Source of the DNA: Pseudomonas aeruginosa
GTDB taxonomy: Bacteria > Pseudomonadota > Gammaproteobacteria > Pseudomonadales > Pseudomonadaceae
Reading direction: 5' to 3'
NCBI RefSeq assembly: GCF_001457615.1
Contig: NZ_LN831024.1
Location: forward strand, 2,610,001-2,642,000
Length of the DNA stretch: 32,000 nt
Shown: positions 1-32,000 of the stretch, piece by piece
How positions within the stretch are numbered: the stretch's first letter is position 1
Layout of the letters: the number at the start of each line of letters is the position of its first letter
Program-made: the position numbers and the translations under genes
Notes under the pieces: generated by a model
The model's database searches: none
Told to the model about the DNA's origin: nothing
What the model saw: the letters and a program-made list of their open reading frames with translations, nothing else

Positions 1-267
1 ACCCGCATCGCCGTGGCGCGGCAGATGGTCCACCACGCCGCCAGCCTGCGCGAAGCCGGCCTGCCGTGCCTGACCGAAGCCTCGATGGCCAAGCTGTTCG
101 CCTCGGAGATGGCCGAGGAAGTCTGCTCCGCGGCGATCCAGACCCTCGGTGGCTATGGCTACCTCAAGGACTTCCCGGTGGAACGCATCTATCGGGACGT
201 GCGGGTCTGCCAGATCTACGAGGGCACCAGCGACGTGCAGCGCCTGGTGATCGCGCGCAGCCTGTAG
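1..267 (+). CDS. acyl-CoA dehydrogenase, C-terminal fragment (5' end lies outside the window)
   Basis: Frame 1 is open from base 1 to TAG at 265-267. The translation ...[56 protein letters not shown] is the typical C-terminal end of acyl-CoA dehydrogenases (IYEGTS..Q). Confidence 0.85.
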
Positions 268-383
268 CGGCGACTATCCGTCGTTTCCGCAACGGCGCCT
301 TCTCCCTTCAGGGAGAGGGCGCACTGAGGCACCTCGGAAGCAAATGCCCGAGCCTCGTTCGCCCTACGCCCCTTGGCAGGCGC

Positions 384-1316
384 TCACGCCGGCTGCGCCG
401 CCTTGTTCTCGCGCGCGGTGACCTGCTGGCACAGCTCGATGATCTGTTCGCGCATCCAGCGGTTGGCCGGGTCCTGGTCGGTGCTCTCGTGCCAGTACAG
501 GTGGGTTTCCAGTTTCGGCACGTCGCTCACCGGCAGCACCGCGTAGTGCAGGTCGTGGTGACGGGCGAAGCGTTCCGGCACGGTCATCGCCATGTCGGTC
601 TGCTGGACCACCGTGGAGGCCATCAGGTAGTGCTGCGAGCGCAGCGCGATCTTGCGCTGGATGCCCATCTTGCCCAGCGCCAGGTCGATGTAGCCGAGGC
701 CGCTGCGGCGGCTGGAAATATGGATGTGGGTCAGGCCCAGGTAATCGTCCAGGGCCAGCTTCGGCTTGCCCGCCAGTGGGTGGCCGCGGCGCATGGCGCA
801 GACGTAGCGGTCCTCCATCAGCTTGACGTGGCGCACCTGGGGATCGGTGTTCAGCGGCGCGTCGACGGCGAAGTCGAGGCGGCCGGCGGCGAGTTCCTTG
901 GTGGTTTCGCGGCGCTTGGCGAGGAAGCTCTCGATATGCACGTTCGGCGCCAGGCGGCGCAAGCGCTGGAACAGCGGGGGGAGGATGACCGCTTCGGTGA
1001 GGTCGGTCATGCTGATGCGGTAGGTCTTGTTCGCCTGCTGCGGATCGAAGCTGCGGCTCTCCTGCACCGAAACCCGCAGCAACTGCAGCGCGTTGCGCAC
1101 CGGGCCGATGATGTTCTGCGCCATCGGGGTCGGCACCATGCCCTGGGCGGTGCGCACGAACAGCGGGTCGTTGAAGGTCTCGCGCAGGCGGGAAAGGGCG
1201 TTGGATACGGCTGGCTGGGTGATGCCGACGATCTGCCCGGCGCGGGTCAGGTTGGCTTCGGTATAGATCGCATCGAACACGATGAACAGGTTCAGGTCGA
1301 CTTTGTTCAGGTTCAT
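384..1316 (-). CDS. LysR-family transcriptional regulator
   Basis: ORF 384..1376. I trimmed the start to ATG 1316 (MNLNKVDLNLFIVFDAIY...), which places the wHTH (TRAGQIVGITQPAVSNALSRLR) at the usual N-terminal position. It is divergent from the acyl-CoA dehydrogenase at 1490. Confidence 0.85.
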   Translation of the reverse strand: MNLNKVDLNLFIVFDAIYTEANLTRAGQIVGITQPAVSNALSRLRETFNDPLFVRTAQGMVPTPMAQNIIGPVRNALQLLRVSVQESRSFDPQQANKTYRISMTDLTEAVILPPLFQRLRRLAPNVHIESFLAKRRETTKELAAGRLDFAVDAPLNTDPQVRHVKLMEDRYVCAMRRGHPLAGKPKLALDDYLGLTHIHISSRRSGLGYIDLALGKMGIQRKIALRSQHYLMASTVVQQTDMAMTVPERFARHHDLHYAVLPVSDVPKLETHLYWHESTDQDPANRWMREQIIELCQQVTARENKAAQPA

Positions 1317-1372
1317 GGCACTGGCTCCGCGACTTTTCTTGTTATTGGGGGCTTGGATGACCCCCATATGGA

Positions 1373-1387
1373 TCATGAATGTTCATG
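1373..1387. promoter_or_regulatory. putative LysR-type operator (T-N11-A with dyad CATGAA-TG-TTCATG)
   Basis: Palindrome CATGAATGTTCATG at 1374-1387 in the divergent intergenic region 1317-1489. T1373-N11-A1385 fits the generic LysR box. Confidence 0.3.
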
Positions 1388-1489
1388 GACGGAAAAAATA
1401 GACTGGGCAAATCTTAAGCCCTGTTCCGGCATCGTTACCAGCGCCTTTGTCCGATGCCTCGCCTGCCAACCCGTCAGAAGGTATCCCCC

Positions 1490-2719
<1,230 letters not shown>

Positions 2720-2739
2720 CGGCTGTGGTATAGGGGAAA

Positions 2740-2762
2740 GGCCCGCGGATGCGGGCCTTTTT
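2740..2762 (+). terminator. rho-independent terminator after the acyl-CoA dehydrogenase (possibly bidirectional)
   Basis: GGCCCGC (2740-2746), loop GGAT, GCGGGCC (2751-2757), then TTTTT (2758-2762). It starts 21 nt after the stop codon. Confidence 0.8.
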
Positions 2763-2953
2763 CATTCCGGGGACTCCGCCCCTTTTTCCTCGGCGTTGCG
2801 TTCCAGCTGCCACGCGCGACGGCTGTGCAGCAGGGCGGCGAACTCGCGGGCCGCCCGCTCGTTGCGGAAGCAGATCCCGCGCGTGCCGAGGCGGACCCGC
2901 CAGAAAGGTTCAGCGTGGGTGTCCAGACGTTCGATCCAGAGCGTGTTCGGCAT
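2762..2953 (-). CDS. candidate small protein (63 aa), unknown function
   Basis: ATG at 2953 with AAGG 9 nt upstream. About 84% G/C at codon position 3 by my count (52 of 62 codons), which is typical of real genes here. It fills the otherwise empty 150 nt between the TerC stop and the terminator and overlaps the TerC 3' end by 44 nt. I recognised no family. Confidence 0.4.
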   Translation of the reverse strand: MPNTLWIERLDTHAEPFWRVRLGTRGICFRNERAAREFAALLHSRRAWQLERNAEEKGAESPE

Positions 2954-3953
2954 TCGGTTCGGCCTTGTCCTCGACGGTGGCTTTCGGTGTGCGGGTCTTC
3001 AGCAGGGAGAGCAGGATGCCGCCCGCCAGCAGGCCGAAGGTTACGCCAAGCGAGAGGCCGGCGGGAATCTTGCCGATCACACCGTGGAGCATGATCTTCG
3101 CACCGATGAACACCAGCACCAGGGCCAGGGCGTATTTCAGGTAGACGAAGCGGTGGATCATCGCCGCCAGCGAGAAGTACAGGGCGCGCAGGCCGAGGAT
3201 GGCGAAGATGTTCGAGGTGTAGACGATGAACGGGTCCTGGGTGATGGCGAAGATCGCCGGCACGCTGTCCACCGCGAACACCAGGTCGGCCAGCTCGATC
3301 AGCACCAGGGCGAAGAACAGCGGGGTGGCGTAGCGCACCAGCTTGCCGCTGGCGTCCGGCAGGCGGACGAAGAAGTGATGCTCGTGCAGTTCCTTGGTCA
3401 CCCGCATGTGCTTGCGCAGGAAGCGCAGCACCGGGTTGTGCTCCAGGTCGGGTTCTTCCTCGTGCTTGTTGAACAGCATCTTCACGCCGCTGAACAGCAG
3501 GAAGGCGCCGAACACGTACATGATCCAGTCGAATTCCTTCACCAGCGCGGCGCCCAGGCCGATCATGATCGCCCGCAGGACGATGGCGCCGAGGATGCCC
3601 CAGAACAGCACCTGGTGCTGGTAGCGGCGGGGGATGCCGAAGAAACTGAAGATCATCGCCATGACGAACACGTTGTCCATCGATAGCGACTGTTCGACCA
3701 GGAAGCCGGTGTAGTACTCCACCGCGCTGGTGGGGCCGAAGGCGTACCAGACCCAGCCGCCGAAGGCCAGGCCGCAGGCGAAGTAGCCGGCGGACAGCAG
3801 CAGGCTTTCGCGCACGCCGATTTCGTGGTGGTCGCGTTGCAGCACGCCGAGGTCGAGGACCAGGAGAACGATGACGATGGCCAGGAAGGCCAGCCAGAAC
3901 CAGATAGCCGTACCGAGGAACGGTTCGGTGAGAAATGCATGCAGAGCTGCCAT
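2910..3953 (-). CDS. TerC/Alx-family integral membrane protein
   Basis: 347-aa ORF with multiple hydrophobic helices and TerC-like segments (EQSLSMDNVFVMAMIF, ELADLVFAVDSVPAIFAIT). SD GAGGGGG lies at 3958-3964. Confidence 0.9.
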   Translation of the reverse strand: MAALHAFLTEPFLGTAIWFWLAFLAIVIVLLVLDLGVLQRDHHEIGVRESLLLSAGYFACGLAFGGWVWYAFGPTSAVEYYTGFLVEQSLSMDNVFVMAMIFSFFGIPRRYQHQVLFWGILGAIVLRAIMIGLGAALVKEFDWIMYVFGAFLLFSGVKMLFNKHEEEPDLEHNPVLRFLRKHMRVTKELHEHHFFVRLPDASGKLVRYATPLFFALVLIELADLVFAVDSVPAIFAITQDPFIVYTSNIFAILGLRALYFSLAAMIHRFVYLKYALALVLVFIGAKIMLHGVIGKIPAGLSLGVTFGLLAGGILLSLLKTRTPKATVEDKAEPNAEHALDRTSGHPR

Positions 3954-4041
3954 TGGGCCCCCTCGCTTCGAATTGTCGGATGGTCATGTGACTCCGACAT
4001 GGCGGCAATTGCTTACCGTCAGAGGGGCCCGCAGTCACTCG

Positions 4042-4080
4042 AAAAAAATAAACCAGGCTCCGGGCGCCGGCAAAACGGCG
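4042..4080 (-). terminator. probable terminator after the PstS/OmpA fusion gene
   Basis: On the minus strand, a GC-rich hairpin CGCCG-TTTTGC-CGGCG (4080-4065) and a weak CCGG-AGC-CTGG stem are followed by TTTATTTTTTT (4053-4042). The geometry is imperfect. Confidence 0.4.
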
Positions 4081-4102
4081 AGGTTACAAAGTGCTACAGC
4101 GT

Positions 4103-5497
4103 TCAGTAGACCCAGACTTCCACCCGCCGGTTCTTCTGTCGGCCCAGTTCCTGGTCGTTGCTGGCGACCGGCAACTCGTCGCCGAAGCCGGCGATCTCGC
4201 GGAAACTCACGCCGCCGCGGGCCAGTTCGCGGCGCACGGCCATGGCGCGCAGGCGCGAAAGCAGGACCGAGCGCTCGGCGTCGGACTTGGGATCGCCGAA
4301 GCCCACCAGCACGGTGCGCTCCTGCAACTTCCGATTTTGCCGCAGGTAGTCCAGCAAACGCTGTACGTCGAGCAGTGCCTTGTTGTCGAGCAGCGCGCTG
4401 CCTTCCTGGAAGCGGAAGTTCACCGTCAGGCGCCGCGCCTGTTCCGCGAGCTTGCGGTATTCGGCGGGCATCTGCGGGCGCGGTGCGATCTGCACCGCCT
4501 GGATCTTCTGCGCGACGAAGCCGCTGCGGGTGACGATCGCCTGGCCGCGCGGGCCCTGGGCGAAACGTACCAGGGCCTGGGCCCAGGGGTTCTTCTCGCC
4601 GGGCTTCAGGTAGAGGAACAGGCGGCGCGACAGCGGATAGTCCTCGGTGGCGATCAGGCTTTCCTGGGGCGCCATCGGCAGCGATTCGCCGTCGGCGATG
4701 GCCAAGGCGCGGGCCCGGCCCACCGACGCGATGCCGACGAAGCCGATGGCGTGCGGATCGGCGCTCACCGCGGCCGCCAGCCGATCGTTGGATTCGAAGC
4801 GGCGGGCGTCGCTGGCCAGGCTTTTGCCGTGACTGGCCAGCACCAGTTCCTTGAAGGTGTCGTAGGTGCCGGACTGCTCGTCGCGAGCGTACAGGCGGAT
4901 GGCGCCGCCCTTGCCGCCCAGTTCTTCCCAGGTACGCACCTCGCCGGCGAACACCGCCGCCAGTTGCGCGGTGTCCAGCGAGGCCAGCGGGTTGTCCGGA
5001 TGCAGGATGATCGCCAGTCCGTCGATGGCGATCACCTGCTCGGCATATGGGCTGCGCAGGTCGCCGAAGCCGGCCAGGGCGCGAACTTCGCTGTCCTTGA
5101 CGGGACGCGAGGCCGCGGCGAGTTCGGCGTGGCGTTCGAGGAGGGCGGCGAAGCCGGTGCTCGAACCGTGGGCGGATAGCTCCACCCTCACCAGGCGGCC
5201 GTCGCGGCTCTTGCCGAGCAGATGGAGTTCGTTTTCCCGTTCTCCGGGGGTACGGCGGATATCCTCCAGGCCTTCCTCTTCCATCAGGCCCTCGACCAGG
5301 GCCGGCAGGAGCTTCGCGCCGATGGTGTTGGAACCCTGGATGCGCAGCGCCGGCGTGTCGTCCGTGGGGATCGGCAAGGGGGCGGCGAATACCGACCAGG
5401 GGAAGGCGTAACAGAGGAATCCGAGGAAAACCAGGCTCAGGGTACGGCTCCAGAGGTCTTTGTCACTGGCGCGCTGGCGGTGTGGCATCGCGGGCAT
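4103..5497 (-). CDS. secreted fusion protein: PstS-like periplasmic phosphate-binding domain plus C-terminal OmpA-like peptidoglycan-binding domain
   Basis: 464-aa ORF. It has an N-terminal signal peptide (LVFLGFLCYAFPWSVFA/AP). The central region resembles PBP/PstS-family binding proteins (IQGSNTIG..., GSSTGF, SGTYDTF). The C-terminus is OmpA_C-like (VLVGFGDPKSDAERSVLLSRLRAMAVRRELARGGV...NRRVEVWVY). Confidence 0.8.
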   Translation of the reverse strand: MPAMPHRQRASDKDLWSRTLSLVFLGFLCYAFPWSVFAAPLPIPTDDTPALRIQGSNTIGAKLLPALVEGLMEEEGLEDIRRTPGERENELHLLGKSRDGRLVRVELSAHGSSTGFAALLERHAELAAASRPVKDSEVRALAGFGDLRSPYAEQVIAIDGLAIILHPDNPLASLDTAQLAAVFAGEVRTWEELGGKGGAIRLYARDEQSGTYDTFKELVLASHGKSLASDARRFESNDRLAAAVSADPHAIGFVGIASVGRARALAIADGESLPMAPQESLIATEDYPLSRRLFLYLKPGEKNPWAQALVRFAQGPRGQAIVTRSGFVAQKIQAVQIAPRPQMPAEYRKLAEQARRLTVNFRFQEGSALLDNKALLDVQRLLDYLRQNRKLQERTVLVGFGDPKSDAERSVLLSRLRAMAVRRELARGGVSFREIAGFGDELPVASNDQELGRQKNRRVEVWVY

Positions 5498-5556
5498 CGT
5501 CTTCTATGGGGGAAGGGATTTGCCGGCGAGATTAAGTCAGACGGGTGACGCTAAGG

Positions 5557-6462
5557 TTACAGCGTTGGGGAATCATGGCCCTGCGCCATTGTCTCGGTCA
5601 GGAAGTCGAGAAACACCCGGGTCTTGCCGGCCAGTTGGCGCGATGGATAGACCGCGTGGATCGCCGTCTCGTCGGCCTTCCAGTCAGCCAGCAATTCAAC
5701 CAGGCGGCCTTCGGCCAGTTCCGCCTGTACGTACAGCCGTGGGATCAGGCTCAAGCCGAAGCCGGCGAGCAGGGCATCGCGCACCGCCAGGCTGGAGGAC
5801 ACCCGGTAACGGCCGGCGATAGGCACCGCTATGCACTCGCGGTCCTTGCGGAAGGTCCAGCGGTCGGCATGGCCAGAGAGGCTGAAGCGGATGCACTCGT
5901 GTTCGCGCAGGGCCTCCGGCCGCAGCGGCTGGCCATGCTGACTGAGGTAGGCCGGCGCCGCGCAGAGCACGTGCTCCAGGACCAGCAGCGGGCGGGCGAC
6001 CAGGCCGGAGTCCGCAACCCGGTCGCTACCACGCAGGGCCAGGTCGATGCCTTCGGCGATCAGGTCCTGGCGGCCGTCCTGCAGGAGCAGTTCCAGGCGC
6101 AGGTCCGGATAACGCTGGAGAAAAGCCGGAATGGCCGGGGTCAGGCAAGTGAGGGCGAGGGTCAGCGGGGCGCTGACCCGCAGCAGGCCGCTGGGGCCCT
6201 GCTGCATCGAAGTGAGCGCGGCGTCGGCGGCCTCGAGGTCGTCGAGGATGCGCTCCAGGCGCTGCCGGTAGACTTCGCCGGCCTCGGTCAGGCTCATGCT
6301 GCGGGTGGTGCGATTGATCAGGCGCACCTTGAGGTGCGCTTCCAGCTCGGCGACGTTCTTGCTCACGGCGGCCGGCGAGAGATTCATCTGCCGGGCCGCG
6401 GCGGCGAAGCCGCCATTCGCGGCCACGGCGCGGAAGACCTTGAGGGCGGTGAGGTGATCCAC
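5557..6462 (-). CDS. LysR-family transcriptional regulator
   Basis: 301-aa ORF with a GTG start at 6462 (MDHLTALKVFRAVAANGGFAAAARQMNLSPAAVSKNVAELEAHL). It has an HTH plus a LysR effector domain. It is divergent from the VOC gene and sits 59 nt upstream of the PstS/OmpA gene on the same strand. Confidence 0.85.
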   Translation of the reverse strand: MDHLTALKVFRAVAANGGFAAAARQMNLSPAAVSKNVAELEAHLKVRLINRTTRSMSLTEAGEVYRQRLERILDDLEAADAALTSMQQGPSGLLRVSAPLTLALTCLTPAIPAFLQRYPDLRLELLLQDGRQDLIAEGIDLALRGSDRVADSGLVARPLLVLEHVLCAAPAYLSQHGQPLRPEALREHECIRFSLSGHADRWTFRKDRECIAVPIAGRYRVSSSLAVRDALLAGFGLSLIPRLYVQAELAEGRLVELLADWKADETAIHAVYPSRQLAGKTRVFLDFLTETMAQGHDSPTL

Positions 6463-6465
6463 GGG

Positions 6466-6512
6466 GATAATTCACTGTCAGTAATCAATGAATCAGGGAT
6501 TAAACCATTATC
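6466..6512. promoter_or_regulatory. AT-rich divergent promoter/operator region with nested inverted repeats
   Basis: ATTCA (6470-6474) pairs with TGAAT (6489-6493), 14 nt apart. GATAAT (6466-6471) pairs with ATTATC (6507-6512). A T-N11-A is present within TTCACTGTCAGTAA. It lies between the LysR and VOC genes. Confidence 0.3.
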
Positions 6513-6565
6513 AACCCGAGGTGTGCTGGCTAAAGTCTTGCCATAGTCCACGGTCCAAGAGGTGA

Positions 6566-6997
6566 ATGACCATGCAACCCTTCGTCGTCGAACGTCTCGA
6601 TCACATCGTCCTGCGGGTCCGCGACCTGGAACGCAGCATCGCGTTCTATCGCGATGTCCTCGGTTGCGTGGTGGTGAAGTGGCGCGACGACCTGGAGCTG
6701 GCCCATCTGCGCCTGGGCACGTCGATGCTCGATCTGGTCGCGGTGTCCGGGGCGCTCGGCCGGGAGGGCGGTGCGGCTCCGGGTGGGGAAGGGCGCAACG
6801 TCGACCATTTCTGCGTGCGCATCGAGCCGTTCGACGAGGCCGCGCTGGTCGCCCATCTCGAGGGGTTCGGCCTGGTCCCGCAGGTTCCCGCGGAAATCCG
6901 CTTCGGCGCCGAGGGCGACGGCTGGTCGCTGTACTTCTTAGACCCGGATGGCAATCGAGTGGAGCTGAAGGGGCCGCGGGTGGACAATCCTGCCTGA
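6566..6997 (+). CDS. VOC (glyoxalase/bleomycin-resistance/ring-cleaving dioxygenase) family protein
   Basis: 143-aa ORF. LDHIVLRVRDLERSIAFYRDVLG, HFCVRI and LYFLDPDGNRVEL are typical VOC beta-alpha-beta-beta-beta modules. The SD AAGAGGTG (6557-6564) is better spaced for the second ATG at 6572, which may be the true start. Confidence 0.85.
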   Translation: MTMQPFVVERLDHIVLRVRDLERSIAFYRDVLGCVVVKWRDDLELAHLRLGTSMLDLVAVSGALGREGGAAPGGEGRNVDHFCVRIEPFDEAALVAHLEGFGLVPQVPAEIRFGAEGDGWSLYFLDPDGNRVELKGPRVDNPA

Positions 6998-7068
6998 GGG
7001 AAAGGCCCCGCGCCGGATAGGGGGGCGGCGTCGGCGAGATCGCCCGGACCAGGTAGCGATCGCCTGAA

Positions 7069-7097
7069 GGCTCATCCGGGGGATGAGCCTTTTCCTT
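7069..7097. terminator. terminator hairpin between convergent VOC gene and xthA
   Basis: GGCTCATCC (7069-7077), loop GGG, GGATGAGCC (7081-7089), followed by TTTTCCTT on the + strand. Confidence 0.75.
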
Positions 7098-7107
7098 GGG
7101 CTGAGCC

Positions 7108-7920
7108 TCAGGCCAGTTCCAGCCAGATCGGGGCGTGATCGGAGGGCTTCTCCATGCCGCGCAGGTCGTAGTCGATGCCGGCGTCCTTGAAGCGCGACTG
7201 CAGCACCCGGCTGGCCAGGATCACATCGATGCGCAGGCCGCGCTTGGGGTTGTCCTCGAAGCCACGGCTGCGGTAGTCGAACCAGCTGAAGCGGTCGTTC
7301 ACCTCCGGATTCAGGGCCCGGAAGCTGTCGACCAGGCCCCAGTTCTTCAAGGTAGCCAGCCATTCGCGCTCTTCCGGCAGGAAGCTGCACTTGCCGGTCT
7401 TCAGCCAGCGCTTGCGGTTTTCCTCGCCAATGCCGATGTCGCAGTCCTCCGGCGAGATATTGATGTCGCCCATCACCACCAGGGCCTGCTCGGGCTTGAA
7501 GCTGTTCTCCAGCAGCGACTGGAGATCGGCGTAGAAGCGCTGCTTGGCCGGGAACTTGGTCGGATGCTCGCGGTTCTCGCCTTGCGGGAAGTAACCGTTC
7601 ATCACGGTGATCGGGTTGCCCTGGGCGTCGCTGAAGGTGCCCCAGATGAAGCGCCGCTGGGATTCCTCGCCGTCGCTCGGGAAGCCGCGATGCAGTTCCA
7701 GGGGCGCCTGGCGGGAGAGCAGGGCGACGCCGTAGTGGCCTTTCTGCCCGTGGTAGTGGACGTGGTAGCCGAGCGCCTCGATCTCGGCCTGGGGAAACTG
7801 GTCGTCGGCGACCTTGGTTTCCTGCAGCCCGATCACGTCGGGCTGGTGCCGCTCGATCAGCGCCGCCAACTGGTGCGGCCGGGCGCGCAGACCGTTGATA
7901 TTGAAAGAGACGATTTTCAT
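7108..7920 (-). CDS. xthA: exodeoxyribonuclease III
   Basis: Only the last 270 aa of the 601-aa ORF are coding, starting at ATG 7920. [18 protein letters not shown]...VIGLQETK...MGDINISP...[11 protein letters not shown] are the canonical ExoIII/AP-endonuclease motifs. Confidence 0.95.
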
Positions 7921-8145
7921 GGTGGGCGTCCTGGCAAAAACAGGAATGCTAGCCCAGCCGGGGGATGCCTGGCGACCCTGGAGGCGCTGTGCTAGTGTCC
8001 GCCGGGTACCCGATGGCTGTGTGGCTTGGCGCCTTGCCGGCCCTGTGGTCTGCCGCGGACGGGGATGGCCAGGCCATCCGCTCGACCAATCGCCGTGGCG
8101 AAGCGTGCGTGTCGCTGCGCCTGCGGCCGACAAGGAATGCGTTCC

Positions 8146-8778
8146 ATGCCTGATCAGGTCTCCGATGTTCGTCTGCTCGACGACGGCTATAGCCGCGAAG
8201 TCCGCTCGCTTTTCTACCACGCCTACCGCCACGAACCGACCTTCGCCTACCTGATGGATGCGCAGCGCGCCGGCTACGACCAGCGCGTGCGTGCCTGCGT
8301 CCGGGAGATGGTCGAGCGCCATCTGGGCGAAGAGTTGCCGGCCATCGGCCTGTTCATCGACGATCGGCTGGTCGCGGCGGCCCTGATCACGCCGCCGCAG
8401 CGGCGCCTGGATATCACCGAGAGCTGGAGCTGGCGCCTGCGCATGCTGTTCAGCGTCGGCCTGGCCGCGACCCGGCGCTACCTGGATTACCACCGGGCGG
8501 TGCAGGCCTGCCTGCCGGTCGGCCCCCACCACCAGTTGCCGATGCTCGGCGTGCATCCCGAGTACCAGGGCAGGCAGATCGGCGAGCAGTTGCTGGCCGC
8601 CGTGCAGCGCTGGTGCGCCGAGGACTCCGCTTCGCAGGGGCTGGTCCTGGATACCGGCAATGCGCGCTACCTGGACTTCTACCAGCGGCACGGCTACCGC
8701 GAGATCGGCGAGGTGACGCTGGGAGCGGTGCGCGAGCACGTCCTCCTGCATCCTGGCGAGACGCCGGCGGCGACCTGA
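8146..8778 (+). CDS. GNAT-like acetyltransferase family protein (hypothetical)
   Basis: ORF 8026..8778. I prefer ATG 8146 ([11 protein letters not shown]...), with AAGGA 9 nt upstream. [17 protein letters not shown] resembles GNAT motif A, followed by [10 protein letters not shown]. Confidence 0.7.
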
Positions 8779-8911
8779 GCGTTCCCCCGGACGCGCGAGA
8801 AAAGCCATGCCTGTCAGGCGCTTGGCGTCATAAAACCCGAATGTCAGGAGGTGGTCGGCGGCGTCCGCGCAAATCTGGACGCGCGCCACCCGCCTGCGTA
8901 GCATCCGCGCC

Positions 8912-10651
8912 ATGAGACTGACTCAAGGATTGTTCCGGTTCCCGCTGGCCGGGCTGCTGTGCCTGAGTACGGCCGCCTTCGCGGAGAGCCAGCTTAGCGT
9001 GCGCGTCACCCCCGCCAATGCCGCCCTGAAGGCCAATATCGAGGCCTATGTGGGTAGCCTCGGCGAGCGGGACGAGGCGGCGTTGCAACGTTTCCGCCGC
9101 AATGCCGAGGCGCAGGCGGAAAAGGCGGCCCAGGCGCTCGGCTACTTCCAGGCGCAGATCGACAGCGAGGTGAAGGACGGCAAGCCGCCGAAGCTCACGC
9201 TCAAGGTAGTGCCCGGCGAGCCCGTGCGCCTGCGCCAGGTGAATATCCAGGTGCTCGGCGAGGCCGCCAGCCTGGAGAGCTTCCGCTTGCCGTCGGGCAA
9301 GCAGCTGAAACCGGGCGCGAAGCTGAACCAGGGTGTCTACGAGGATGCCAAGCGGCTGATCCAGAACCAGGCCTCGCGCTACGGCTTCTTCCAGGGCCGC
9401 TTCAGCACCCAGCGCCTGAGCATCGATCCGCGCGCCGGCATCGCCGACATCGACCTGGTCTACGACAGCGGCCAGCGCTACACCTTCGGCAAGGTGAGCT
9501 TCGACGGCGACTCGATCATCGAGGAAGAACTGTTGCGCCGCATGGTGCCGTTCAAGGCCGGCCAACCCTATGACTCCGAACTGATCGCCGAACTCAACCA
9601 GAACCTGCAATCCAGCGGTTACTTCGAGGGCGTGCGGGTCGACGCCGCGCCGACCCAGGCGCAGGCCGACGGCGCGCGCCAGGCGATCCCGGTAGCGGTC
9701 CGGCTGGAGGCGCGCAAGCCCCGGACCATGGGCGTCGGCCTCGGTTTCTCGACCGACGTCGGGGCGCGCGCGAGGTTCAACTGGACCCGCCATTGGGTGA
9801 ATGCCGAAGGACATAGCCTGGGATTCGAGTCGGAAATCTCCGCACCACGGCAGAACGTCGGCGCCTGGTACGAGATTCCCCTCGATCCGCCGCTCACCGA
9901 CAAGCTGCGCTTCACCAGCGGCTACCAGTTCGAAGACCTGGTCGACACCGAGAGCAAGCTGCTGACCCTTGGCGGCGAATGGCACAGCAAGCGGCCCGAT
10001 GGCTGGCAGCGGGTGGTTTCGCTGAACTGGATGCGCGAGGAGTACAAGCTGGGCGACGACTCCGGGCTGAGCAGCTTCCTGATGCCGGGGATCGGCTACT
10101 CGCTGCTGGAGACCGACAACAAGGTCGACCCCAGCCATGGCTACCGCCTGCAGTTCAACGTCAAGGGGGCGAAGGAAGGCCTGCTGGCCGACGCCGACGT
10201 CCTCCATGTCGACGCCATGGCCAAGGGCCTGACCAGCTTCGCCGGCGGCCATCGCCTGCTCGGCCGCCTGCAGGTAGGCGGAATCGCCACCAACGACTAC
10301 AAGTCGATCCCGCCCTCGCTGCGCTTCTTCGCTGGCGGCGACCAGAGCGTGCGTGGCTACGACTACCGGACGCTGTCGCCGGAGAATTCCGATGGCGACA
10401 AGATCGGCGGCCGCTACATGATCGCCGGCAGCGTCGAGTATCAATATCCGCTGGCCGAGCGCTGGCGCCTGGCGACCTTCGTCGACCAGGGCAACGCCTT
10501 CAACTCGCTGGACTTCCCGTCGATCAAGACCGGGGTCGGCTTCGGCGTGCGCTGGGTCTCGCCGGTCGGCCCGTTGCGCCTCGACCTGGCCCATGCGCTC
10601 GACGACGACGGCGGTTTCCGCCTGCACTTCTCCATGGGGCCAGAACTGTGA
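8912..10651 (+). CDS. tamA: translocation and assembly module outer-membrane subunit TamA (Omp85 family)
   Basis: 579-aa ORF with a signal peptide ([12 protein letters not shown]). It has POTRA-like repeats ([10 protein letters not shown]...) and a C-terminal beta-barrel with [12 protein letters not shown] and a terminal aromatic-rich strand. Its stop overlaps the tamB start (GTGA). Confidence 0.9.
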
Positions 10652-13600
10652 AGGCGCTGAAGATCACCTTGCTGGCCATAGTCGGGCTGCTCCTCGCGCT
10701 GCTCCTGGGACTCGCTGCGCTGCTCGGCACCCAGACCGGCAGCGCCTGGCTGCTCGGCCGCGTGCCGGGCCTGCAGGTCAGCGGCTTCGAGGGTCGCCTC
10801 GGTGGCGCCTGGCAGGCACAGCGGCTGTCCTGGGCGCAGGACGGTACGCAACTGGTCGTCGAGCGGCCTGAACTGCGCTGGTCGCCGGCCTGCCTGGCGG
10901 GGCTGCGCCTGTGCCTGCAGCGGGTGGCCGCCGAACGGGTCGCGCTGGACCTGCCGCCGAGCGGCGACAGCGCCGACAGCGGGCCGATCAGCCTGCCGAC
11001 GCTGAAACTGCCGCTGAGCATCGAACTCGGCGAAGTGGCGGTCGGCAGCTTCCTGCTCGACGGCAACCAGCAGGTCGCCGAACTCAAGCTGGCGGCCCAT
11101 TGGCTGGCCGACGGCCTGCACATCGACTCGCTGACGGCGCGGGGCTTCGGCCTGGACCTGGCGCTCCAGGGGCGCTTGCAGCCGAGCGGCGACTGGCCCT
11201 TGCAGGCCGAAGCCACGCTCGGCCTGCCCGCTCCCGAAGACAAGCCGTGGAAGCTGGCCGTCCAGGTCGGCGGTGAACTGCAGAAGGCGCTGACCCTGAA
11301 AGGCCGCAGCAGCGGTTACCTGGACGGCAGCCTGGAAGGACAGTTGCAGGCGCTGGCGGAAAACCTGCCGGCACGATTGCTGATCCGCGCCGACGGTTTC
11401 AAGGGGGCGGCCGGACTACCGGACACCTTGACCCTGAATGCCATCCAGCTCGATGCCAGCGGCGATCTCAAGAGCGGTTACCTGATCCGCGGCGGCGCCA
11501 GCCTGCCGGGCGAGGGCGGGGCGGTGGCGTTGAGCCTGGACGGGCGGGTCGACGCCCAGGGCGCGGATATCCGCCAACTGCGCCTGGACGCTGGCGGCGA
11601 GCAGCGCCTGGAGCTGGTCGGACGCCTGGACTGGCGCGAAAGCCTGGCCGCCGACGCGACCCTGGACTGGAAGGATTTCCCCTGGCTGCGCCTGTATCCG
11701 CTGGCGGAGCCGCCGCCGGTGACGCTGAAGACCTTCAAGGCGGAAGTGCATTACCAGGACCAGCGCTACCTGGGCAATTTCAGCGCGGCGGCGAGCGGTC
11801 CGGCGGGCGACTTCACGCTGGCCAGCCCGGTGTCCGGCGACCTCGTCCAGCTCAACCTGCCGTCGCTGCAGCTCCGCGCCGGGCAAGGCCAGGCCGAGGG
11901 GAGGGTGACGTTGCGTTTCGACAATGGCGTGGCTTGGGATACCGCCCTGCAGCTCAGCGAACTGAACCCGGCTTACTGGGTCGCCGAGCTGCCGGGTTCA
12001 CTGGCCGGTCCCTTGCGTAGCCAGGGAAGTGTTCGCGACGAGCGGCTGGCGTTGGGCGTGGATCTCGACGTCAAGGGCCGCCTGCGCGGCCAGCCGGCGC
12101 TATTCCAGGCGCGCGCCGAAGGCGAGGGGCAGCGCTGGACGCTGGGCAACCTCGACCTGCGCCTGGGGGATAACAAGGTTCAGGGCAGCGGGGCGCTCGA
12201 CCAGCGCCTGCAAGGCCGCCTGGACATCGCCCTGAACCGTCTCGGCCAGCTTTGGCCGCAACTCTTCGGTCGCCTCGACGGACGCCTCGACCTGGCTGGC
12301 AGCCTCGCGGCGCCGCAAGGCAGGCTGAACCTCAAGGGACAGCAGATCGCCTACGCCGAGCAGCGCATCGCCGGCCTCGACCTGCAGGCGAACCTCGATG
12401 CCCGGCAGAACGGCACCCTGGCGCTGGTCGCTTCCGGCCTGCGCAGCGGCGAAACCGACCTCGGCCTGTTCAAGGCCAATGCCCGCGGCGACCAACGCCG
12501 CCAGCAACTGGAACTGGACCTGCAAGGTGCCTTGCTCAAGCTCGGCCTGGCCTTCGACGGGCAACTGGAGCGCGGCAACTGGCGCGGTCGCCTGGCGCGC
12601 GGCGAGTTGAGCAGTGGCGGCCAGGACTGGAAACTACAGCAGCCGGCGCGCCTGGAGCGGTTGGCCGACGGCAGGGTCAATTTCGGCGCACATTGCTGGG
12701 TATCCGGCGCCGCCAGCCTCTGCGGCGGCGAGCAGCGCCTGCTGCCCGAGCCGCGGCTGCGCTACACCCTGCGCGACTTCCCGCTGGACAGCCTGAAGCA
12801 ATGGTTCCCCGAGGACTTCGCCTGGCAGGGCAAGCTGAACGGCGACCTGCAACTGGACGTTCCGGCCCGCGGCCCGAGCGGCGTGGTCAGCCTGGACGCC
12901 GGCAGCGGTACGCTGCGCCTGCGCGACCAGGGCCAGTGGGTCGACGTCGGCTACGACAGCCTGCGCCTGGAGAGCCGGTTGGCGCCCAACCGCGTCGATA
13001 CCTCCCTCGACTTCCGCGGACCGAAGCTCGGCGAGTTGCGGGTGCAGGCGCAGATCGACCCGCGCCCGGCGAGCAAGCCGCTGAGCGGCGAGTTCAGCCT
13101 GGCCGGCCTCGACCTGTCGCTGGCGCGCCCGTTCGTGCCGATGGTGGAGAAACTGCAAGGCAGGCTGAACGGCAGCGGCCGGCTGTCCGGCGGCCTGCTG
13201 GCGCCGCGGGTCGACGGACGGGTGACGCTGAGCGACGGCAACATTGGCGGCGGCGAGCTGCCGACCAGCTTCGAGAACCTTTCCCTCGACGCTCGCATCG
13301 CTGGCGAAAGCCTGGAACTCGGCGGCGGCTGGCGCAGCGGCAGGTACGGCCAGGGCAGCCTGTCCGGCAACCTGAGCTGGGGCGAGGCGCTGAACGTCGC
13401 CCTGAACATCCGTGGCAACCGCCTGCCGGTGGTGGTCGATCCCTATGCGCAACTGGAGGTGGAACCGGACCTGAAGATCGGCATGGCCGGCCAGGAGCTG
13501 GCGATCTCCGGCAAGGTCCTGGTGCCGCGTGGCGACATCACCATCCGCCAGTTGCCGCCATCCACGGTCAAGGTCTCCGACGACGCGGTGATCGTCGGCT

Positions 13601-14313
13601 CCGAGCAGCCCGAGCAGCAGCCGCTGAAGATGAAGATGGACATCGATGTCGAGGTCGGCCAGGACAAGCTGGCGTTTTCCGGCTTCGGCCTCAGCGCCGA
13701 ACTGGCCGGCCACCTGCACATCGGCGACAACCTGGATACCCGCGGCGAGCTGAACCTGAACAAGGGCCGCTATCGTGCCTACGGCCAGCGCCTGACGATC
13801 CGTAGGGCGCGGCTGTTCTTCGCCGGACCGATCGACCAGCCGTACCTGGATATCGAGGCGATCCGCCGGGTCGACGACGTGGTCGCCGGCCTGCGCCTGA
13901 CCGGCAGCGCCGAGCAGCCGACCAGCGCGGTATTCTCCGAACCGGCGATGAGCCAGGAGCAGGCGTTGTCCTACCTGGTGCTGGGGCGGCCGATGAGCAC
14001 CGGCGAAGACAGCAACATGCTCGGCGAGGCGGCCCTGGCCCTGGGCCTGGCCGGTAGCGCACCGCTCACCGGGGAAATCGCCAAGCAGCTCGGCATCCAG
14101 GACTTCCAGCTGGACACCGAGGGCACCGGCAACAGCACCAGCGTGGTCGCCAGCGGGAATATCACCGACAAGCTCAGCCTGCGCTATGGTGTTGGAGTGT
14201 TCGAACCGGCAAATACCATCGCCTTGCGCTACCAGTTGACCAAACGCCTCTATCTCGAAGCGGCGAGCGGCCTGGCCAGTTCGCTGGACCTGTTCTTCAA
14301 GCGCGATTTCTGA
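10648..14313 (+). CDS. tamB: translocation and assembly module inner-membrane subunit TamB (AsmA-like, DUF490 C-terminus)
   Basis: GTG 10648 overlaps the tamA TGA (10649-10651). The N-terminal anchor is [28 protein letters not shown] long beta-rich repetitive body follows, then a DUF490-like end (GRYRAYGQRLTIRRARLFFAGPIDQPYLDIEA...LFFKRDF). This gives 1221 aa. Confidence 0.9.
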   Translation: MKALKITLLAIVGLLLALLLGLAALLGTQTGSAWLLGRVPGLQVSGFEGRLGGAWQAQRLSWAQDGTQLVVERPELRWSPACLAGLRLCLQRVAAERVALDLPPSGDSADSGPISLPTLKLPLSIELGEVAVGSFLLDGNQQVAELKLAAHWLADGLHIDSLTARGFGLDLALQGRLQPSGDWPLQAEATLGLPAPEDKPWKLAVQVGGELQKALTLKGRSSGYLDGSLEGQLQALAENLPARLLIRADGFKGAAGLPDTLTLNAIQLDASGDLKSGYLIRGGASLPGEGGAVALSLDGRVDAQGADIRQLRLDAGGEQRLELVGRLDWRESLAADATLDWKDFPWLRLYPLAEPPPVTLKTFKAEVHYQDQRYLGNFSAAASGPAGDFTLASPVSGDLVQLNLPSLQLRAGQGQAEGRVTLRFDNGVAWDTALQLSELNPAYWVAELPGSLAGPLRSQGSVRDERLALGVDLDVKGRLRGQPALFQARAEGEGQRWTLGNLDLRLGDNKVQGSGALDQRLQGRLDIALNRLGQLWPQLFGRLDGRLDLAGSLAAPQGRLNLKGQQIAYAEQRIAGLDLQANLDARQNGTLALVASGLRSGETDLGLFKANARGDQRRQQLELDLQGALLKLGLAFDGQLERGNWRGRLARGELSSGGQDWKLQQPARLERLADGRVNFGAHCWVSGAASLCGGEQRLLPEPRLRYTLRDFPLDSLKQWFPEDFAWQGKLNGDLQLDVPARGPSGVVSLDAGSGTLRLRDQGQWVDVGYDSLRLESRLAPNRVDTSLDFRGPKLGELRVQAQIDPRPASKPLSGEFSLAGLDLSLARPFVPMVEKLQGRLNGSGRLSGGLLAPRVDGRVTLSDGNIGGGELPTSFENLSLDARIAGESLELGGGWRSGRYGQGSLSGNLSWGEALNVALNIRGNRLPVVVDPYAQLEVEPDLKIGMAGQELAISGKVLVPRGDITIRQLPPSTVKVSDDAVIVGSEQPEQQPLKMKMDIDVEVGQDKLAFSGFGLSAELAGHLHIGDNLDTRGELNLNKGRYRAYGQRLTIRRARLFFAGPIDQPYLDIEAIRRVDDVVAGLRLTGSAEQPTSAVFSEPAMSQEQALSYLVLGRPMSTGEDSNMLGEAALALGLAGSAPLTGEIAKQLGIQDFQLDTEGTGNSTSVVASGNITDKLSLRYGVGVFEPANTIALRYQLTKRLYLEAASGLASSLDLFFKRDF

Positions 14314-14381
14314 CGGATGCGCTGATACGGACCATGCGTAACGCATAAAAGTGTGTCACTTTTAGCGGCGCATCGACGTCG

Positions 14382-14387
14382 TAGAAT
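14382..14387 (+). promoter_or_regulatory. possible -10 element (TAGAAT) for the lipid operon
   Basis: TAGAAT lies 61 nt upstream of ATG 14448. I found no convincing -35 (CTTTTA/TTTTAG at 16-17 bp spacing). Confidence 0.25.
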
Positions 14388-14447
14388 GGAGCGGGCGCCG
14401 ACCGCCAGGTCGGTGCCCGAAGCAACTCGGCACAAGGACTGGCTGAC

Positions 14448-15083
14448 ATGATTTCCGTCTATCAACTCAAACCGCGCTTTCAGAATCTTCTTCGTCCCGG
14501 CGTGCAGCGCCTCTACCGGCGCGGCATCACTGCCAACCAGGTGACCCTGGCGGCCTGCCTGCTGTCGCTGCTGGTCGGCGCGCTGGTCGCCGGTTTCGCC
14601 AGCCATCTCTGGCTGTTCGCCCTCGTTCCGCTGTGGATGTTCCTGCGCATGGCGCTGAACGCGGTGGACGGCATGCTCGCCCGCGAGTTCGGCCAGAAAT
14701 CCGACCTGGGCGCCTACCTCAACGAACTCACCGACGTGATCGCCGACAGCGGCCTGTACCTGCCGTTCGCCCTGTTGCCGGGAGTCAACCCGCTGTGGGT
14801 GGTGCTGGTGGTGCTGCTGGCGGTGATCAGCGAATATGCCGGCGCGCTGGGCACCATGGTCGGCGCTTCGCGCCGCTACGACGGCCCGATGGGCAAAAGC
14901 GACCGGGCGCTGTGTTTCGGCGTGATCGGCGCCGGGGTGGCCAGCGGCCTTTTGCCGCTGGCCTGGATCGACTGGCTGATGTTGCTGATCGCGGCCCTGC
15001 TGTTGCTGACCATCGGCAACCGCGTGCGCCAGGGCCTGGCCGAGCTGGCCGCGAGTCGACGGGGCAGCGACGGCCAGGCCTGA
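14448..15083 (+). CDS. CDP-alcohol phosphatidyltransferase family protein (E. coli YnbA-like), non-canonical motif
   Basis: 211-aa polytopic membrane ORF. The motif is NAVDGMLAREFGQKSDLGAYLNELTDVIAD, compared with the canonical DxxDGxxAR-x8-GxxxDxxxD. AAGGA lies 9 nt upstream of the ATG. Confidence 0.85.
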   Translation: MISVYQLKPRFQNLLRPGVQRLYRRGITANQVTLAACLLSLLVGALVAGFASHLWLFALVPLWMFLRMALNAVDGMLAREFGQKSDLGAYLNELTDVIADSGLYLPFALLPGVNPLWVVLVVLLAVISEYAGALGTMVGASRRYDGPMGKSDRALCFGVIGAGVASGLLPLAWIDWLMLLIAALLLLTIGNRVRQGLAELAASRRGSDGQA

Positions 15084-15172
15084 GAGGGAACGGGCGAACG
15101 CCATGGAGGTGGGCGCCCGCAGGAAGCAACCCCGCCGGGATCCCGGCCGGGGCAACGACATAGGGACATCAC

Positions 15173-16933
15173 ATGCGCGACGTACAGGAACTGCGTTTCA
15201 CCACCCACGACGGGGTAGAGCTCTTCTACCGCCACTGGCCGGCCAGCCGCCCGGCGCCGGACGGCACGCGCCAGGCGGTGCTGCTGTTCCACCGCGGCCA
15301 TGAGCACTCCGGGCGGATCGCCCACCTGGTCGACGAACTCGACCTGCCGGAACACGACTTCTTCGCCTGGGACGCCCGTGGCCACGGCCTCTCGCCAGGC
15401 GCCCGCGGCGACAGCCCGAGCTTTGCCACCAGCGTGCGCGACGTACAGACCTTCGTCGACCATATCCAGGCCGTCCACGGTATCGCCGAAGAGCGGATGG
15501 CGGTGGTGGCGCAGAGCGTCGGCGCGGTGCTGGTTTCCACCTGGGCCCACGACTACGCGCCGAAGGTGCGCGCACTGGTGCTGGCTTCGCCGGCGTTCCA
15601 GGTCAAGCTCTATGTGCCGTTCGCCCGCAGCGGGCTGAAACTGATGCGCCTGTGGCGCGGCAATTTCTTCGTCAACAGCTATGTCAAGGCACGCTTCCTC
15701 AGTCACGACCCGGAGCGGATCGCCTCCTACGACAGCGACCCGCTGATCGCCAAGGCGATCTCGGTGAACGTCCTGCTCGGCCTCTACGAAGCTGCCGAGC
15801 GGGTGGTAGCGGACGCACAGGCGATCCAGATTCCCACCCAACTGCTGATTTCCGGGGCCGACTTCGTCGTCCATCGTGCGCCGCAGGAGCGCTTCTTCGA
15901 GCGTCTCGGCAGCCTGCGCAAGGAAAAGCACATCCTGCCCGGCTTCTTCCACGACACCCTTGGCGAGCGCGATCGTCACCTGGCCGTCGGCCGTGCCCGG
16001 CGCTTCCTCCTCGAGGCATTCGCCACGGCACCTGAACGACCGAGCCTGCTCGATGCCGACCGCCTGGGCCATACCTGCGCCGAGGCCGAGGCGCTGGCCG
16101 CGCCGTTGCCGAAGAACTCGCCGCGCGATCTCTACTGGCGCGCCACCCGTGCCGGGCTGCGCCTGGGCAGCCTGTGGTCGGACGGGGTCAAGCTGGGCTT
16201 CGACACCGGCTTCGATTCCGGCAGCACCCTCGACTATGTCTACCGCAACCAGCCCAGCGGCAGCGGCCCGCTGGGTCGCCTGATCGACCGCAACTACCTG
16301 GACTCCATCGGCTGGCGCGGCATCCGCCAGCGCAAGCTGCACGCCGAGGAGCTGCTGCGCCTGGCCATGCAGCGGTTGCGCGAGGAGCAGCGCGAGGTGC
16401 GCATCGTCGACATCGCCGCCGGCCACGGCCGCTACATCCTCGAAGCCCTGCAAGGCGTCGAGCCGCTGCCGGAAAGCATCCTCCTGCGCGACTACAGCGA
16501 GATCAACGTGCGTGACGGCAGCGCCCTGATCGAAAGCAAGGGCCTCGCCGGCATCGCCCGCTTCGTCAAGGGCGATGCCTTCGATCGCGCCGACCTGGCG
16601 GCGCTGCAACCGAAGCCGAGCCTCGGGGTGGTTTCCGGGCTCTACGAGCTGTTCGCCGACAACCGCATGGTCGGCGACTCCCTCGCCGGCCTCGGCGAGG
16701 CGCTGGAGGAGGGCGGCTACCTGGTCTACACCGGACAGCCCTGGCACCCGCAGCTGGAACTGATCGCCCGCGCGCTGACCAGCCACCGCCAGGGCCAGGC
16801 CTGGGTGATGCGGCGCCGGACCCAGGCGGAAATGGACCAGCTGGTGGCCGCCGCCGGCTTCCGCAAGATCACCCAGCGGGTCGACCAGTGGGGCATCTTC
16901 AGCGTATCGCTGGCGCAGAAGGTCGCCCGCTGA
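15173..16933 (+). CDS. fusion protein: N-terminal alpha/beta hydrolase (lysophospholipase/monoacylglycerol-lipase type) plus C-terminal class I SAM-dependent methyltransferase (YnbC-like)
   Basis: 586 aa. The hydrolase part has LLFHRGHEHSGR (oxyanion-hole type), a nucleophile elbow AQSVG, and GFFHDTL (His). The methyltransferase part has VRIVDIAAGHGRY (motif I), LLRDYS (post-I acidic residue) and VVSGLYELF. Confidence 0.8.
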   Translation: MRDVQELRFTTHDGVELFYRHWPASRPAPDGTRQAVLLFHRGHEHSGRIAHLVDELDLPEHDFFAWDARGHGLSPGARGDSPSFATSVRDVQTFVDHIQAVHGIAEERMAVVAQSVGAVLVSTWAHDYAPKVRALVLASPAFQVKLYVPFARSGLKLMRLWRGNFFVNSYVKARFLSHDPERIASYDSDPLIAKAISVNVLLGLYEAAERVVADAQAIQIPTQLLISGADFVVHRAPQERFFERLGSLRKEKHILPGFFHDTLGERDRHLAVGRARRFLLEAFATAPERPSLLDADRLGHTCAEAEALAAPLPKNSPRDLYWRATRAGLRLGSLWSDGVKLGFDTGFDSGSTLDYVYRNQPSGSGPLGRLIDRNYLDSIGWRGIRQRKLHAEELLRLAMQRLREEQREVRIVDIAAGHGRYILEALQGVEPLPESILLRDYSEINVRDGSALIESKGLAGIARFVKGDAFDRADLAALQPKPSLGVVSGLYELFADNRMVGDSLAGLGEALEEGGYLVYTGQPWHPQLELIARALTSHRQGQAWVMRRRTQAEMDQLVAAAGFRKITQRVDQWGIFSVSLAQKVAR

Positions 16934-18282
16934 TGGCGCCGCGCGAGCCGGGGGTACTGAAGCGGGCGGTGCTCTGGCTGCTGTTCCTCGGCCCGTTCTT
17001 CTTCGCCAGCTATGGCCTGGCCAACTGGTTGACCAGCCAGCGCGGCGACGTCGGCAGCCTGGTCTTCGACTGGGAACGCGGGATGCCGCTGTGGCCCTGG
17101 ACCATCCTGCCGTACTGGTCGATCGACCTGCTCTACGGCCTGTCGCTGTTGTTGCCGCGGGACAAGCGCGAGCTGGACACCCACTGCCTGCGCCTGCTCA
17201 GCACCCAGGTGCTGTCGGTGACCTGCTTCCTGCTGTTCCCCCTGCGCTTCACCTTCGAACGGCCGGAACTGGGCGGCGTGTTCGGCTGGCTGTTCGACGT
17301 GCTGATGGGGTTCGACAAACCGTACAACCAGGCACCGTCGCTGCACATCGCCCTGCTGGTAGTGCTCTGGGTCTGCTACGCGCGCTACGCCAGCGGCGCC
17401 TGGCGCTGGCTGCTGCATGGCTGGTTCGCGCTGATCGGGCTGTCGGTGCTGACCACCTGGCAGCACCATTTCATCGACGTGCCCACCGGCGCGCTGGCCG
17501 GTTGGCTGTGCGTCTGGCTGTGGCCGCAGGCGCAGCCCGCGCCGTTCGCCCGCGCCAGTCTGAGCCGCGACCGGCAACGGCGGCGGCTGGCCGCTCGCTA
17601 CGGCCTCGGCGCGCTGGCCTGCGCCGCCGTCGCCTTTGCCGTCGGCGGTGCGGCGTTGTGGCTGTGCTGGCCGGCGCTGGCGCTGGCGCTGGTGGCGCTG
17701 AACTACCTGCTGTTCGGCGCCGCCGGCTTCCAGAAGGGCAGCACTGGCCGCCTGAGCGCCGCCGCGCGCTGGCTGCTGGCGCCATATCTGCTTGCCGCGC
17801 GGATCAACGCCTGGCTCTGGACCCGTCGCCGGCCGCAGCCGGACGAGGTGCTGCCGGGCCTCTGGTTGGGGCGCCTGCCGTCGTCCGCGGAACTGGCCGA
17901 CGGCCGCTTCCGCGCATTGCTCGACGCTACCGCCGAACTTTCCTGCGAGCCGCAGGGGCTGGCCTATCGCAGCCTGCCGTTGCTCGACCTGGTCGCGCCG
18001 GACGTCGAGGACTGCCGGCGCGCCGCGGTGCTGATCGACGAACTGCTGGCGCAAGGGCCGCTGCTGGTGGCCTGTGCCCTGGGCTATTCGCGCAGCGCCA
18101 CGCTGGTCGCCGCCTGGCTGCTGCTCAGCGGCCGCGCGGCGGACGTCGAGTCGGCCGTGGCCGTGTTACGTCGGGCGCGACCGCAAGTGCTGCTGGGCGA
18201 GGCCCAGCGGCGGACCCTCGCGGCGCTGAGCGGGAGCGTGCCGGAGCCATCGGCGGAACTGGGCGAGGTGCGCCATGCCTGA
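16933..18282 (+). CDS. fusion membrane protein: PAP2-superfamily domain plus C-terminal dual-specificity (CX5R) phosphatase domain (YnbD-like)
   Basis: ATG 16933 overlaps the upstream TGA (TGATG). The PAP2-type motifs are PSLH (17335-17346) and QHHFIDVPTG (17461-17490), within a polytopic N-terminal half. The P-loop VACALGYSRS has Cys at 18073-18075 and Arg at 18091-18093. Confidence 0.8.
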   Translation: MAPREPGVLKRAVLWLLFLGPFFFASYGLANWLTSQRGDVGSLVFDWERGMPLWPWTILPYWSIDLLYGLSLLLPRDKRELDTHCLRLLSTQVLSVTCFLLFPLRFTFERPELGGVFGWLFDVLMGFDKPYNQAPSLHIALLVVLWVCYARYASGAWRWLLHGWFALIGLSVLTTWQHHFIDVPTGALAGWLCVWLWPQAQPAPFARASLSRDRQRRRLAARYGLGALACAAVAFAVGGAALWLCWPALALALVALNYLLFGAAGFQKGSTGRLSAAARWLLAPYLLAARINAWLWTRRRPQPDEVLPGLWLGRLPSSAELADGRFRALLDATAELSCEPQGLAYRSLPLLDLVAPDVEDCRRAAVLIDELLAQGPLLVACALGYSRSATLVAAWLLLSGRAADVESAVAVLRRARPQVLLGEAQRRTLAALSGSVPEPSAELGEVRHA

Positions 18283-18727
18283 GCAAACCCTGGCCCTGGT
18301 GGCGGCCCTGCTGCGCCGTGGCCGCGAGCTTGACCGGCTGTCCGCCGCACTGACCCTGCTGGCCATCGGGCTGGGCCTGTACCAGGCCGTGCAGGGCATC
18401 GGCTGGCGCTATTTCGCTGCGGCGATGCTGGCGATCGCCATGCTCGGCCTGTGGCAGAAGTACTGGGCGCTGCGAGTGGCCCTGGACGCCGAACTGTTCG
18501 AACGTTTCAGCCGCGTCGGCGACAGGCTGGAAGCGCAGACCCAAGACCTGGACCGGGCCCTGGCCGATCTCGGCCTGGCCCGAGCGGACGCCGCAGGGCG
18601 CACCTGGAACCAGCGCAGCCGCGGCGCCCTGCGCCTGCTACGCTGGCAGGCGCTGGCCTGTGGCGCCCAGTTCCTGCTGGCCTTGTCGTGCCTGTTGTCG
18701 ATCCCTCTATTCAACGCTCAAACCTGA
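18275..18727 (+). CDS. small membrane protein, unknown function (150 aa)
   Basis: ATG 18275 overlaps the upstream gene by 8 nt. It has three hydrophobic segments (LTLLAIGLGLY, FAAAMLAIAMLGLW, AQFLLALSCLLSIPLF) around a charged helical stretch. Codon bias is consistent with coding. Confidence 0.65.
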   Translation: MPEQTLALVAALLRRGRELDRLSAALTLLAIGLGLYQAVQGIGWRYFAAAMLAIAMLGLWQKYWALRVALDAELFERFSRVGDRLEAQTQDLDRALADLGLARADAAGRTWNQRSRGALRLLRWQALACGAQFLLALSCLLSIPLFNAQT

Positions 18728-18738
18728 AGAGTCTTCCC

Positions 18739-19368
18739 ATGCTCGAATCAGTCGTCGCCTATGGCATCATCGCCGGCGCCCGCGCCATCACCGGCTTGCG
18801 CAGCCTCTGGCTGGGCACCACGCCGATCCCCAAGCAACGCATCTATTACGCCAACCACAGCAGCCATGGCGACTTCGTCCTGCTCTGGGCCTCGCTGCCG
18901 CCGGAGGTGCGGCGGCGTACCCGGCCGGTGGCGGGCGCCGACTACTGGAACAAGGCCGGCCTGCGCAGCTACGTGATCAACAAGGTGTTCAACGGCGTGC
19001 TGGTCGACCGCCAGCGCAGCGAGGCCAATGCCAATCCGCTCGAACCCCTCGACCGCGCCCTGGACGGCGGCGATTCGCTGATCATCTTCCCCGAGGGCAC
19101 CCGCAACCTGGACGACGAGGTCAAGCTGTTGCCATTCAAGAGCGGTATCTACCACCTGTCCCTGGCCCACCCGGACGTCGAGCTGGTGCCGGTCTGGCTG
19201 GCCAACCTCAACCGGGTCATGCCCAAGGGCCGCATGCTGCCGTTGCCGCTGCTCTGCACCCTGAGCTTCGGCAAGCCGCTGGTCGCCACGGCGGAAGAAG
19301 GCAAGGAGGCGTTCCTCGAACGAGCGCGCATGGCCCTGCTGGACCTGGCGCCGGAAGAGGAGGCCTGA
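18739..19368 (+). CDS. PlsC-type (lyso)phospholipid acyltransferase
   Basis: ORF 18451..19368, trimmed to ATG 18739 (MLESVVAYGI...), 11 nt after the previous stop. It carries the H(X)4D block NHSSHGD and the FPEGTR block. Confidence 0.85.
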   Translation: MLESVVAYGIIAGARAITGLRSLWLGTTPIPKQRIYYANHSSHGDFVLLWASLPPEVRRRTRPVAGADYWNKAGLRSYVINKVFNGVLVDRQRSEANANPLEPLDRALDGGDSLIIFPEGTRNLDDEVKLLPFKSGIYHLSLAHPDVELVPVWLANLNRVMPKGRMLPLPLLCTLSFGKPLVATAEEGKEAFLERARMALLDLAPEEEA

Positions 19369-19369
19369 G

Positions 19370-20305
19370 ATGAACGAACAGACCTGGATGCTCTTCGGCG
19401 GGATCGGCGCGCTGCTGCTGCTCGCCTCGCTGGTCGGCTTCGTCCTCAAGTGGCGCGCCGGTCCCGGCCCGAACGCGGTGATCGACAACCTGAACGCACG
19501 GATCAACGCCTGGTGGGCGATGGTCCTGGTGATCGGTTTCGCCTTCTGGCTTGGCCAGGCGGCGGTGATCCTGCTGTTCTATGGCGTGTCGTTCTACGCC
19601 CTGCGCGAGTTCATCACCCTCACCCCGACCCGGCGCAGCGACTACCCGGCGCTGGTGGCGGCGTTCTACTTCGTGCTGCCGATGCAGTACCTGCTGATCT
19701 ACATCGACTGGTACAGCATGTTCTCGATCTTCATCCCGGTGTACGTGTTCCTGCTGTTGCCGATCCTCGCCTCGCTGGGCGGCGACACCAAGCACTTCCT
19801 CGAACGCGCCTCGAAAGTGCAGTGGGGCCTGATGCTGGCGGTGTTCTGTATCTCCTTCGTGCCGGCGCTGCTGACCCTCGACATCCCCGGCTTCGAGGGG
19901 CGCAACCTGCTGCTGATCGCCTACCTGGTGATCGTCGTGCAGCTCTCCGACGTGATGCAGTACATCTGCGGCAAGCTGTTCGGCAAGCGCAAGATCGCTC
20001 CCAACCTGTCGCCGTCGAAGACCGTCGAAGGCTTCGTCGGCGGCATCGCCCTGGCCACCGCCATCGGCGCCTCGCTGTGGTGGATCACCCCGTTCAACCT
20101 CTGGCAGGCGGCGCTGATCGCGCTGCTGATCAACCTGCTGGGCTTCTTCGGCGGCCTGGTGATGTCGGCGATCAAGCGCGACCGTGGGGTCAAGGACTGG
20201 GGGCACATGATCGAAGGCCACGGTGGCATGCTCGACCGCCTGGACTCGGTGTGCTTCGCCGCGCCGATCTTCTTCCACGTGGTGCGCTACTGGTGGACGC
20301 CCTGA
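19370..20305 (+). CDS. phosphatidate cytidylyltransferase (CDP-diglyceride synthase) paralogue, YnbB-like
   Basis: 311-aa polytopic ORF starting 1 nt after the acyltransferase stop. It carries the CdsA signature SAIKRDRGVKDWGHMIEGHGGMLDRLDS and SPSKTVEG. Confidence 0.9.
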   Translation: MNEQTWMLFGGIGALLLLASLVGFVLKWRAGPGPNAVIDNLNARINAWWAMVLVIGFAFWLGQAAVILLFYGVSFYALREFITLTPTRRSDYPALVAAFYFVLPMQYLLIYIDWYSMFSIFIPVYVFLLLPILASLGGDTKHFLERASKVQWGLMLAVFCISFVPALLTLDIPGFEGRNLLLIAYLVIVVQLSDVMQYICGKLFGKRKIAPNLSPSKTVEGFVGGIALATAIGASLWWITPFNLWQAALIALLINLLGFFGGLVMSAIKRDRGVKDWGHMIEGHGGMLDRLDSVCFAAPIFFHVVRYWWTP

Positions 20306-20329
20306 GGTTCGCCTGGCGCCGAGGGGAGC

Positions 20330-20367
20330 GGGGCGGTTGCCGATGGCGGCCGCCCCCTCGTCGTTTT
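20330..20367 (+). terminator. probable rho-independent terminator of the lipid operon
   Basis: GGGGCGG (20330-20336) pairs with CCGCCCC (20350-20356), with an inner GCC/GGC pairing. CTCGTCGTTTT follows (T run 20364-20367). Confidence 0.55.
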
Positions 20368-20410
20368 CCCGCCGTGTAGGCAGCCAGGAAATTGCGAGCG
20401 ATAGAGACCC

Positions 20411-20491
20411 GTAGGGCGGATACCACCACAGGCGGTATCCGCCGAAACCCCGGATAAGCGGCGGATAACCGCAAGCGGTGATTCGCCCTAC
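20411..20491. repeat. REP-like intergenic palindromic element
   Basis: Outer inverted ends are GTAGGGCG (20411-20418) and CGCCCTAC (20484-20491). An inner 10-bp hairpin pairs GGCGGATACC with GGTATCCGCC (20415-20443). Further CGGATAA motifs occur at 20451-20457 and 20462-20468. It lies between convergent genes. Confidence 0.6.
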
Positions 20492-20535
20492 AACCAGGCT
20501 CCGGCATACGGGGACGTGACCGCAGCTTCACTGTC

Positions 20536-21531
20536 TCAGAGATTGACCAGGCGCATGCCTTCCTCGCTATAGCGACTGCCGGCGACCGCCTCGGCGGGGA
20601 AGATCGCATCCAGCTCGGCCAGTTCCGCCGCGCTCAGGCGCAATTCCGTCGCGGCGACGTTCTCCTCCAGGTAGCGCCGCTGCTTGGTGCCGGGAATCGG
20701 GATCAGGTCATCGCCCTGCGCCAGCACCCAGGCCAGCGCCAGTTGCGAGGGTTTCACGCCCTTGGCCGCGGCCAGTTCGCCGACCTTGTCCACCAGCTTC
20801 AGGTTCTTCGCGAAGTTCTCGCCCTGGAAGCGCGGGCTGAAACGACGGTAGTCGTCGGCGGCGAAGTCTTCCGGGCGCTTCAGGGTGCCGGTAAGGAAAC
20901 CTCGGCCCAGCGGGCTGTAGGGGACGAAGGCGATGCCCAGGCGACGGCAGGCGGCGAGCACCCCGGTGTCCTCCGGATCGCGAGTCCACAGCGAGTACTC
21001 GCTCTGCAACGCGCTGATCGGGTGCACCCGGTGGGCACGCTCGAGGGTTTCCGCCGAGGCTTCGCTGAGACCGATGTGGCGGATCTTGCCGGCCTTCACC
21101 AGGTCGGCGAGGGCGCCGACGCTGTCCTCGATGGGTACCTGCGGGTCCATGCGGTGCTGATAGTACAGGTCCAGGCGGTCGGTACCGAGGCGCTTCAGGC
21201 TGCCTTCGATGGCGCGGCGGATGTACGCCGGGCTGCCGTCGACGCCGCGCGCCCGGGGATTGGCAGGGTCGCGGACGATGCCGAACTTGCTGGCCAGGAA
21301 CACCTGCTCGCGTTTGCCGCGCAGGGCCTCGCCGAGCAGTTCCTCGTTACTGTGCGGGCCGTACATGTCGGCGGTATCGAAGAAGTTCAGCCCGAGTTCC
21401 ACGGCGCGATGCAGGGTGGCGATGGCCTCCTGGCGGTCGCCGCCGGTGGTGTAGAAGTCGGTCATGCCCATGCAGCCGAGGCCGATGGCGGAGACGGATG
21501 GGCCGTTGTGGCCGAGTTGACGGGTTTTCAT
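20536..21531 (-). CDS. aldo-keto reductase (NADPH-dependent oxidoreductase)
   Basis: 331 aa. [35 protein letters not shown] and [16 protein letters not shown] are typical AKR blocks. Confidence 0.9.
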
Positions 21532-21605
21532 GTGTCGAGCCTCGCGGGAGGGAAGGAAAACGTCGTCATTCTTCGCTCTGCATTGGTCTGGATAAAGCCC
21601 ATAAT

Positions 21606-21624
21606 TACGGTTTTACCATTCGTA
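21606..21624. promoter_or_regulatory. putative LysR box TACG-N11-CGTA
   Basis: TACG (21606-21609) and CGTA (21621-21624) are separated by 11 nt. The site is in the AT-rich divergent region between the AKR and LysR genes. Confidence 0.35.
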
Positions 21625-21649
21625 TTTTCCAAATAATCGAGGGTGTCCG

Positions 21650-22561
21650 ATGGATCGTTTCCAGGCCATGCAGGCCTTCACCCGCATCGTCGAGCTGGGC
21701 GCCTTCGGCAAGGCCGCGGACAGCCTGGAGCTGCCGCGCGCCAGCGTGACCCAGGCGATCCAGCAACTGGAGGCGCACCTTGGCGTGCAGTTGCTGCAGC
21801 GCACCACCCGCCAGGTCAGCCTGACCCTCGACGGGCAGGCCTACTACGAGCGTTGCGTGCGCCTGCTGGCGGACCTGGAGGAGGCGGAAAGCTGCTTTCC
21901 ACGCGTCCTGAACAACCCGCGCGGGCGCTTGCGGGTCGACCTGCCGGGCGCACTGGGGCGGATGCGGGTGATTCCGTTCCTGCCGGAGTTCTGCGAGCGC
22001 TACCCGGAACTGGAGCTGCAGTTGAGCAGCAACGATCGCCTGGTCGACCTGCTGCGCGAGGGCGCGGACTGCGTGCTGCGGGTCGGCGAGCTGCACGATT
22101 CCAGCCTGGTCGGCCGGCACCTGGCCGACCTGCCGCAGGTGACCTGCGCCAGCGCCGCCTACCTGGAGCGTCATGGCCATCCGCGGCAGCTCGCCGAGCT
22201 CGGCGGGCACCTCGCGGTGAACTACCAGTCGCCTTCCAGCGGGCGTACCTTCGACTTCGAGTTCAGCGTCGACGGGCGTCTGCGCACGTTGCCGATGCGC
22301 AGCCGGGTCAGCGTCAACAACGCCGATGCCTACGTCGCCGCCTGCCGGGCCGGGCTCGGGCTGATCCAGGCGCCGCACTATCACGTCGCCGCCGGTCTGG
22401 CCGACGGTAGCCTCCGACAAGTGCTCGGAGAATGGTTGCCGCCACCGCTGCCGCTGCATGCCGTGTATCCCTCGCAGCGCCAGTTGTCGCCGCGGGTGAG
22501 GGTGTTCGTCGACTGGCTGGTGGAACTGTTCGGTCGCCAGGCGGCCGGCGAGACGCAATGA
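21650..22561 (+). CDS. LysR-family transcriptional regulator
   Basis: 303 aa. MDRFQAMQAFTRIVELGAFGKAADSLELPRASVTQAIQQLEAHLG is the HTH, followed by a LysR effector domain. It is divergent from the AKR gene. Confidence 0.9.
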   Translation: MDRFQAMQAFTRIVELGAFGKAADSLELPRASVTQAIQQLEAHLGVQLLQRTTRQVSLTLDGQAYYERCVRLLADLEEAESCFPRVLNNPRGRLRVDLPGALGRMRVIPFLPEFCERYPELELQLSSNDRLVDLLREGADCVLRVGELHDSSLVGRHLADLPQVTCASAAYLERHGHPRQLAELGGHLAVNYQSPSSGRTFDFEFSVDGRLRTLPMRSRVSVNNADAYVAACRAGLGLIQAPHYHVAAGLADGSLRQVLGEWLPPPLPLHAVYPSQRQLSPRVRVFVDWLVELFGRQAAGETQ

Positions 22562-22716
22562 GACGCAGGCTTTCCGGGCGAAGATTTTTCTCGATTTCGC
22601 CGAGAGAACCTCGTTAGGATCGGCAGCCTTGGCCTGTCGAGCAGGGATGTTCGTCCGAGTTCCGGATGCCCGCTGCCGCCAGGCCGCATTCATTCGAACA
22701 AGAATAAGGATCGCTG

Positions 22717-24066
22717 ATGGAAAGCTTGCAGAAGTGGGTGGTCGACCTGAACGGCGTGGTCTGGGGGCCGTTGATGCTGGTGCTGATTCTCGGCACCGGC
22801 CTGTACCTGATGCTGGGGTTGAAGTTCATGCCCCTGGTGCGCCTGGGAGTCGGCTTTCGCCTGCTCTGGCAGGGGCGTAGCAAGGATGACGAGAGCAGCG
22901 GCGAGATCAGCCCGTTCCAGGCGCTGATGACCTGCCTGGCGGCCACCGTCGGTACCGGCAACATCGCCGGGGTGGCCACGGCGATCTTCCTCGGCGGCCC
23001 GGGCGCGCTGTTCTGGATGTGGTGCACCGCGCTGGTGGGAATGGCCACCAAGTTCTCCGAAGTGGTGCTGGCGGTGCACTACCGCGAGAAGGATGAGCGC
23101 AACGAACACGTCGGCGGTCCGATGTATGCCATCAAGAACGGTCTGGGCAAGCGCTGGGCCTGGCTCGGCGCGGCCTTCGCGCTGTTCGGCGGGCTCGCCG
23201 GCTTCGGTATCGGCAACATGGTCCAGGTCAACAGCATGGCCGATGCCCTGGAGGTTTCCTTCGGCGTGCCCGACTGGGTCACCGGGGTCGCCACCATGCT
23301 CGTCACCGGGCTGGTGATCCTTGGCGGCATCCGCCGTATCGGCAAGGTCGCCGAAGCCCTGGTGCCCTTCATGTGCGTCGGCTACATCGTCGCCTCGGTG
23401 ATCGTCCTGGTGGTCCATGCCGAGGCGATTCCCGGCGCGTTCCAACTGATCTTCACCCACGCCTTCACGCCGATCGCCGCCACCGGCGGCTTCGCCGGCG
23501 CAGCGGTGATGGCGGCAATCCGTTTCGGCGTCGCACGCGGGATCTTCTCCAACGAGGCCGGCCTCGGCACCGCCGGCATCGCCCAGGCCGCCGGCACGAC
23601 CCATAGCGCGGTGCGTTCGGGCCTGATCGGTATGCTCGGCACCTTCATCGATACCCTGATCATCTGCAGCCTGACCGGCCTGGCGATCATCACCTCGGGC
23701 GTCTGGACCAGCGGCGCCAGCGGCGCGGCGCTGTCCTCGGCGGCGTTCGAGGCGGCGATGCCGGGCGTCGGCCACTACATCCTGTCGCTGGCCCTGGTGG
23801 TGTTCGCCTATACCACCATCCTCGGCTGGAGCTACTACGGCGAGCGCTGCTGGGAGTACCTGGCGGGCACCCGGGCGATCCTGCCGTTCCGGATCGTCTG
23901 GACCCTGGCGATTCCGTTCGGCGCCATGACCCAGCTGGACTTCGCCTGGCTGGTGGCGGATACCCTCAACGCGCTGATGGCGATTCCCAACCTGATCGCC
24001 TTGCTGCTGCTGAGTCCGGTGGTGTTCCGCCTGACCCGGGAGTATTTCGCCAAGGCCAGGAGTTGA
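22717..24066 (+). CDS. alanine/glycine:cation (sodium:alanine) symporter, AGCS family
   Basis: 449 aa. SPFQALMTCLAATVGTGNIAGVATAI and GGPGALFWMW are the AGCS hallmark. The protein is polytopic. AAGGA lies 6 nt upstream of the ATG. Confidence 0.9.
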   Translation: MESLQKWVVDLNGVVWGPLMLVLILGTGLYLMLGLKFMPLVRLGVGFRLLWQGRSKDDESSGEISPFQALMTCLAATVGTGNIAGVATAIFLGGPGALFWMWCTALVGMATKFSEVVLAVHYREKDERNEHVGGPMYAIKNGLGKRWAWLGAAFALFGGLAGFGIGNMVQVNSMADALEVSFGVPDWVTGVATMLVTGLVILGGIRRIGKVAEALVPFMCVGYIVASVIVLVVHAEAIPGAFQLIFTHAFTPIAATGGFAGAAVMAAIRFGVARGIFSNEAGLGTAGIAQAAGTTHSAVRSGLIGMLGTFIDTLIICSLTGLAIITSGVWTSGASGAALSSAAFEAAMPGVGHYILSLALVVFAYTTILGWSYYGERCWEYLAGTRAILPFRIVWTLAIPFGAMTQLDFAWLVADTLNALMAIPNLIALLLLSPVVFRLTREYFAKARS

Positions 24067-24067
24067 G

Positions 24068-24102
24068 CCTCGGGGGACGGCGACGCTCAAACCCGAGGTT
24101 TT
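24068..24102 (+). terminator. probable terminator after the symporter gene
   Basis: CCTCGGG (24068-24074) pairs with CCCGAGG (24092-24098), followed by TTTT (24099-24102). The 17-nt loop makes it weaker than ideal. Confidence 0.45.
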
Positions 24103-24200
24103 CGCTCGGGTAAAGCGTGCTAGCATCGTCGCCGGCCCCGAATGCTTCCGCCGCCGGCCACAGGGCCGGCGGCTTCTCACTGACTAGAAGGATCAACGCA

Positions 24201-24698
24201 ATGGCTCAAGTGACTCTCAAGGGCAACCCGGTCAACGTCGATGGCCAGCTCCCGCAGAAAGGCGCCCAGGCTCCGGCCTTCAGCCTGGTCGGCGGCGACC
24301 TCGCCGACGTGACCCTGGAAAACTTCGCCGGCAAGCGCAAGGTGCTGAACATCTTCCCCAGCGTCGACACCCCGACCTGCGCCACCTCGGTGCGCAAGTT
24401 CAACGTCGAGGCCGGCAAGCTGGCCAACACCGTGGTGCTGTGCATCTCCGCCGACCTGCCGTTCGCGCAGAAGCGCTTCTGCGGCGCGGAAGGCCTGGAG
24501 AACGTAGTCAACCTGTCGACCCTGCGCGGTCGCGAGTTCCTCGAGAACTATGGCGTGGCCATCGCCAGCGGCCCGCTGGCCGGCCTGGCCGCGCGCGCCG
24601 TGGTGGTGCTCGACGAGCAGAACAAGGTGCTGCACAGCGAACTGGTCGGCGAAATCGCCGACGAGCCGAACTACGCGGCGGCCCTGGCGGCTCTCTGA
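24201..24698 (+). CDS. tpx: thiol peroxidase (atypical 2-Cys peroxiredoxin)
   Basis: ORF 24117..24698, trimmed to ATG 24201 ([11 protein letters not shown]...) with AGAAGGA upstream. The active site is [10 protein letters not shown] and the resolving Cys is in [14 protein letters not shown]. This gives 165 aa. Confidence 0.95.
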
Positions 24699-24796
24699 GC
24701 CCCACGGCCAACCCGCTTCGTCCCATGACTGTCAGCCAGGCTGGCTGGTAACGGGCGAACCCGAATCCCTTGGCTGCTCGCCTCGGGCCATGAGCA

Positions 24797-24845
24797 GGGC
24801 GGATAATCGCGGCGCGGTCATCCGCCCTGCGTCGCAGAGACGCAG
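24797..24845. repeat. tandem hairpins between convergent tpx and aminotransferase; the first is REP-like (GGGCGGAT...ATCCGCCC)
   Basis: GGGCGGAT (24797-24804) pairs with ATCCGCCC (24820-24827). CTGCGTC (24827-24833) pairs with GACGCAG (24839-24845). There is no T run. They probably act as terminators or RNA stabilisers. Confidence 0.5.
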
Positions 24846-24847
24846 CG

Positions 24848-25972
24848 CTAGCGCATGGCGACCTGGTGGCGCCGGCTGACGCTGGCGAAGGCGCTCCGGA
24901 ACGCCTGCATCTCTTCCTCGCTGCCTACCGTCACGCGGACCCAGTTGGGCCAGGAGGCCCACGGGCGGCCGACGTGCACCCGCTGTTTCTCCAGTTCGGC
25001 GATGACCAGCTCGGCGGGACGGCGCATATCCACCATGAAACAGTTGGACTGTGAGGCGGTGCAGCGGAAGCCCTGCTGGCGCAGCCAGGCGATGGTGCGC
25101 TCGCGGACCTCTGCGTTCTGCTGCTTGCGCCGTGGCACCAGGTCGTCGTCACGCAGGCTTTCCAGCCCGGCGTGGGCGGTTGGCGAGGGCACCACGTTGT
25201 GGCCGCCGAAGCGCTCCAGCCGCGCCAGCAGCTGCGGATGCCCGATGGCCAGGCCGAGCCGGGCGCCGGCCATCCCGTAGAGTTTCGAGAAGGTACGCAG
25301 GACCAGCACATCCTGGCGCTGGACGGCCAGGCCAACGACGCTGGGTGCGTCGGAAAAATGGATATACGCCTCGTCGACCAGCACCACGCTGCGCTCGGGC
25401 TTGCGTTCGATCGCCCTGACGATCCGCTCGTGCGGGGTGAGGGTGCCGGTCGGGTTGTTCGGGTTGCAGATATAGATCAGCCCGGCGTCGCGTTGCGCGG
25501 CGGCGAGCATGCGCTCGATGTCGTGGGCCGCCTCGGCGTCCAGCGGCACGGCAGCGACCTTCGCCCCTTGGGCCTGGGCGGCGCCAACCACGGAGTCGTA
25601 GGAGGGATCGGCGATGACCAGGCCGCGCTCCTTGCCGGTGAACGCCGCGACGGCGTATTGCAGCGGCTGGCGCGAGCCGCAGTAGGCGTGCACGCATTCG
25701 GCGGGGATGCCGTTCTGCTTGGCGAACAGGCCGACCAGGGCGTCCTGCGCGTCGTAGTCGTAGCGACCGCAGAGCGCGGCCGCCCGCTGCATGGCGGCCC
25801 TGGCCTTGGCGGAGGGGCCGTAGGGGCTTTCGTTGAAATCCAGGAAGGTCTCTTGCGGCTTGCCGGCGGCGCTTGTCGCGCCGCTCCCGGCGAAGGCTCG
25901 CGGGCTCAGCAGGATGCTGCTGGAGGCCAGGGCGGTCAGGGTCACGAACGAACGACGACTCAAAGCGGGCAT
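24848..25972 (-). CDS. PLP-dependent class I/II aminotransferase (HisC-like) with a twin-arginine signal peptide
   Basis: ORF 24848..26035, trimmed to ATG 25972, which has a strong SD GGAGGTG 6 nt upstream. The N-terminus is MPALSRRSFVTLTALASSSILLSPRAFA. Conserved blocks are NPNNPTG and TFSKLYGMAGARLG (PLP lysine). Confidence 0.85.
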   Translation of the reverse strand: MPALSRRSFVTLTALASSSILLSPRAFAGSGATSAAGKPQETFLDFNESPYGPSAKARAAMQRAAALCGRYDYDAQDALVGLFAKQNGIPAECVHAYCGSRQPLQYAVAAFTGKERGLVIADPSYDSVVGAAQAQGAKVAAVPLDAEAAHDIERMLAAAQRDAGLIYICNPNNPTGTLTPHERIVRAIERKPERSVVLVDEAYIHFSDAPSVVGLAVQRQDVLVLRTFSKLYGMAGARLGLAIGHPQLLARLERFGGHNVVPSPTAHAGLESLRDDDLVPRRKQQNAEVRERTIAWLRQQGFRCTASQSNCFMVDMRRPAELVIAELEKQRVHVGRPWASWPNWVRVTVGSEEEMQAFRSAFASVSRRHQVAMR

Positions 25973-26168
25973 AGCTTCACCTCCGTGTACCGAATGGGAT
26001 ATGCGTGCGGTGGGTTCCTCTCGGGCGTGTGTCACCAGAGTGGATAACGAGGAGGGAGTCGGTCCGTTTATGGTGGCGTGATAATGGCGCCGGAATATCG
26101 GCGGGGGATCTTCGGATTGCGCACCAGGCGCCCCCCGGCGGCTCGCCGCCCGGGAGCGCCGCGCGGGC

Positions 26169-27494
26169 TCAGAGCGTGAGGGTGAAGCGCCCGGTCAGCG
26201 CGCCCGGCAGGTGCGTCGAGTCGGTCTGGCGTTCGCCGTAGGTATTGCTGGACAGGCGCAGTTCGCGCTCGTGGCTGAGGTCTTCCAGGTGGGCGCCGAG
26301 GAAGCTGTACAGGCTGTCGTCGAAGCGCATGGTGCTGACCGGTGCCCGGATCTGGCCGTTCTCCACCCAGAAGGTGGCGAAGCGGGTCATTCCGGTCAGG
26401 CGCGCGGCGGGCATGTCCGAGTAGTTCAGGTACCACAGGTTGCCGATGTACAGGCCGGTATCCAGGGCCTCGAGGATGCGCGCCTGCTCCAGGCTGCCGC
26501 CGGCCATGTCCAGCGCCGTGGGCGCCTCGTTGGCGCCGGCGCCATTGGCTACCAGGCCGTATTCGCGGGCGCTGCGCGAACTCACCAGGCGTCCGCTCAG
26601 GCGGCCGTTGCCGACCAGTTCGACCTCGGCGCGCGGCGAGCCTTCCGCGCTGAATGCCGGGGAGGGCGAGGTGGCAGGGCGCTCGGCGAGGTTCAGCAGC
26701 GGGCTGAGCAGGGCGTCGCCGTTCTGCAGGCGTTGCAGGGGGCTTTCGCCGGTAGCCAGGGCGCGCGCGGAGAAACCGCCCCAGCAGAGCATCTGCATGA
26801 CTTCCTCGAGCGCCGCCGGCGCCAGGTAGGCGCGATAGTCGCCGGGGCGCAACTGGCGCAGCGGCTTGCCCAGGTGGCCGAGCTGCTCCCGGGCCTGTTC
26901 GAAGCGCCGGGCGAAGGCTTCGTCGTCCCAGCGCTGGCCGGCGTAGTCGGCCTTCACCGCCTGGCCGTTGCCATGGAACAGGCTCCAGTCGAAGTTGAAG
27001 CTGCTGCCGGCATGCCAGCCGAAGGCGCCCCAGGAGTTGGCGAAGCCACGGAACAGCGGTCCGGCGGCATAGATGCCGACCAGGTCGAGGTCGCGCGCCC
27101 GGCGTTCGAGGCTGGCCAGCAGCGCGCCGCTGTCGGGCGCTGCGCCGAGGTCCTGGTTCTCTCGCTGCCAGGCCGAGGTGTCGAGCAGCAGATAGGGATC
27201 GGCGGGAATCCAGGCCAGGCTCTGGCGCAGTTGCCGAAGGCCTTCGACCAGACGCTGGCGGTCTTCTTCCGGCGCGCCGGAGAGCGTCAGGTCGAGGCTC
27301 GCCTGGCGTTCGTCGCGGATCAGCCGGAGCAGCGCGCTGGCCTGGCGCACCCGACCGGCCTGGCGCACCCGCGCCCGGTTGAAGCGGATGAACTCGGAGT
27401 CCTCGGCGCTGTACCAGAGGGTGAAGTCCTCGCCCTCGGCCAGGTGTCGGCGCAGGTCCTCGGCGAGGGCTTCGAAATGCTGTCTCTGGTGCAT
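26169..27494 (-). CDS. PmbA/TldE-like (TldD partner) metalloprotease-family protein
   Basis: Only the 441 aa from ATG 27494 (MHQRQHFEALAEDL...) are coding. The ATG overlaps the TldD-like stop (TGATG). The C-terminus is PmbA_TldD-fold-like (GLYIGNLWYLNYSD...TGMTRFATFWVENGQI). It has no HExxxH motif. Confidence 0.75.
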   Translation of the reverse strand: MHQRQHFEALAEDLRRHLAEGEDFTLWYSAEDSEFIRFNRARVRQAGRVRQASALLRLIRDERQASLDLTLSGAPEEDRQRLVEGLRQLRQSLAWIPADPYLLLDTSAWQRENQDLGAAPDSGALLASLERRARDLDLVGIYAAGPLFRGFANSWGAFGWHAGSSFNFDWSLFHGNGQAVKADYAGQRWDDEAFARRFEQAREQLGHLGKPLRQLRPGDYRAYLAPAALEEVMQMLCWGGFSARALATGESPLQRLQNGDALLSPLLNLAERPATSPSPAFSAEGSPRAEVELVGNGRLSGRLVSSRSAREYGLVANGAGANEAPTALDMAGGSLEQARILEALDTGLYIGNLWYLNYSDMPAARLTGMTRFATFWVENGQIRAPVSTMRFDDSLYSFLGAHLEDLSHERELRLSSNTYGERQTDSTHLPGALTGRFTLTL

Positions 27495-28927
27495 CAGGCG
27501 TCTCCCCCGAATACGTCCACATCGCTGAATACGCAGGCCGGCGAGGCGTGGCCGACACGGATCACCTGGTTCGGCTCGCCCTTGCCGCAGTAGGGGGTGC
27601 CGAGCACCTCGAAGGTGCCGGCGTCGCCCACCGCGCTGAGGTTGCGCCAGAACTGCGCGGAGATGCCCCGGTAGTTGGGGTTCTTCACCACGCCCTTGAG
27701 TTCGCCGTCCTCGATCAACTGGCCCCATTCGCAGCCGAACTGGAACTTGTTGCGTGCGTCGTCGATCGACCAGGAGCGGTTGTAGGACATCAGCACCCCG
27801 CGCTCGATACCGCCCACCAGCTGCGCGAAGCTCTTGTCGCCGGGCTCCAGGTTGAGATTGGCCATGCGGTCGATGGGCGCGCGGTTCCAACTGCTGGCGC
27901 GGCTGTTGGCGACGCCCTCCAGGCCGCTGCGGTGTTGCGACAGGGCGCCGCCGAGCGGGCGCAGCAGGCGGCCTTCGCGGATCAGGTATTCCTTGCGCGC
28001 GGGGCTGCCGTCGTCGTCCTGGCGGTAGCTGGCCAGCTCCTCGGGGATTTCCGGGTCGAAGCTGACGTTGAGCAGGCTGGAGCCGTACTGGTAGCGACCG
28101 AAGTCCTCGGTCTTGATGAAGCTGGTACCGGCGTAGTTGCGCTCGTCGCCGAGGATGCGATCCAGCTCCAGCGGGTGGCCGATCGACTCGTGGATCTGCA
28201 GGATCATCTGGTCCGGCATCAGCAGCAGGTCGCAACGGCCGCTCGGGGTGTTCGGCGCCGCCAGCAGTTGCAGGGCCTGGTCGGCGATGCGCGGCGCGGC
28301 GCCGACCAGGCCGAGGCGCTCGATCACTTCGGCGCCGCCCTGCTGGCCGGCATGGTGGCCGCCGAAACTGCGGGTCTGGCTGTCATGGCCGTCGTAGGCG
28401 GTGACGCTGGCGCCGGGATAGACGAAGCGCTGCTCGTGGTATTGCTCGGCGCCGGCGCTGTTCAGGTAGAGCTGTTCCTGGCGGCTGACTTCGAGGAATA
28501 CGCTCCAGTTCACCAGGCGCTCGTCGCGCGGCACCTTGGCGGACTCCTCGGCGAGCAGTTCGTAGCACTCGGCGAGGGAGGGGAAAGGGGCGTCCTGGTT
28601 CGGCGAGCGATACTGCGAGCGGCCGCTTGCCGGCGGCAATCCGCGGACGTCGAACAGGGCGTGCCGGGCGATCCGCTCGGCTTGCCGCTCGGCCTGCTCC
28701 AGGGCGGCCTGCAGGCCGGCCGCGGAGAGATCGTTGGTGGCGGCGTAGGCTTCCACGCCGTTCAGCCGTACGCAGAGCATGGCGCCGCGGTCCTGGCTGA
28801 AGTGCGGCGGTTCGCTGACGTTGCGGCGCACCGAGAGGTACTCGCCGCTACGCTGGACGTAGCGCAAGGAGTGGAATTCGGCGCGGCTGCGGAGCGCCGC
28901 GAAGCGGTGTTTCAACGGGTCGATCAT
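27494..28927 (-). CDS. TldD-like zinc metalloprotease
   Basis: 477 aa. It carries the HExxxH-type motif IHESIGHPLELD and a C-terminal GxC motif region (GTPYCGKGEPNQVIRVGHASP) typical of TldD. Confidence 0.8.
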   Translation of the reverse strand: MIDPLKHRFAALRSRAEFHSLRYVQRSGEYLSVRRNVSEPPHFSQDRGAMLCVRLNGVEAYAATNDLSAAGLQAALEQAERQAERIARHALFDVRGLPPASGRSQYRSPNQDAPFPSLAECYELLAEESAKVPRDERLVNWSVFLEVSRQEQLYLNSAGAEQYHEQRFVYPGASVTAYDGHDSQTRSFGGHHAGQQGGAEVIERLGLVGAAPRIADQALQLLAAPNTPSGRCDLLLMPDQMILQIHESIGHPLELDRILGDERNYAGTSFIKTEDFGRYQYGSSLLNVSFDPEIPEELASYRQDDDGSPARKEYLIREGRLLRPLGGALSQHRSGLEGVANSRASSWNRAPIDRMANLNLEPGDKSFAQLVGGIERGVLMSYNRSWSIDDARNKFQFGCEWGQLIEDGELKGVVKNPNYRGISAQFWRNLSAVGDAGTFEVLGTPYCGKGEPNQVIRVGHASPACVFSDVDVFGGDA

Positions 28928-29078
28928 CTGTGCGTCCCTGGCCGATTGCGGAGTGGGCGAGTGCAGGACGCTCTATTTCAAGCCTTCGCCCGTAACGGAG
29001 CAAGCCGTTTGTTGTCATAGCCTGGTGCCAGGCTGCGGGTGGCTCGCCGAAGCATGCGGGCGGAATGCCTAACTATCG

Positions 29079-29105
29079 GTAAAGCAAGGGTAAATAGCGG
29101 GTAAA
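29079..29105 (+). promoter_or_regulatory. three phased GTAAA direct repeats (CpxR-type response-regulator boxes)
   Basis: GTAAA occurs at 29079-29083, 29090-29094 and 29101-29105. The period is exactly 11 bp and each copy is preceded by G(G). The array ends 6 nt upstream of a putative -35. Confidence 0.6.
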
Positions 29106-29111
29106 GAGGCT

Positions 29112-29139
29112 TTGCCTGGGCCCCCGCAATGCTTATCGT
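29112..29139 (+). promoter_or_regulatory. putative sigma70 promoter of muxA
   Basis: TTGCCT (29112-29117), 16-nt spacer, TATCGT (29134-29139). It lies 45 nt upstream of ATG 29184. Each hexamer matches the consensus at 4 of 6 positions. Confidence 0.3.
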
Positions 29140-29183
29140 GCAGCCTGGAAAAAGCGCCTCCGTTCTAAGCCTGAAGAAGAACC

Positions 29184-30464
29184 ATGACTCCAACGACCGG
29201 TAAATCCAAGTTCCGTACCCTGCGCCCGTGGCTGATCACCGCCCTGGCCTTCGCCGCCGTGATCGGCCTGGTGATGTGGCTGGCGGCGCCCGCCTCGGCA
29301 CCGTCCTCCGACGGGCGACCCGGTCGCGGCGGCAAGCCGGGCGCCGCGCTGCCCAAGGCCAACGCGCTCACCGTCGGCGTGGCCAGGGTGGAGCAGGGCG
29401 ACCTGGCGCTGCATTTCAACGCGCTTGGCACCGTCACCGCCTTCAACACGGTGAACGTCAAGCCGCGGGTCAACGGCGAGCTGGTCAAGGTGCTGTTCCA
29501 GGAGGGGCAGGAGGTCAAGGCCGGCGACCTGCTGGCGGTGGTCGACCCGCGTACCTACAAGGCGGCGCTGGCCCAGGCCGAGGGCACGCTGATGCAGAAC
29601 CAGGCGCAACTGAAGAACGCCGAGATCGACCTGCAGCGCTACAAGGGGCTGTACGCCGAGGACTCGATCGCCAAGCAGACCCTGGATACCCAGGAAGCCC
29701 AGGTCCGCCAGTTGCAGGGCACCATCCGTACCAACCAGGGCCAGGTCGACGACGCCCGCCTCAACCTGACCTTCACCGAGGTCCGCGCACCGATTTCCGG
29801 GCGCCTCGGCCTGCGCCAGGTGGACATCGGCAACCTGGTCACCAGCGGCGATACCACGCCGCTGGTGGTGATCACCCAGGTCAAGCCGATCTCGGTGGTG
29901 TTCAGCCTGCCGCAGCAGCAGATCGGCACCGTCGTCGAGCAGATGAACGGCCCCGGCAAACTGACGGTCACCGCGCTGGACCGCAACCAGGACACGGTTC
30001 TCGCCGAAGGCACCCTGACCACCCTGGACAACCAGATCGACACCACCACCGGCACGGTCAAGCTCAAGGCGCGCTTCGAGAACGCCGACGGCAAGCTGTT
30101 CCCCAACCAGTTCGTCAACGTGCGCCTGCTGGCGCAGACCCTCAAGGGCGTGCTGACCATTCCGGCCAACGCCGTGCAGCGCGGCACCAACGGTATCTAT
30201 GTGTACGTGGTCGGCGCCGACAACAAGGTCAGCCAGCGCAGCGTCGCCATCGGCACCAGCGAGAACGAGCGGGTGGTGGTGGAAAGCGGCCTGAAGGCCG
30301 GCGAGCAGGTGGTGGTGGAAGGCACCGACCGCCTGCGCGACGGTATGGAAGTGCGTGTCGCCGAGGCCTCCCCGCAGGTCCTCGAGGGCGAGCCGCAGAA
30401 ACCGCAGACTGGCCGCCCCAGCGGCCTCCAGGGCGACTCGGTGGGTAGCGGGAGCGCTGAATGA
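29184..30464 (+). CDS. muxA: RND efflux periplasmic adaptor (membrane fusion protein), MdtA-like
   Basis: 426 aa. It has an N-terminal anchor, a lipoyl/hairpin region ([34 protein letters not shown]...), and [13 protein letters not shown]. Its stop overlaps the next ATG (ATGA). Confidence 0.9.
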
Positions 30465-32000
30465 ACCCGTCCCGCCCGTTCATCCTGCGGCCGGTCGCGA
30501 CCACCCTGCTGATGGTGGCGATCCTGCTCTCGGGCCTGATCGCCTACCGCTTCCTGCCGATCTCGGCGTTGCCGGAAGTGGACTACCCGACCATCCAGGT
30601 GGTCACCCTGTACCCCGGCGCCAGCCCGGAGATCATGACCTCGTCGATCACCGCGCCGCTGGAGAACCAGCTCGGGCAGATTCCGGGGCTCAACGAGATG
30701 TCTTCCAGCAGTTCCGGCGGCGCCTCGGTGATCACCCTGCAATTCAGCCTGCAGAGCAACCTCGATGTCGCCGAGCAGGAGGTCCAGGCGGCGATCAACG
30801 CCGCGCAGAGCCTGCTGCCCAACGACCTGCCGAACCAGCCGGTGTTCAGCAAGGTGAACCCGGCGGACGCGCCGATCCTGACCCTGGCGGTGATGTCCGA
30901 CGGCATGCCGCTGCCGCAGATCCAGGACCTGGTGGATACCCGCCTGGCACAGAAGATCTCGCAGATCTCCGGGGTCGGCCTGGTCAGCATCAGCGGCGGC
31001 CAGCGCCCGGCGGTGCGGGTGCGCGCCAACCCGACGGCGCTGGCGGCGGCCGGGCTGAGCCTGGAGGACCTGCGCAGCACGGTGACCAGCAACAACCTCA
31101 ACGGCCCCAAGGGCAGCTTCGACGGCCCGACCCGTGCCTCGACCCTGGACGCCAACGACCAGTTGCGCTCGGCCGACGCCTACCGCGACCTGATCATCGC
31201 CTACAAGAACGGCTCGCCGCTGCGCATCCGCGACGTCGCCAGCGTCGAGGACGACGCCGAGAACGTGCGCCTGGCCGCCTGGGCCAACAACCTGCCGGCG
31301 GTGGTGCTGAACATCCAGCGCCAGCCGGGGGCCAACGTGATCGAGGTGGTCGACCGGATCAAGGCGCTGCTGCCGCAGCTGCAATCGACCCTGCCGGGCA
31401 ATCTCGACGTGCAGGTGCTGACCGACCGCACCACCACCATCCGCGCCTCGGTCAAGGACGTGCAGTTCGAGCTGGCGCTGGCGGTGGCGCTGGTGGTGAT
31501 GGTCACCTTCCTGTTCCTGCGCAACGTCTACGCCACCCTGATTCCCAGCTTCGCCGTGCCGTTGTCGCTGATCGGCACCTTCGGCGTGATGTACCTGTCC
31601 GGCTTCTCGATCAACAACCTGACCCTGATGGCGCTGACCATCGCCACCGGCTTCGTGGTCGACGACGCGATCGTCATGGTGGAGAACATCGCCCGCTACC
31701 TGGAGCAGGGCGACTCGCCGCTGGAAGCGGCGCTCAAGGGCTCGAAGCAGATCGGCTTCACCATCATCTCGCTGACCTTCTCGCTGATCGCCGTGCTGAT
31801 CCCGCTGCTGTTCATGGGCGACGTCGCCGGGCGGCTGTTCCGCGAGTTCGCCATCACCCTGGCGGTGGCGATCCTGATTTCCGGCTTCGTCTCCCTGACC
31901 CTTACGCCGATGCTCAGCGCCAAGCTGCTGCGCCACATCGACGAGGACCAGCAGGGCCGCTTCGCGCGCGCCGCGGGGCGGGTCATCGATGGCCTGATCG
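30461..32000 (+). CDS. muxB: RND efflux inner-membrane transporter, MdtB-like (5' part; continues beyond the window)
   Basis: Not in the ORF track because there is no stop in the window. ATG 30461 gives [47 protein letters not shown]...[14 protein letters not shown], the canonical AcrB/MdtB N-terminus. Confidence 0.9.

Follow-up and report, generated by a model that had tools for sequence, protein, structure and literature searches.

The window, a 32,000-nt stretch of the Pseudomonas aeruginosa contig NZ_LN831024.1 (positions 2,610,001 to 2,642,000), carries tamA and tamB directly upstream of, and on the same strand as, a six-gene lipid cluster at 14448-20305 (Table 1). This layout had been read from the letters alone and was borne out, as was the 134-nt spacing between the two gene sets, which is exact when counted from the end of the tamB stop codon to the ATG of the first lipid gene. 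PA2543 is named tamA in the P. aeruginosa literature; its POTRA_TamA_1, POTRA and Omp85 domains all score above the Pfam cut-offs and its best NCBIfam match by far is TamA (NF047950; 564.7 bits, short of the model cut-off of 625). tamB overlaps tamA by 4 nt and matches both Pfam TamB (PF04357, AsmA-like, DUF490; E = 2.6e-61) and NCBIfam TamB (NF047952; 832.7 bits, cut-off 825). Its product has one N-terminal hydrophobic segment, is 99% identical to P. aeruginosa TamB, and at 1221 aa has the length of PA2542. The E. coli homologs (TamA-TamB, b4220-b4221) are likewise encoded by two overlapping genes and have the same domain content as PA2543-PA2542.

Upstream of tamA lies a GNAT-family gene that holds this position genus-wide, with orthologues giving Acetyltransf_1/7 matches in eight of the loci examined (L086, L089-L095). 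It is preceded by an xthA-like gene, of which every Pseudomonas tamAB locus examined has a 270-aa orthologue in the corresponding place, marking a conserved upstream context. A 601-aa open reading frame (7108-8913) was rejected as the real extent of the latter gene, being an over-extended xthA in which the Exo_endo_phos match is confined to the C-terminal part. GC and GC3 content do not separate tamAB from the lipid genes. The largest junction in the co-oriented block is the gap after tamB, and the lipid genes from the second to the sixth overlap or nearly abut.

Table 1. Genes and sequence elements of the tamAB-arc1 region, with positions in the window
Feature	Position	Strand	Basis
xthA-like exonuclease III (PA2545)	7108-7920	-	Exo_endo_phos domain in C-terminal part of ORF only; PA14 table lists PA2545 as exonuclease III
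GNAT-family acetyltransferase (PA2544)	8065-8778	+	ORF GC3 0.84; coordinates per PA14 table
tamA (PA2543), Omp85-family outer-membrane subunit of translocation and assembly module	8912-10651	+	POTRA_TamA_1, POTRA, Omp85
tamB (PA2542), AsmA-like, inner-membrane-anchored, periplasm-spanning, 1221 aa	10648-14313	+	Pfam TamB, NCBIfam TamB
tamB-arc1A spacer (arc1A leader region), 134 nt	14314-14447	+	Sequence
Perfect 7-bp inverted repeat AAAAGTG-TGT-CACTTTT	14347-14363	+	Sequence; pairs in predicted fold
TAGAAT, -10-like hexamer with no good -35 partner	14382-14387	+	Sequence
12-bp G+C-rich hairpin in arc1A leader, followed by AAGCAACUCGG instead of a U run	14392-14419	+	Minimum-free-energy and centroid folds
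ACAAGGA, RsmA/CsrA-type A(N)GGA motif over arc1A Shine-Dalgarno, 10 nt before ATG	14432-14438	+	Sequence
arc1A (PA2541), YnbA orthologue, CDP-alcohol phosphatidyltransferase-family membrane protein	14448-15083	+	CDP-OH_P_transf, 33.5 bits (cut-off 22)
arc1B (PA2540), YnbC orthologue, alpha/beta hydrolase (Hydrolase_4) and class I SAM methyltransferase (Methyltransf_20)	15173-16933	+	Pfam
arc1C (PA2539), YnbD orthologue, membrane PAP2-like and dual-specificity phosphatase fusion	16933-18282	+	DSPc, E = 1.2e-8
arc1D (PA2538), 150-aa hydrophobic small membrane protein, conserved within module	18275-18727	+	Hydrophobic segments found
arc1E (PA2537), PlsC-type lysophospholipid acyltransferase, 209 aa	18739-19368	+	Acyltransferase domain; HX4D motif
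arc1F (PA2536), YnbB orthologue, CdsA-like phosphatidate cytidylyltransferase	19370-20305	+	CTP_transf_1, E = 7.5e-76
Aldo/keto reductase (PA2535), convergent	20536-21531	-	Aldo_ket_red domain; downstream end of co-oriented block

Identity of the lipid cluster

The sequence-only reading had called the lipid operon an orphan, a label that does not hold: the cluster is PA2541-PA2536, already described, named and partly characterised as arc1A-F, antagonism resistance cluster 1 (Ting et al., eLife 2022, PMC8926400). The two agree in locus and in their six genes, and show no sequence difference; the published PA2541 deletion primer matches positions 14437-14457. The arc1A-F genes are Gac/Rsm-regulated with very low basal expression and defend P. 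aeruginosa against type VI attack by Burkholderia thailandensis. The arc1 study makes no mention of tamA or tamB and does not identify the lipid product (Ting et al., PMC8926400).

Four of the encoded proteins are full-length orthologues of E. coli Ynb proteins, with BLASTP identities, over at least 90% of the length, of 50% for Arc1A and YnbA, 56% for Arc1B and YnbC, 40% for Arc1C and YnbD, and 39% for Arc1F and YnbB, which together with their shared orientation places the cluster among the ynbABCD/arc1 lipid modules. Arc1A departs from the canonical CDP-alcohol phosphatidyltransferase signature of enzymes such as PgsA and PIP synthase (D-x2-D-G-x2-A-R-x8-G-x3-D-x3-D), carrying instead an atypical NxxDGxxAR-x8-GxxxNxxxD that lacks two of the four catalytic aspartates. 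Of 87 family members examined, 85 share this N/N variant, E. coli YnbA among them, and because the catalytic motif is conserved yet non-canonical, the chemistry assumed for the YnbA family deserves caution. Arc1B contains the SAM motif VDIAAGHG and matches a P. aeruginosa protein cluster at 100% identity. Arc1C has a CX5R motif and a DSPc match of 35.3 bits (cut-off 33.5), and its PAP2 and PAP2_3 matches are weak and below the cut-offs; its likely start is the ATG at 16933, which overlaps the arc1B stop by 1 nt, with a GTG at 16888 as the alternative and orthologues of 446-449 aa. The arc1E start was placed by homologue length, and overexpression of this gene restricts growth. No Pfam or NCBIfam match was obtained for arc1D, although among 80 loci drawn from at least 560 relatives most of those in Pseudomonas, and a few elsewhere (Motilimonas, Zoogloea ramigera, Reyranella and Labrys), have a homologous reading frame in the corresponding place, and a 145-150-aa hypothetical gene is annotated there in Shinella and Burkholderia.

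The E. coli ynbABCD operon differs from arc1 in gene order (A-B-C-D as against A-C-D-x-acyltransferase-B) and in having neither the small membrane protein gene nor the acyltransferase gene. In K-12 its neighbours are ydbD and azoR, at a great distance from tamAB (1.4776-1.4822 Mb for ynbABCD, 4.4424-4.4482 Mb for tamA-tamB-ytfP), in agreement with the sequence-only reading. Overproduction of E. coli YnbB raises the level of the glycolipid MPIase.

The tamB-arc1A junction

The tamB-arc1A spacer contains no canonical intrinsic terminator, as judged by scan and fold, and no sigma-70 promoter was found in it by consensus scan. It is predicted to be strongly structured (z = -3.5), and a search of the region against Rfam returned no family match. 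The perfect inverted repeat in the spacer may serve as an operator or form a weak hairpin; in other species no counterpart was seen ahead of arc1A. Further downstream, the TAGAAT hexamer may belong to an internal promoter that is weak or depends on an activator; the consensus scan called no promoter at this site and the PA14 table lists no start site there. Adjacent to arc1A, the GGA of ACAAGGA sits in a small predicted hairpin loop, and with an A(N)GGA motif at the Shine-Dalgarno and in a predicted loop the leader has the sequence features of RsmA/CsrA-repressed mRNAs. Binding by RsmA is reported in the literature: a paper citing the original report (Brencic and Lory, 2009) lists PA2541 among the RsmA targets, with one site, located at the Shine-Dalgarno. 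At the same position, ACAAGGA, AAAGGA or GGGA motifs are found in many Pseudomonas species, regardless of the upstream neighbour.

Read-through across the gap, a check proposed by the sequence-only reading, is supported by the published PA14 transcription-unit table, which groups PA2543-PA2536 into an 8-gene unit whose single start site is at tamA, and no start site falls in the tamB-arc1A gap in LB at 28 or 37 °C (Wurtzel et al., 2012). This map is rule-based; its coverage is not strand-specific, and genes are joined if there is no start site and expression differs less than two-fold. With one unit in such a map and neither terminator nor consensus promoter in the gap, co-transcription of tamA-tamB-arc1A-F as a single operon is plausible, although a -10-like element is present there. 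Probable read-through transcription is the sole positive sign that tamAB and arc1 are coupled.

The joining rule could itself have generated the single-unit call. On this rather unlikely account arc1A-F form an independent transcription unit with a promoter in the spacer (the TAGAAT -10, possibly controlled via the AAAAGTGTGTCACTTTT palindrome), and share with tamAB only a chromosomal address. Expression data lend it some weight, as arc1C mRNA moves with the Gac/Rsm regulon, falling along with H1-T6SS genes upon LolCDE inhibition, and neither tamA nor tamB is listed as changing. The module must also have its own promoter in all other lineages because the upstream genes there are different or divergent. 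However, the proposed promoter in P. aeruginosa would combine a hexamer and a perfect palindrome with a poor -35 and escaped both the consensus scan and the PA14 start-site mapping under the conditions covered, and no canonical terminator follows tamB to halt read-through.

Distribution and history of the adjacency

We scanned genomes for arc1-type modules using an 11-sequence Arc1B alignment and kept 80 species-level loci out of at least 560 relatives. These include approximately 55 Pseudomonas species and at least 1 kb of upstream sequence at 75 of the 80 loci; P. aeruginosa itself is not among them, and the tamAB/arc1 loci of its close relatives were reached by exact-protein look-ups. Within 10 kb of the module, tamA and tamB are missing in all 80 other species (of at least 560 relatives); a positive control on the window itself worked. 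tamAB is also lacking beside the module copies on three plasmids of Shinella, Burkholderia and E. coli. The adjacency is present in P. aeruginosa, P. panipatensis, P. citronellolis and one further relative, that is, in only part of the P. aeruginosa group. The neighbourhood comparison of tamB and ynbA-like genes that the sequence-only reading suggested is mostly negative: four species of a single group have it, and neither distant lineages nor a repeated independent origin were found. With 80 of at least 560 relatives examined, its true frequency is only roughly known. A locus whose Arc1B is 91% identical (L085) was rejected as a second species; it comes from a noisy, frameshifted assembly of P. 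aeruginosa and was left out of the count of independent cases.

The A-B-C-E-F gene order of the module is kept in 68 of the 80 loci (of at least 560 relatives). The flanking genes are clade-specific, with no flank family common to more than 14 of these loci, and the module occurs in at least five unrelated genomic contexts. We saw no other AsmA-like or lipid-transport gene recurring beside it in other lineages among the large flanking reading frames checked, which encode alpha-2-macroglobulin, a GGDEF-EAL protein, MetH, glutamate dehydrogenase, a UvrD-type helicase, a glucanotransferase and an SMC protein. The ynb/arc1 module is in this sense a portable unit. Adjacency to tamB alone is not statistically remarkable, its weight depending on conservation; confined to P. 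aeruginosa and a few close relatives, it tells little about a common function, and adjacency in one reference genome should not be taken as functional partnership.

xthA, the GNAT gene, tamA and tamB are conserved across the genus Pseudomonas, but the gene after tamB varies. It encodes a P-type ATPase in Pseudomonas sp. QL9, P. nitroreducens and genome CP138377, and a convergent fimbrial usher in P. protegens; in E. coli it is ytfP, and the lipid operon takes this place only in part of the P. aeruginosa group. In P. panipatensis and one further relative, it fills precisely the interval from tamB to the P-type ATPase gene. We rejected the idea that this ATPase is the same as the one found near the module in the fluorescens group, as there was no match at E < 1e-10. 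In neighbour-joining trees of arc1, computed without support values, P. aeruginosa, P. panipatensis, P. citronellolis, one further relative and P. nitroreducens form one clade, and the adjacency is consistent with one ancestral event. P. nitroreducens carries the module of this clade at a site away from tamB, and its aldo/keto reductase orthologue is found farther downstream of tamB; as its arc1 genes belong to the same clade, the module was evidently kept after leaving tamB. There is no clear similarity between the spacers of P. aeruginosa and P. panipatensis, so that the spacers do not discriminate one insertion from two. TamB proteins are only ~66% identical across the species that retain the adjacency, and persistence over this distance could reflect selection rather than inertia.

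Relationship between TamB and Arc1

P. aeruginosa TamB is one of three redundant AsmA-like proteins (with YhdP and YdbH) serving outer-membrane lipid homeostasis and has been implicated in phospholipid transport. The sequence-only reading saw in the locus a dedicated unit of lipid synthesis and export, of which the co-transcription is plausible and the dedicated unit unsupported. Under such a scheme a specialised glycerophospholipid, newly made or repaired by Arc1 at the inner membrane, would travel to the outer membrane on TamA-docked TamB, hence the shared transcript. Co-transcription is a classic sign of functional linkage, and the single strand, the short gap without terminator, the 8-gene unit of the PA14 map and the adjacency kept in at least four species of the P. 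aeruginosa group can all be read this way, as can the protection that Arc1 affords against lipases attacking from the periplasm. We nevertheless consider a functional unit quite improbable: the 80 other module-bearing species (of at least 560 relatives), E. coli and the plasmids manage without the adjacency, the module survived separation from tamB in P. nitroreducens and settled in unrelated contexts, and Arc1 proteins are barely made in conditions where TamB is already functional.

A shared phenotype for tamB and the lipid genes, the other expectation drawn from the sequence, found no support in published screens. PA2541, PA2540 and PA2536 are Tn-seq hits and arc1 genes are also hits by CRISPRi, but the Tn-seq hit tables contain neither PA2542 nor PA2543, and neither tamA nor tamB comes up in the CRISPRi paper's text. 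Because TamB is redundant with YhdP and YdbH, which could mask a phenotype, absence from the hit lists is weak evidence. Our literature search found no paper tying tamB to ynb or arc1 genes. The kind of linkage envisaged does exist in E. coli ydbH-ynbE-ydbL, an operon in which small partner genes come after an AsmA-like transporter gene in the same orientation. These partners differ from Arc1, however, in being structural transporter components according to their annotation (a partner lipoprotein) rather than lipid-synthesis enzymes, and no comparably conserved pairing was seen for tamB and arc1 at the 80 loci (of at least 560 relatives). Were TamB and Arc1 to cooperate, the locus would offer a rare genetic handle on the cargo of an AsmA-like transporter and on envelope repair in P. 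aeruginosa under attack by type VI lipases.

A more elaborate version is very doubtful, namely that arc1 was captured behind tamB as its partner, with mRNA supplied constitutively from the tamA promoter and silenced by RsmA until danger, when Arc1 would synthesise a phosphatidylglycerol-like lipid and TamB would deliver this lipid preferentially to the outer membrane, repairing type VI lipase damage; if true, the locus would be a synthesis-plus-transport unit specific to this lineage and would provide a natural handle on TamB cargo specificity.

We consider it probable that the adjacency is instead a lineage-specific placement combined with read-through transcription and RsmA-gated translation, rather than a dedicated unit for synthesis and export. 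The housekeeping tamA-tamB pair and the self-contained six-gene arc1 lipid module, which most bacteria keep apart, would have been joined when the module came, in an ancestor of the P. aeruginosa group, into the variable region right after tamB and before the P-type ATPase gene, to stay there in some descendants. Since no terminator follows tamB, basal arc1 transcription would probably be read-through from the tamA promoter, which may be the main source of arc1 mRNA. RsmA bound to ACAAGGA at the arc1A ribosome-binding site would block translation, and the tight coupling from arc1B to arc1F would hand this block down the operon until triggering of the Gac/Rsm pathway allows the Arc1 enzymes to be made. 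From their domain content we infer an order of steps in which Arc1E would re-acylate lyso-lipids, Arc1F convert phosphatidate to CDP-diacylglycerol, Arc1A attach a head-group phosphate and Arc1C remove that phosphate, with Arc1B hydrolysing or methylating an intermediate. The presumed lipid output of this pathway would aid membrane survival against type VI lipase effectors. TamB would be neither a dedicated partner of Arc1 nor specifically required by it, and their adjacency would be a historical placement, perhaps with a regulatory side-effect.

The defensive role has parallels within P. aeruginosa. In the CRISPRi study arc1A gives protection from TseL and Tle1, two lipase effectors, and arc1A, arc3A and aas were all recovered in that screen; aas was also a possible hit in two Tn-seq screens (Ting et al., PMC8926400). 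Like Arc1, Aas/LplT and Arc3 act in membrane repair and protect P. aeruginosa from type VI phospholipases. Aas differs from Arc1 in re-acylating lyso-PE directly, whereas Arc1 would follow a multi-enzyme route of the CDP-diacylglycerol type.

Identity and layout of the tamAB-arc1 block

Arc1B is 100% identical to a cluster of 1059 protein sequences, with its next named matches, at 99%, coming from P. aeruginosa; TamB shares 99% identity with its P. aeruginosa counterpart and has the length published for PA2542; and a published PA2541 deletion primer matches the window close to the start of arc1A, together identifying the genes as PA2543 (tamA), PA2542 (tamB) and PA2541-PA2536. The latter six have been named arc1A-F, "antagonism resistance cluster 1", an operon under Gac/Rsm control with very low basal expression that shields P. 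aeruginosa when Burkholderia thailandensis attacks it through type VI secretion, and five of its six products are similar to phospholipid-synthesis enzymes (Ting et al. eLife 2022). A later CRISPRi screen recovered arc1A again, and linked arc1A, arc3A and aas to the ability to resist two lipase effectors, TseL and Tle1. A PA14_31700 (arc1A) mutant was among the virulence-defective mutants in a fly pricking assay and grew normally in vitro, growth is restricted by PA2537 overexpression, and PA2541 is cited as an RsmA target, its one binding site lying at the Shine-Dalgarno sequence. Given this naming and the published defence, RsmA and virulence data, the operon, taken for an orphan in the sequence-only reading, is not one but has already been named and partly characterised, and the components of the block and their arrangement are already known.

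Our gene calls and spacer length agree with the coordinates and description which that reading gave for the layout of tamAB and the lipid operon. G+C content of the window is ~67%. The arc1B and arc1C genes overlap by 1 nt at TGATG and arc1C and arc1D by 8 nt, while arc1D-arc1E and arc1E-arc1F are separated by 11 and 1 nt, respectively; the largest junction within the block is the gap between tamB and arc1A. A 601-aa minus-strand ORF at 7108-8913 was rejected as a single gene, being a high-G+C artefact over the span of the xthA-like and GNAT acetyltransferase genes. The two LysR-family regulator genes flanking the block share 38% identity.

Features of the tamAB-arc1 block and its surroundings (window positions)
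Feature	Position	Strand	Remark
LysR-family regulator gene	5557-6462	-	
xthA-like gene	7108-7920	-	C-terminal 270 aa of the 601-aa ORF
GNAT acetyltransferase gene	8065-8778	+	fills remainder of the 601-aa ORF span
tamA	8912-10651	+	
tamB	10648-14313	+	1221 aa; 4-nt overlap with tamA
tamB-arc1A spacer	14314-14447	+	134 nt
Perfect inverted repeat AAAAGTGTGTCACTTTT	14347-14363		AAAAGTG-TGT-CACTTTT; 19 nt upstream of TAGAAT
-10-like TAGAAT	14382-14387		poor -35 element
G+C hairpin	14392-14419		12 bp; no run of U after
ACAAGGA	14432-14438		covers arc1A ribosome-binding site
Match to PA2541 deletion primer	14437-14457		
arc1A	14448-15083	+	CDP-alcohol phosphatidyltransferase-family protein
arc1B	15173-16933	+	alpha/beta hydrolase-SAM methyltransferase fusion
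arc1C	16933 (or 16888)-18282	+	PAP2-like and dual-specificity phosphatase membrane protein
arc1D	18275-18727	+	hydrophobic protein, 150 aa
arc1E	18739-19368	+	PlsC-type acyltransferase
arc1F	19370-20305	+	CdsA-like cytidylyltransferase; end of six co-oriented genes
LysR-family regulator gene	21650-22561	+	

Genomic context of the arc1 module and of tamB

E. coli has full-length orthologues of Arc1A, Arc1B, Arc1C and Arc1F in YnbA, YnbC, YnbD and YnbB (50, 56, 40 and 39% identity, respectively). The sequence-only reading was right that tamAB and ynbABCD are not adjacent in E. coli, as in K-12 tamA-tamB-ytfP lies at 4.442-4.448 Mb, whereas ynbABCD lies at 1.478-1.482 Mb, flanked by ydbD and azoR. 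YnbB overproduction raises the glycolipid MPIase, and YnbB is unable to replace CdsA; a literature search found no further functional data on the E. coli ynb genes. The AsmA-like set ydbH-ynbE-ydbL (locus L097, K-12 1443051-1446206) is located ~32 kb from ynbABCD, in the same neighbourhood but not adjacent.

An Arc1B-alignment scan with one genome per species covered the best 80 of at least 560 relatives together with as much as 10 kb on either side of the module, comprising ~55 Pseudomonas species as well as Stutzerimonas, Aquipseudomonas, Zoogloea, Variovorax, Xenophilus, Azoarcus, Corticibacter, Reyranella, Labrys, Motilimonas, Acetobacteraceae and one member of the Lysobacteraceae. Gene order A-B-C-E-F is retained in 68 of these 80 loci. 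By tblastn, with the window as positive control, its TamA and TamB matched none of the best 80, 75 of which have at least 1 kb and 70 at least 4 kb of sequence upstream of the module. The flanks vary by clade: in the fluorescens and syringae groups they hold a P-type ATPase gene and three SPFH/Band 7 genes, in the alcaligenes/mendocina group housekeeping plsC directly before the module (with glyS on that side and gyrB on the other), in Variovorax ruvB, and in the putida group an aldehyde dehydrogenase gene. Even the widest-spread flank gene family occurs in at most 14 of the best 80 loci, and the large flanking ORFs that were checked among them include none for an AsmA-like protein. The module copies carried by a Shinella megaplasmid, by a small Burkholderia replicon and by an IncF plasmid of E. 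coli likewise have no tamAB beside them, indicating, together with the clade-varied flanks, that the module is a portable, self-contained unit.

Three divergent SPFH/Band 7 (membrane microdomain) genes adjoin the module in 14 Pseudomonas species among the best 80; the fluorescens- and syringae-group loci fall within comparison loci L006-L076, with flank layouts exemplified by L018 (5212-7238) and L010 (7170-9122). Two Stutzerimonas loci (L051, L053) and a Pseudomonas MAG (L052) have arc1B as the one arc1 gene within the flank covered, and P. oryzagri and Corticibacter (L026, L058) have just arc1B, arc1C and arc1D, suggesting that the module decays or works in parts. A partial ynb/arc1-like cluster (locus L004, 6818-10943) is found on pFHI_NMBU_11_02, a conjugative IncF plasmid of E. 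coli on which colicin M is also encoded; the cluster consists of cdsA-like, acyltransferase and ynbC-like genes and what remains of ynbA- and ynbD-like ones. The YnbC-like protein encoded there is 59% identical to the Pseudomonas protein, slightly more than chromosomal YnbC (56%).

Seen from tamB, the xthA (minus strand)-GNAT-tamA-tamB context is constant across Pseudomonas and the gene 3' of tamB is variable: Pseudomonas sp. QL9, P. nitroreducens and genome CP138377 have a gene for a 900-aa P-type cation ATPase there, and P. protegens has a fimbrial usher cluster in convergent orientation. The tamB-arc1 adjacency recurs in P. panipatensis, P. citronellolis and a third relative (loci L093 and L094), whose TamB cluster has 74 member sequences. 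Behind tamB, this third relative has a reduced module of arc1A, arc1E and arc1F only (L093 9780-12005, L094 8645-10870), without the hydrolase-methyltransferase, phosphatase and small-protein genes and with a P-type ATPase gene next; here and in P. panipatensis the module sits exactly between tamB and the ATPase gene. The ATPase gene is missing in P. aeruginosa, where aldo/keto reductase and LysR genes directly follow the module, and the same two genes are found further downstream in P. nitroreducens. Neighbour-joining trees, which carry no support values, place Arc1B and Arc1F of P. aeruginosa, P. panipatensis, P. citronellolis, the third relative and P. nitroreducens in one clade. The P. nitroreducens module is at another site (L038, L044) and its own tamB is directly followed by the ATPase gene, indicating, with the lack of support values in mind, that separation from tamB was tolerated. 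The simplest history would be that the module was placed behind tamB once, in a common ancestor within the P. aeruginosa group, was retained there in several descendants, and was relocated in P. nitroreducens, which preserved it elsewhere.

The sequence-only reading had proposed that tamAB and the lipid operon form a functional unit of synthesis plus export or insertion of a specialised envelope lipid. Outside this one clade, the comparison of tamB and ynbA-like gene neighbourhoods was negative (0/80 among the best 80 of at least 560), and such a unit is not where the comparative evidence points. Neither did published screens provide evidence for an envelope phenotype shared by tamB and the operon: the Tn-seq source tables of Ting et al. 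(eLife 2022) list PA2541, PA2540 and PA2536 as hits and contain neither PA2542 nor PA2543, and the CRISPRi paper that recovered arc1A does not mention tamA or tamB. This absence is just weak evidence against a shared role because TamB is redundant. We consider a dedicated unit improbable, and our preferred reading of the block is housekeeping tamAB plus an arc1 module that would have landed, in one lineage, in a variable spot behind tamB.

Expression across the tamB-arc1A junction

A scan found no canonical terminator in the spacer and just one weak site inside the end of tamB. In the published PA14 transcription-unit table, unit 1694 comprises eight genes, PA14_31680-31760 (PA2543-PA2536; 2751825-2763218), with a single start site at the tamA start (Wurtzel et al. 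2012); its span of 11,394 nt equals that of window 8912-20305, and a coordinate search of the PA14 tables returned no start site within the spacer. Since genes in that study were joined to the upstream one if they had no start site and an expression difference of less than two-fold, using coverage data that were not strand-specific, the unit backs read-through without proving it. Read-through across 14314-14447, which the sequence-only reading had raised, is provisionally supported on these grounds.

The sole listed start of the tamA-arc1F unit is the first base of the tamA start codon (window 8912; 5' UTR length 0), and the TamA alignment to its NCBIfam model starts at residue 15. The annotated start of tamA may be wrong, or the transcript may lack a leader. 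The window is collinear with the PA14 table coordinates from xthA to arc1F (7108-20305), with differences of 42 nt in the arc1F-PA2535 spacer (20306-20535) and 4 nt near PA2546 (6566-7001), and is thus slightly different from them.

The inverted repeat upstream of TAGAAT could be a candidate operator for some regulator; no such palindrome occurs upstream of arc1A in other species. The GGA of the ACAAGGA motif lies within a small predicted loop, as would be expected of an RsmA site. ACAAGGA, AAAGGA or GGGA is present at the equivalent place 5' of arc1A in many Pseudomonas species regardless of the upstream gene, suggesting that Gac/Rsm control is a property of the module and not of the tamB junction. 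Arc1F protein is nearly absent until Gac/Rsm activation (Ting et al. eLife 2022), whereas TamB is functional in ordinary culture, becoming essential once YhdP and YdbH are removed, which indicates that tamAB and arc1 expression are uncoupled at least after transcription. Inhibition of LolCDE lowers arc1C mRNA three- to four-fold alongside H1-T6SS genes; tamA and tamB are not listed.

A putative re-synthesis route and the Arc1A motif

Basal arc1 mRNA in P. aeruginosa would probably derive from tamA-promoter read-through, with RsmA blocking arc1A translation and the block being extended to the genes downstream by their tight coupling, and probably by mRNA decay, until danger sensing via Gac/Rsm relieves it. 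Judged from their domains, the Arc1 enzymes may constitute a compact phospholipid re-synthesis route in which Arc1E would acylate lyso-lipids to phosphatidate, Arc1F would activate this to CDP-diacylglycerol, Arc1A would perform the transfer to an alcohol phosphate and Arc1C would remove the phosphate, with Arc1B contributing putative hydrolase and methyltransferase activities. Such a route is in keeping with protection from phospholipase effectors. The canonical CDP-alcohol phosphotransferase signature is D-x2-D-G-x2-A-R-x8-G-x3-D-x3-D, whereas Arc1A residues 71-96 read N-x2-D-G-x2-A-R-x8-G-x3-N-x3-D, and the chemistry assumed for Arc1A may not hold given this variant. Asn takes the place of the first and third aspartates in 85 of the 87 YnbA/Arc1A members examined, including E. 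coli YnbA (locus L001, 9622-10227), suggesting that the family as a whole may not carry out standard phosphatidyl transfer.

Follow-up and report, generated by a model that had tools for sequence, protein, structure and literature searches.

The window, a 32,000-nucleotide stretch of Pseudomonas aeruginosa DNA, contains six forward-strand genes at positions 14448 to 20305. The first, arc1A (PA2541; 14448-15083), encodes a YnbA-type CDP-alcohol phosphatidyltransferase, a membrane protein of 211 amino acids. It is followed by arc1B (PA2540; 15173-16933, 586 amino acids), whose product fuses a YnbC-type alpha/beta hydrolase to a Methyltransf_20 domain, and by arc1C (PA2539; 16933-18282), which encodes a YnbD-type fusion of PAP2-like and dual-specificity phosphatase (DSP) domains, 449 amino acids long from its ATG. 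The arc1C frame can also be read from a GTG at 16888, an alternative start. The remaining genes are arc1D (PA2538; 18275-18727), for a 150-residue membrane protein of no known family; arc1E (PA2537; 18739-19368), for a PlsC-family lysophospholipid acyltransferase of 209 residues; and arc1F (PA2536; 19370-20305), for a 311-residue CDP-diacylglycerol synthase paralog of the YnbB type. The successive junctions are an 89-nt gap, a 1-nt overlap (TGATG, 16931-16935), an 8-nt overlap (ATGCCTGA, 18275-18282), an 11-nt gap and a 1-nt gap. These reading frames and coupling-type junctions are exactly as described in a first-pass annotation made from the sequence alone, which listed the products in an order other than the true one, where the acyltransferase is fifth and the CdsA-like protein last. 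All five proteins that it placed in families pass a Pfam profile search, Arc1C through DSPc, its PAP2 matches being sub-threshold.

TamB is encoded upstream of the six genes; downstream are genes for an aldo-keto reductase and a LysR regulator, in agreement with the PAO1 neighborhood. The primers published for deleting PA2541 and PA2536 (PMC8926400) map at positions 13457, 14436, 15074, 18569, 19359 and 21059. Because these primers fall inside the window, the region is the known P. aeruginosa arc1A-F operon (PA2541-PA2536), a six-gene membrane-lipid pathway, and not a new locus. The operon was named for antagonism resistance cluster 1 (arc1) by Ting et al. (eLife 2022; PMC8926400). That report and the window agree in the number, order and predicted functions of the genes, with no difference in sequence; the published work covers regulation and phenotype only, not biochemistry. 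[quoted passage not shown] The arc1 defect was not relieved by mutating any one B. thailandensis effector (PMC8926400), so protection is not simply anti-lipase. A 2025 paper reports that arc1A protects against the lipase effectors TseL and Tle1 (PMC12663445). Far from being uncharacterized, as first annotated, the operon is a Gac/Rsm-controlled T6SS-defense operon (PMC8926400, PMC12663445); the annotation was right that its product lipid is unassigned, none being assigned in the literature searched.

The 134-nt leader between tamB and arc1A (14314..14447, forward strand) contains two stable hairpins (z = -4.3 for the fold against shuffles). An Rfam search with this leader returned no match, and a promoter scan of it found no sigma-70 consensus. 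Next to arc1A, a small hairpin at 14427..14446 (forward strand) has the loop ACAAGGAC; the predicted fold places GGA (14436-14438) in that loop over the Shine-Dalgarno region, 10-12 nt upstream of the arc1A ATG. This hairpin is a candidate RsmA binding site. A published list of RsmA targets includes PA2541, with one known binding site around the Shine-Dalgarno sequence (PMC4066749). Most of the Pseudomonas loci listed have an A(N)GGA motif at the corresponding position, and E. coli ynbA likewise has GGA in a hairpin over its ribosome-binding site. The 89-nt spacer between arc1A and arc1B (15084..15172, forward strand) holds two hairpins (z = -2.05), one of which shows AUGGA (15103-15107) in its loop, where we infer a putative second RsmA site.

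Arc1A matches Pfam model PF01066 at 33.5 bits (cut-off 22). Its motif, mapped on the Mycobacterium tuberculosis PIP synthase (MtPIPS) structure 6h53, is the variant N71-x2-D74-G-x2-A-R-x8-G-x3-N92-x3-D96-x3-D100. Of the three Asp residues that bind metal, D1 and D3 are Asn in every YnbA-family member examined, so the chemistry of Arc1A may differ from that of classical family members. The best equivalog matches, archaetidylinositol-phosphate (AIP) synthase at 73.8 bits (cut-off 180) and PIP synthase at 51.9 bits (cut-off 170), are both sub-threshold; the PgsA and PssA models give 22 bits, and the best PDB match is the M. tuberculosis PIP synthase. PIP and AIP synthases (MtPgsA1, RsPIPS) are the closest characterized relatives, similar in length and transmembrane layout and sharing DG-x2-AR-x8-G and the catalytic D4 with Arc1A. 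They differ from it in lacking the Asn substitutions and in their acceptor-binding Arg pair, which is not clearly in register in Arc1A; the arc1-type clusters inspected, moreover, have no linked inositol-phosphate synthase. Four basic residues are invariant in the Arc1A family. Of these, R142, K150 and R153 are close to the position of MtPIPS R155, the residue that binds the acceptor phosphate, and R192 is near the C-terminus; in the phmmer alignment R155 pairs with Ala154, one residue off the invariant Arg153.

Arc1F matches PF01148 at 255.9 bits, and its residues 61-305 align with the TmCdsA structures 4q2e and 4q2g. Against the CdsA equivalog model it scores 89.5, below the cut-off of 385. 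The full CdsA signature claimed in the annotation is present as the stretch SAIKRDRGVKDWGHMIEGHGGMLDRLD, but with one non-consensus residue (E for P/G/S) relative to the PROSITE pattern. Arc1E matches PF01553 at 60.9 bits, carries NHSSHGD and FPEGTR in its translation and has no strongly hydrophobic segment; overexpression of Arc1E (PA2537) restricts P. aeruginosa growth (PMC4086342). For Arc1D, searches of Pfam and NCBIfam gave no match, nor did a PDB search at E <= 0.001. Its AF2 model (pLDDT 84.5) consists of three long helices. Homologs of Arc1D, where named in sources, are almost only "hypothetical" or "transmembrane" proteins, and its positional equivalents in Shinella and Burkholderia are 27-30% identical.

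In Arc1B, the hydrolase domain (residues 32-267, triad S115/D230/H260) matches PF12146 at 234.5 bits and monoacylglycerol lipase 6qe2 at E = 9.5e-19. The class I SAM methyltransferase domain (Methyltransf_20, residues 276-583, motif DIAAGHGRY) matches PF12147 at 523.9 bits. Its AF2 model has a pLDDT of 92, and its only whole-domain structural neighbor is the uncharacterized protein 3ocj. The triad and the SAM motif are unchanged in the homologs compared, across phyla. Arc1C has PAP2-like residues at RP 110-111, PSLH 135-138 and S171-x6-H178-H179-x2-D182, with PAP2 and PAP2_3 matches of 20-21 bits against a cut-off of 27. Its DSP domain (D352, C381-x5-R387, CALGYSR) matches DSPc at 35.4 bits (cut-off 33.5) and DSP structures in PDB. 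The catalytic residues of Arc1C are invariant in eight diverse homologs. A precedent for lipid dephosphorylation by the DSP fold is PTPMT1, which acts on PGP in mitochondria. Lipid phosphatases of this type share the CX5R P-loop and upstream general-acid Asp with Arc1C; unlike them, Arc1C has its DSP domain fused to a multi-spanning PAP2-like domain, and its sequence gives no direct evidence of a lipid substrate.

Four of the proteins, as annotated, match E. coli YnbA, YnbB, YnbC and YnbD; they are orthologs (50, 39, 56 and 40% identity to Arc1A, Arc1F, Arc1B and Arc1C, respectively), and ynbABCD and arc1 have both fusion architectures in common. In E. coli the genes run A-B(CdsA-like)-C-D, whereas the arc1 order is A-C-D-small protein-acyltransferase-B. 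A check of co-occurrence across genomes, suggested with the annotation, found all six genes, identically ordered, at 72 of 80 Pseudomonadaceae genome loci, and the arrangement is therefore not due to chance. The six-gene set is also present in Shinella, Burkholderia and three metagenome contigs and thus spans Alpha-, Beta- and Gammaproteobacteria, including the small no-family protein in the same position. In a cyanobacterium and on an IncF plasmid of E. coli, too, the core is found with an acyltransferase. This distribution reverses the annotation's view that Pseudomonas adds the acyltransferase and the 150-residue protein: the widespread form is that with six genes, and chromosomal E. coli ynbABCD, which lacks both, looks like a reduced form of it. 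Adjacency to tamB is not conserved. Common to clusters across phyla are the CdsA paralog, the YnbA-type transferase and the Methyltransf_20 domain, and a natural YnbA::YnbC fusion exists (CDP-OH_P_transf::Hydrolase_4::Methyltransf_20, protein P0243). No phosphatase gene is found in the Fusobacterium cluster or the annotated Pseudanabaena cluster. The phosphatase therefore lies outside the universal core, the core does not require a phosphorylated intermediate, and the linear pathway drawn in the annotation is only one possibility.

Taken as a whole, these observations incline us, by a modest degree, to regard arc1 as an inducible, private CDP-diacylglycerol branch that is repressed by RsmA, makes a specialized anionic phospholipid and defends the envelope, its chemistry being read from homology. 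RsmA bound to the GGA hairpin over the ribosome-binding site would block translation of at least arc1A until firing of the Gac/Rsm danger-sensing pathway lifts the block, a release reported in the literature. The six proteins would then form a branch parallel to the housekeeping PlsC/CdsA/PgsA enzymes. Arc1E would acylate a lysolipid to phosphatidate, and Arc1F would convert this to CDP-diacylglycerol. Arc1A would pass the phosphatidyl group on to an acceptor that is anionic, likeliest a polyol phosphate such as glycerol-3-phosphate, since its nearest characterized relatives are inositol-phosphate-using synthases. The cytoplasmic DSP domain of Arc1C could strip the terminal phosphate, as PTPMT1 does. 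Arc1B probably acts physically beside Arc1A, because natural fusions exist; together with the PAP2-type His/His/Asp domain of Arc1C it may tailor the lipid or pass on the head group, with Arc1D as a small helical membrane partner. The outcome would be a specialized, probably minor, anionic phospholipid or a remodeled membrane, and an envelope that tolerates phospholipase and other type VI effectors.

The housekeeping phosphatidylglycerol (PG) pathway (PlsC, CdsA, PgsA, PgpA/B/C) draws on the same superfamilies as arc1 for acylation, CDP activation and phosphatidyl transfer, and PgpB, like Arc1C, has a PAP2 phosphatase. All four of the corresponding arc1 proteins, however, fall far below the equivalog cut-offs, Arc1A is nearer to the inositol-phosphate-using clade with Asn at D1 and D3, and arc1 adds the DSP domain, the hydrolase::methyltransferase and the small protein. 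The operon is also inducible and non-essential, unlike the housekeeping pathway. Against the private-branch reading stand the methyltransferase domain, which belongs to the universal core and has no role in a simple PG-like scheme, the PAP2 matches below Pfam cut-offs, the Asn residues at D1 and D3 of Arc1A, the clusters of Fusobacterium and Pseudanabaena that have no phosphatase gene, the persistence of the arc1 defect against single effector mutants of B. thailandensis, and the fact that no paper reports a lipid product.

We think it unlikely that the operon instead repairs membranes by salvage and makes no new lipid, with the hydrolase and acyltransferase clearing or re-acylating lysophospholipids and fatty acids released by injected phospholipases, and the CdsA-like, YnbA-like and phosphatase proteins returning phosphatidate to ordinary PG. 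The greater sensitivity of arc1A mutants to TseL and Tle1 (PMC12663445), the monoacylglycerol-lipase/lysophospholipase family of the Arc1B N-terminal domain, the lysophospholipid acyltransferase Arc1E, and the homology of four Arc1 proteins to PG-synthesis enzymes noted by the original authors (PMC8926400) would all fit. [quoted passage not shown] Related clusters also occur in a Fusobacterium, a cyanobacterium (adjoining nif genes) and E. coli plasmids, with no type VI genes seen in the flanks inspected.

An MPIase-type pyrophosphate glycolipid is improbable. Arc1F and Arc1A would here combine CDP-diacylglycerol with a sugar-1-phosphate to give a sugar-PP-diacylglycerol (e.g. GlcNAc-PP-DAG), the reaction proposed for E. 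coli CdsA/YnbB, and a phosphorylated acceptor would suit the basic residues of Arc1A. YnbB, the ortholog of Arc1F, is a weak CdsA-like enzyme that cannot replace CdsA for bulk phospholipid synthesis, and its overproduction raises MPIase, in line with the annotation's link between YnbB and MPIase synthesis; deletion of ynbB, however, caused no significant MPIase change (PMC6362211). None of the loci inspected has a glycosyltransferase gene linked to the cluster, and the MPIase literature found that names YnbB is distinct from the literature that names ynbA, ynbC or ynbD too. Pseudomonas is not known to produce the ECA-type trisaccharide that MPIase carries. Least probable of all is a bacterial phosphatidylinositol-type pathway, with Arc1A acting like a PIP synthase on inositol-1-phosphate and the CX5R domain of Arc1C as a PIP phosphatase: CX5R phosphatases do include phosphoinositide phosphatases, and the best equivalog and PDB matches of Arc1A point the same way, but both equivalog scores are far below their cut-offs, MtPIPS R155 pairs with an Ala, no inositol-phosphate synthase gene lies in or beside any cluster inspected, and P. 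aeruginosa and E. coli have no known inositol-1-phosphate synthase.

The annotation bounded the operon by a structured leader and by a terminator plus REP element. The leader (z = -4.3) and a REP-like element (z = -6.9) bear this out, while the terminator is only a weak candidate. It consists of a GC-rich hairpin (approximately 20323-20362; with its UUUU, 20323..20368, forward strand) followed by only four U, with a stability no better than that of shuffles (z = -1.3), and the terminator scan did not call it; an intrinsic terminator is on these grounds plausible but weak. The REP-like element is an 81-nt palindrome at 20411..20491 (GTAGGGCGGATA ... CGCCCTAC). Matches to its arm motif are more frequent in the window than expected (6 against 1.4), and a second, related palindrome lies at 24794-24830.

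The PAO1 locus numbers that we take to apply to this gene neighborhood led, through a literature search, to Ting et al. Six segments of the primers in that study match the window exactly, at 13457, 14436, 15074, 18569, 19359 and 21059, and the matched positions, from the PA2541 and PA2536 deletions, bracket genes 1 and 6; a seventh primer, PA2541_R2, has no match of at least 14 bases in the window. Immediately upstream on the same strand lies tamB (PF04357; 10648-14313). Before it, directly on the upstream side of the operon, is a 579-aa ORF at 8912-10651, which we take to be tamA and which overlaps the assumed start of tamB by 4 nt. Downstream are an aldo-keto reductase gene on the opposite strand (20536-21531) and a gene for a LysR regulator. 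Because of the primer matches and these neighbors, the locus is identified as the published arc1A-F operon, PA2541-PA2536.

The name stands for "antagonism resistance cluster 1" (Ting et al., eLife 2022; PMC8926400). The arc1 genes belong to the Gac/Rsm regulon, with basal expression that is very low and inducible, and mutants suffer a fitness loss specific to attack by the type VI system of B. thailandensis; arc1 relies on neither arc2 nor arc3 for its action and does not serve as a general stress system, and five of its six products resemble phospholipid enzymes, four of those five resembling enzymes of phosphatidylglycerol synthesis (PMC8926400). It is one of three named P. aeruginosa defense clusters against contact-dependent attack, and of the three it alone consists almost wholly of lipid-metabolism enzymes. 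A CRISPRi screen in a 2025 Nature Communications paper recovered arc1A, which helps the cell resist the lipase effectors TseL and Tle1 (PMC12663445), and overexpression of PA2537, the acyltransferase, restricts growth (PMC4086342). No lipid product of arc1 is named in the searchable literature. The first-pass annotation interpreted the protein families and the YnbB link soundly, but missed that the operon already had a name and a published regulation and phenotype. The locus is already known, and the leads described here leave that status unchanged.

The operon consists of arc1A (14448-15083), arc1B (15173-16933), arc1C (16933-18282), arc1D (18275-18727), arc1E (18739-19368) and arc1F (19370-20305), all on the forward strand. 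The junctions agree with those first described: arc1A and arc1B are 89 nt apart, arc1B and arc1C overlap at TGATG, arc1C and arc1D share the 8 nt ATGCCTGA, and gaps of 11 nt and 1 nt follow; the products were then listed in an order other than that of the genes. The claim of a structured leader also stands, as the 134-nt leader has a fold far more stable than its shuffles (z = -4.3). A terminator plus a REP element had been proposed for the 3' end. Fold and motif analysis show the 81-nt palindrome (20411-20491) to be a true REP-like element, while the terminator, a hairpin with UUUU after it, is weak (z = -1.3) and was not called by the scanner. A consensus scan returned no sigma-70 promoter, and its terminator calls were at chance level at most and located within genes. 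An Rfam scan of the leader, spacers and 3' region returned nothing relevant.

Pfam profile searches place five of the six proteins in the families proposed for them. Arc1A scores 33.5 bits to PF01066, against a cut-off of 22. Among NCBIfam models, those for PIP synthase and archaetidylinositol-phosphate synthase (NF045883, 51.9 bits vs 170; NF040950, 73.8 bits vs 180) rank well above those for PgsA (TIGR00560, 22.3 bits vs 109.1) and PssA, with all of these scores below cut-off. Arc1A aligns with the M. tuberculosis PIP synthase (MtPIPS). It departs from the classical signature D1-x2-D2-G-x2-A-R-x8-G-x3-D3-x3-D4, having Asn at D1 and D3 (N71 and N92). These two Asn residues are invariant in Arc1A and seven homologs spanning three phyla, as are D2, G, A, G and D4, with the Arg kept in seven of the eight (Asn in Fusobacterium); the eight sequences give a YnbA-family signature of N-x2-D-G-x2-A-R/N-x8-G-x3-N-E-x2-D-x3-D. 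In CDP-alcohol phosphatidyltransferases, the metal is held by the first three Asp residues, with the fourth serving as catalytic base (PMC4634129); the YnbA family thus retains the base and has a modified metal site. A literature search found no paper commenting on these Asn substitutions. Four basic residues of Arc1A, R142, K150, R153 and R192, are invariant as well, and R153 adjoins the position aligned with R155 of MtPIPS, which binds the acceptor phosphate together with a second arginine. This conservation suggests that the acceptor is anionic.

Arc1B matches Hydrolase_4 (234.5 bits) and Methyltransf_20 (523.9 bits). Its hydrolase half belongs to the monoacylglycerol-lipase family, with monoacylglycerol lipases in PDB matching at E-values down to 9.5e-19, and S115, D230 and H260, invariant in an alignment of homologs, form its probable catalytic triad. 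In the methyltransferase half, the SAM motif D138-x-A-G-x-G is invariant across the domain alignment. The AF2 model of this domain has a pLDDT of 92, and nearly all of its PDB matches have the SAM-methyltransferase fold. The sole whole-domain neighbor is 3ocj, an uncharacterized Bordetella protein; the others are generic small-molecule methyltransferases that match over the Rossmann core alone. PDB profile matches to a "methyltransferase type 12" (9sls) and to cyclopropane-fatty-acyl-phospholipid synthase (7qos) were too weak to assign a substrate.

Arc1C passes the DSPc cut-off (35.4 bits vs 33.5) and falls just under the cut-offs of about 27 for PAP2 (20.1) and PAP2_3 (21.2). Compared with the PAP2 motifs C1 (K-x6-RP), C2 (PSGH) and C3 (SR-x5-H-x3-D), it lacks the C1 Lys and the C3 Arg, and its motifs RP, PSLH and S-x6-H-x3-D have canonical spacing and are invariant in eight diverse homologs. 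So are D352 and C381-x5-R387 of the DSP domain, and by this invariance both halves look catalytically competent. Arc1D, of 150 aa, has no Pfam or NCBIfam match; AF2 predicts three long helices, for which a fold search returned generic helical bundles only, all at E > 0.1, and no structural relative. Arc1E matches PF01553 (60.9 bits vs 23) and contains NHxxxxD and FPEGTR motifs in translation, but scores under the cut-offs of the PlsC models TIGR00530 (subfamily domain) and NF011593 (equivalog). Arc1F scores 255.9 bits to PF01148 (CTP_transf_1), aligns over residues 61-305 with the Thermotoga CdsA (TmCdsA), and has the C-terminal CdsA signature stretch at residue 266. Its score of 89.5 bits to the CdsA equivalog model NF008635 lies below the cut-off of 385, and it is a YnbB-type paralog of CdsA. 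In a crude hydropathy scan, Arc1A, Arc1C, Arc1D and Arc1F show hydrophobic segments, and Arc1B and Arc1E show none.

Protein BLASTP against the MG1655 cluster bears out the resemblance to ynbABCD, with near full-length matches of Arc1A to YnbA (50% identity), Arc1F to YnbB (39%), Arc1B to YnbC (56%) and Arc1C to YnbD (40%). The arc1 operon encodes orthologs of all four Ynb proteins together; however, the E. coli cluster has four genes in the order A-B-C-D, whereas arc1 has six, with the CdsA-like gene last.

Genome contigs were scanned with Arc1B as the seed, and 79 of the best 80 loci come from Pseudomonadaceae; a plasmid collection and metagenome contigs supplied wider taxonomic sampling. 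All six genes occur in the order A-B-C-D-E-F in 72 of the 80, and three of the other eight sit on short contigs whose ends fall in or close to the cluster. Among the 80, three Stutzerimonas-related lineages keep arc1B alone. In Stutzerimonas stutzeri KOS6 (locus L075, 8301-11752) the lone homolog, 74% identical, sits directly behind a gene for a 507-aa VTT(DedA-like)::PAP2 fusion, with the other five genes not nearby; loci L076 and L077 have a lone arc1B as well. The six-gene set also occurs in Shinella, Burkholderia ambifaria and three metagenome contigs, where position four encodes a protein of 130-160 aa without any family match; the small proteins of Shinella and Burkholderia have the same layout as Arc1D and 27-30% identity to it. 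This distribution does not support a four-gene cluster enlarged by two genes in Pseudomonas, and the chromosomal ynb cluster of E. coli looks like a reduced form.

Other clusters vary in content. Fusobacterium has B-A-F only, Pseudanabaena has A-F-E plus a stand-alone methyltransferase, an E. coli IncFIA/IncFIC plasmid typed as conjugative (L088, 5422-8737) has F-E-B, and a Moraxella variant has a patatin-like lipase and an SDR. All complete clusters share a CdsA paralog, a YnbA-type transferase and a Methyltransf_20 domain; the acyltransferase and hydrolase are the usual companions of this core, with the phosphatase and the small protein as optional members. The YnbA/YnbB/YnbC core is conserved from Fusobacteria and Cyanobacteria to Proteobacteria. 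An exhaustive protein search found 471 clusters (50% identity) related to Arc1B at E <= 1e-30. One such relative is an 807-aa natural fusion, CDP-OH_P_transf::Hydrolase_4::Methyltransf_20, which argues that Arc1A and Arc1B work together physically. One protein cluster, P0392, was considered as a stand-alone methyltransferase and rejected, being an E. coli-type ynbC split by IS1. In L089 (6402-8936), an E. coli-like metagenome contig, IS1 divides ynbC into hydrolase and methyltransferase ORFs, and the cluster of the methyltransferase fragment has 131 member sequences, read on 22 contigs. A look-up of protein cluster P0468 found nothing on record. Clusters of the ynb/arc1 type occur on plasmids in the conjugative L088 and in L083, a 19-kb Burkholderia ambifaria plasmid, and the pathway may therefore be horizontally mobile.

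The last 20 nt of the arc1 leader fold into a small hairpin with ACAAGGAC in its loop, over the Shine-Dalgarno sequence; the GGA is at 14436-14438, 10-12 nt upstream of the arc1A ATG. An A(N)GGA motif stands in the same place in most listed Pseudomonas loci, as ACACGGAUG in the P. syringae group, with about a dozen loci lacking it. PA2541 is among the mRNAs reported to have one RsmA site, located around the Shine-Dalgarno sequence (PMC4066749). In the arc1A-arc1B spacer (15084-15172), a hairpin carries AUGGA in its loop (15103-15107). The GGA motifs of the spacer, the one in this loop among them, are CAUGGAGG, GCAGGAAG, CGGGAUC and UAGGGAC, and they may be extra RsmA sites through which arc1B translation is controlled. 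The ynbA leader of E. coli MG1655 (L001, 5560-5624) ends in the inverted repeat UUAUCAAGGAUUGAUAAUG, which could form a hairpin displaying AGGA over the ynbA start codon, a candidate CsrA-type site. As sequence observations, the hairpin GGA features fit direct RsmA/CsrA control, and the connection of this cluster with Csr/Rsm may predate Pseudomonas.

We lean, by a modest degree, toward an inducible CDP-diacylglycerol branch, and hold any particular head group within this scheme with much less confidence. Arc1E would produce phosphatidate, which Arc1F would convert to CDP-diacylglycerol. Arc1A would then move the phosphatidyl group onto an anionic acceptor; we know of no inositol-phosphate synthase in P. 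aeruginosa, so glycerol-3-phosphate is the simplest candidate. The DSP domain of Arc1C would dephosphorylate the Arc1A product, after which Arc1B and the PAP2-type domain would tailor the lipid or pass its head group on. Published work has shown the Gac/Rsm dependence and defense phenotype (PMC8926400), the lipase-effector link (PMC12663445) and weak CdsA-like behavior of the E. coli ortholog YnbB (PMC6362211). The weak points of the scheme are a universally conserved methyltransferase left without a role, an optional phosphatase and the altered metal site of Arc1A.

It is possible, though we advance it tentatively, that the YnbA/YnbB/YnbC core makes a class of phospholipid not yet described. 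Its parts would be a transferase with an invariant Asn-Asp-Asn-Asp metal site, a CDP-diacylglycerol synthase of its own and a hydrolase::methyltransferase that in some cases forms one protein with the transferase. The product could be an anionic lipid, either methylated or mono-acyl, or else a phosphatidyl donor from which the PAP2-type domain would pass the head group on at the periplasmic face. Plain salvage into ordinary phosphatidylglycerol would suit the published likeness of four products to phosphatidylglycerol-synthesis enzymes; we think it unlikely. A pyrophosphate glycolipid resembling MPIase is improbable. The data that bear on formation of GlcNAc-PP-diacylglycerol, a step of MPIase biosynthesis, are those on overexpression of E. 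coli YnbB. Overproduction of YnbB raises MPIase, which confirms the link given in the first-pass annotation, but deletion of ynbB alone causes no significant change in MPIase, and YnbB cannot substitute for CdsA (PMC6362211). An inositol lipid, to which the NCBIfam ranking of Arc1A would point, is improbable as well.

If the core does make a new lipid, Pseudomonas would deploy it on demand through Gac/Rsm as membrane armor against injected toxins, and E. coli ynbABCD, long without a function, would carry out the same chemistry. The arc1 product would explain the retuning of membrane composition as an innate defense and would also give the widespread ynbABCD family a function. That product is a question recognized in the field, made more tractable by comparative and active-site leads; the three-part core, the natural fusion, the invariant Asn residues of the transferase, the intact PAP2::DSP catalytic residues and the GGA hairpins point to narrower experiments.

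Adjacency to tamB, considered as a functional clue that lipid made here is exported by TamB, was rejected; tamB lies within 10 kb in none of the 80 other loci, so the adjacency is specific to P. aeruginosa. A Kosakonia match of 38% identity, considered as a ynb cluster, was likewise rejected as a paralog in a fatty-acid-synthase-like cluster. On this Kosakonia cowanii plasmid (L086, 3886-9611), the paralog lies beside genes for acyl carrier protein, ketosynthase, MaoC dehydratase, FabG and a metal-dependent hydrolase, a context that resembles fatty-acid synthesis rather than the CDP-diacylglycerol pathway. It prompts the pure speculation that the hydrolase::methyltransferase is a BioC/BioH-like pair that would methyl-mask and then de-esterify. 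An aldo-keto reductase gene is found near the E. coli cluster too (pdxI, L001 2222-3082, two genes upstream, 32% identical), and its presence beside the cluster in both species is probably a coincidence. At 24794-24830 the window has a second short palindrome (GCAGGGCGGATA ... CATCCGCCCTGC), whose sequence is related to that of the arms of the 20411-20491 REP-like element.

Follow-up and report, generated by a model that had tools for sequence, protein, structure and literature searches.

Arc1C of Pseudomonas aeruginosa, the YnbD orthologue of a defence-linked phospholipid operon, combines a PAP2-type membrane domain and a dual-specificity phosphatase predicted to face opposite sides of the membrane

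The antagonism resistance cluster 1 of Pseudomonas aeruginosa (arc1A-F, PA2541-PA2536) is switched on by Gac/Rsm and guards against type VI secretion attack (PMC8926400). It is protective against the T6SS and against lipase effectors (PMC8926400; PMC12663445), arc1A being required for full resistance to the latter (PMC12663445), and the mutants tested in the arc1 papers were those of arc1A and arc1F (PMC8926400; PMC12663445). PA2541 is listed among the targets of RsmA, with one site, which lies at the Shine-Dalgarno (SD) sequence (PMC4066749). Ting et al. noted homology to four PG-synthesis enzymes, and losing any one B. thailandensis effector, be it Tle1, Tle3 or another, did not relieve the arc1 defect (PMC8926400). 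For its part, Escherichia coli YnbD has been described as the fourth putative membrane PAP2 protein of this bacterium, and plasmid-borne ynbD rescued neither the pgpA/pgpB/pgpC strain BWPGPTs nor the C55-PP phosphatase-deficient strains BWTsbacA and BWTetra-TsbacA (PMC7413402). Among head-group transferases, the triads are H301/H344/D348 in SMSr and H255/H294/D298 in Aur1 (PMC12122681), and in Bacteroides a PIPS, a PIP phosphatase and an AUR1-like transferase are found within one cluster (PMC9246714).

A stretch of 32,000 nucleotides of P. aeruginosa contig NZ_LN831024.1 (positions 2,610,001 to 2,642,000; the window) was analysed here, and all the features given below lie on its + strand. An ORF at 16933..18282 encodes 449 aa, with eight transmembrane (TM) helices and a dual-specificity phosphatase (DSP) domain. 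Its ATG shares one base with the stop codon of the preceding gene (TGATG), and the start at 16933 gives a product equal in length to P0002, an annotated P. aeruginosa protein that bears the name of this fusion (449 aa in both, 99% identity, 100% coverage). Since this ORF is the third gene of the operon, it is arc1C, which would correspond to PA2539 according to gene order and published descriptions. Judging from its alignment with E. coli YnbD (b1411; 40% identity over the full length, E 4e-89), it is a full-length orthologue of the latter. The original prediction had considered it unusual to find two chemistries in one protein, but the PAP2/DSP fusion was already known as a family named by NCBI, which includes YnbD and comprises 504 clusters (50% identity level) at E<=1e-30. 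Natural triple fusions also occur, P0166 and P0225 carrying a PlsC-type acyltransferase domain at the C-terminus of the PAP2/DSP protein. What is new is the predicted location of the two sites on opposite membrane faces, the structural kinship with head-group transferases, and the conserved operon core.

The operon consists of six co-oriented genes, five of which are lipid-related. The first one, arc1A (14448..15083), is a ynbA homologue encoding a CDP-alcohol phosphatidyltransferase of 211 aa (Pfam CDP-OH_P_transf, E 6.6e-8; 50% identity with E. coli YnbA). Aligned with mycobacterial PgsA1, the protein displays the signature N-x2-DG-x2-AR-x8-G-x3-N-x3-D-x3-D, in which Asn replaces two of the four signature Asp; its reaction may thus depart from the standard one. 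Its nearest NCBIfam models were AIP synthase (1.6e-20) and PIP synthase (7.5e-14), both matches falling far under the cut-offs. PIP and AIP synthases make phosphorylated products. The ynbC homologue arc1B (15173..16933; 56% identity with E. coli YnbC) encodes a fusion of a monoacylglycerol-lipase-like alpha/beta hydrolase (Hydrolase_4, 1.3e-69) and a SAM-dependent methyltransferase (Methyltransf_20, 1.6e-157), and matched monoacylglycerol lipases of the PDB with E-values down to 9.5e-19. Downstream of arc1C, and overlapping its stop codon by 8 nt, arc1D (18275..18727) encodes a predicted membrane protein of 150 aa that found no match in Pfam or NCBIfam. It is followed by arc1E (18748..19368), encoding a PlsC-type acyltransferase (Pfam Acyltransferase, 1.4e-16), and by arc1F (19370..20305), a ynbB homologue for a CdsA paralogue of the CDP-diacylglycerol synthase type (CTP_transf_1, 7.5e-76; 39% identity with E. 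coli YnbB). Over the SD of the first gene lies the GGA motif ACAAGGAC (14432..14439), predicted in the loop of a small hairpin, and upstream of it there is a stable 12-bp leader hairpin (14392-14419); the RNA fold of 14375-14455 had an energy of -35.5 kcal/mol (z -3.4).

About 80 genomes preserve the order of the six genes, and the cluster occurs widely across Pseudomonas, Xanthomonas and betaproteobacteria. Its core, formed by the CdsA paralogue, the PIP-synthase-like transferase, the hydrolase/methyltransferase and the PAP2/DSP protein, is kept at identities of 34-36%. In nearly all Pseudomonas loci arc1D occupies the same position, the single contig lacking it ending there, and it is positioned likewise in Xanthomonas, Zoogloea and a betaproteobacterial MAG; it was not found by tblastn in two Stenotrophomonas loci. 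One distant cluster adjoins an Aas/LplT-type lysophospholipid repair gene. Neither a head-group-synthesis gene nor a glycosyltransferase was found in the neighbourhoods examined, and no kinase was conserved near the cluster, all the conserved neighbours being lipid enzymes.

Translation of the ORF located the PSLH, HHFID and CX5R P-loop motifs where they had been placed. The first two lie within a PAP2-type six-helix membrane domain (aa 1-200; 16933..17532), delimited from conservation, Pfam matches of the family, the structural model and Foldseek, and correspond to aa 135-138 (17335-17346) and 178-182 (17464-17478), respectively. Conservation was scored in 106 sequences of the PAP2/DSP family with identities of 33-70%. 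The putative catalytic set includes E48 (codon 17074-17076), D128, N132, P135-S-L-H138 and H178-H-F-I-D182. H138, H178 and D182 were kept in all 106 sequences, as was E48. The C2 motif PSGH is present with its catalytic His, although with Leu in place of Gly (P135 and H138 in 106/106, S136 in 104/106), and the C3 motif SRX5HX3D, whose region aligns with that of LPP1, retains its nucleophilic His and charge-relay Asp (S171 in 105/106). By contrast, the Lys of C1 (KX6RP) is absent from the 106 sequences, an invariant Pro (P103) standing seven residues before a remnant R110-P111, with position 110 being Arg in 81 and Lys in 12. The Arg of C3 is absent as well: S171 is followed by Val in 69 of the 106, by Thr in 29 and by Arg in none. 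The loss of both residues argues for a phosphodiester and against a phosphomonoester substrate.

Placement of this half in the PAP2 superfamily, nearest to the branch of head-group transferases, was borne out by the family and structure searches. With arc1C itself, Pfam returned PAP2_3 and PAP2 below the cut-offs of about 27 bits (E 2.8e-4 and 5.6e-4; 21.2 and 20.1 bits, respectively), whereas 78 of the 106 family members matched PAP2 (PF01569; best 3.4e-8) and 74 matched PAP2_3 (PF14378; best 2.4e-11) at E<=0.01, PAP2_C matches also being found within the family. The whole protein was modelled by AlphaFold2 with a pLDDT of 95.4 and a pTM of 0.92 (96.6 for the pLDDT of the N-terminal domain). 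When the membrane domain was searched against the PDB with Foldseek, human SMSr, IPC synthase and Aur1 ranked first, second and fourth (E 3.4e-3, 1.3e-2 and 4.8e-2). The third match was LpxE, a true phosphatase, and PgpB and LPP1 also appeared; the probability was 1.00 for SMSr, IPC synthase, LpxE and Aur1, in alignments of 13-16% identity with modest E-values. The spacing of the triad H138...H178-x3-D182, with some 40 residues between the two His, agrees with that of SMSr and Aur1. Thus, the solved structures closest to the modelled domain are head-group transferases (SMSr, IPC synthase/Aur1), at modest E-values and with LpxE between them.

The DSP domain (aa 304-433; 17842..18231) proved complete, in support of the CX5R phosphatase domain of the original prediction. 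Pfam DSPc (PF00782) matched above its gathering cut-off (E 1.1e-8, 35.4 bits versus 33.5), DUSP23, VHR and Tk-PTP were matched by sequence in the PDB, and Foldseek superimposed the domain on DUSP5, Tk-PTP, DUSP7 and VHZ with a TM-score of about 0.8 and an rmsd of 2.1-2.5 A. The P-loop V-A-C381-A-L-G-Y-S-R387-S (aa 379-388; 18067-18096, with the CX5R core at 18073-18093) and, about 30 residues upstream of the catalytic Cys, the general acid D352 (17986-17988), assigned from conservation, are largely kept: C381 in 105, R387 in 104 and D352 in 104 of the 106 sequences, G384 being invariant. The near-invariance of the catalytic residues at both sites indicates that both are under selection. A specific likeness to PTPMT1, the analogy used in the original prediction, was not supported by phmmer (E 0.54) or Foldseek (rank 32), and the domain is generic by both sequence and fold. 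In arc1C, Ala precedes the catalytic Cys instead of the usual His of HCX5R. Of the 106 sequences, 53 have His at this position, 35 have Cys and 6 have Ala. Among the best matches, in which Pseudomonas dominates, Cys occurs in 113 and Ala in 5; the group with Ala consists of sequences named P. aeruginosa and those closest to arc1C (79-99% identical).

Between both domains, a TM7-TM8 hairpin plus an interfacial helix (aa 214-297; 17572..17823, from DSSP of the models) is predicted to tether the DSP to the cytoplasmic face. NCBIfam PRK12361 positions 8-232 match aa 221-432, a match that spans the hairpin and the DSP, so that both behave as one module. The predicted inner loops contain 10 Lys/Arg in 42 aa versus 5 in 68 aa for the loops bearing the PAP2 motifs, and the family means agree. 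Topology prediction, one of the checks originally suggested, hence places the PAP2 motifs in the periplasm and the DSP in the cytoplasm, probably on opposite membrane sides, on the basis of the positive-inside rule and the model helices, an arrangement that the original prediction had not foreseen.

Taking these data together, we tentatively favour, with a confidence slightly short of even, a model in which Arc1C is a lipid enzyme of the inner membrane that has two functions, with one active site on each face. From homology and context, CDP-diacylglycerol would be supplied by the operon's own CdsA paralogue, and Arc1A/YnbA, which is PIP-synthase-like, would convert it into a phosphatidyl-alcohol-phosphate in the cytoplasmic leaflet. 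The terminal phosphate would then be removed by the membrane-tethered cytoplasmic DSP (C381/R387/D352), as PgpA/B/C, PTPMT1 and Bacteroides BT_1525 do in their own pathways. In a more speculative step, the lipid would reach the outer leaflet, where the periplasm-facing H138/H178/D182 may attack a phosphodiester rather than a phosphomonoester; via a phospho-histidine intermediate, the phospho-head group would pass to an acceptor or water, with release of diacylglycerol, as in SMS, SMSr, Aur1 and Bacteroides BT_1522. Arc1B and Arc1E would recycle or modify the lipid products. That the DSP acts on the product of the neighbouring transferase, as first proposed, fits the conserved operon, the PIP/AIP-synthase-like Arc1A and the predicted cytoplasmic DSP. 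Complementation of an E. coli pgpABC mutant, also suggested then, is already published for YnbD with a negative outcome (PMC7413402). Since YnbD fails to replace PgpA/B/C, PGP is unlikely as a general substrate; either PGP is not generally hydrolysed by the DSP, or the domain requires the partner proteins. Besides this result, we count against our model the generic DSP, the Ala in place of His, the modest Foldseek E-values of the membrane domain, LpxE at rank 3, the retained R110-P111, the Asn residues of Arc1A and the lack of head-group-synthesis genes in the neighbourhoods examined. Overall, the kinship with the PAP2 transferase branch, the complete DSP and the idea of an operon product as substrate are supported, while the PTPMT1 analogy, a rescue of pgpABC and the rarity of the fusion are unsupported or weakened.

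The requirement of arc1A for full lipase-effector resistance (PMC12663445) would also suit a role in repair or detoxification rather than in special-lipid synthesis, which we regard as rather unlikely. The PAP2 site would then hydrolyse what phospholipase effectors leave behind in the outer leaflet, namely phosphatidic acid and lyso-PA or, in the manner of a phospholipase C, lysophospholipids. The mono- and diacylglycerol so formed would flip inward and either be broken down by the Arc1B monoacylglycerol-lipase domain or be acylated again by Arc1E, after which the CdsA paralogue, Arc1A and the DSP would rebuild a PG-type lipid. The lipase-like Arc1B hydrolase, the adjoining Aas/LplT-type gene, the four PG-synthesis homologies of Ting et al. 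and the fold matches to LpxE, PgpB and LPP1 point the same way, and SMSr has itself been reported to be a PE-specific phospholipase C (PMC12594915). Nevertheless, the missing C1 Lys and C3 Arg are unfavourable to phosphomonoesters such as PA and LPA, PgpA/B/C are not replaced by YnbD, the methyltransferase domain would be left without a role, and single losses of B. thailandensis effectors, even Tle1 or Tle3, never relieved the arc1 defect.

Two further readings appear improbable. According to one of them, the operon would build or recycle an MPIase-type pyrophosphate-linked glycolipid (sugar-PP-diacylglycerol), with the PAP2 domain as a diacylglycerol-pyrophosphate/glycolipid pyrophosphatase and the DSP trimming a sugar or lipid phosphate. 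YnbB overproduction raises MPIase and YnbB cannot substitute for CdsA in bulk lipid synthesis, yet ynbB deletion barely alters MPIase, and the authors assign the synthesis of compound I to CdsA/YnbB (PMC6362211). Lipid pyrophosphate recycling is common among PAP2 enzymes (PMC7413402), and the Asn-containing Arc1A/YnbA signature could reflect a non-standard acceptor, but the cluster is widespread with no glycosyltransferase nearby, and the Lys/Arg loss disfavours a terminal phosphate substrate. The other one, equally doubtful, takes the DSP as a regulatory protein phosphatase, or a redox switch, for the PAP2 domain or other envelope proteins. Its closeness by sequence and fold to protein-directed DUSPs (DUSP23, VHR, DUSP1/5/7) and archaeal Tk-PTP would agree with this, as would the variable residue before the catalytic Cys, since the second Cys of most Pseudomonas would suit redox control. 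Against this speak the permanent union of the domain with a lipid enzyme, its tether to the membrane surface, the conserved neighbours, all of them lipid enzymes with no conserved kinase among them, and the fusions that also include a PlsC-type acyltransferase; besides, a PIP/AIP-synthase-type transferase needs a downstream phosphatase, for which the operon offers no other candidate. That one domain is a catalytically dead remnant, leaving a single chemistry, is very improbable: arc1C scores under the Pfam gathering threshold for PAP2, P. aeruginosa has lost the His of HCX5R and YnbD was inactive in two complementation assays (PMC7413402), but in the 106 sequences, down to 33% identity, each domain keeps its catalytic residues with few or no exceptions, which one would not expect of a dead domain.

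YnbD/Arc1C therefore emerges as a widespread membrane protein with a putative periplasmic lipid site and a predicted cytoplasmic cysteine phosphatase, within a defence-linked phospholipid operon. With PgpB, YbjG, LpxE, LPP1-3 and YodM it shares the superfamily, the fold, the C2 His, the C3 His and Asp, and a periplasmic or exoplasmic site, predicted in our case; whereas the canonical PAP2 phosphatases have the C1 Lys, the C3 Arg and the Gly of PSGH, Arc1C lacks Lys and Arg and has Leu for Gly. The role proposed for its DSP is like that of PTPMT1 and BT_1525, namely, to take the terminal phosphate off the product of a CDP-alcohol phosphatidyltransferase. PTPMT1 has the same DSP fold, without specific closeness in sequence or structure, and BT_1525 is a PgpA-type protein whose fold is unrelated to DSP. 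SMS1/2, SMSr, yeast Aur1 and Bacteroides BT_1522 have in common with Arc1C the PAP2 fold and the H...H-x3-D triad near the outer-leaflet surface. SMS and IPC synthases also share the cytosolic termini and the absence of phosphate-clamping Lys/Arg, but none of them has the DSP domain. Ceramide synthesis is not known in P. aeruginosa or E. coli, so donor and acceptor must differ from those of SMS and IPC synthases.

E. coli YnbD does not substitute in vivo for PgpB, YbjG or BacA (PMC7413402). It has the PSLH, QHHFID and CALGxSRS motifs in common with Arc1C, and differs in the canonical His that precedes its catalytic Cys (VHCALGLSRS), which is Ala in P. aeruginosa. Arc1A, Arc1F and Arc1B have their respective orthologues in YnbA, YnbB and YnbC, while the ynb operon is devoid of the small membrane protein (arc1D) and the acyltransferase, and its gene order is A-F-B-C. 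The arc1A-F cluster of P. aeruginosa is the same locus as the operon described here, including the GGA motif at the SD of the first gene.

The ORF at 16933-18282 (+ strand) encodes a 449-aa protein, Arc1C, whose translation contains the motifs PSLH (aa 135-138, nt 17335-17346, +), HHFID (aa 178-182, nt 17464-17478, +) and VACALGYSRS (aa 379-388, nt 18067-18096, +). The pairing of a PAP2-type membrane domain with a dual-specificity phosphatase (DSP) domain, which the original prediction had read from this ORF, was confirmed, and its motifs had been correctly located. In Pfam, DSPc was above its gathering score (E, 1.1e-8), and PAP2_3 and PAP2 were both slightly under theirs. The sole NCBIfam match was PRK12361, the N-terminal 225 positions of that model aligning with aa 221-432, which comprise the last transmembrane hairpin and the phosphatase. 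Arc1C is 99% identical to a protein named by NCBI in P. aeruginosa, one close match carries the label "putative protein YnbD", and YnbD of E. coli K-12 aligned with it over the whole length (40% identity; E, 4e-89). Arc1C is already known, both as a member of an annotated family and as part of a genetically characterised operon; the claim that such a fusion is unusual had been pre-empted by its cataloguing as that family. A search for split PAP2 and DSP genes among short representatives found none, the two checked being fragments ended by contig ends.

The gene is the third of six co-oriented genes at 14448-20305 (+), which encode a CDP-alcohol phosphatidyltransferase (Arc1A, 14448-15083), a hydrolase/methyltransferase (Arc1B, 15173-16933), Arc1C, a 150-aa predicted membrane protein without a Pfam or NCBIfam family (arc1D, 18275-18727), a PlsC-type acyltransferase (Arc1E) and a CdsA paralogue (Arc1F). 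YnbA, YnbC and YnbB of E. coli matched Arc1A, Arc1B and Arc1F with 50%, 56% and 39% identity, respectively. The N-terminal half of Arc1B/YnbC was clearly monoacylglycerol-lipase-like (PDB 6qe2; E, 9.5e-19), and its Methyltransf_20 half had no solved relative at E<=0.01. The arc1C ATG and the upstream stop codon have one base in common (TGATG), and the arc1D start overlaps the arc1C end by 8 nt, so arc1C and its flanking genes look translationally coupled. This arrangement fits the published description of PA2541-PA2536 (arc1A-F), six genes, five of them lipid-related, which are induced by Gac/Rsm and needed to survive B. thailandensis type VI attack (PMC8926400). From the gene order we infer that the ORF is arc1C/PA2539, which a transcriptome study lists as a conserved hypothetical protein grouping with T6SS genes (PMC7685553). 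Three P. aeruginosa operons have been shown to shield the cell from type VI secretion attack, arc1 among them, and without arc1 resistance to lipase effectors from V. cholerae and A. baylyi is incomplete (PMC12663445).

In the operon leader, a 12-bp GC-rich hairpin was predicted at 14392-14419, followed by a small hairpin at 14427-14446 with the Shine-Dalgarno AGGAC in its loop (z of -3.4 against shuffles for the predicted RNA fold of 14375-14455). The ACAAGGAC motif contains the Shine-Dalgarno of the first operon gene and was predicted to lie in this hairpin loop, behind the stable leader hairpin. The predicted shape is one that RsmA/CsrA binding sites typically take, and the modelled position of the motif agrees with the report of PA2541 as an RsmA target with a single site (PMC4066749). 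Scanning the operon for promoter and terminator consensus sequences yielded nothing beyond the shuffled expectation. Directly upstream, on the same strand as arc1, lie TamA (Omp85 + POTRA_TamA_1; 8912-10651) and a TamB-like giant protein (~10648-14313). Of 80 related loci, only that of P. delhiensis (L006) also had TamB adjacent, an arrangement that looks lineage-specific; TamA/TamB was rejected as part of the system since the adjacency is confined to this close relative and is not family-wide.

Searched exhaustively with HMMER, 1.84 billion cluster representatives yielded 4178 matches at E<=1e-3, of which 504 reached E<=1e-30; almost all of the best 150 were full-length. The six-gene order was present in ∼80 genomes, from Pseudomonas, Xanthomonas, Stenotrophomonas, Zoogloea and a betaproteobacterial MAG. 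arc1D occupied the same position in Pseudomonas, Xanthomonas, Zoogloea and the MAG, had no match in the two Stenotrophomonas loci and is absent from E. coli ynbABCD. Relatives of just 34 to 36% identity were flanked by the hydrolase/methyltransferase and by a CdsA paralogue or acyltransferase, and of the five contigs checked, three had a recognisable CDP-alcohol transferase adjoining the distant relative. Two representatives, P0166 (666 aa) and P0225 (641 aa), are natural triple fusions, in which a PlsC-type acyltransferase is added at the C-terminus of the PAP2/DSP protein (related locus L084, 10001-11926); they link arc1C functionally to arc1E. In L084, two class II aldolase-family genes precede the cluster, and after it come a 4HBT thioesterase gene and one for an EamA transporter. 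In a distant metagenomic cluster (L085), the CdsA paralogue is followed at 12940-16323 by an MFS_1 + Acyltransferase + AMP-binding gene, an architecture of the Aas/LplT type for lysophospholipid repair (uptake and re-acylation); the gene of this type in P. aeruginosa, aas (PA3267), was also a hit in T6SS defence screens. A head-group-alcohol gene, such as one for inositol-phosphate synthase, was sought in the window flanks and the distant neighbourhoods, and none was found.

The closest models to Arc1A/YnbA were those of archaetidylinositol-phosphate synthase (E, 1.6e-20) and PIP synthase (E, 7.5e-14), both far short of the family cut-offs, with PgsA much further away; Arc1A could also be aligned to mycobacterial PgsA1. 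The Arc1A signature, N-x2-DG-x2-AR-x8-G-x3-N-x3-D-x3-D, lies at 14658-14747 (aa 71-100 of 14448-15083). Compared with the canonical DxxDGxxAR...GxxxDxxxD, Asn stands in place of the first and third Asp in all the Arc1A/YnbA homologues of the related loci (83 of 83, including E. coli YnbA), so the chemistry of Arc1A/YnbA may be unusual. PIP/AIP-synthase-type enzymes yield a phosphorylated lipid product and require a dedicated phosphatase, and Arc1C holds the sole phosphatase domains of the operon. The DSP would remove this phosphate on the cytoplasmic side, where the Arc1A product is made, leaving a finished phosphatidyl-alcohol.

An AlphaFold2 model of Arc1C built from the family alignment (pLDDT, 95.4; pTM, 0.92) showed eight long helices (8-35, 55-73, 78-101, 137-150, 155-174, 182-196, 214-237 and 239-266), then an interfacial helix at 283-297 and, at 304-433, an alpha/beta domain. 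When the whole model was searched with Foldseek, only dual-specificity phosphatases were returned (TM of ∼0.8 normalised to the target, rmsd of 2.1 to 2.5 A over ∼143 columns). Modelled on its own, the aa 1-299 part (pLDDT, 96.6) retrieved human SMSr (E, 3.4e-3), an IPC synthase (1.3e-2), Aquifex LpxE (3e-2) and yeast Aur1-Kei1 (4.8e-2), in that order, followed by G6PC1, PgpB, LPP1 and YodM. The original prediction, partly supported overall, was right in placing the N-terminal domain in the PAP2 superfamily, in hinting at its transferase branch, of which SMSr and the IPC synthase are the nearest structures, and in proposing a phosphatase coupled to the operon. Its specific analogy with PTPMT1 and PGP failed: PTPMT1 ranked only 32nd in the whole-model list, and by sequence (E, 0.54) it trailed DUSP23, VHR and Tk-PTP, the best solved relatives of the DSP. 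The complementation of pgpABC that it proposed had been published for the orthologue: plasmid-borne E. coli ynbD did not rescue pgpA/pgpB/pgpC or C55-PP phosphatase strains (PMC7413402), which argues against a simple PGP reading.

In PAP2 phosphatases the terminal phosphate is clamped by three basic residues, a Lys and an Arg in C1 (KX6RP) and a further Arg in C3 (SRX5HX3D) (PMC7413402). Across 106 Arc1C family sequences, the C1 Lys position was an invariant Pro and the C3 Arg position was Val or Thr, never Arg; R110-P111 alone remain of the clamp in Arc1C. In the C3 region, the N-domain profile aligned glSvlltyqHhliDvltG with GLSRVSDYKHHWSDVLTG of LPP1. SMS, SMSr and Aur1, which act on phosphodiester substrates, use an H-H-D triad alone (SMSr H301/H344/D348, Aur1 H255/H294/D298) (PMC12122681), and the spacing of H138/H178/D182 in Arc1C matches the SMSr and Aur1 triads. 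An "E-H/D-H-D pentad" has been reported for SMSr (PMC12292559), of which the invariant E48 and near-invariant D128 of Arc1C may be reminiscent. Thus, the missing clamp and the SMSr/Aur1-like triad make a phosphodiester substrate, for head-group transfer or phospholipase-C-type hydrolysis, somewhat more probable than a phosphomonoester at the PAP2 site.

In Arc1C, K/R number 10 over the 42 residues of the predicted inside loops (family mean, 8.6) and 5 over the 68 residues of the loops with E48, D128-H138 and H178-D182 (family mean, 4.2). These family-wide counts support an N-in, C-in topology; the PAP2 site is predicted to face the periplasm, like those of PgpB, SMS and Aur1, and the cysteine phosphatase to face the cytoplasm. 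The two active sites are thus predicted to lie on opposite membrane faces.

Only tentatively do we propose, the full scheme being rather unlikely, that YnbD/Arc1C finishes a dedicated phosphatidyl-alcohol at the cytoplasmic face and then, at the periplasmic face, takes this lipid as donor and transfers its phospho-alcohol to a non-sphingolipid envelope acceptor, as a ceramide-independent bacterial counterpart of SMS/IPC synthase. The result would be a lipid or a modification of the envelope not described so far, produced only during Gac/Rsm "danger" signalling and hardening the envelope against type VI lipases, with the Asn-substituted transferase and the methyltransferase defining its unusual head group. 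A rival is a repair route, in which the periplasmic site would cleave phospholipase damage products and Arc1B, the acyltransferase, the CdsA paralogue, Arc1A and the DSP would rebuild the lipid. Repair fits the lipase-defence phenotype of arc1, the Aas/LplT neighbour and the monoacylglycerol-lipase likeness of Arc1B, but leaves unexplained the Lys and Arg missing from the PAP2 site and the methyltransferase of Arc1B. Another rival, prompted by YnbB (PMC6362211), assigns the operon to an MPIase-type PP-diacylglycerol glycolipid route.

The role of the DSP might instead be regulation or redox control. The residue before the catalytic Cys varied (His in 53, Cys in 35, Ala in 6) in an alignment of 106 family sequences (33 to 70% identity to the query). 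Position 380 (18070-18072) is Ala in P. aeruginosa-type sequences and His in E. coli, and 113 further top hits, most of them from Pseudomonas, have a second Cys there (VCCALGYSRS); redox control through such a vicinal Cys pair might be possible. In the same alignment, E48, P60, Y61, F99, P103, P135, H138, H178, D182, P284 and G384 were invariant, and D128, N132, S136, S171, Q177, H179, D352, C381 and R387 were kept in at least 95%, so that both catalytic sets are essentially fixed. The idea that one of the two domains is dead is contradicted by this conservation.

The catalogued fusion occurs in two model organisms, E. coli (ynbABCD) and P. aeruginosa, and the residues singled out are C381, R387 and D352 for the DSP and H138, H178, D182 and E48 for the PAP2 site. 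If head-group transfer proves true, interbacterial defence would involve a new lipid or envelope modification that can be induced. The opposite-face arrangement, with a pathway logic like that of Bacteroides, provides a concrete model that can be tested. In B. thetaiotaomicron, one cluster encodes a PIP synthase (BT_1523), a PIP phosphatase (BT_1525) and the AUR1-like BT_1522, which moves phospho-inositol onto dihydroceramide (PMC9246714), and this cluster is a guide to the lipid intermediates to be sought and to their extraction, PIP-DAG in Bacteroides having become visible only when acidic extraction was used besides neutral. YnbD/Arc1C would unite the functions of BT_1525 and BT_1522 in a single polypeptide.

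Follow-up and report, generated by a model that had tools for sequence, protein, structure and literature searches.

A Tat-exported HisC-like aminotransferase gene of Pseudomonas aeruginosa, very probably ptaA (PA2531), encoding the periplasmic pyoverdine transaminase

A gene for a HisC-like, PLP-dependent aminotransferase that begins with a twin-arginine (Tat) signal peptide is located on the minus strand of a 32,000-nt stretch of Pseudomonas aeruginosa DNA (the whole stretch analysed, referred to below as the window). A PLP aminotransferase exported by the Tat system is unusual biology, and the locus raises the question of whether the enzyme is indeed exported and, if so, on which substrate it acts. 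The gene is very probably ptaA (PA2531 in strain PAO1, PA14_31820 in strain PA14), and its product the periplasmic pyoverdine transaminase. There is nothing new in the observation as such: the gene, its Tat signal and the biochemical role of the family have already been published, the export of such an aminotransferase was the subject of a paper in 2017, and the gene product is already called PtaA in the annotation now used by NCBI and UniRef. The features of the locus are summarized in Table 1.

Table 1. Features of the ptaA locus, numbered from the first nucleotide of the window
Feature	Position	Strand	Remarks
ptaA CDS	24848..25972	minus	374 aa plus TAG stop (24848..24850); class I/II HisC-like PLP aminotransferase precursor
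Block TFSKLYGMAGARLG with Schiff-base Lys230 (codon 25283..25285)	25253..25294	minus	S229, K230 and R238 invariant
NPNNPTG block, residues 170-176	25445..25465	minus	Fold-type I motif contacting PLP; invariant in the 24-protein alignment
Tat signal peptide, residues 1-28, MPALSRRSFVTLTALASSSILLSPRAFA	25889..25972	minus	Followed by GSG; identical to the PA14_31820/PA2531 peptide
Twin-arginine motif S-R-R-S-F-V, residues 5-10	25943..25960	minus	R6, R7 and S8 invariant in the alignment
Shine-Dalgarno sequence GGAGGTG	25978..25984	minus	5 nt 5' of the ptaA ATG
Putative IS box-like PvdS element TAAAC-N16-CGT, TAAACGGACCGACTCCCTCCTCGT	26047..26070	minus	75-98 nt 5' of the ptaA ATG

The coding sequence was read on the minus strand, from ATG 25972..25970. 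The first-pass annotation had held that a strong Shine-Dalgarno (SD) sequence selects this codon, and GGAGGTG is present as described. It is kept at the same position in an orthologous locus (L088, 87% identical). In the alignment of 24 Pseudomonas homologues every sequence starts at the position of M1, and the P. aeruginosa entry in the public databases is likewise 374 aa long. The G+C content of the window is 67.6%, and the GC3 of the ptaA ORF (0.87) is typical of coding sequence. A plus-strand ORF at 25172..26047 was rejected as an antisense artefact of the high G+C content, the Pfam domain and the GC3 value both belonging to the minus frame.

The longest ORF of the frame opens 63 nt 5' of this ATG, at GTG 26035. 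Translation from that codon would give a 395-aa precursor with an n-region 21 residues longer that is still targeted to Tat; long Tat n-regions do occur, and the 63-nt extension is open in L088 too. This start is nevertheless extremely improbable and was rejected. The GTG lacks an SD, whereas the ATG has GGAGGTG, and neither the homologues nor the public annotation begin at the GTG. Counted by codon position, the differences from L088 number 6/2/3 in the stretch between GTG and ATG versus 28/27/88 within the CDS, a pattern which argues that the stretch is not evolving as coding sequence and which further backs the ATG. In addition, GTG 26035 begins only 12 nt 3' of the CGT in the putative PvdS promoter element (see below), a position that, by general promoter geometry, coincides with or is close to the site where transcription is expected to start. 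Even with the GTG as start, the RR motif would remain in the N-terminal signal region, and Tat targeting would probably be unaffected.

Read from ATG 25972, the protein is a HisC-like PLP aminotransferase, as the first-pass annotation had claimed, noting an NPNNPTG motif and a PLP-lysine block; both blocks are in place (Table 1). Pfam assigns the protein to Aminotran_1_2 at 1.9e-41, and the match to Aminotran_5 is only weak. In the alignment of 24 Pseudomonas proteins, N172, D200, Y203, K230 and R238 are invariant, and the block around Lys230 aligns with the PLP-lysine region of the HisC-like structure 3ly1. A sequence search of the PDB returned no PtaA structure; the chains found were HisC-like or phenylalanine-aminotransferase-like only, at no more than 140 bits. 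Fold and motifs of this kind might also indicate a cytoplasmic HisC or aromatic aminotransferase, with translation starting downstream of the signal region or with an N-terminal segment that is no functional export signal. The best solved structures are annotated as HisC-like, histidinol-phosphate aminotransferase is the name of many homologue entries in the databases, and the hisC equivalog model TIGR01141 scores the protein at 220.7 bits. This score is, however, below the model's own cutoff of 276.55 bits, and the evidence from the N-terminus given further below also bears on this alternative.

Among the NCBIfam models, the top match is NF051461 (pyoverd_PtaA equivalog, "pyoverdine biosynthesis transaminase PtaA"), at 595 bits versus a cutoff of 500. 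The match covers residues 1-364 of the protein and positions 1-358 of the 359 in the profile, and so includes the signal peptide. As a control, five other Pseudomonas proteins were scored with the same model and reached 522-684 bits. Relatives from Stenotrophomonas, Xanthomonas and Solibacter stayed under the cutoff (399-417 bits), with PRK09105 as their best fit, and a relative from the Flavobacteriaceae matched neither NF051461 nor PRK09105 at an E-value of 1e-80 or better. Since the Pseudomonas proteins lie above the cutoff and those from other genera below it, the NF051461 test discriminates. The PRK09105 subfamily (NF006580), which we take to be a broad family of Tat-signal-bearing HisC-like aminotransferases, is matched at 561 bits versus a cutoff of 444. 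The margin of NF051461 over PRK09105 amounts to 34 bits here, and to about 180 bits for protein P0054. Judged from these profile scores, PtaA is the Pseudomonas clade within the wider PRK09105 family.

Over its full 374 aa, the protein shows 100% identity to a P. aeruginosa protein cluster that comprises 124 member sequences on 132 contigs, and the identical P. aeruginosa protein bears the UniRef name pyoverdine biosynthesis transaminase. The exact protein is present in 21,141 blocks of the genome collection searched.

The first-pass annotation had described the N-terminus as a Tat signal peptide with an S-R-R-x-F-V motif, a hydrophobic core and an AxA cleavage site. All three elements were confirmed, and the twin arginine is conserved. 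The n-region is short and closes in the S-R-R-S-F-V motif. Ser and Thr are frequent in the 15-residue h-region, whose hydrophobicity is only moderate (mean Kyte-Doolittle value 1.71). The c-region contains one Arg, and the AFA cleavage site directly precedes GSG. Across the 24 Pseudomonas homologues (50-98% identity), M1, R6, R7 and S8 are invariant, and the other positions of the signal peptide vary freely. Distant relatives were collected by a profile search with the Pseudomonas alignment against species-representative genomes; the matches listed are all non-Pseudomonas. Nearly all of the approximately 78 relatives listed have an RR motif, followed by a hydrophobic stretch, some 40-60 residues N-terminal to the conserved NxNE block. 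The motif reads SRRMFLR in L018 and SRRRFLR in L021; in L033, HRKF stands in its place. In view of the invariance of M1, R6, R7 and S8, and of the presence of RR in nearly all of the distant relatives, the RR signal is, as judged by its conservation, far above chance.

The peptide has also been assayed. Gimenez et al. 2018 (PMC6085387) list PA14_31820/PA2531 in their Tables 1 and 2 among 34 Tat-dependent proteins, and the signal peptide given there for PA2531 is letter for letter the one in Table 1. In that study the peptides were chosen with published Tat predictors and validated as fusions to the E. coli amidase AmiA; the published validation is thus one of the PA2531 signal peptide on AmiA, not of the native protein in P. 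aeruginosa (PMC6085387). An amidase-fusion test of Tat dependence, as proposed in the first-pass annotation, was therefore already in print for the exact peptide, which passed it (Gimenez et al. 2018, PMC6085387).

A cytoplasmic HisC or aromatic aminotransferase is hardly credible in the light of these data. In addition to the TIGR01141 score, it is contradicted by the invariance of M1 and of the RR motif in the 24-protein alignment, by the RR motif of nearly all listed distant relatives, and by the presence of the exact peptide among those that drive Tat export of the amidase reporter (PMC6085387). A downstream start also has to contend with the strong SD ahead of ATG 25972 and with the position of the first internal Met, which occurs only at residue 61, within the conserved domain. 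The Tat-borne export signal is genuine, and the product is consequently a folded, cofactor-loaded enzyme that acts in the periplasm.

The gene order in the window is muxA with two RND pump genes, a TldD-like gene, a PmbA-like gene, ptaA, tpx, a Na/Ala symporter gene and a LysR gene. The same order is the fixed neighbourhood of the exact protein in the genome collection. No pvd genes are located beside ptaA in the window, as is usual for ptaA (PMC6206403). Six ptaA loci from other Pseudomonas sit among quite different genes, for example cytochrome oxidase genes with queC, a TonB receptor gene, sodB or, by our own annotation, rpoD together with davBA-like genes.

Upstream of ptaA, the putative iron-starvation (IS) box departs by one mismatch, TAAAC for TAAAT, from the PvdS consensus TAAAT-N16-CGT (PMC2235872). 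It is the single match to TAAAY-N16-CGT in the 32-kb window, for which 0.15 matches are expected by chance, and at least one match occurs in 15% of window shuffles. Taken alone, the candidate box of ptaA is weak. In the six loci from other Pseudomonas, which have different neighbours, IS-box-like elements are found without exception, 60-117 nt 5' of the ptaA ATG: four are perfect (TAAAT-N16-CGT), one has TAAAC and one has TTAAT. In an upstream region of 260 nt, the relaxed pattern would match by chance with a probability of 1-7%, and the strict pattern with one of 0.02-0.4%; the background density over 221 kb, again per 260 nt, is 0.03 (relaxed) and 0.006 (strict). The seven loci have unrelated neighbours and yet share an IS-box-like element upstream of ptaA; at the level of sequence motifs, this supports a putative PvdS-type regulation of ptaA throughout the genus, and with it a promoter of its own for ptaA in the 196-nt gap that follows the PmbA-like gene. 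In P. aeruginosa, two iModulons, that of PvdS and one for iron acquisition, have PA2531 in common, and in a plaF mutant the abundance of the PtaA protein drops together with that of PvdN, PvdM, PvdT and PvdR. No sigma-70 promoter was found in a scan of positions 24600..26300. Two terminator-like matches in the same interval were rejected, as they lie within the CDS and on the wrong strand.

In the literature, PtaA (periplasmic transaminase A) is described as a PLP transaminase which is carried by Tat in the folded state with its cofactor and whose gene is usually located outside the pvd clusters (PMC6206403, reviewing Ringel et al. 2017). In P. fluorescens A506 it turns the side chain of the N-terminal glutamate of pyoverdine into alpha-ketoglutarate (PMC6206403, after Ringel et al. 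2017), and this branch is independent of, and parallel to, that of PvdN (PMC6206403). Tat export of PtaA with PLP is also covered by later work from the same laboratory, which regards PtaA as an established periplasmic tailoring enzyme (PMC9305348). The alpha-ketoglutarate isoform of pyoverdine is made by P. aeruginosa as well (PMC6206403). The biochemistry of PtaA is that of the A506 work, considered here through reviews, and the same reaction is assigned to PA2531 by orthology. In the reviews and other papers covered, neither a PA2531 deletion analysed for pyoverdine isoforms nor enzymology of the P. aeruginosa PtaA was found.

These reports also bear on what the first-pass annotation had made of the enzyme, namely that a folded, cofactor-loaded protein is exported for an amino-group transfer in the periplasm on an unknown substrate, with PvdN as the known precedent. 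Export and periplasmic amino-group transfer stand. The substrate, on the other hand, is not unknown, as the PtaA family transaminates pyoverdine at its glutamate side chain, and PvdN has to give way as precedent to PtaA itself, of which the gene in the window is the orthologue, PA2531.

Taken together with the family knowledge, the following course of events is proposed. Under iron starvation, the sigma factor PvdS would transcribe ptaA from its own IS-box promoter, as suggested by the motif and by the published transcriptome grouping. The 374-aa precursor would then fold and take up PLP at Lys230 while still in the cytoplasm, as expected for the family. The SRRSFV signal peptide would send the folded holoenzyme to the Tat translocase, in keeping with the Tat competence of the exact peptide in the E. 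coli amidase reporter, and signal peptidase I is predicted to cut after AFA28. In the periplasm, by orthology with the A506 enzyme, the free alpha-amino group of the gamma-linked N-terminal glutamate on the chromophore of pyoverdine or dihydropyoverdine would be transaminated. The product would be the alpha-ketoglutarate isoform, and the route to it would run in parallel with the succinamide branch that depends on PvdN, again as judged from A506. For the regeneration of PLP from PMP, PtaA of P. aeruginosa must be served by some periplasmic amino acceptor.

Pyoverdine need not be the only concern of enzymes of this type. Among the matches listed, RR-bearing relatives with 29-49% identity come from Stenotrophomonas, Xanthomonas, Caulobacteraceae, Acidobacteriota, Verrucomicrobiota, Gemmatimonadota and Bacteroidota. 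To our knowledge, none of these groups makes pyoverdine. The RR-bearing relatives are stand-alone genes without a conserved neighbour: when a conserved partner was sought by clustering the neighbours of 80 non-Pseudomonas loci, nothing recurred apart from the aminotransferase and spurious antisense ORFs, and the largest true neighbour clusters comprised 6 loci each. PtaA could accordingly be the pyoverdine branch of a wider, essentially unstudied group of Tat-exported HisC-like transaminases, and PA2531 could take a second amine or keto acid apart from pyoverdine; this is a tentative idea and rather unlikely. A second substrate has already been raised in general terms (PMC6206403).

A further step in this direction would be to regard the protein as a Tat-exported aminotransferase of the broader PRK09105 type, whose main substrate in P. 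aeruginosa is not pyoverdine but, for example, some other amino compound of the periplasm, and for which pyoverdine tailoring is absent or secondary. The occurrence of relatives in the groups listed above is compatible with this, as are the nearly equal scores of the P. aeruginosa protein on PRK09105 and on the PtaA model. PtaA is also found in species without pyoverdine, where it may serve other periplasmic pathways (PMC6206403). This alternative is nonetheless quite improbable. The protein scores above the PtaA cutoff, whereas the non-Pseudomonas relatives lie about 90-100 bits under it. A putative PvdS-type promoter element is found at ptaA, PA2531 belongs to the PvdS iModulon, and PtaA falls with other proteins of the pyoverdine pathway in the plaF mutant. 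Moreover, the alpha-ketoglutarate isoform of P. aeruginosa needs such an enzyme (PMC6206403). The identification of the gene as ptaA, acting on pyoverdine, is thus the reading preferred here.

Of the systems known, PtaA of P. fluorescens A506 (NF051461; Ringel, Draeger and Brueser, J Biol Chem 2017) is the same in equivalog family and length class. The P. aeruginosa protein shares with the fluorescens PtaA an invariant S/T-R-R-S-F/L Tat motif, the PLP lysine and the NPNNPTG block, and the genes are alike in standing alone outside the pvd clusters with a putative IS-box-type promoter upstream. It differs from PtaA of the fluorescens group in an identity of only about 53-55%, which makes it a relatively divergent PtaA, in the tpx and TldD/PmbA-like neighbours, and in TAAAC instead of TAAAT in the putative promoter element. 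PA2531/PA14_31820 of Gimenez et al. (Sci Rep 2018, PMC6085387) is the same gene with an identical signal peptide (MPALSRRSFVTLTALASSSILLSPRAFA); it is listed there as "aminotransferase" under "other activities", with no mention of PtaA or of a link to pyoverdine.

HisC (TIGR01141) has the fold-type I, class I/II architecture and the motifs in common with PA2531, whose score is under the hisC cutoff. Cytoplasmic HisC enzymes are not known to carry a signal peptide, whereas PA2531 has a conserved Tat signal. PvdN, for its part, represents a different aminotransferase class (class V-like). Like PtaA, PvdN (PA2394) is exported by Tat as a folded PLP enzyme and acts in the periplasm on the glutamate side chain of pyoverdine (PMC6206403). 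Its chemistry differs in that succinamide is formed straight from the glutamate side chain, without transamination, and pvdN lies inside the pvd cluster, ptaA outside (PMC6206403). The signal peptide of PvdN, which begins with MNDRRTFLKQAG, is unrelated to that of PA2531 (PMC6085387).

Twin-arginine signal peptides on HisC-like aminotransferases are spread over a broad family. Among the matches listed from the genome collection (loci L004-L083, all from non-Pseudomonas relatives), members were found in the Xanthomonadaceae, Caulobacteraceae, Acidobacteriota, Verrucomicrobiota, Gemmatimonadota and Bacteroidota. All three of the relatives that were scored fell below the cutoff of the PtaA equivalog. 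The aminotransferase genes of loci L004-L083 stand alone, with no conserved neighbour. A gene for a protein of roughly 536 aa lies near the aminotransferase gene in six loci (that of Xanthomonas floridensis and five others). This protein carries an RR motif at its N-terminus (MTRRQLLARIGMTAGG...) and, judged by eye, looks like a flavin amine oxidase. The recurrence of its gene would be plain synteny if all six loci belong to the Xanthomonadaceae.

The best match of the PtaA protein among the sequences of the PDB was 3ly1 (140 bits), which is labelled 'putative histidinol-phosphate aminotransferase'. The alignment begins only at query residue 34, which corresponds to residue 11 of the chain. 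Rather than a true HisC, 3ly1 may represent a second Tat-exported protein of this family, solved as its mature domain.

Features located in the window and in the Xanthomonas floridensis locus
Feature	Sequence	Coordinates	Strand	Basis
TamA (Omp85/POTRA) and TamB gene pair, with divergent Exo_endo_phos family gene	window	7108..14313		
Same-strand gene run, lipid-related in appearance	window	14448..20305	+	corresponding loci
TldD-like and PmbA-like gene pair	window	26169..27494 and 27494..28927	both -	PmbA_TldD domains in both products
muxA	window	29184..30464 (pump genes on to window end)	+	NCBIfam MdtA/MuxA equivalog match
Gene for roughly 536-aa protein	L021 (Xanthomonas floridensis)	3402..5012	+	recurs by aminotransferase gene

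Two further gene groups are present in the window. The stretch that contains the TamA and TamB genes looks like ordinary P. aeruginosa chromosome, unconnected with the ptaA finding. The run that looks lipid-related encodes, judging from the corresponding loci, a CDP-alcohol phosphatidyltransferase, an alpha/beta-hydrolase with methyltransferase, a dual-specificity phosphatase, a 150-aa protein with no Pfam match, an acyltransferase and a CTP_transf_1 protein; it may be an operon for an unusual phospholipid.

The immediate upstream neighbours of ptaA are the TldD-like and PmbA-like genes, which are encoded on the same strand. When compared with NCBIfam, the products of this pair either scored far under the TldD cutoffs or matched no model. 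No signal peptide is evident at the N-terminus of the TldD-like protein. The 87%-identical locus of the aeruginosa group (L088) has this gene pair too; in the other species compared, ptaA has no adjoining pair of this type.

A distance of 3.2 kb separates muxA from ptaA, which is encoded on the other strand; muxA is followed by two RND pump genes. Its product scored 418 bits with the MdtA/MuxA equivalog (cutoff 391 bits). Five other Pseudomonas ptaA loci were compared, and muxA is close to ptaA only in L088. Since the remaining four lack such closeness, coincidence may explain the proximity of the two genes. For MdtABC-OpmB, the P. putida counterpart of the mux pump, a contribution to pyoverdine secretion has been reported.

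Follow-up and report, generated by a model that had tools for sequence, protein, structure and literature searches.

Operators of the OmpR/PhoB family, exemplified by the pho boxes and the OmpR sites F1-F3 and C1-C3, consist of direct repeats that recur every 10-11 bp and are occupied by head-to-tail winged-helix dimers. Pho boxes and OmpR sites are located just 5' of a poor -35 region or replace it, and adjacent units allow cooperative loading. In general, regulators of the OmpR family bind as head-to-tail dimers to direct repeats lying one helical turn apart and activate transcription from a position just 5' of a poor -35. CpxR is a response regulator of this family (Trouillon et al. 2021). 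Its consensus has been published as GTAAA-N(4-8)-GTAAA (PMC5063474, PMC12802237). The boxes of cpxP (GTAAAGCTTGGGTAAA) and mexA (GTAAACCTAATGTAAA) are, like that of muxA, direct repeats GTAAA-N6-GTAAA which respond to the same activator. Binding of CpxR~P was demonstrated by Tian et al. in EMSAs with cpxPp and mexAp and in a DNase I footprint with mexAp alone, and a two-base change in one pentamer of mexA (mexApM1) abolished activation (PMC5063474). The mexA site is 246 nt away from the ATG, lies upstream of a distal promoter and exists only in P. aeruginosa; those of muxA and cpxP, by contrast, occur genus-wide (PMC5063474). Furthermore, cpxP and mexA are listed as single two-pentamer sites, while muxA has three pentamers (PMC12802237). 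Similar three-pentamer arrays in the same table are those of PA3965 and of yceJ/PA3575, the latter with GTCAA as one copy. From the pho boxes and OmpR sites the muxA array differs in the sequence of its half-sites and in their odd number (three), where the former are made of whole dimer boxes.

In E. coli, mdtABCD-baeSR is an orthologous RND operon of the MdtA/MuxA type, which contains two RND subunits and is also under the control of envelope-stress two-component systems. Within the mdtA promoter of strain K-12 (locus L081, NC_000913.3 2153300-2154300), a BaeR-box-like sequence, TTTTTCTCCCTTATTGGC, was detected at locus positions ~645-662, i.e. ~55-70 nt before the mdtA ATG. An exact GTAAA-N(4-8)-GTAAA was not found in this promoter. 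The BaeR box TTTTTCTCCATDATTGGC, which is present upstream of E. coli K-12 mdtA, had no match with up to three mismatches in the window (the whole stretch of 32,000 nt of P. aeruginosa DNA analyzed here). Control of muxA by BaeR as in E. coli was rejected since the window is devoid of this box. According to Tian et al. (PMC5063474), E. coli mdtABCD possesses CpxR sites, yet CpxR regulates the operon negatively. The orthologous pump has been rewired, with BaeR control in E. coli as opposed to direct activation by CpxR in Pseudomonas, and this difference in wiring is already in the literature.

The muxA gene, which encodes the periplasmic adaptor and is the first gene of muxABC-opmB, extends from 29184 to 30464 on the plus strand of the window (NF008589 MdtA/MuxA equivalog, 418 bits at a cut-off of 391). 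The ORF directly after it encodes a MuxB-type RND permease. Divergent from muxA, two tandem genes of the PmbA/TldD family resembling PA2529 and PA2530 are located at 26169-28927 on the minus strand. The PA2529-like gene (27494-28927, minus strand) carries the Pfam PmbA_TldD domains 1 to 3. Both genes scored far under the TldD equivalog cut-offs, and their products are therefore to be regarded as divergent members of the family. Among the loci sampled, a PmbA/TldD pair beside muxA is a neighbourhood specific to P. aeruginosa. With the ATG of the PA2529-like gene ending at 28927 and that of muxA at 29184, the intergenic region amounts to 256 nt. Its G+C content is 58.6% versus 67.6% for the whole window.

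Some other features of the window may be mentioned briefly. A terC RNA motif (RF03067) was identified at 3985-4040 on the minus strand, with 48.6 bits in Rfam compared to a gathering score of 39.9. It is positioned directly 5' of a gene for a TerC-family membrane protein (ORF 2910-3953, minus strand; Pfam TerC, 1e-56), which is the expected cis-regulatory pairing. The TamA (Omp85/POTRA_TamA_1) and TamB pair of the translocation and assembly module at 8912-14313 (plus strand), whose stop and start codons overlap, showed nothing unusual. At 15173-20305 on the plus strand, a gene for a fused alpha/beta-hydrolase (Hydrolase_4)-Methyltransf_20 protein of 586 aa is followed by an acyltransferase gene and then by a CTP_transf_1 (CDP-diglyceride synthase-like) gene. 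This set looks like a lipid-modifying operon; among the operons listed in PMC12802237, its counterpart is PA2536-PA2540.

Between the PA2529-like gene and muxA, three direct copies of GTAAA are present on the plus strand, a distal one at 29079-29083 (P1), a middle one at 29090-29094 (P2) and a proximal one at 29101-29105 (P3). They are preceded by CTATCG, separated by GCAAGG and TAGCGG, respectively, and followed by GAGGCTTTGCCTGG. The period of the array is exactly 11 bp from start to start, and each copy has a G in front of it (GGTAAA). P1 and P2 delimit the 16-mer GTAAAGCAAGGGTAAA at 29079-29094, P2 and P3 the 16-mer GTAAATAGCGGGTAAA at 29090-29105. The array ends at 29105, which is 78 nt 5' of the muxA ATG and 6 nt 5' of a conserved -35 region. 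A preliminary description of this DNA had reported three GTAAA copies with an exact 11-bp period, a TTGCCT 6 nt past them at 29112-29117, a TATCGT at 29134-29139 and an intergenic region of 256 nt; our reading agreed with all of these coordinates, and the pattern search revealed the array to be unique. Allowing for up to one mismatch, the triple GTAAA-N6-GTAAA-N6-GTAAA matched the 32-kb window at this site only, and none of 100 dinucleotide-preserving shuffles of the window yielded a match with one mismatch permitted. Just two GTAAA-N6-GTAAA pairs exist in the window, both overlapping within the array, while 0.02 were expected. The total number of GTAAA words on both strands was ordinary (six, with 6.9 expected), and three of the six fall within the 27 nt of the array.

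The array is the already published CpxR site of muxA, down to the exact 16-mers, and the finding as such is not new. Tian et al. 2016 (PMC5063474) compared the RND-operon promoters of 15 Pseudomonas genomes and reported a conserved CpxR motif on the muxA promoter. Table 1 of the mBio 2025 study (PMC12802237) lists for PA2528 GTAAATAGCGGGTAAA at -78 and GTAAAGCAAGGGTAAA at -89, each scored positive for the motif and for DAP-seq, the DAP-seq mark being tabulated there second-hand from the original dataset. These 16-mers, which have P2 in common, are identical letter for letter to 29090-29105 and 29079-29094 of the window, and the tabulated distances from the ATG agree with those in the window. 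The known CpxR box at muxA/PA2528 (PMC5063474, PMC12802237) and our array thus do not differ in sequence. Since the array is the published box itself, it displays the motif, the position and the conservation by which CpxR boxes are recognized in silico, with two overlapping exact N6 repeats of the form GTAAA-N(4-8)-GTAAA and a location before muxA that agrees with the positional rule of PMC12802237. The published text searched does not discuss the three-pentamer geometry at muxA; two overlapping sites are listed instead.

The functional data point in the same direction. In a PA14 delta-cpxR strain carrying the vector, a muxAp::lacZ fusion gave 34 Miller units; pCpxR raised this value to 1613, and pCpxR-D52A yielded 38 (PMC5063474). 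Ectopic overexpression of CpxR is not a proof of regulation by physiological amounts of the protein, a point on which the cpxS alleles do bear. The orthologous promoter of P. putida, PP_3585p, rose from 66 to 307 Miller units with CpxR (PMC5063474). RNA-seq of a cpxS(T163P) mutant revealed log2 fold changes of 3.97 for muxA (~16-fold), 3.53 for muxB, 3.36 for muxC and 3.37 for opmB (PMC12802237), and the clinical allele cpxS delta-86-98 raised muxA and cpxP mRNA and lowered cefiderocol susceptibility (PMC12959141). Across 411 transcriptomes, muxABC-opmB was placed in the CpxR iModulon, co-varying with the Cpx locus (PMC9508857). A 2023 paper on the cpxS resistome restates that muxABC-opmB is controlled by CpxR and that Pseudomonas species have this in common (PMC10648845). 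Neither EMSA nor footprint on a muxA fragment is reported by Tian et al., and mutagenesis of the muxAp pentamers, which has a counterpart in mexApM1, was not found in the literature examined (PMC5063474). The main text of the HT-SELEX atlas mentions neither CpxR nor muxA. The preliminary description had proposed an envelope-stress input of the CpxR type into muxABC-opmB through GTAAA-N6-GTAAA, which agrees with the reporter, DAP-seq, cpxS and iModulon data, and its suggestion that muxA is listed among promoters with a CpxR box proved correct, PA2528 being an entry in the table of PMC12802237. The P. aeruginosa consensus GTAAA-N6-GTAAA given there, on the other hand, is valid for the strongest sites (cpxP, mexA and muxA), while the published form has a spacer of four to eight nucleotides. 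Altogether, we consider it very likely that the array serves as the operator through which CpxR acts on the muxABC-opmB promoter of P. aeruginosa.

Conservation was surveyed at no fewer than 80 loci for relatives of MuxA (at least 80 were returned), which shared 51-73% identity and were taken from one genome per species, the P. aeruginosa representative standing outside this listing. Among the matches listed, 75 of the 80 other-species loci contained one exact GTAAA-N6-GTAAA per ~6-kb locus, always on the muxA strand and just 5' of muxA. Retention of the repeats at other Pseudomonas mux promoters, whose failure would have spoken against the original proposal, is thereby borne out for the loci listed. 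One locus (L017) has GTAAG-N6-GTAAA in place of the exact pair, and the exact pair was missing in the four most distant loci listed (Achromobacter, an Alcaligenaceae MAG, Stenotrophobium). In an ungapped alignment of 76 muxA promoters anchored on the proximal pentamer, P2 and P3 were GTAAA in all 76 among the matches listed. Sequence varied freely upstream of the array and in the spacer that separates -35 from -10; a fourth repeat farther upstream, at the -33 register, was not supported by these 76 promoters since its columns were unconserved. The register of P1 was occupied in other species by GTAAG (51), GTCAG (12) or GTCAA (2), and a perfect P1 was seen in the window alone, so that three perfect copies are peculiar to P. 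aeruginosa among the matches listed. The intergenic region was identical (256/256) in another assembly with the same MuxA protein; identity within the species is based on this one exact-protein look-up.

For the core promoter facing muxA, a putative -35 region, CTTTGCCT, was assigned to 29110-29117 on the plus strand. It comprises the conserved hexamer TTGCCT at 29112-29117, which agrees with TTGACA in four of six positions. The putative -10 hexamer, TATCGT at 29134-29139 (plus strand), is conserved as well and agrees with TATAAT in four of six positions, including A2 and T6. The two hexamers are separated by 16 nt. A scan of 28850-29260 for sigma-70 promoters with at least nine of 12 matches to TTGACA-N(16-18)-TATAAT called no site; TTGCCT-N16-TATCGT scores 8/12 and is below this cut-off. 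Among the matches listed, however, the -35 register lies at a fixed distance from P3 and reads CTTTGC in 61 and CTTTTC in 12 of the 76 promoters, and the -10 region TGCTTATCGT or a one-base variant of it occupies the same ungapped columns in 76/76. The proposed -35 and -10 were accepted due to this conservation of sequence and spacing, not because of consensus strength. The earlier suggestion of a plausible -35/-10 pair thus gains support from the alignment, even though the scan calls none. As operator, -35 and -10 keep the same columns in all 76 aligned promoters, the distances between them are invariant across the genus. Judged by its conserved position and sequence, TTGCCT/TATCGT is likely to be an activator-dependent promoter, and such a weak core (8/12, uncalled) fits both the near-silent 34 Miller units and the ~47-fold activation. 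Transcription may start near 29147, ~7 nt past the -10, which would correspond to ~2855328 on the minus strand of PAO1. A mapped start site of muxA was not found, and the supplement examined of one PAO1 5'-end study has no entry for PA2528. With a start at ~29147, the pentamers would be centred near -44, -55 and -66 and the dimer sites near -49.5 and -60.5, all of these values being estimates.

Further repeats in the vicinity of the array deserve mention. Another GTAAA is located at 29200-29204 on the plus strand, within codons 6-7 of muxA (GGT AAA). It is also preceded by a G and begins 99 nt (9 x 11) past P3; if it is counted, four of the window's six GTAAA words fall inside 126 nt. At the same offset from P3, GTAAA was missing in all 75 other-species loci among the matches listed, and the copy is therefore probably a coincidence. 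In 14 loci (L013, L030-L033, L035, L036 and relatives; P. mandelii/P. lini-type), an extra GTAAA is present in the 5' leader of muxA, 49 nt downstream of P3 and in the context CCTCATGTAAAA or CCCGTAAAAG, which is a lineage-specific trait. P3 and the -35 region together (29101-29115, plus strand) read GTAAAG-AGG-CTTTGC. This is an imperfect palindrome, as GTAAAG has CTTTAC for its reverse complement. Both halves are kept genus-wide as GGTAAAG..(G/C)CTTTGC. Inverted sequences of the GTAAA...TTTAC type occur under some CpxR DAP-seq peaks in the mBio 2025 table (PMC12802237). The conservation of the palindrome at muxA may simply be that of the -35. Apart from these elements, the intergenic region contained just weak two-copy matches and imperfect palindromes, none of which was compelling.

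The following course of events is proposed for the activation of muxABC-opmB. Envelope stress or activating mutations of CpxS lead to phosphorylation of CpxR (PA3204) on Asp52. The phosphorylated protein then binds head-to-tail to the GTAAA direct repeats, which are spaced by one helical turn. The invariant pair P2-P3 (29090-29105), centred near -49.5 and adjoining the weak -35, is probably the core dimer site, from which bound CpxR may recruit RNA polymerase or stabilize it on the promoter, which is near-silent in the absence of CpxR. P1 might provide a second, overlapping dimer register (centre near -60.5) or a dock for an additional subunit, and would probably increase occupancy and hence sensitivity. 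The position of the transcription start, the stoichiometry, the contact with the polymerase and whatever the third pentamer may contribute are what we infer in this scheme. As to the origin of P1, an ancestral operator composed of two strong half-sites and one weak half-site could have been strengthened specifically in P. aeruginosa by the perfect third copy, with three half-sites on the same face loading more than one CpxR dimer, be it in two overlapping registers or in the form of one dimer and an additional subunit held cooperatively. We put this forward only tentatively, as it is rather doubtful. The parts of the literature examined neither tested nor discussed it. If it were true, muxABC-opmB should be activated at a lower threshold, or respond more steeply to CpxS signalling, when compared with cpxP and other two-pentamer promoters, and the three-pentamer sites of PA3965 and yceJ would constitute, together with muxA, a distinct class of CpxR operators.

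Is CpxR the only protein that uses the repeats? They might be shared with, or mainly used by, another regulator of the OmpR family (KdpE, AmgR, PirR or PA1157), so that the muxA promoter would integrate several inputs. According to the DAP-seq atlas, the motifs of KdpE and CpxR are very similar (Trouillon et al. 2021), and KdpE, AmgR, PirR and PA1157 have similar motifs and targets in common with CpxR. In addition, three half-sites could accommodate dimers in more than one register. CpxR may thus not be the sole user of the repeats. By contrast, the genetics are specific for CpxR, the delta-cpxR strain being complemented by CpxR but not by the D52A variant (PMC5063474). Gain-of-function alleles of cpxS induce muxA along with cpxP (PMC12802237, PMC12959141), and the fact that muxABC-opmB and the Cpx locus vary jointly across 411 transcriptomes (PMC9508857) speaks for CpxR as well. 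Sharing of the site with a relative, or its main use by one, is accordingly held to be improbable.

Another possibility is that the divergent PmbA/TldD-like operon, PA2529-PA2530, is the target of the array, either alone or bidirectionally with muxA. The array does lie inside the shared intergenic region of 256 nt, 152 nt from the PA2529-like ATG, and CpxR sites were reported to be functional in either orientation (PMC5063474). However, PA2529 and PA2530 are missing from the list of differentially expressed genes of the cpxS(T163P) mutant, where PA2525-PA2528 show a 10- to 16-fold increase (PMC12802237). When the 2.5 kb upstream of muxA were searched by tblastn, none of the 80 other-species loci gave a PA2529 homologue, and 75 of them have kept the array, among the matches listed. 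Moreover, the array abuts the -35 facing muxA at a fixed distance. As the two genes are absent from the list and the array persists where no PA2529 homologue exists, it is to be assigned to muxA. The gene expression data and the synteny among the matches listed thus speak against an effect on the divergent TldD-like gene, which the preliminary description had named as being driven from the same intergenic region, and we regard such control as highly unlikely. Finally, that the pentamers are a functionless chance cluster of A/T-rich words, as the lower G+C content of the intergenic DNA (58.6% versus 67.6%) and the accidental GTAAA at 29200 inside muxA might suggest, is ruled out for all practical purposes by the shuffles (0/100 with a triple, even with one mismatch), by the invariance of P2 and P3 in 76/76 promoters whose flanking columns vary (among the matches listed) and by the published reporter and DAP-seq data (PMC5063474, PMC12802237).

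Since the link from CpxSR to MuxABC-OpmB has already been established, the array as an operator of CpxR adds no new biology. It represents an independent confirmation, in that an experimentally supported regulatory site was recognized from sequence alone. Small refinements are the rigid geometry of the core promoter over ~75 species and the degenerate P1 outside P. aeruginosa, both among the matches listed. Gain-of-function cpxS alleles in patient isolates increase muxABC-opmB expression and decrease the susceptibility to beta-lactams, cefiderocol among them (PMC12959141, PMC10648845). Because it is muxABC-opmB that these alleles raise, the operator formed by the array is the cis element of this route to resistance.
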